Assembly: GCA_965662175.1 (NCBI GenBank)
Contig: CBFIGT010000025.1
Coordinates: forward strand, 1 to 24,260
Length of the DNA stretch: 24,260 bases
Direction of reading: 5' to 3'
From: Arcobacter sp.
GTDB lineage: Bacteria > Campylobacterota > Campylobacteria > Campylobacterales > Arcobacteraceae
This document shows, in pieces, positions 1 through 24,260 of the stretch. The notes below the pieces were generated by a model, which ran no database searches, was not told where the DNA came from, and saw nothing but the letters and a program-made list of their open reading frames with translations. A program made the position numbers and the translations under genes. Each line of letters starts with the position of its first letter. Positions within the stretch are counted from its first letter, which is position 1.

Positions 1-352
1 CTCTAGTGTTTCCAAATAGAAGTGAACTTATCATAAATACTAAAAAGATATACCAAAAAATAGTGTATAAATTTAAATAGTGAAGTCCACTATGTGATTG
101 TACTTTTTCCTTATTGATGATTAAAAAAGGTAAATATGAAAGCATCAAAGGAACAAAACCATAAAGCACTAAACTAATATGAAGTGAACGTACATTTGAT
201 GGTAATAAAGTATCTGATGGTATGGAAAATCCAAGCAAATTAATTGAGTATAAAATACCAAAAAATAGTGCTAAAAATAAAAACAGTAATGATATTTTAA
301 AGTGTCTATTTACGAAAGCATCGAAATCGTAAAAACTATTTTGTTTGTCCAT
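1..352 (-). CDS. Polytopic membrane protein resembling the N-terminus of heme-copper oxidase/NO reductase subunit I; runs off the left edge
   Basis: Not in the ORF track. ATG at 352 overlaps the ATPase gene end by 17 bp and the frame stays open to the window edge: MDKQNSFYDFDAFVNRHFKISLLFLFLALFFGILYSINLLGFSIPSDTLLPSNVRSLHISLVLYGFVPLMLSYLPF...FWYIFLVFMISSLLFGNTR. Three hydrophobic segments; R-x-L-H after the first helix resembles the CcoN/NorB helix II heme-ligand motif. The ORF is solid, the product tentative. Confidence 0.6.
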   Translation of the reverse strand, partial: MDKQNSFYDFDAFVNRHFKISLLFLFLALFFGILYSINLLGFSIPSDTLLPSNVRSLHISLVLYGFVPLMLSYLPFLIINKEKVQSHSGLHYLNLYTIFWYIFLVFMISSLLFGNTR

Positions 353-971
353 CTTTTACCTCAATTATTCTATCTGCTAATTTTGCTAACTCTTTATTAT
401 GAGTTGCAACTACTATTGTCATACCTTCATTTGATAGTTTTTTAAACATATCAAAAACTATTTGTGCATTTTTAGAGTCTAAATTTCCAGTTGGTTCATC
501 TGCAAAAAGAACTTTTGGATTGTTTATTAAAGCTCTTGCTATTGCAACTCTTTGTCTTTGTCCTCCTGAAATCTCTGTTGGAAACTTAGTAGTTAAATTT
601 TTGATGTCAAGTTTTAATAAAAGCTCTTCAATATCTTTTTTACTTGACTTTTCATTTGCTAGTTTTATATTTTCAAAAACATTTAGATAATTGATTAGAT
701 AATGAAACTGAAAAATAAAACCAATATTCTTTTGTCTAAAACTATCTATGTTTTGAATATTTGTATAATCAATTTTTTCAAATCTTAATTCACCACTTTT
801 GGGTTTTAGAAGTGTTGAAAGAGTTGAAAGTAGAGTTGTTTTCCCACTTCCACTTTCACCAATCAAGCAAATAAATTCGCCTTTTTGAATAGCTAAATCA
901 ATATTTTTTAATGCAATATCTCCATTGTAATCATGGCTAATATTTGAAGCTTTTATAATAGGAGTACTCAT
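336..971 (-). CDS. ABC transporter ATP-binding protein (LolD/MacB/SalX-type)
   Basis: Walker A GESGSGKT, GFIFQFHYL, signature ISGGQRQRVAIARAL, Walker B LFADEPTGNLD, H-loop VATHN; 4-bp overlap with the permease stop. Confidence 0.95.
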   Translation of the reverse strand: MSTPIIKASNISHDYNGDIALKNIDLAIQKGEFICLIGESGSGKTTLLSTLSTLLKPKSGELRFEKIDYTNIQNIDSFRQKNIGFIFQFHYLINYLNVFENIKLANEKSSKKDIEELLLKLDIKNLTTKFPTEISGGQRQRVAIARALINNPKVLFADEPTGNLDSKNAQIVFDMFKKLSNEGMTIVVATHNKELAKLADRIIEVKDGQTK

Positions 972-2050
972 ATTTTATCCCCTTGCATTAAAATAATAGG
1001 GTCAACTTTTGAAGCATTAAGTGCTGGAATAATTGAGCCTAAAATTGCCATTGTAATTGAGCAAATGAATAGATATAAAGCTAGTGTTGATGATATTTCT
1101 CCATTTACATAGCCATGAAATAGTGATGAACTTTTTATAAAATATAGGGCAAACCAAGAGATTATAAAAGCACTTACAAATGAAAAAACACCCAAAATAG
1201 AACTTTCAATCATGATTTGTGCAACTATTTTTTTAGTTGAAATTCCTATGGCTCTTTTTATACCAAACTCTGCTTTTCTTTGATTTATTGTAATACTCAT
1301 AATACTAACGATTCCAAGTAGTCCCATACAAAATGAGATTAAACCTATAAGATTTGATGAGGTTTTGATAATTTTAAACTGGTTATAGTTATCAACAAAA
1401 TTTTGTGTTGATTTAACTTCTATTTCAGTGCTCAATGCTTGAATATCATTTGAAAGTCTATTTATGTCAGTATCGATTTTACTATTTACCATAATCATTG
1501 AAGCACTTTTATTAAAAATGCTACTTGCATCACTTATATTTAAAACAACTCCACCATTTTCAAAACCAATTTCACTCTCATAAACACCTGAGATATTAAA
1601 CTTTTTATCAGCTATTTGAATAGTTTTTTTATTTTTTAGTGATTTATAAATTGATTTTCCAACTAATACTTCACCAAACTTTGGATAAGAGTTTTCTACT
1701 AATTTATAGTTTTCAAATCTATTTTTTGTAACACCATAAATAGCAACAATTGGTAACTCTTCAACAGGACTTGCACCAACTATTATGGCTGAGACTTTTT
1801 GTATATTTTCTAGTTTTGTGATTTTATCAATTAATTTAATATCTACATTTGAAAAAAATGTATCAGAGATTTTTGCTTGGGTGATTATTATATCTCCATC
1901 ACTTTTTAACATATTTGAGTACATAGAGATAACACCATTTGAAATAGAGCTTATTAAAAAGATAGAAGTGATTGAAAATATTAGACTTAGATATATAAGT
2001 ATTGTTTTTAATCTATTTGCTTTTAAAGCTTTCAAAGATATTGATAACAT
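968..2050 (-). CDS. ABC transporter permease, FtsX/MacB family
   Basis: N-terminal TM, large soluble loop, then three C-terminal TMs with QRKAEFGIKRAIG and IIPALNASKVDPI motifs typical of FtsX-like permeases; RBS AAGGA upstream. Confidence 0.92.
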   Translation of the reverse strand: MLSISLKALKANRLKTILIYLSLIFSITSIFLISSISNGVISMYSNMLKSDGDIIITQAKISDTFFSNVDIKLIDKITKLENIQKVSAIIVGASPVEELPIVAIYGVTKNRFENYKLVENSYPKFGEVLVGKSIYKSLKNKKTIQIADKKFNISGVYESEIGFENGGVVLNISDASSIFNKSASMIMVNSKIDTDINRLSNDIQALSTEIEVKSTQNFVDNYNQFKIIKTSSNLIGLISFCMGLLGIVSIMSITINQRKAEFGIKRAIGISTKKIVAQIMIESSILGVFSFVSAFIISWFALYFIKSSSLFHGYVNGEISSTLALYLFICSITMAILGSIIPALNASKVDPIILMQGDKI

Positions 2051-2077
2051 CTATTTCCTTTTTTATTTTAGGAAATA

Positions 2078-2116
2078 TATGATTTTTATATGAAAGCTTT
2101 ATGAATAGAATATGAA
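2078..2116 (-). promoter_or_regulatory. Four direct repeats TATGA(A) at exact 11-bp period upstream of the ABC operon; candidate OmpR/PhoB-family regulator site
   Basis: TATGAT at 2078 and TATGAA at 2089, 2100 and 2111 (TTCATA on the minus strand); a fifth, inverted copy TTCATA at 2123-2128. Confidence 0.55.
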
Positions 2117-2145
2117 AAAAAATTCATATTTCTATTTTTTTGTTT

Positions 2146-3063
2146 TTAAAAGATTGAAAATCCTGTTTTTGTAGTAAATAGCTCTAAAGCTTTTGTTCCC
2201 ACTAAAGAGTTTCCTTGAGAGTTTAGTTTTGGACTATAAACACAAATTGCCATTTTTTTAGGAACAATTGCAACTATTCCTCCACCAACACCACTTTTCC
2301 CAGGAAGTCCTACTTTAAAGGCAAAATCACCACTTGCATCATAATGACCACAAGTTAACATTAGTGAGTTAATTCTTTTTGCTTGGGGAGCTGTTATTAT
2401 TACCTCTTTTGTAAGCGGATTAATACCATGATTTGCTAAAAAAAGCATAGAGCGTGCTAGTTGTCTTGTATTCATCATAATTGAGCATTGTTTAAAATAT
2501 GTTTTAATTACTAAATCAATATCATTTTTTATATTATCAAAGCTTTTCATCATATTTATAAGTGCAAAATTTCTAAAACCATGGGATAATTCAGAGTTAA
2601 ATATCTCTTCATCAAAGTTTAATGATGGGCAGTTTGATGCTTTTTTGATAAACTCAAGTATAGTTTCGAAGCTATTACTTCCATAAAGTGAAACTAATGA
2701 ATCAGTTGTAACTATAGCACCTGCATTGATAAAGGGATTTCTAGGAATTCCTTTTTCGTACTCAAGTTGAACCAAAGAGTTAAAGGGATTTCCTGAGGGT
2801 TCATGACCAACTCTTTTGTATAACTCTTTTCCATATTTTTCTAAAGCAATAGTAAAAGTAAAAACTTTTGAAATACTTTGAATAGAAAAAGCTTTTTCGG
2901 AACATCCAATATGATACTCATCACCATCTACTGTAATTAAACTCATGGCAAAGCCATTTTCATCAACATCTTTTAGCATTGGAATATAATCAGGAAGTTT
3001 ACCCTCTTTTAAAAATGCTTGAATTTCGCTTTTAATCTCTTTTAATATTACATTATAGTCCAT
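2146..3063 (-). CDS. glsA: Glutaminase
   Basis: FSIQSISKVF (catalytic S-x-x-K), EPSGNPFNS, PRNPFINAGAI, GLPGKSGVGGGI; 305 aa is typical. Confidence 0.96.
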   Translation of the reverse strand: MDYNVILKEIKSEIQAFLKEGKLPDYIPMLKDVDENGFAMSLITVDGDEYHIGCSEKAFSIQSISKVFTFTIALEKYGKELYKRVGHEPSGNPFNSLVQLEYEKGIPRNPFINAGAIVTTDSLVSLYGSNSFETILEFIKKASNCPSLNFDEEIFNSELSHGFRNFALINMMKSFDNIKNDIDLVIKTYFKQCSIMMNTRQLARSMLFLANHGINPLTKEVIITAPQAKRINSLMLTCGHYDASGDFAFKVGLPGKSGVGGGIVAIVPKKMAICVYSPKLNSQGNSLVGTKALELFTTKTGFSIF

Positions 3064-3086
3064 AAATTCTCTTTGGTATTTTTGTT

Positions 3087-3092
3087 ATTATA
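3087..3092 (-). promoter_or_regulatory. Probable sigma70 -10 box for glsA
   Basis: ATTATA on + equals TATAAT on -, 23 bp upstream of the glsA ATG in the divergent spacer. Confidence 0.5.
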
Positions 3093-3120
3093 TTGTAAAT
3101 TTACTTCAAATAAGTGATGT

Positions 3121-3143
3121 TTTAAGAGATTTTTAGGTATAAT
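3121..3143 (+). promoter_or_regulatory. Probable sigma70 promoter for typA
   Basis: TATAAT at 3138-3143 preceded by periodic T-tracts and TTTAAG (3121), the Campylobacterota promoter style. Confidence 0.6.
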
Positions 3144-3170
3144 CGCGAAAAATTAATATAAAGAGAACAA

Positions 3171-4988
3171 ATGAGAGATATTAGAAATATTGCGGTAATT
3201 GCACACGTTGACCACGGTAAAACTACTTTAGTTGATGAGTTATTAAAGCAATCAGGAACTTTCGCAGCACATACACAAGTTGATGAGAGAGTTATGGATA
3301 GTAATGCTATTGAAAAAGAGAGAGGTATTACTATTCTTTCTAAAAATACTGCGATTGATTACGAGGGTGTAAGAATTAACATCATCGACACTCCAGGCCA
3401 TGCTGACTTTGGTGGTGAGGTTGAGAGGGTTTTAAAAATGGTTGATTCTGTTTTATTACTTGTTGATGCTCAAGAGGGTGTTATGCCTCAAACTAAGTTT
3501 GTTGTTAAAAAAGCTTTACAATTAGGTCATAGACCAATCGTTGTTGTAAATAAAATTGACAAACCAGGTGGAGAGCCTGATAGAGTTGTTGATGAAGTAT
3601 TTGACCTATTTGCTCAAATGGATGCAACAGAAGAGCAATTAGAATTCCCAGTTGTTTATGCAGCTGCAAGAGATGGTTATGCAAAACTAGATTTAGAAGA
3701 TGAAAATAAAGATTTAACTCCATTATTCCAAACTATTTTAACAGAAGTTCCAAAACCAAAAGGTGCTGATGAAAATGGTTTACAACTTCAAGTATTTACT
3801 CTTGATTACGATAACTTTATTGGTAAAATCGGTATTGCTAGAATCTTTAATGGAACAATCTCTATGGGTGAAACTGTAGTTTTAGTTAAAGCTGATGGTG
3901 AAAAAGTTAAAGGTAGAGTTTCTAAACTTATTGGATTTAAAGGTATGGATAGATTTGATATCAAAACAGCAGGTACTGGTGATATTGTTGCTGTTGCTGG
4001 TTTTGAAACTATTGATGTTGGAGATTCACTTTGTGATCCTACTAACCCAATGCCACTAGATCCTATGCATATTGAAGAGCCTACGTTATCTGTAACATTT
4101 GCTGTAAATGATTCTCCATTAGCAGGAACTGAGGGTAAATTTGTAACTTCAAATAAAATCAATGAAAGATTATCTGCTGAAATGAATACTAATATTGCTA
4201 TGACTTATGAGCAAATTGGTGAGGGTAAATTTAAAGTTAACGGAAGAGGTGAGTTACAAATTTGTATCTTAGCTGAAAACATGAGAAGAGAAGGTTTTGA
4301 GTTTTGTATTGGAAGACCTGAAGTTATTATTAAAGAAGAGAATGGTGTTAAAATGGAGCCATTTGAGCATTTAGTTATTGATACTCCAGATGAATTCTCA
4401 GGTGCAATTATTGAAAAACTAGGAAAAAGAAAAGCTAGTATGACAAATATGGTACCAATGGGTGAGGGTTATACAAGAGTTGAGTTTGAAATTCCTGCAC
4501 GTGGATTAATTGGTATTAGAACAGAGTTCTTAACTGAAACAAAAGGTGAGGGTGTTATGAACCACTCATTCTTAGATTTTAGACCACACTCAGGTATTGT
4601 TGAATCTAGAAAATATGGAGCACTTGTATCTATGGAAAATGGAGAAGCTTTAGGTTACTCTATTTTTAACTTACAAGAAAGAGGGGTTATGTTTATTAAA
4701 CCTCAAGATAAAGTATATGTAGGTATGGTTGTTGGACAACATGCTAAAGATAATGATTTAGATGTTAATCCTATTAAAGGAAAACAACAATCAAACGTAA
4801 GATCATCAGGTGCTGATGAGGCTATTAAATTAGTTCCACCAAGAAATATGTCTTTAGAGAATGCTTTAGAGTGGATTGAAGAGGATGAGCTTGTTGAAGT
4901 TACTCCTAAATCTATTAGAGTTAGAAAAAGAGAGCTTGACCCAACTTCAAGAAAAAGAGCTGCAAAAAAAGCTAAATTTGCTGAATAG
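3171..4988 (+). CDS. typA: Translational GTPase TypA/BipA
   Basis: [43 protein letters not shown] and BipA C-terminal [16 protein letters not shown]; 605 aa. Confidence 0.98.
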
Positions 4989-5006
4989 AGTCTATATACT
5001 ACTTCG

Positions 5007-5042
5007 AAAAAAGGGAAAGATTTTAACTCTTTCCCTTTTTTT
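5007..5042 (+). terminator. Rho-independent terminator of typA
   Basis: AAAAAAGGGAAAGA-TTTTAAC-TCTTTCCCTTTTTTT; perfect stem plus T-tract, 18 bp after the stop. Confidence 0.88.
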
Positions 5043-5053
5043 ATCTATAAATA

Positions 5054-5080
5054 TTAGCACTTAAGTTAATAAATTGCTAA
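5054..5080. promoter_or_regulatory. CIRCE-like HrcA operator 1
   Basis: TTAGCACTT-N9-AATTGCTAA versus consensus TTAGCACTC-N9-GAGTGCTAA; upstream of a heat-shock gene. Confidence 0.75.
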
Positions 5081-5085
5081 AAATA

Positions 5086-5112
5086 TTAGCACTATATATT
5101 GACAAGTGCTAA
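5086..5112. promoter_or_regulatory. CIRCE HrcA operator 2, overlapping the -35 box
   Basis: TTAGCACTA-N9-AAGTGCTAA, 8/9 match in each arm with exact spacing. Confidence 0.88.
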
Positions 5113-5128
5113 AATAATTTGTTATAAT
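5099..5128 (+). promoter_or_regulatory. sigma70 promoter of the hsp20 gene
   Basis: TTGACA (5099-5104), 18-bp spacer, TATAAT (5123-5128) with extended -10 TG at 5120-5121. Confidence 0.85.
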
Positions 5129-5132
5129 TACA

Positions 5133-5159
5133 TTACTTGATAAGAAACTTATCAAGTAA
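5133..5159. promoter_or_regulatory. Perfect 12-bp inverted repeat at the predicted transcription start; HAIR-like (HspR) operator and/or 5' stem-loop
   Basis: TTACTTGATAAG-AAA-CTTATCAAGTAA; the core CTTGATA-N7-TATCAAG matches the geometry of HAIR CTTGAGT-N7-ACTCAAG (5/7 per arm). Confidence 0.55.
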
Positions 5160-5184
5160 AATCTTAGATTATAAGGAGTAGGTA

Positions 5185-5598
5185 ATGTTAGTAACAAGAT
5201 TTGATCCTTTTAAACAAATAAGGGATTTAGAAAAAAATTTATATACGTATCCTTCAAATGAAGGTGTAAGTGGTTTTGTACCAATTGTTAATACAAGAGA
5301 GGGTGAGTTTGCTTATCACATAGATGCTGATTTACCTGGAGTTAGCAAAGAGGATATAAAAGTTGATATTCATAAAGGTGTTTTAACAATATCAGGTGAA
5401 AGAAAAACAAAAAATGAGATAAAAGAGGAAGATTATTATAAGCTTGAAACTTCATTTGGAAAATTTTCTAGAAGTTTTACTTTACCAGATAATGCTGATA
5501 TTGAAAATATAGAAGCTGCAAGTGATAATGGTGTTTTAGAAGTTGTAATTCCAAAACTTAGTGAAGAGAAACATAAGAAAATTATAAATATTAAATAA
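5185..5598 (+). CDS. Small heat-shock protein, Hsp20/alpha-crystallin family
   Basis: ADLPGVSKEDIKV, LTISGERK, FGKFSRSFTLP, NGVLEVVIPK; RBS AAGGAG; 137 aa. Confidence 0.96.
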   Translation: MLVTRFDPFKQIRDLEKNLYTYPSNEGVSGFVPIVNTREGEFAYHIDADLPGVSKEDIKVDIHKGVLTISGERKTKNEIKEEDYYKLETSFGKFSRSFTLPDNADIENIEAASDNGVLEVVIPKLSEEKHKKIINIK

Positions 5599-5665
5599 AC
5601 AAGGAGTTTTTCAATTTTTATTTAATTTCTTATCATTGTATAAATTTTAGCATATTTTTTTGAGT

Positions 5666-5700
5666 AAAGGGGAAGATTTTTTATCTTTCCCTTTTTTTTT
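5666..5700 (+). terminator. Rho-independent terminator of hsp20
   Basis: AAAGGGGAAGAT-TTTTT-ATCTTTCCCTTT with one G:U pair, ending in a 9-T run. Confidence 0.85.
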
Positions 5701-5767
5701 GCTTAAGACTTTATACCTTTTTTATATGAATAGTAATAAAATTTACCATACATTTAGGAGGTGCTAA

Positions 5768-7132
5768 TTGTTAGACAATAAAAATGTAATTACGGATATA
5801 TTTTGGGATGTATTTTCAACTCAAGATAGACAAAAAATAGATGAATTTAAAAAGTATATGGATAAATTCGCTGTTAATTTCAATCTTTATAAAGATGGAA
5901 ATTTTATAGAAAGGTCACTTCCTTTTGATGTAATTCCTAGAATTATAGAGACAAAGGAGTTTGATAAAATTGATAGGGGATTAAGCCAAAGAATAAAGGC
6001 TTTAAATCTATTTTTAGAAGATTTATACACAGATAAAAAAATCTTAAAAGATAAGGTTATTCCTGAAGAGTTTATATATCAAGCAAAAGGCTTTTTAAAA
6101 GAGTTGGAAGGTTTTTCACCCTCTAAAAAACTTAGAACACATATTAATGGAATAGATTTAGTAAAAGATACAGTATCAAATGAATGGGTTATTTTAGAAG
6201 ATAATTTAAGAGTTCCTAGTGGAGCTAGTTATCCTTTATCTATAAGAGATACATACAGAAAACTATATCCTGAATTTTTTGAAAAACTAAAAATTAAGCC
6301 TATTAAAGATTATGCCTCACTTTTAGAAAACTCAATGAATCATGTGAATTGTGGTGGAATAAATGTTGTTTTAACTCCAGGTAGATTTAATTCAGCTTAT
6401 TATGAACACACTTATTTAGCAAAACAAATAGGTGCTCAATTAGTAAGAAGTAATGAGTTAAAAGTAGAAAATAAAGTTTTATATTTTAAAAACTATGATG
6501 GTCGAAAAATAAGAGTTGGTTCTGTTTATAGAAGATTAGATGATGAATTTTTAGACCCAAAATATTTTAATGAAGATAGTTTAATTGGAGTTCCAGGAAT
6601 TATGGAAGCCTATTTAGCTGGAAATGTTGCAATTATGAATGCACCTGGAAATGGTGTTGCTGATGATAAGGGTATTTACTATTTTGTTCCTAAGATGATT
6701 AAGTATTATTTAGGAGAAGAAGCAATATTAAGCAATGCGCCAACTTATTTACCATATTTTGAAGAAGATAAAAAATATATCTTTGATAATATTGAAAAAT
6801 TAGTAATTAAAGATGTGGCAGAAGCTGGTGGTTATGGTGTTATGTTTGGACATGCTATGAGTAAAATTCAATTAGAAGATTTAAAAACTATTATATCTGC
6901 ACATCCAAGAAGATTTATAGCTCAAGAGTTAATAGAGTTTTATGATGAAGAGTGTTATTTAAATAATGAAATTGTTCCTAGAAAAGCAGATTTTAGAGCT
7001 TATGTAGTTATGGATGAAGAACCAAGAGTTTGGAAATGTGGACTTACAAGATATGCAATGGAAGCTGGTAATTATTTAGTTAATTCATCACAAGGTGGTG
7101 GATTTAAAGATACATGGGTTATGGAGGCTTAA
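5768..7132 (+). CDS. Circularly permuted type 2 ATP-grasp protein (DUF404/DUF407-like), catalytic motif intact
   Basis: ERSLPFDVIPRII, GLSQRIKALNLFLEDLY, GIDLV, VILEDNLRVPSGASY, VVLTPGRFNSAYYEH, YRRLDDEFLDP, NAPGNGVADDK, VNSSQGGGFKDTWV; TTG start with AGGAGG at 5756-5761. Confidence 0.93.
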   Translation: MLDNKNVITDIFWDVFSTQDRQKIDEFKKYMDKFAVNFNLYKDGNFIERSLPFDVIPRIIETKEFDKIDRGLSQRIKALNLFLEDLYTDKKILKDKVIPEEFIYQAKGFLKELEGFSPSKKLRTHINGIDLVKDTVSNEWVILEDNLRVPSGASYPLSIRDTYRKLYPEFFEKLKIKPIKDYASLLENSMNHVNCGGINVVLTPGRFNSAYYEHTYLAKQIGAQLVRSNELKVENKVLYFKNYDGRKIRVGSVYRRLDDEFLDPKYFNEDSLIGVPGIMEAYLAGNVAIMNAPGNGVADDKGIYYFVPKMIKYYLGEEAILSNAPTYLPYFEEDKKYIFDNIEKLVIKDVAEAGGYGVMFGHAMSKIQLEDLKTIISAHPRRFIAQELIEFYDEECYLNNEIVPRKADFRAYVVMDEEPRVWKCGLTRYAMEAGNYLVNSSQGGGFKDTWVMEA

Positions 7133-7133
7133 T

Positions 7134-7799
7134 ATGGTTCAGTTATTAACAGCAAATGTTGCATCAAATCTTTATTGGTTTGGAAGATATTTAGAGAGAA
7201 TTGAAGCTACATTGGTGGAAGTGGTTAGTACTTTTGATAAAATAATTGATTTAGATAAAGATGCTGGAAAAAAACTTTATAAAAAGTTTGATATCAATAT
7301 TGATTATAATAACTCAAGAGAGTTTTTAGATGTTGCTATATTTGGAGAGCATGAAGCAAATATGAATCAGCTAATGGAGTTTGCACGTGAAAATGCAATT
7401 ATTAGTAGAGCCTCAATGGATACAGAAGCTTTTGGTTCAGTAATTGAGCTATCTGATGTATTTAGAAATGCTAATAATAGTGGTTTTTGGATTGATTTTA
7501 ATTTTATTGATCATGTATTATCATTAATAAGTGAGATTTGGGGTGAATTAACAAGAAATCAAAAAAGAAATACAAGTGATTATTTTATAAGACTTGGTAA
7601 ATTAGTTGAAAAAGCAGATTTACATTTAAGACTTGAAAAAGATAAAGAGTTTTCTTTGGTTGTTATGGATGAAATAGATACTATTGTTTCTATATTATCT
7701 CCTGATTCTGAATTTACATCTTATGATGAAAATGAGAGTTATGAGACTATCTTAAACTCAATGAATAGTAAAATAAATAAAATTATTGTAGTAGACTAA
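7134..7799 (+). CDS. Alpha-E domain protein (DUF403-like), short form
   Basis: VASNLYWFGRYLERIE, ARENA and FIRLGKLVEKAD are alpha-E motifs. Start moved from 7095 to ATG 7134, 1 bp after the ATP-grasp stop, with GGAGG at 7123-7127; 221 aa. Confidence 0.9.
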   Translation: MVQLLTANVASNLYWFGRYLERIEATLVEVVSTFDKIIDLDKDAGKKLYKKFDINIDYNNSREFLDVAIFGEHEANMNQLMEFARENAIISRASMDTEAFGSVIELSDVFRNANNSGFWIDFNFIDHVLSLISEIWGELTRNQKRNTSDYFIRLGKLVEKADLHLRLEKDKEFSLVVMDEIDTIVSILSPDSEFTSYDENESYETILNSMNSKINKIIVVD

Positions 7800-7801
7800 T
7801 A

Positions 7802-8746
7802 ATGAAAACAATTGAAGTTTTTAACTCACAACTTCCAGTTGGTGAAAAATTAACTATTAAAAGAACTAGATTTGAAGCTAAAAAACTAAATAAAAATAGT
7901 AAAAGAATTTCAATAGTAAGTGGTATTCATGGTGATGAACTTGAGGGTCAACTTGTAATCTTTTTATTAGCAAATTGGTTAAATGAGAATATGGATAAAT
8001 TAAATGGAATAGTAGATATTTATCCATCAATAAACTCTTTAGGTGTGGATACAATAACTAGAACTTTTCCATCTTATGATGTGGATTTAAATAGAGCTTT
8101 TCCAGGTGGTGAAGATGATTTTTTACCAGGTCAAGTTGTTCATGCTTTAGCACAAGATGTAAAGGGTAGTGATATTGCTATTGATATTCATTCAAGTAAT
8201 ATTTTTTTAAGAGAGATTCCTCAAATTAGAATAAATAAAGAGTTCTCAAAATCAACTTTACCTTTGGCAAAAAAGTTAAATTGTGATTTTATTTGGATTC
8301 ATGATGCTGTTACAGTTTTAGAAGCTACTTTTTCACATACAATGAACTCAATGGGAACAAAAACGCTTGTTGTTGAAATGGGTGTTGGAATGAGACTTAC
8401 AAAAGCATATGGAACACAACTTTTAAATGGTATTTTAAATCTTATGAAAGAAGAAGGAATTATTAAGTGCGATGAGGAGTTTGAAAATAGAGAAGCTTTC
8501 TCTTCTGAAATAGGGGATGTATTTTATTTAAACTCTCCTAGAAGTGGACTATTTGTTCCTAGCTTAGACCACTGTGCTATTATTAAAAAAGGTGATAAAA
8601 TTGGTGATATAGTTGACCCTTTAAAAGGTGCTGTTTTAGCTACCTTAGAAGCTCCTAATGATGGTATTTTATTTACACTACGAGAATATCCAGTAGTTTA
8701 TGAGGGTTCATTACTTGCAAGAATTTTTGGAGAAAAAAGTGAATAA
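7802..8746 (+). CDS. M14 family zinc hydrolase (succinylglutamate desuccinylase/aspartoacylase-like), active-site motifs intact
   Basis: SGIHGDE (HxxE), DLNRAFPG, IDIHS, VVEMG catalytic Glu, and C-terminal barrel-sandwich segment (GDKIGDIVDP...APNDG). Confidence 0.92.
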   Translation: MKTIEVFNSQLPVGEKLTIKRTRFEAKKLNKNSKRISIVSGIHGDELEGQLVIFLLANWLNENMDKLNGIVDIYPSINSLGVDTITRTFPSYDVDLNRAFPGGEDDFLPGQVVHALAQDVKGSDIAIDIHSSNIFLREIPQIRINKEFSKSTLPLAKKLNCDFIWIHDAVTVLEATFSHTMNSMGTKTLVVEMGVGMRLTKAYGTQLLNGILNLMKEEGIIKCDEEFENREAFSSEIGDVFYLNSPRSGLFVPSLDHCAIIKKGDKIGDIVDPLKGAVLATLEAPNDGILFTLREYPVVYEGSLLARIFGEKSE

Positions 8747-9677
8747 AATTGAGATTTTAAGATTAGAGTCTTTAAGTAGAGAACCTTTAGTTATTGAGGG
8801 GTTTTTATTTAAAGGATGTGACCCTAAAGCTCCAAAAATAGCTGTTGTTGGTGCTATGGAGGGTGAGGGTGTTTTACCCTTATATTGTGCTTCAAATTTA
8901 GTGAATTTCTTTAAAAACAAGATTGATGAAAATAAAATAAAAGGGGATGTTTTTATTATTCCCTCAATAAATCATTATGCTTTAAATAGTGGAAAAAGAT
9001 TTTGGCCCTTAGATAATACAAATATAAATACTATGTTTCCAGGCTTTGATGAGGGTGAAACAACTCAAAGAATAGCAAAAAAGATATTTGATGTTTTAGA
9101 GGGTTATGATTATGGTGTTATTTTAGAGAAAAGATTAGACCCTGTAAACTGTTTACCATATATTAAACTTTTTAAAAGTGGATATGAAGATTTACAGAGT
9201 GCTAGAAATTTTGGCTTAAAAGTTATTCATCATAGGGAAATGGCTTCAATTGATACAGTAACACTACAATATAACTGGCAACTTTGGGGAACAAAAGCTT
9301 TTTCATTGATGTGCCCAAATGAGAATTTAGTAGATAATAATAAGGCAAAACAGATTATTCAATCTATTTTGAGATTTATGTATAAATCAGAAATTATTGA
9401 TTATCCTATTTTTAATGGTTATGAATCAAATATTTTTGATAGAAGTTTACTTGAGGTTATAAAAACACCAAAAAGTGGTATTTTTATACCAAAATTCAGA
9501 CCAGGTAATTATGTATCAAAGTTTGATAAAATTGGTAAAATTGTAGATTCTTTAACAGGTGAGATTATTTATGATTTTATATCACCTTGTGATGGTATGA
9601 TAACTTGTAACTATAATCGTTCTTTGATTTATGGAAATGCAGTTGCCTTTAGAATTGCAAAAATAAAAGAGGAGTAA
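8739..9677 (+). CDS. Second M14/AstE-AspA family paralog with degenerate zinc and catalytic motifs
   Basis: Collinear with the upstream paralog (PSIN, MFPG, SG.F.P, IGKIVDSLTG, SPCDG). HxxE region reads AMEGEG, NR reads NT, DIH reads ILE, and VVEMG reads SLMCP. Likely start GTG 8739 with GGAG at 8729-8732, 8-bp overlap with the upstream gene. Confidence 0.85.
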   Translation: MNKIEILRLESLSREPLVIEGFLFKGCDPKAPKIAVVGAMEGEGVLPLYCASNLVNFFKNKIDENKIKGDVFIIPSINHYALNSGKRFWPLDNTNINTMFPGFDEGETTQRIAKKIFDVLEGYDYGVILEKRLDPVNCLPYIKLFKSGYEDLQSARNFGLKVIHHREMASIDTVTLQYNWQLWGTKAFSLMCPNENLVDNNKAKQIIQSILRFMYKSEIIDYPIFNGYESNIFDRSLLEVIKTPKSGIFIPKFRPGNYVSKFDKIGKIVDSLTGEIIYDFISPCDGMITCNYNRSLIYGNAVAFRIAKIKEE

Positions 9678-9691
9678 TCTCCTCTTTTATT
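9662..9691. terminator. Bidirectional terminator joining the two convergent operons
   Basis: AATAAAAGAGGAG-TAAT-CTCCTCTTTTATT, perfect 13-bp stem; the + gene stop is in the loop and the - gene stop is in the stem. Confidence 0.8.
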
Positions 9692-10673
9692 GAGATTGGG
9701 TTTGTGACTGTGTTTGAGATTGGGTTTGTGACTGTGTTTGAGATTGGGTTTGCGTTTGAGACTGTGTTTGCATTTGACTAGCTTCTTCTACTCTTTCTAC
9801 ATTTACTTTTACAGATAATATACTATTTCCACTACTTTGTACCACACCTTTAAGTGGAGCAATATCTAAATAATCTCTTCCATAACCTAAAAGTATATAC
9901 TCTTCATTTGGAATTTTATTATTTGTAGGGTCAAAATCCATCCATCCAAAACCTGGAATATAGACTGAAAACCAAGCATGGGAAGCATCAGCACCAAAAA
10001 GTTTAACTTCACCCTCTAAAGGTAGCGTTTGAATATAACCACTTTGGTATCTAGCTGGTATTCCAATTGTTCTAAGTCCTGCTATTGCAAACTGTGCAAA
10101 ATCTTGACAAACCCCTTTTTTCTCTTTGAAAATAGTCTCTATTGGAGTTGTTACATCACTAAATCCTGATACAAACTTAAAATCAGTGAATATTCTATTC
10201 ATAAGCTCATAACAAGCCTCAAAAAGAGGTCTATTTTCATCAAATGATTGTAGTATATAAGTTTTTATTTCATCAGAAACATTAGGAATTGAGTCTGTTG
10301 CAAATAAAAACTGTTTTGCCATTACATCATCTTTATTAAAGCTACTTAATCTATCTAAACTCTCTTTTACAGTTATTTTAGAGTTTTTTACCTCTTCATT
10401 TAATCTTTTTATCTCTTCTACATTTAATAAAACTTTTGATTTAGCTGTTACATTTAGTTCTGTATGGGCTTCTCTAATTAGCATAAAAGAGTTTAAGTTC
10501 CCAAAATAATCAGTAAACTCACTTGTTTCATAGGGTGTTGGTGAGATAAGAAGTGAGTGCTCTAGAAGAGTTTGAATATTATTTGTTTTTGGTTTTAATC
10601 TTGCAATATTATGACTAAAGCTTACTAGTGCATTATATTTAAATATTGTTTCGTGGTAAAGTTCATAAATCAT
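9687..10673 (-). CDS. Transglutaminase-like protein (bacterial transglutaminase N-terminal domain plus core) with Gln-rich tail
   Basis: Catalytic triad GVCQDFAQ / ASHAW / DFDPTN, DYFGN in the N-domain, GRDYLDIAPLKGV. Confidence 0.94.
   Translation of the reverse strand: MIYELYHETIFKYNALVSFSHNIARLKPKTNNIQTLLEHSLLISPTPYETSEFTDYFGNLNSFMLIREAHTELNVTAKSKVLLNVEEIKRLNEEVKNSKITVKESLDRLSSFNKDDVMAKQFLFATDSIPNVSDEIKTYILQSFDENRPLFEACYELMNRIFTDFKFVSGFSDVTTPIETIFKEKKGVCQDFAQFAIAGLRTIGIPARYQSGYIQTLPLEGEVKLFGADASHAWFSVYIPGFGWMDFDPTNNKIPNEEYILLGYGRDYLDIAPLKGVVQSSGNSILSVKVNVERVEEASQMQTQSQTQTQSQTQSQTQSQTQSQTQSQ
9690..9776 (-). repeat. Coding tandem repeat giving a 29-residue (Q-T/S)n C-terminal tail
   Basis: 24-bp unit TTGAGATTGGGTTTGTGACTGTGT is exact over 9690-9752 (about 2.6 copies) on a 6/12-bp sub-period; encodes QMQTQSQTQTQSQTQSQTQSQTQSQTQSQ (15 Gln). 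Confidence 0.95.
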
Positions 10674-10677
10674 AATA

Positions 10678-13170
10678 TTACTCGCTAATGTGTGAAAAAT
10701 ATGTTTTTGTTAATTCATCTGAGGCTTGTGTTATTAAATCAGATGATTGACTTAGAAAACTATCTAACTCTTTATATATAAACTCATCCTCTTTTATCTC
10801 TAATAACTTATCACTTGATGAAAGACTTAAGAGTGAAAAGGCTTTAAAAATAGGCTCTTCAAAATTACTTAGGTGAAGATTTTCACTTTTTGGTAACTCT
10901 TTTAAATTTGTCTCTAACTCTTTAATTAAATAGATTAAAGATTTTGGATATTGGGTATTAAATATTAAAAAATCCAATACATTTTTTAGGTTTAAAGAGG
11001 ATTTATAATATGCTCTATAGGAGTTATAACTCTCATATGAATTTAACATAGAGTCTAAAATTTCATACTCTAATATATTGTCAAGTTTGTATGTTAATAG
11101 TGACCTTAATTTTGATATTAAAAGTTGTGAAATCTCCATTTTGCAACCAATATCATATAGTAATAAACCCTGCTCTTTGAAAATACTCTCATCAATTAAC
11201 TCTTTGTAAGCCATTAAATAGATTAAAAGATTATCAAGTTGATTAATATGCTCAGGAAAAAGTAAGAACTCTTTTTTTGTATATGATAGCCACTCTTTTT
11301 GCATCTTTTCATATATTCTCCAAGCATCAATTGTTAGAAGATTTTTTATATTTGCATTAATATTTGATAAAAGAGATAGGGTAAAACTTAAAGTCCCAAC
11401 CCTTGAACTGTTTTGAATCAAATCTAAAATCTCATCTGTAGGATTTATTTTTTCTTTATCCTCTTCTAAAAATCCTGGATAAGTCATAGTTAAATGGGTT
11501 AAGGCATTATTCAAAAGTTCAGTTATAGTTTTAGAGTTTCTATCATCTTCATATCTATTAATATTTAAAATACTTTTTAAATTAAATCTTATTATTCTAG
11601 CTGTACTAATTGACCTTGTTAAATATCTTCCTAACCAAAAAAGATTTTCCGCTCTTTTTGTAGAGATATTTTCAAGTCTTGAGTCTATAAACTCTTTATT
11701 TTTAAATATATTAACAGGTACAATTTCAGTACTTTTCCCTAAAATCCATAAATCTTTACTTGTACCTCCTTTTTGGTTTGATACAACTAAAGAGTCTTTT
11801 GATGAGGATACTCTTACTAATCCACTTGGCATTACATCATAATTATCTTTATTTAAAAATGAAAAGGCTCTAATAACTGCATTTCTTGGTTCAATTTTAT
11901 TATCATTAAAAGAGGGTACAGTTGAAAAGTCTATAATCTCTTGACCTACATAATGGTATGGATTTTTTTCTATTTTTTTTATTAGTATTTCAAGCTCTTC
12001 ATTTGAGAGTTTATTTCCAAAATATGTCTCTAAGTTTTTTGTTTTATCTATTTTCTTAATTATTAGATTTTTAATATTTTTTATAACAAAATCTAACTCC
12101 TCTTTTTGACCACACCACCAAGTTGCAATTTGAGGAAGAATTAACTCTTCATCTAAAAAATATTTACAAATATTTTTCATAAATGGATTTAATCCTATAT
12201 TTTCTAAAATACCAATACCAATAGGATTTATCATTGCTAAATTATCTTCTCTTAAAACATTTACAAGTCCAGCAACACCTAAATATGAGTCACTTCTAAG
12301 CTCTAAAGGGTCACAAAACTCTGAATCAACCCTTCTTATCATTGCATCAACTTTTTTAAGTCCACTTAATCCTTTTAGCCATAATTGATTATTTTTAGTA
12401 AGTAAATCTTCCCCTTGAACTAAGGTTAAATCTAAAAATGAACTCAAATATGAGTGCTCAAAATATGTCTCATTATGAGGTCCTGGACTTAGAAGGGTTA
12501 TTAGTGGATGTTCATTATTTTTTGAAACAAGCTCTCTTAACATAGTTTTAAAATCTTCTATAAATCTAATAATTTTTTTTATCTCTACATCAGGATATAA
12601 CTCATTTGAGATTGAGTTCATAGTTAATCTATTTTCAATAGCATAACCTAATCCCGATGGAGATTGAGTTTTATCATTTATAAGCCAAAACTTTCCATCA
12701 GGACCCCTACTTATATCAGCTGCATAAAACTTCATAGTATAGTAATCTTTATTTTCAAAATTACAAAGTTCAGGTAAAAAATTTTTATGGCTAAAAATTA
12801 TTTCAGCTGGAATAATTCCCTCTTTTATAAGGTTTTGTTCATTATATAAATCTTTAAAAATTAGATTTAGAAGTTTTGCTCTTTGTGCTAAGCCTTTTGA
12901 TACTTCATTCCACTCATTTTCAGTCAAAACAAAAGGAATAGGGTCTAATTTCCAAACTCTATTAGTACCCTCAGGGTCATTATAGATATTGAAAGTAACT
13001 CCATTATCCTCTAATCTCCAATCTATCTCTTGTTGTTTTTGTTCTAATTTATCAATTCCCACTTTTTCTAAATCATCAACTATTTTTTGCCAATGCTCTT
13101 TTACATTGCAATCTTTGTCAAACATTTCATCAAAAGTAGGAGCTAATTTACAAGCATCAAAAATCGGCAT
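10678..13170 (-). CDS. Circularly permuted ATP-grasp plus alpha-E fusion protein
   Basis: WKLDPIPFVL, GLAQRAKLLN, YAADISRGPDG, DKTQSPSGLGYAIENR, LLSPGPHNETYFEH, RRVDSEFCDPLELR, GGTSKDLWI, then alpha-E RAENLFWLGRY and YPKSL; the ATG directly follows the upstream TAG. Confidence 0.92.
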   Translation of the reverse strand: MPIFDACKLAPTFDEMFDKDCNVKEHWQKIVDDLEKVGIDKLEQKQQEIDWRLEDNGVTFNIYNDPEGTNRVWKLDPIPFVLTENEWNEVSKGLAQRAKLLNLIFKDLYNEQNLIKEGIIPAEIIFSHKNFLPELCNFENKDYYTMKFYAADISRGPDGKFWLINDKTQSPSGLGYAIENRLTMNSISNELYPDVEIKKIIRFIEDFKTMLRELVSKNNEHPLITLLSPGPHNETYFEHSYLSSFLDLTLVQGEDLLTKNNQLWLKGLSGLKKVDAMIRRVDSEFCDPLELRSDSYLGVAGLVNVLREDNLAMINPIGIGILENIGLNPFMKNICKYFLDEELILPQIATWWCGQKEELDFVIKNIKNLIIKKIDKTKNLETYFGNKLSNEELEILIKKIEKNPYHYVGQEIIDFSTVPSFNDNKIEPRNAVIRAFSFLNKDNYDVMPSGLVRVSSSKDSLVVSNQKGGTSKDLWILGKSTEIVPVNIFKNKEFIDSRLENISTKRAENLFWLGRYLTRSISTARIIRFNLKSILNINRYEDDRNSKTITELLNNALTHLTMTYPGFLEEDKEKINPTDEILDLIQNSSRVGTLSFTLSLLSNINANIKNLLTIDAWRIYEKMQKEWLSYTKKEFLLFPEHINQLDNLLIYLMAYKELIDESIFKEQGLLLYDIGCKMEISQLLISKLRSLLTYKLDNILEYEILDSMLNSYESYNSYRAYYKSSLNLKNVLDFLIFNTQYPKSLIYLIKELETNLKELPKSENLHLSNFEEPIFKAFSLLSLSSSDKLLEIKEDEFIYKELDSFLSQSSDLITQASDELTKTYFSHISE

Positions 13171-16100
13171 CTATTTTTTTATCCACTTTTGTCTTAAATC
13201 TAAAGTATGAGGAAACTCTTTATTTTTTGGCATCTCTTTGAAATAAAGTTTTTTACTCTCTTTTGTTGTTTTTAAAGTTCTATTTGCTTCAATAGCAAAA
13301 ATAGTATTACTCTCTCCACCAAGCTCTGGTTCATAATATTCAACATTACCTTGTGAGTGATTAAAATCCCAATATCTATTTATTCGTCTAGACTCAGCTT
13401 CATATGAGTTTACTGGGAAAGTATCATAACTTCTTCCTCCTGGATGTGTAACAAAATAGTTAAATCCACCAATTGATCTTGTATTCCATTTATCAATAAT
13501 ATCAAAAGTTAAAGGCGTATCAACTCCAATTGTTGGGTGAAGTGCTGACCATGGTTGCCATGCTTTATATCTAACACCACTTACATAAACTCCCTCAACA
13601 TCAGTTGCACTTAAAGGAACTTGTATTCCATTACATGAAACAATATATCTCTCAGGATTAAAGTTTTCTATTTTTATTTGTAATCTTTCAAGTGATGAAT
13701 CAACATATCTAGCTGTTCCTTGTGAACTTGACTCTTCACCTAATACGTGCCAAGGCTCAATAGCTGATCTAATTTCAACAGGCATTCCCTCAACCATAGT
13801 CATACCATGTAGTGGAAATCTAAACTCAAAGAATGGGTCAAACCAATCAAGTTTAAACTCATATCCCTCATCATTTAGATATTGAACAACACTTCTAATA
13901 TCCTCTTTTACATAATGTTCAAGCAAGAATTTATCATGTAATCTTGTTCCCCATCTAACTAAATCATGTTTATACGGTCTTTTCCAAAAACAAGAAACTA
14001 AAGCTCTTACTAATAGCATTTGTAAAAGTGCCATTTGTGAGTGAGGTGGCATATCAAAGGCTCTTAGCTCTAAAATACCAAGTCTTCCTGTACTTGAATC
14101 AGGTGAATATAGTTTATCTATACAAAACTCACTTCTATGAGTGTTTCCTGTAATATCTGTTAACATATGTCTAAATAATCTATCTGTTAACCAAAAAGGA
14201 ACATCTCCCTCTTCAGGTATTTGAGAAAATGCAATTTCAAGTTCATATAGATTTTCAGCTCTTCCCTCATCAACTCTTGGAGCTTGTGAAGTTGGACCTA
14301 TAAAAGCACCACTAAATAAATATGAAAGTCCTGGATGATGTTGCCAAAAAGTGATTAAACTTCTAAGCAAATTTGGATTTCTTAAAAGTGGCGAATCACT
14401 AGGTTTTAAAGCCCCAATAGTTACGTGGTTTCCACCACCAGTACCTGTATGTCGTCCATCAATCATAAACTTCTCAGTTCCAAGTCTACACTGTCTTGCA
14501 TCTTCATAAAGATTAAGTAAGTTATCACTTAACTCTTTCCAAGAAGTAGCAGCTTGAATATTAACCTCAATAACACCTGGGTCTGGAGTAACTTTGATTC
14601 TATCTGTTCTTAAATCATGTGGAGGTTCATAACCCTCGATAATAATCGCCATATCTAATCTTTTTGCTGTCTCTTCAATAGAAGCAATTAAATCTAAAAA
14701 TGGCTCACTTTTTTCTAATGGTGGAAGAAAAACACAAAGTTTTTCATCTCTTATTTCAACACTAAGAGCTGTTCTTACGAACTCATTATATCTATTTTTA
14801 ATAGTAGTTTTTTTGCTCATTTTCTTTGCTCTTTTTTGCACTGTTGGAATATACTCTCCAAGTGCTGGATAAGAGGCAAACAGGTCATTTTCAAACTCTT
14901 GTTCTAATTCAATATGTGGTTTAGCAATTAATGATTCTAAAGGAAGTCTAAGTCCAAGAGGTGAGTTTCCAGCTCCCAAAAACATATGACCTCTTCTAAA
15001 CTCCCATTTTGAAGTTATCCATTTAGTTTTACCATAATTTATAGGAAGAACATATCCTACCTCTTCATTTAAACCTTTTGAAAGTTTTTCAGCAATAGTT
15101 CTTCTTTCAAGTGGATCTTTTAAATTAAACTCTAAAGGATCTATGTCTATAGGAAGTTCAGCCTCTTTCATAATATAATAAATAGGATCTTCAAAAGCTG
15201 GTACTATATTTTCATCACTAACTCCTAATACCAAAGATAGAGTTGAGATAAATTTTTTAGCATCTTCTGTTGTATATGGATATGATTTATTCATATCAGC
15301 TAAAAGTTCTGGATTTTCCCATACAGGTTTATTATCTTTTCTCCAAAAAACTGTTGTTTGCCATCTTGGAAGTGGTTCACCTGGATACCATTTCCCTTGG
15401 GCATGGTGAAGTAATCCACCACTTGTACTAGTTTTAAGTAATCTTCTTGATAAATTATTTGCTAATTCTCTTTTTAGTGGACCATCAGCTTTTGTATTCC
15501 ATTGTTCTGATTCCATATCATCAATAGATACAAAAGTAGGCTCACCACCCATAGTAAGTCTTACATCATTTTTTTCTAAATCTTCATCAACTTTAAATCC
15601 AAGCTTATAAATTGCATCCCATTGCTCTTGTCTATAAGGTTTTGTAACTCTTGGTGATTCAAATATTCTTGTAACTTTATTTTCAAATTCAAACTCTGTT
15701 TCACATGTATCACTAAATCCCTCAATTGCATGGGCACTATTATAGTGTGGCGTACAAGCTAAAGGAATATGTCCCTCTCCTGCAAATAATCCACTTGTAC
15801 TATCAAGTCCAACCCAACCAGCACCTGGAATATAAACCTCAGTCCAAGCATGTAAATCGGTAAAATCCTCTTCAGGGCCACTTGGTCCATCAAGAGATTT
15901 AACATCAGCCGTAAGTTGTACTAAATATCCTGATACAAATCTAGATGCAAGTCCAAGATGTCTTAAAACTTGAACAAAAAGCCAAGCTGAATCTCTACAT
16001 GAACCTAATTTTTTCTCTAAGGTTGTTTTACAAGTTTGAACACCCGCTTCCAATCTTACAGTATAGTTTACATATTGGTTGATTTTTTGATTAACTTCAA

Positions 16101-16536
16101 CTAAAAAGTCAATAATAGGCTTCTCTTTTTTATCAATACTTTTTACAAACTCTTTTAGTAATTTACCATCTTCTTCTATTTTTAAATAGGGTTTTAACTC
16201 TTGTTTTAAATCTTTTTTGTATTTAAAAGGGTAGTTTGTAGCACTATCTTCAACAAAGAAATCAAAAGGATTTAATGTAATTAAATCTGCAATAATCTCA
16301 ACATCAATTGAAAACTCAGTGGTTTTTTCAGGGAAAACCAATCTTGCCATATAGTTCCCAAAAGGGTCTTGTTGCCAATTTATAAAGTGGTTTTTTGGTG
16401 TAATATTTAAAGAATAAGCCTCAATTGGTGTTCTACTATGAGGAGCTGGTCTTAGCCTAATAATATGTGGTGAAAGAGATATTGCTCTATCATATTTATA
16501 TTTCGTTTTATGGGAGATAACTATTTTTAAAGACAT
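13171..16536 (-). CDS. Transglutaminase domain plus DUF2126 putative amidoligase (carboxylate-amine ligase-like) fusion
   Basis: IRLRPAPHSRT, WQQDPFGN, triad GSCRDSAW / DLHAWTE / GLDST; then LTMGGEPTFVS, GKWYPGEPLPRW, TPDPGVIEVN, GTGGGNH, HRSEFCIDK, ELRAFDMPPH; 1121 aa. Confidence 0.93.
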   Translation of the reverse strand: MSLKIVISHKTKYKYDRAISLSPHIIRLRPAPHSRTPIEAYSLNITPKNHFINWQQDPFGNYMARLVFPEKTTEFSIDVEIIADLITLNPFDFFVEDSATNYPFKYKKDLKQELKPYLKIEEDGKLLKEFVKSIDKKEKPIIDFLVEVNQKINQYVNYTVRLEAGVQTCKTTLEKKLGSCRDSAWLFVQVLRHLGLASRFVSGYLVQLTADVKSLDGPSGPEEDFTDLHAWTEVYIPGAGWVGLDSTSGLFAGEGHIPLACTPHYNSAHAIEGFSDTCETEFEFENKVTRIFESPRVTKPYRQEQWDAIYKLGFKVDEDLEKNDVRLTMGGEPTFVSIDDMESEQWNTKADGPLKRELANNLSRRLLKTSTSGGLLHHAQGKWYPGEPLPRWQTTVFWRKDNKPVWENPELLADMNKSYPYTTEDAKKFISTLSLVLGVSDENIVPAFEDPIYYIMKEAELPIDIDPLEFNLKDPLERRTIAEKLSKGLNEEVGYVLPINYGKTKWITSKWEFRRGHMFLGAGNSPLGLRLPLESLIAKPHIELEQEFENDLFASYPALGEYIPTVQKRAKKMSKKTTIKNRYNEFVRTALSVEIRDEKLCVFLPPLEKSEPFLDLIASIEETAKRLDMAIIIEGYEPPHDLRTDRIKVTPDPGVIEVNIQAATSWKELSDNLLNLYEDARQCRLGTEKFMIDGRHTGTGGGNHVTIGALKPSDSPLLRNPNLLRSLITFWQHHPGLSYLFSGAFIGPTSQAPRVDEGRAENLYELEIAFSQIPEEGDVPFWLTDRLFRHMLTDITGNTHRSEFCIDKLYSPDSSTGRLGILELRAFDMPPHSQMALLQMLLVRALVSCFWKRPYKHDLVRWGTRLHDKFLLEHYVKEDIRSVVQYLNDEGYEFKLDWFDPFFEFRFPLHGMTMVEGMPVEIRSAIEPWHVLGEESSSQGTARYVDSSLERLQIKIENFNPERYIVSCNGIQVPLSATDVEGVYVSGVRYKAWQPWSALHPTIGVDTPLTFDIIDKWNTRSIGGFNYFVTHPGGRSYDTFPVNSYEAESRRINRYWDFNHSQGNVEYYEPELGGESNTIFAIEANRTLKTTKESKKLYFKEMPKNKEFPHTLDLRQKWIKK

Positions 16537-16562
16537 ATAAAATCCTTTTATTTTAAAGGATT

Positions 16563-16568
16563 ATTATA
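16563..16568 (-). promoter_or_regulatory. Probable sigma70 -10 box for the DUF2126 operon
   Basis: TATAAT on the minus strand 26 bp upstream of the ATG; RBS AAAGGA follows. Confidence 0.5.
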
Positions 16569-16597
16569 CTCTTTTTAAATCATTTAGTAGATTAAAT

Positions 16598-16629
16598 AAA
16601 AAAGAGAAAATTACAAAATTTTCTCTTTT
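16598..16629 (-). terminator. Rho-independent terminator after the chemoreceptor gene
   Basis: Minus strand AAAAGAGAAAATT-TTGT-AATTTTCTCTTTT-TT; 13-bp stem starting 4 bp after the stop. Confidence 0.7.
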
Positions 16630-16633
16630 GGAC

Positions 16634-18858
16634 TTAATTGAATTGTTTACTATTTGTATTTTCTATTATTTCAAAAGCAATACTGCTTGTTTTAACAGCA
16701 ATAGCTTTTGCATCATTTGCAACTTTAGCGTTCTCTTGAGTTAGTTGGTCAATTTTAGAAATAGCTTCATTTATTTGAGAAATAGTTTTACTTTGCTCTT
16801 TTGTTGAATCAGCTACACTTCCAATTATTGTACTTGTATTTAGGATTTTTTCATTTAGTTTACTATATCCCTCAATCATCTGTTCAGAACTATTTTTCCC
16901 CTCACTAGCTTTTATATTTGCTTTTTCCACCAAAGCTTTAATCTCACGTGCAGCTTCTGCACTTCTTGAAGCTAGGTTTCTAACCTCTTGGGCAACTACA
17001 GCAAAACCTTTTCCAGCTTCTCCAGCTGTTGCTGCTTCAACAGCTGCATTTAGACTTAGAATATTTGTTTGGAAAGCAATTTGGTCAATAATAGTAATTG
17101 CTTCATTTATCTCTTGTGTCGCACTATTAATTTCATCCATAGATTTTTGTGTTTTTGTAGCTAAGGATAAGCCCTCATTTGCATAAGATAAAGTCTCTTT
17201 AGATAGAGTTTGCATCTGTGCAGCTTGTGATGAGATTTCATTTATTGAAGATGTAGTCTCTTCAATAGAAGCTGCTGTTTCTTCAATAGAAGCTGCTTGT
17301 GAAAGGGCTGAATTATTTAATTGTTCAACATTAGATGATAGAATAGTTGCATTATTACTTAAAATATCACCTGTTTGTTTATTTTCTCTTAGCATTAGGC
17401 TTATAGCCTCTCCTAAAGAGTTTATTCCATCAATTAGTTTTTTCATCTCACCATTCATATTTTGTTCAGATAATTTTGATAAATAGTTGTAGTTTGAATA
17501 GTTCTCTAGCTCTTTTAAAATATTAGTCATTACTTTTTGTTGATTCTCTAACATTTTGTTAATTGTTGAGGCAAAAGTTCTAATTTGAGGATTTGCAGGA
17601 ATTGACATTACTCTATTTTCCAAATAACCTTGTTGAAGTTTATTTAAAACTAAAATAGCCTCCCCAGCACACTTCATATCTTTTTCAAGTTCTGAATCTA
17701 AAGTCTCTAGGTTTTTATTTATAAAATTTGCAATTTCACCCAATTCTCCCTTTGATTTAACATCAATATATTGAAAAGTATTTCTTTTTCTATTCATAAA
17801 ATCAAAGAATGTTTCAACTCCACTTCTAATTTTTAAGATAGCATCTATAATTGTAAATGTAATATATCTTCCCAATAAAGAGGTAAATAAAAGTACTAAA
17901 ATACTAAATGAAATATAAATAATTAAAGTAGATAGTGAAGACTCTTTTTTCTCTTTTGTTTTTTCTAAAATATCATTTGCTATATAATCATCTAATTGTT
18001 TTAATAGGTTTATTTTTTGAGTAATAGTTTTAAACCAATAAGTAGAATCAATTCCAAAATTACCATCTCCATTATTTGTAATAATCAATTCTCTCATTTT
18101 ATTAACTTCAGCAACTGATTTATCTTCAAGTAATTCATTTTTCTTTTTTACTAATAGTTCTGTTGCTATATTTTCAAACTCATGCATATAAGCTTCTTGC
18201 ATAGCAATTAAAGAGATAAATTTTGCATGTAATTCAGGAACTAATTTATTAGATGCAAAAATAGCTGAACCAACAGCTCTTTCAATTCCAGCTCTCTCTT
18301 TTGATTCTAAAAAAGAGTAATAAGCCATACTGTGTGATGTAATATCCGCATCATTTGATTGCTTAAATACTAAAGTTGTAAAACTAAGAAATTTAGTGTT
18401 TATATTTGTATAGTATGAAATAGCAGTTTTTAGTGGAATTCTAAATTAATAACATCTTCTCTTACTTTGTCTAATTTAGATAGCTCTTTGAAAATATTAT
18501 TTAATTCATTTAATGAAGTTTTATTAAGTATTGATTTTACATTTGAACTTTTAATATAATCTTCCAAAAAGTTTAATTTTTCATTTGTTAAATATTTTTG
18601 CTTAGATAAAATATCAGAAAATTTTTCACCTTTACTTTCTATATAACCAGCACTTGCACCTCTTTCTTTTTGTGATTCATGAACTACATATGAAATATTG
18701 GCATTAAGTGTCATTAGAATTTCAAGTTTTTTATAACTTTGCAGTTCTTCATATTTGTTAGAGATTAGAATAAAGGCCATAAGAATTAGAGCAATAACAG
18801 GAATAATAGAGACTAAAAAAAGTTTTTGTTTGATTGGTAAGTTTTTAATATAATTCAT
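16634..18858 (-). pseudogene. Methyl-accepting chemotaxis protein with periplasmic NIT (nitrate/nitrite-sensing) domain, split by a 1-bp frameshift
   Basis: ORF 18430-18858 has TM1 and VHESQKERGASAGY. ORF 16634-18328 has [24 protein letters not shown]2 and [37 protein letters not shown]. The downstream frame is open from 18445 ([19 protein letters not shown]...). One added base in 18433-18445 restores a 741-aa ORF. Could be a sequencing error. Confidence 0.88.
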
Positions 18859-18866
18859 AGTAACTC

Positions 18867-19253
18867 CTAGTCCATACTTTTATAAAGCTCAATTGCTTTT
18901 TCAATTTCATCTCTAGAGGCTACTTTTCTACAAGACATAAAACCTTTTGAACCATCACTTGATTCAAGTGGATAAACAGTTGCATAAACCCAATAGTAGT
19001 TATTATCTTTTGTTCTATTTTTTACAAAACCTTTCCAGATTTTACCTGCTTTTACAGTTTGCCATAAATCTTTAAATGCAGCTTTTGGCATATCAGGGTG
19101 TCTTAAAAGATTGTGAGGTTGCCCAATTAGTTCACTTAAATTGTAGTTACTTATTTCACAAAACTCATCGTTTGCGTATTTTATTATGCCTTTTTCATCG
19201 GTTTCTGAAACAATAAATGAATTGTTATTCAGAAGAATCTCTTGCCCAGCCAT
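18867..19253 (-). CDS. Stand-alone PAS domain protein, Aer/CetB-like
   Basis: IVSETDEKGIIKYANDEF, GQPHNLLRHPDMPKAAFKDLWQT, WKGFVKNRTKD, YYWV; stop 8 bp before the MCP start. Confidence 0.93.
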   Translation of the reverse strand: MAGQEILLNNNSFIVSETDEKGIIKYANDEFCEISNYNLSELIGQPHNLLRHPDMPKAAFKDLWQTVKAGKIWKGFVKNRTKDNNYYWVYATVYPLESSDGSKGFMSCRKVASRDEIEKAIELYKSMD

Positions 19254-19278
19254 AGGAATACCTTTAGTTATTTTTTCA

Positions 19279-19284
19279 ATTATA
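19279..19284 (-). promoter_or_regulatory. Possible sigma70 -10 box for the PAS-MCP operon
   Basis: TATAAT on the minus strand 25 bp upstream of the ATG; the region is very AT-rich so specificity is low. Confidence 0.4.
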
Positions 19285-19390
19285 TATGTAAATTTAGTAT
19301 AAGTTTTCTTAAAATTATATAAAGTTGTTTAATTAAAATAATTAAGTTATTTATTGTAAACTAATATGTGTAATTTCTGTACTTGAGTTT

Positions 19391-20710
19391 TTAATCTTTT
19401 ATAATAGTAGTAATTGACTCTTTTATTGCTAAAAGAAGTTTATCAATCTCCTCTTTTGTTTGGGTAAAATGAATAGAGACTCTTATCCAACCTGGTTTTT
19501 CATTTAACTCATTTTTATCATTAAATCCTAGTAAGTCATGTCCATAAGGTCCAGCACATGAACATCCAGCTCTAGTTTGCATACCTTTGTCATTTGAGAT
19601 AATTTCACATAATTTATATGGGTCAATCTCTTTTATATTAAATGAAACAATACCTATATTATAAGAGTTTTGATTTCCATATATTACTACATTTGGAATA
19701 TTTTTTAATTCACTTAAAAAGTATTCTAAAAGCTCATCTTTTCTTTTTTTTATAAAATCAAAACCTATTTCATTTCTTAGTTGATAAGCAAATGATGCTT
19801 TTATAACTTGTATTATTCCAGGAGTTCCAGCTGTTTCTCTAGCTCTTAAATCTTCATCATACTCTTGGGTTTTTTTATTTACATATTTTACAGTTCCACC
19901 ACCTGCGAAACTTGGAGCTAATGAGGTATCAACTAACTCTTTTTTTATAAGTAAAAGACCACAAGAACCAGGTCCTCCTAAAAGTTTGTGAGGAGATAAA
20001 TATAGTGCATCATAGTAGTTTGCATCTACATTCATATATGGTGAACTAGCAGCTGCATCTAAGCAAACAATTGCATTATAACGTCTAAGTAAGTTTGATA
20101 TCTCTTTATAGCAAGTTACAATTCCTGTAACATTTGAAGCTATACAAAAAGAGCCAATTATTTCCCTATGTCTGTTCTCTTGTAGTACCTCTTTTAACTG
20201 CTTTAAATCTATTAAACCCTCATTATTTAATCCAATACGAATAACCTCACAAAGTGCTTCCCTATAACTTAACTCATTTGAGTGATGTTCATAAGGACCT
20301 ACAACTATCAAAGGAAGATTTTTTTTAGCAACTGTAATTTTAAATCTTTTTATAGTTGCTGGAGGAATATAAAGACCTAATAATTCTTGAAACTTTTTTA
20401 TAGCAGCCGTTGAACCACAACCTGTTGGAATAATCTCAAATCTATCATCTAAATCAAGATTTTGTTTTAGGTTTTCAATAGCCTGTTCATAAAATTTGTG
20501 TGTTTGATTTGCCATACTTGACTCTTTTGAGTGTGTATTAGCATATGTTGTTAACATATCATAAACTCTATTTTCAATAGGTCTAAATCCAAGCCCTGAA
20601 GCTGTATAGTCAAAGTAAGCACTTTTGTGCTTACCTATCGTACCATATTTTAAATAGTCTAGTTTATTACTATGTTCATTAATGAAGGGACGAAATAAAC
20701 TCTTCGTCAT
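19391..20710 (-). CDS. Class V PLP-dependent aminotransferase / cysteine desulfurase-like protein
   Basis: YFDYTASG, PYEHHSNE, ASNVTG, DAAA, SPHKLLGGPG (PLP lysine), ETAGTP, RAGCSCAG; 32-bp overlap with the reductase gene end. Confidence 0.9.
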   Translation of the reverse strand: MTKSLFRPFINEHSNKLDYLKYGTIGKHKSAYFDYTASGLGFRPIENRVYDMLTTYANTHSKESSMANQTHKFYEQAIENLKQNLDLDDRFEIIPTGCGSTAAIKKFQELLGLYIPPATIKRFKITVAKKNLPLIVVGPYEHHSNELSYREALCEVIRIGLNNEGLIDLKQLKEVLQENRHREIIGSFCIASNVTGIVTCYKEISNLLRRYNAIVCLDAAASSPYMNVDANYYDALYLSPHKLLGGPGSCGLLLIKKELVDTSLAPSFAGGGTVKYVNKKTQEYDEDLRARETAGTPGIIQVIKASFAYQLRNEIGFDFIKKRKDELLEYFLSELKNIPNVVIYGNQNSYNIGIVSFNIKEIDPYKLCEIISNDKGMQTRAGCSCAGPYGHDLLGFNDKNELNEKPGWIRVSIHFTQTKEEIDKLLLAIKESITTIIKD

Positions 20711-22268
20711 TAATTTTCTCTTTTAAATAATTATGTAAATTTGTTTCACCACTATTTATATAGTTTTGAATAACTTTCTCAACAATTCCCTCAGCCTCTT
20801 CAGGAACAAACTTGATTTTTGTTTTTTCACCAAATGAAGATTTAGCACCCTCTAAATTTCCACCAAGAATCAGCTCAAATCCAGGAACTGTTACACCCTC
20901 ACTATTTTTAACTTTAAGTCCTAAAAGTCCAATATCTACAACATGAGGATGGGCACAAGAGTTTGGACAACCATTTACAGAAATAGATACTGTCTCTTTG
21001 AAATTAGGAAATTTACTATTTAAATAATCTGCTAAATTAATCGCTTTATTTTTTGTTTCACTTATTGCAAATTTACAAAAATTTAATCCTGTACAAGAGA
21101 TTGTTCTTGCTTTAAATGGATTTGGATTATAATCAATCCCAATTGTTGTTAATTCATCTGCTAAAGCTTGCGCATTTAAAGTAGGCACATCTTTTACTAC
21201 AAAATTCTGTGTAACAGTTGTTTTAATAGTAGTAGCACCATGTTTTTCTAAAATATTAGCTAAATCTTCTAATCCTTTAGCTCCAATATGTCCACCATTT
21301 ATTGCACAACCAATATATGATTTTTCTTTCTCTTTAGAGTCTTGAATTCCAAAGTGTTGTCTTTTTGCATAAGGAGTGTATGGAACAACAACTTCATCTT
21401 TAAACTTAATTTTTGATTTTTTTTCAACTTCTTCTTTAAACTTCTCAACTCCCCACTCTTCAATTAAGTGACCAAGTCTTGCTTTTCTTCTATTCTCTCT
21501 TAATCCATGATCTCTATAAATAGTACTAACAGCTTTAACTATAGCTAATACTTGAGATGGAGTTACAAACCCAATATGTGAAGCAACTCTTTTATTTGAA
21601 GCTAATCCACCACCAACACTTACATCAAATAAAACTTTATCAGTACAATCACAAACAACAGCTGTAAAAGATAAATCTTGTATTTCATGACCCATACAGT
21701 GTTTGTGACATCCACTAATTCCAACTTTATATTTTCTTGGTAAGTTTGATAGGTTTTTATTTCCACTAAGATATTTATTTACCTTATCAACTATTGGTCT
21801 AACATCATAAATTTCATCATGCTCTATTCCACTTACCGGACAAGTTGTTACATTTCTTGGAACATCACCTGCTGCAAATACTGTAGATAAACCAACCTCA
21901 TTTAATCTTCTAAATATTTCAGGTAAATCTACAACTTTTATATAGTGAAATTGAATATCTTGTCTTGTTGTAAAATCAGCTGTTCCCCTTGCATACTCTT
22001 TTGAAATAGCTGAAACTTCTCTCATTTGTTCTAAGTTCATAGAACCATGCTCAAGTTTTACTCTTAACATAAAATATAAAGTATTATCATTTTCATCTTG
22101 GAGGTTTCTATTTTGAGTATATAAACCATACCATTTAAATCTAATAATATCTTCAGGATTAATCTCTTCTCCTAAAACAGCATATAAATATATATCTTTT
22201 AGAACATCAAGTCCATCTTTCTCTTTTTTTAGTCTCTCATTTTGTTGAGCTGCATTCTCTTTTGCCAT
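20679..22268 (-). CDS. cysI: Siroheme/4Fe-4S nitrite/sulfite reductase hemoprotein (ferredoxin type); context indicates assimilatory sulfite reductase
   Basis: RFKWYGLY, FMLRVK, FTTRQDIQFH, NLPRKYK, SCTGLNFCKFA and GCPNSCAHP cluster ligands; 11 bp downstream of cysN. Confidence 0.85.
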   Translation of the reverse strand: MAKENAAQQNERLKKEKDGLDVLKDIYLYAVLGEEINPEDIIRFKWYGLYTQNRNLQDENDNTLYFMLRVKLEHGSMNLEQMREVSAISKEYARGTADFTTRQDIQFHYIKVVDLPEIFRRLNEVGLSTVFAAGDVPRNVTTCPVSGIEHDEIYDVRPIVDKVNKYLSGNKNLSNLPRKYKVGISGCHKHCMGHEIQDLSFTAVVCDCTDKVLFDVSVGGGLASNKRVASHIGFVTPSQVLAIVKAVSTIYRDHGLRENRRKARLGHLIEEWGVEKFKEEVEKKSKIKFKDEVVVPYTPYAKRQHFGIQDSKEKEKSYIGCAINGGHIGAKGLEDLANILEKHGATTIKTTVTQNFVVKDVPTLNAQALADELTTIGIDYNPNPFKARTISCTGLNFCKFAISETKNKAINLADYLNSKFPNFKETVSISVNGCPNSCAHPHVVDIGLLGLKVKNSEGVTVPGFELILGGNLEGAKSSFGEKTKIKFVPEEAEGIVEKVIQNYINSGETNLHNYLKEKINDEEFISSLH

Positions 22269-22279
22269 AGCTTTTCCTA

Positions 22280-23740
22280 TTATATCTCTTTACATTCCCA
22301 CTCAGGGTAATTACTTCTAATATACGCATTAAGCTCAATTTCTGCTTTTGTATACTCTTTTGTCCCATTCTGAACACTAAATTCTGAATCTTGAACACTA
22401 CTTAAAATCATACCAGCCCCTACAGTTGAGTTTGTGTATCTATCAATAATAATAAAACTTCCTGTATGTCTGTTCTCATGATATGGGTCAACTGCAATTT
22501 GTCTATCAAGTGATATTGTACATTTTGCAATATCATTTAGTTCTAATTTAGATGTATTTATCTCTTCAAAACTATTAATATCTTTTTTATACTCAATTGA
22601 TTTAAATGTTCCATTTATAACAGAAGTTGCTCTTTTAATAATATAATTACTATTAAGCTCCAATGGTTTTTCATCCATCCATACAACCATCACTTCAAGT
22701 TTATTTGAAACTTGTGGAATAGAGTTAGATTTTACAATCATATCCCCTCTTGAAATATCAATCTCATCTTTTAGAGTAATAGTAGTTGCCATTTGAGCAA
22801 TTGCTGTTTCCATAGTCTCAACAGGTTCATCTTTTCCTATAGGTCTTAAATCTTTAATATCATTTGATACAATTGATTTTACAACTGAGGTTTTTCTTGA
22901 TGGTAAAACTGTAATCTCATCACCAACACTAATACTACCACTAGCAATAGTTCCACAAAAACCTCTAAAATTAAGGTGAGGTCTACTTACATATTGAACA
23001 GGTAATCTAAAGTCACTATTTTCATCTTTATGGATATCAACACTATCCAATAATTGCATTAATGCTTTCCCTTTATACCAAGCACATTTAGGTGAATTTG
23101 TTAAAATATTATCTCCATCTAAAGCTGATAAAGGAATATAGCTAAAACTTATGTCACTATTATGTGGAAGATTAGGAATAATTTCTTCATAATCTTTTTT
23201 TATCTTTTCAAATACCTCTTGTGAGAAGTCTACTAGGTCCATTTTATTAATTGCTACTATTAAATTTTTAATTCCAAGTAAGCTTGCTATAAAAGAGTGT
23301 CTTTTTGTTTGTGTTAAAACACCCTGTCTTGCATCAATTAAAATAATAGCTAAATCAGCCGTACTAGCACCCGTTGCCATATTTCTAGTATATTGTTCAT
23401 GACCTGGAGTATCTGCAATAATAAACTTTCTTTTTTCAGTAGAGAAAAATCTATAAGCCACATCAATAGTAATACCTTGTTCTCTCTCACTTGCTAATCC
23501 ATCAACTAAAAGTGCTAAGTCAATCTTATCACCTGTAGTACCTGATTTTTTACTATCTTTTTCAATTGCTGCTAATTGGTCTTCAAATATCATTTTTGAA
23601 TCATAAAGTAATCTACCAATTAAAGTAGATTTTCCATCATCAACTGATCCACATGTTATAAATCTTAATATCTCTTTATTCTCATGCTCTTTTAAATATT
23701 GTTCAATATTCTCTGCTATTAAATCTGATTGGTGTGCCAT
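22280..23740 (-). CDS. cysN: Sulfate adenylyltransferase subunit 1 (GTPase), without fused APS kinase
   Basis: LRFITCGSVDDGKSTLIGRLL, EREQGITIDVAYRFF, DTPGHEQYTRNM, NKMD, TGSFIIIDR..NSTVGAGMI; CysN-type C-terminus ELNAYIRSNYPEW. Confidence 0.97.
   Translation of the reverse strand: MAHQSDLIAENIEQYLKEHENKEILRFITCGSVDDGKSTLIGRLLYDSKMIFEDQLAAIEKDSKKSGTTGDKIDLALLVDGLASEREQGITIDVAYRFFSTEKRKFIIADTPGHEQYTRNMATGASTADLAIILIDARQGVLTQTKRHSFIASLLGIKNLIVAINKMDLVDFSQEVFEKIKKDYEEIIPNLPHNSDISFSYIPLSALDGDNILTNSPKCAWYKGKALMQLLDSVDIHKDENSDFRLPVQYVSRPHLNFRGFCGTIASGSISVGDEITVLPSRKTSVVKSIVSNDIKDLRPIGKDEPVETMETAIAQMATTITLKDEIDISRGDMIVKSNSIPQVSNKLEVMVVWMDEKPLELNSNYIIKRATSVINGTFKSIEYKKDINSFEEINTSKLELNDIAKCTISLDRQIAVDPYHENRHTGSFIIIDRYTNSTVGAGMILSSVQDSEFSVQNGTKEYTKAEIELNAYIRSNYPEWECKEI
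22365..22399 (-). repeat. Degenerate heptamer tract in the cysN C-terminal linker
   Basis: Minus strand AGTGTTC AAGATTC AGAATTT AGTGTTC AGAATGG; TAGTGTTCA recurs exactly at 21-bp spacing; encodes SVQDSEFSVQNG. Confidence 0.5.
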
Positions 23741-23763
23741 AAAATTTTACTCCGTTAAATTTT

Positions 23764-23915
23764 TAGTATTATGTATTAAGTGTTAGGTGCTAAGTTTTAG
23801 GAGCAAAGTATTTGTAAATTTCAACACTTATTCTACAAGACTTTTTCCAAACATCAAGTTTTTCACATTTCAAATTACTTTCCTCCTAACACTTAGCACT
23901 TAACACCTAACACTA
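23764..23915. repeat. Long imperfect inverted repeat built from tandem heptamers in the cysD-cysN spacer
   Basis: Left heptamers TAGTATT ATGTATT AAGTGTT AGGTGCT AAGTTTT then AGGAGCAAAGTA; right TACTTTCCTCCT then AACACTT AGCACTT AACACCT AACACTA. Arms 23773-23810 and 23876-23913 match at 33/38 positions around a 65-bp loop. Confidence 0.88.
23790..23873 (-). pseudogene. 27-codon remnant of a four-helix-bundle (23S rRNA intervening-sequence protein, TIGR02436-like) gene
   Basis: AGGAGG at 23882-23887, 8 nt, TTG start, then MKCEKLDVWKKSCRISVEIYKYFAPKT*. E-K-L-D-V-W-K-K-S...I-Y-K is the N-terminal signature of this family as I recall it. The later DQ..R...S..SNIAEG part is absent. Confidence 0.72.
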
Positions 23916-23929
23916 TTTTTAATCTCCGA

Positions 23930-24260
23930 TTAAAAATACCCCTCTTGTTTCTTCTTCTCCATTGATGCATCACCATCACTATCTATAAGTCTACCTTGTC
24001 TTTCACTAGTCGTACAAATCAACATCTCTTGAATAATCTCAGGCAAGGTTGAAGCTTCACTGTTAACTGCACCTGTTAGGGGATAACAACCAAGTGTTCT
24101 AAATCTTACTTTCTCTTTTTTTGCAGTTTTTCTAAGCTCTTCAGGCATTCTTTCATCATCTACCATGATTTTTGTACCCATATACTCAACTACTTCTCTC
24201 TCTTTTGAAAAATATAAATCAGGAATAGGTATAGCTTCTAAATAGATATATTGCCAAATA
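23930..24260 (-). CDS. cysD: Sulfate adenylyltransferase subunit 2, 3' part (starts beyond the right edge)
   Basis: The frame is open to the edge: [24 protein letters not shown]...[15 protein letters not shown]...[22 protein letters not shown]. The ORF-track start at 24181 is internal. Confidence 0.97.

Follow-up and report, generated by a model that had tools for sequence, protein, structure and literature searches.

A convergent seven-gene cluster of predicted amide-bond enzymes in Arcobacter sp. and the M14 pair that marks an Anbu-related subtype

The window analysed here (the whole 24,260-nucleotide stretch of an Arcobacter sp. contig) carries seven genes that are predicted makers and cutters of amide bonds, organized in two convergent operons (Table 1). 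Its M14 pair marks a cross-phylum subtype of the ATP-grasp/alpha-E/transglutaminase system, composed of a ligase, a short alpha-E, a transglutaminase (TG), and M14a and M14b in the Anbu slot. The known Anbu operon consists of a CP ATP-grasp (COG2308), an alpha-E protein (COG2307), a TG (COG1305) and Anbu (PMC3235984, PMC5666114, PMC6376114). The cluster resembles it in the three core families, in the order of genes with which operon 1 begins and in a likely link to nitrogen limitation, but it lacks Anbu, bears an active/dead M14 pair in the terminal slot, has a shorter alpha-E (by about 90 aa) and a CP1 from a separate clade, and has no TG of its own in operon 1. The window resembles Arcobacteraceae DNA. 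The layout is common among free-living Campylobacterota, and this copy is ordinary within the family.

Table 1. Features of the cluster and its flanks (window positions).
Feature	Positions	Strand	Details
Operon 1 promoter region	5695..5767	+	TGTAT-N7-ATACA box lost with a 59-nt segment between 5703 and 5704 (compared with G017)
CP1, ATP-grasp ligase (circularly permuted), predicted active	5768..7132	+	PF14403 (E 3e-132); E144-D-N146
Short alpha-E, 221 aa	7134..7799	+	PF04168
M14a, AstE/AspA-type zinc amidohydrolase, predicted active	7802..8746	+	PF24827; H43, E46, H130, E192, N97-R98
M14b, pseudo-peptidase paralogue	8739..9677	+	no zinc histidines, no catalytic Glu; 23% identity to M14a
Candidate bidirectional terminator, 13-bp hairpin	9662..9691	both	spans both stop codons
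TG, transglutaminase-like thiol enzyme	9687..10673	-	PF08379+PF01841; triad C189/H232/D248
CP2-alphaE fusion	10678..13170	-	CP_ATPgrasp_2+Alpha-E; ATP-grasp predicted inactive
TG-DUF2126	13171..16536	-	PF09899; thiol triad C180/H229/D245, ligase-like domain, Ig-like domain
Operon 2 promoter region	16537..16633	-	TATAAT 16563-16568; hairpin behind upstream gene; no TGTAT-N7-ATACA box

All seven ORFs run without interruption in the order given by the preliminary description, and Pfam upheld its assignment of the locus to the system of Iyer and Aravind, with CP ATP-grasp, alpha-E and TG members in one neighbourhood. The plus-strand matches were CP_ATPgrasp_2 (E 3e-132), Alpha-E (8e-16) and two AstE_AspA_cat (2e-17 and 1e-7). 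On the minus strand, the TG gene matched Bact_transglu_N and Transglut_core, the fusion gene CP_ATPgrasp_2 and Alpha-E, and the large gene Bact_transglu_N, Transglut_core and DUF2126. Intergenic gaps are 1, 2 and -8 nt in operon 1 and 0 and 4 nt in operon 2, and the facing stop codons of the two operons are 9 nt apart. The hairpin previously proposed as their shared terminator folds on either strand (z -4.4 and -6.0, with 0 of 200 shuffles equal or better) and stands as a candidate, while a simple terminator scan did not pick it up; many tight operon junctions of relatives bear hairpins of different sequence, scored there without a shuffle control. Probable starts are ATG 7134 for the short alpha-E (GGAGG at 7123-7127) and GTG 8739 for M14b (GGAG at 8729-8732). 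A promoter scan performed at chance level (75 found, 70 expected). In the RNA-labelled runs X5 and X6 (assembled contigs of one study), the pieces were mostly 85-92% alike and come from relatives.

CP1 matches PDB entry 3n6x (E 9e-111). In glutathione-synthetase-like enzymes, ExN is the metal-binding motif. CP1 keeps it at E144/N146, as do 68 of 68 homologues, whereas the fused copy reads N165-D-K167 and none of its 13 aligned homologues has ExN. Two working ATP-grasp writers had been assumed; by these residues CP1 is predicted to be the only intact ATP-grasp ligase of the cluster. It falls in a clade separate from the Anbu-operon ATP-grasps in a tree made with FastTree only, which gave a long-branch warning at the split of the two main clades and has one row (L064) labelled 'none' although M14a is present at the contig edge. 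The short alpha-E has both ER-type motifs, the second reading EK, and aligned with long forms it lacks the C-terminal FPRS region (about 90 aa); in the fusion, the first ER Glu is gone from the alpha-E part, which keeps an FPRS-like region. The 221 aa of the short form fall below the full length of the strict Anbu operon (about 310-330 aa), and its atlas matches are alpha-E clusters of 224-230 aa. Of 92 M14 loci, 91 have an alpha-E of 270 aa or less, and in 12 of 12 Anbu loci the protein exceeds this length. For a homologue, the only ATP-dependent activity reported in the available part of PMC6376114 is phosphate release from ATP.

The two M14 proteins, formerly taken for two active erasers, proved to be one intact enzyme and one pseudo-enzyme. 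The HxxE...H zinc triad, the Asn-Arg pair and the catalytic Glu of M14a are kept in 74 of 74 homologues, while 0 of 77 M14b homologues have His at either zinc site or Glu at the catalytic site; three distant homologues retain both His. PDB sequence matches of M14a were DoeB/aspartoacylase-like, with a weak CphZ match confined to residues 243-311 and no CCP. The AlphaFold model of M14b (pLDDT 92) has the DoeB/EutE fold (E 4.5e-21, TM 0.73) and matches CphZ at 9e-17. CCPs, the polyglutamate-trimming M14 enzymes, share the superfamily fold, but the structural match is much weaker (bacterial CCP 4b6z, E 1e-7, TM 0.48). A CCP-type deglutamylase identity is therefore not supported, and neither is the analogy to eukaryotic CCPs: M14a, the active one, is closer to amidohydrolases of small molecules (DoeB, CphZ) than to tubulin CCPs. 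In the available part of PMC9974463, CphZ is an M14 protein that cleaves beta-Asp-Arg dipeptides, and its zinc triad is described. M14a shares with DoeB/EutE and CphZ the two-domain fold, the zinc triad and the catalytic Glu. However, the M14s of the cluster score far below the family cut-offs (TIGR02994, 51 versus 403 bits), the pseudo-enzyme partner lies in tandem, and no cyanophycin or ectoine genes were found within the window.

Complex prediction for M14a and M14b scored 0.56 (best of three controls, 0.01). Scores no higher than 0.60 came from only 18 of 157 solved complexes and from both of the mismatches that passed (2 of 215); the runs share at least 97% of contacts, with partner pLDDT of at least 89. 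Since homo-oligomers of the M14 family are already solved, the pass may stem from likeness, and the prediction weakly supports a complex.

In operon 2, TG ends in a Gln/Thr/Ser tail of about 30 aa with QTQS repeats, the Gln tail noted before. The DUF2126 part of the large protein is predicted to be a glutamine-synthetase-like COOH-NH2 ligase. Residues E332, E634, E657, H704, R801 and E823-x-R825 are invariant in 11 of 11 alignment rows, and glutamine-synthetase-family chains made up 8 of the top 13 rows for its model (Z 5.4-6.0, rmsd 4.3-6.0, 216-248 residues aligned), a poor model (pLDDT 51) for which Z below 8 can reflect a common arrangement. Foldseek gave TM below 0.1, and profile searches of PDB and the atlas yielded nothing usable for this fold. 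Rv2569c is presumably a TG of this system. Serine-protease-like activity has been reported for it (available part of PMC11081392) but was given no weight here, and in the accessible text of a Mycobacterium preprint (10.64898/2026.04.15.718621) Rv2411c and Rv2567 appear only as negative candidates for GABA-trehalose synthesis. As far as the available part of PMC2588565 goes, TG-DUF2126 is taken as a small-peptide rather than a protein-conjugating ligase, and the Rv2566-type TG-fused ligase family occurs with a CP ATP-grasp/alpha-E fusion. Operon 2 has that same composition of TG-DUF2126, fusion and TG; unlike that family, it faces an M14-type operon 1, and it lacks the 'putative zinc-binding metallopeptidase' gene seen in plasmid loci.

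The expectation that M14 genes are conserved beside the ATP-grasp/alpha-E genes was borne out: of 67 loci whose upstream DNA extends far enough, 66 show this arrangement. With a homology query, Anbu was detected in 0 of 151 family genomes and in 1 of 49 M14 genomes, a count that still includes one hit treated as likely mis-binned because its 1.6-kb contig has 69% GC against 47% at the M14 locus. As a check, the same query recovered Anbu from its control record; among 261 Bacteroidota genomes it was positive in 12. The absence of an Anbu-like gene from the cluster extends to the whole genome by this query and a PF00227 search, whose sole match is HslV-like and has an HslU-like gene behind it (both named by reading of the translation). 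The M14 pair and Anbu are thus close to mutually exclusive, nearly as had been anticipated. The seven genes do not, however, form the self-contained set first supposed, or any fixed unit: five family genomes have a contiguous locus without the M14 pair, and DUF2126 had matches in 0 of 35 M14-type genomes (G165-G199). Many of the long-alpha-E loci show no M14 and no Anbu in their vicinity. A suspected cross-phylum sulfur link was rejected, as only 1 of 80 loci has a true cysN; other GTPases had most likely been pooled in the cluster behind the suspicion. Among the matches listed for the open full-text literature (subscription journals lie outside it), no paper describes an M14 pair next to CP ATP-grasp/alpha-E, and none describes the TGTAT-N7-ATACA box of Arcobacteraceae. 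The Anbu operon is reportedly among the systems treated by Iyer et al. 2009, and the M14 variant may already be there or in the supplements.

This box, with at most one mismatch, lies upstream of CP1 in 13 of 26 Arcobacteraceae loci and of TG-DUF2126 in 7 of 21, against 26 of 1898 background ORFs; the counts are inflated since the consensus was derived from these same upstream regions, and the loci include kin and are not independent. This genome has 20 perfect sites, ten of which precede narK, nirB, a gene for a formate/nitrite transporter, two amt genes, urtA, nifE and nifA. Several relatives have the box on both operons, and one (G138) also before glnA and amt. Judged by sequence, the box in the relatives is likely a nitrogen-control element, which supports nitrogen limitation as the condition to test, as previously suggested. 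Upstream of both operons of this genome it is gone (best match, four mismatches at each), the 59-nt loss before operon 1 being seen by pairwise alignment with L050, same-genus genome G017, so nitrogen may have no effect on this copy. In P. putida, nitrogen limitation induces the Anbu operon (PMC7801951 and PMC6376114, available parts), and domains of the system were linked to urea metabolism in marine metagenomes (PMC3597751, likewise in part).

Taken together, the parts comprise an intact ATP-grasp, a predicted glutamine-synthetase-like ligase, two thiol enzymes, an intact zinc amidohydrolase and two partners without catalytic residues. Our tentative preference, slightly short of an even chance, is a nitrogen-limitation cycle that would build and then cut a small gamma-glutamyl peptide, a product that we infer. 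DUF2126 would join the gamma-carboxyl of glutamate to an amine, and CP1, for which the short alpha-E would be a partner subunit, would attach another residue in the manner of glutathione-type synthetases. The TG domains would hydrolyse or transfer gamma-glutamyl or glutaminyl amides, and M14a, likely with dead M14b, would free the C-terminal residue of an N-acylated or iso-linked dipeptide, the task ascribed elsewhere to the Anbu slot gene. CP2-alphaE may serve as scaffold or regulator. Since operon 2 is missing in most M14-type genomes, the DUF2126 step would not be required there, and the relatives without the M14 pair, with the long-alpha-E loci lacking M14 and Anbu, would make the last step optional.

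In protein tagging, as proposed by Iyer and Aravind, alpha-E or the Gln-rich C-terminal tails would instead receive Glu/Gln or other residues from CP1 and DUF2126, and TG and M14a would take them off again. That model is stated in the available part of PMC3495828, and Gln-rich tails (four or more Gln among the final 20 residues) are present on alpha-E or TG in 20 of the 24 three-gene loci that lack M14/Anbu and in 12 of 27 seven-gene-type loci (counts that include three duplicate loci). These conserved tails point to a protein acceptor and count against a small peptide; in addition, a second M14 of this genome, 27% identical to M14a, lies directly behind rimK, a glutamate ligase gene. We nevertheless consider tagging rather unlikely: just 4 of 47 M14-type operons without operon 2 have such tails, M14a is closer to small-molecule amidohydrolases than to CCPs, and co-expressed Anbu-operon proteins gave neither an altered Anbu form nor a stable complex (PMC5666114 and PMC6376114, available parts), results that concern Anbu and not alpha-E modification.

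The CphZ likeness of both M14s, among whose nearest solved relatives CphZ ranks, and the presence of two ligase and two hydrolase chemistries in one cluster under a likely nitrogen box would also suit a storage polyamide of the cyanophycin type. In that scheme, a nitrogen-rich polymer would be built by the ligases and broken by TG into dipeptides, which M14a would then hydrolyse, roles modelled on cyanophycinase and CphZ. This seems improbable, given that the likeness to CphZ is weaker than that to DoeB, that starvation induction suits mobilising more than storing, and that the cited literature on the system reports no polymer. Finally, the two operons could be unrelated neighbours, with no single pathway and the M14 pair serving a separate catabolic task. 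A search of 59 genomes indeed found 43 without operon 2, many Arcobacteraceae have the two operons split or parted by inserts, and one M14 pair (L145) occurs in a genome without any CP ATP-grasp match. Against it, the operon-1 TG is absent where operon 2 is present (the window and 8 of 8 genomes, G151-G158) and kept where operon 2 is missing, with G160 and G161 carrying both, and the same box precedes both operons in several relatives; we regard mere adjacency as very improbable.

Beyond the gamma-glutamyl cycle preferred here, a broader proposal, rather doubtful at present, is that the cluster represents an undescribed subtype of the Anbu system in which an obligate active/dead M14 hetero-oligomer, inherited together with a truncated alpha-E, replaced Anbu. 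Going by the M14 chemistry, Anbu itself would then be no protease; it would hydrolyse an iso-linked glutamyl peptide, or a Gln-tail tag, made by the ligases under nitrogen limitation, within a TGTAT-N7-ATACA nitrogen regulon in Arcobacteraceae. Purified Anbu cleaved none of the proteasome substrates tried (available part of PMC6376114). What the ATP-grasp/alpha-E/TG(/Anbu) system does has been a puzzle since 2008-2009, and the findings narrow its pathway without solving it. A replacement from the M14 family, whose chemistry is well known, gives a short list of substrates for screening. Knowledge of the dead copies indicates which proteins to express together, CP1 with alpha-E and M14a with M14b, and dead partners would account for possible failure of single-protein assays. 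Natural variants for comparison are at hand in loci that lack M14, in others that lack operon 2 and in this genome, which has lost the box.

All seven ORFs of the preliminary description are present and uninterrupted, and Pfam assigns them to the same families. A 13-bp hairpin covers the operon ends, 9 nt apart, on both strands and folds better than 200 of 200 shuffles; the homologues carry the names Aliarcobacter, Halarcobacter and Arcobacteraceae, which makes the host Arcobacteraceae-like. Anbu, the proteasome-like NTN-hydrolase gene of related operons, is indeed missing from the cluster, the sole proteasome-fold match in the genome being HslV-like.

Features of the window, with strand where assigned
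Feature	Position	Strand	Remark
Glutaminase gene	2146-3063	-	2.7 kb from CP1
CIRCE-like inverted repeat	5086-5112		over perfect sigma70 promoter, upstream of hsp20
hsp20	5185-5598		operon 1 starts just after its terminator
Missing 59-nt segment	after 5703		relative to G017; carries the box there
Operon 1	5768-9677	+	likely starts: alpha-E 7134, M14b 8739
Operon 2	9687-16536	-
NIT-domain (nitrate/nitrite-sensing) chemoreceptor	16634-18858, 18867-19253	-	behind small PAS protein; split between 142-aa and 564-aa ORFs, different frames
cysN-like and sulfite-reductase-like genes	19391-24260		near cluster

In the same-genus relative G017 a 743-aa ORF stands at the position of the chemoreceptor. ORFs resembling the glutaminase are also found close to the locus of G091 and of G019. 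At five Arcobacteraceae loci (L033, L035, L036, L059, L061) either a Cys/Met PLP enzyme or an Rrf2 regulator together with sulfate-/sulfonate-type ABC genes is inserted in the cluster or next to it; across phyla no such sulfur association was seen (cysN at 1 of the best 80 of 599 loci).

Residue states were read from ORFs of 80 loci fetched with an M14b alignment (the best 80 of 599 confirmed), a set biased towards kin of the query. All 74 full-length copies of M14a kept H43, E46, H130, E192 and N97-R98. The preliminary description envisaged two working erasers, but M14b had neither a His at either zinc site (0/77) nor the catalytic Glu (0/77). It nevertheless retains 37 near-invariant positions, including W87, FPG...GETTQRIA and YNW; M14b is a conserved pseudo-enzyme. 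Its predicted model (pLDDT 92) matched DoeB/EutE best, then CphZ, and bacterial CCP far more poorly, so the proposed analogy with CCP deglutamylases is not supported; a sequence search with M14a gave the same group. A predicted M14a-M14b complex passed weakly (score 0.56 versus 0.01 for the best control; 97% or more of the contacts shared between runs, pLDDT of the partners 89 or higher). Just 18 of the 157 solved complexes scored 0.60 or below, as did the two mismatches that passed out of 215. Because homo-oligomers of the family are already solved, this pass may reflect likeness.

The association of the M14 pair with ATP-grasp and alpha-E genes recurs elsewhere. Among the 67 of these best 80 loci with enough upstream DNA, CP1 lay upstream on the same strand in 66, most often as CP1-alphaE-TG-M14a-M14b (41) or without TG (20). 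The 80 loci come from Campylobacterota, Bacillota, Bacteroidota, Verrucomicrobiota, Pseudomonadota, a Desulfovibrionaceae bin and one archaeon. The exception, L145 of the Desulfovibrionaceae bin, has an intact pair and zero CP ATP-grasp matches in its genome; either the two genes are able to move by themselves or part of the bin is missing. In two samples picked independently of M14, CP occurred in 10 of 201 Campylobacterota genomes, nine of them with the pair, and in 5 of 300 genomes (one unscored) from the class of Ruminococcus flavefaciens, where the four other than the centre all had the five-gene order. Genes for type III glutamine synthetase or for amino-acid ABC transporters are frequent neighbours of clostridial M14-type operons (L110, L111, L122, L128, L133, L134, L236).

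Within Arcobacteraceae, CP ATP-grasp was found in 31 of 151 genomes, M14b in 25 and both in 24. The order CP1-alphaE-M14a-M14b was kept in all 19 relatives whose long-flanked stretch contains operon 1, and operon 2 faces operon 1 directly or over an insert in most of them. Seven CP genomes lacked M14b; two are fragments, and in the other five (G017 and G091, of the window's genus, G018, G006 and G110) the locus is contiguous and consists of five genes with no M14 among them, a 26-28% paralogue lying elsewhere or being absent altogether. With the pair gone and an internal stop in CP1 (locus L052), operon 1 of G091 may be decaying.

The M14 pair occupies the position held by Anbu in the published four-gene operon (PMC6376114). 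The suggested mutual exclusion was nearly complete: Anbu was not found in the best 80 of 599 loci or in 151 family genomes, and occurred in 1 of 49 M14-type genomes, on a contig likely mis-binned, these counts coming from non-independent kin and from a single query that detected Bacteroidota Anbu at just 24-33% identity. Of 261 Bacteroidota genomes, 82 had alpha-E and 12 had Anbu, and the centre genome was the only one with the M14b clade; many loci had neither the pair nor Anbu nearby. Alpha-E did not exceed 270 aa in 91 of 92 M14 loci and did exceed it in all 12 Anbu loci; the C-terminal FPRS region is missing from the short version. A FastTree of 132 CP1 proteins, built without an outgroup and carrying a long-branch warning, placed every M14-type and short-alpha-E row on one side of a branch supported at 100. 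The five-gene Arcobacteraceae fall within that group, a pattern that reads as a single origin with several losses.

In relatives, a palindrome, TGTAT-N7-ATACA (the box), lies upstream of CP1 by roughly 77-100 nt and of TG-DUF2126 by 80-85 nt. At one mismatch or fewer it preceded CP1 in 13 of 26 and TG-DUF2126 in 7 of 21 Arcobacteraceae loci, versus 26 of 1898 ORFs in the window's genome, the first two counts being inflated because the consensus was derived from these very regions. Its other genomic locations are the independent check. In each of the seven genomes counted, perfect sites were more numerous than matches to the reversed control (14/2, 20/5, 25/10, 11/2, 16/6, 16/5, 12/3). In the window's genome (G000) 10 of 20 sites lie upstream of narK, nirB, a formate/nitrite transporter, two amt genes, urtA, nifE and nifA, and in the relative G138 there are sites ahead of glnA, of amt and of both operons. 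The box, which resembles an AT-rich NtrC box, likely marks an Arcobacteraceae nitrogen regulon, seen here in G138 and on contigs C32, C54, C55, C56, C140, C157 and C94 of G000. In both genomes a 250-aa sigma54-interaction-domain protein, a candidate for a regulator that controls its own gene, also has the box upstream. The window has lost the box before operon 1; before operon 2 none was found in the window or in G017.

The seven genes had been taken as one set. DUF2126 occurred in 16 of 59 genomes searched, every one Campylobacterota, and in none of G165-G199, so the portable unit is operon 1 with its own TG, which counts against a single set. In its favour, no TG stands in operon 1 of G151-G158 or of the window, all of which have operon 2, and genomes without operon 2 retain the operon-1 TG (the Campylobacterales G160 and G161 have both), which suggests that the operon-2 TG serves operon 1. 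It is quite improbable that the operons are unrelated neighbours.

Among the best 80 of 599 loci, ExN was intact in 68 of 68 CP1 and in 0 of 13 fused ATP-grasps. Cys-His-Asp is intact in both TG domains, and a Glu/His/Arg set was conserved in all 11 rows of DUF2126. In a poor DUF2126 model (pLDDT 51), glutamine-synthetase-family chains made up 8 of the top 13 rows (Z 5.4-6.0), in agreement with PMC2588565. Protein tagging, to which Gln tails shifting between alpha-E and TG across phyla and a rimK-M14 pair elsewhere in the genome would point, seems rather unlikely, such tails being rare in M14-only operons (4/47). That second ligase-plus-M14 pairing (L227, G000:C68:500-4500) consists of rimK, directly followed by an AstE/AspA-type M14 that shares 27% identity with M14a, and then by a third gene, which has no NCBIfam match and by translation resembles an M20/M42 peptidase. 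A storage polymer is a still less probable product.

The gene families and the core ATP-grasp/alpha-E/TG system are already published, as is a nitrogen link in P. putida (PMC7801951 and PMC3235984); a literature search that did not include Iyer et al. 2009 found no paper on the Arcobacteraceae box or the M14 subtype. This analysis adds the exclusion of Anbu at the level of whole genomes, the clade with short alpha-E, the natural losses of M14, the complementary presence of TG in the two operons, and the Arcobacteraceae box with its loss in the window. Since the eraser belongs to a small-molecule amidohydrolase family and both ligases resemble glutathione-/glutamine-type synthetases, we tentatively favour a small gamma-glutamyl peptide cycle, its every chemical step inferred, in which the peptide would be made and then cut, recycling nitrogen.
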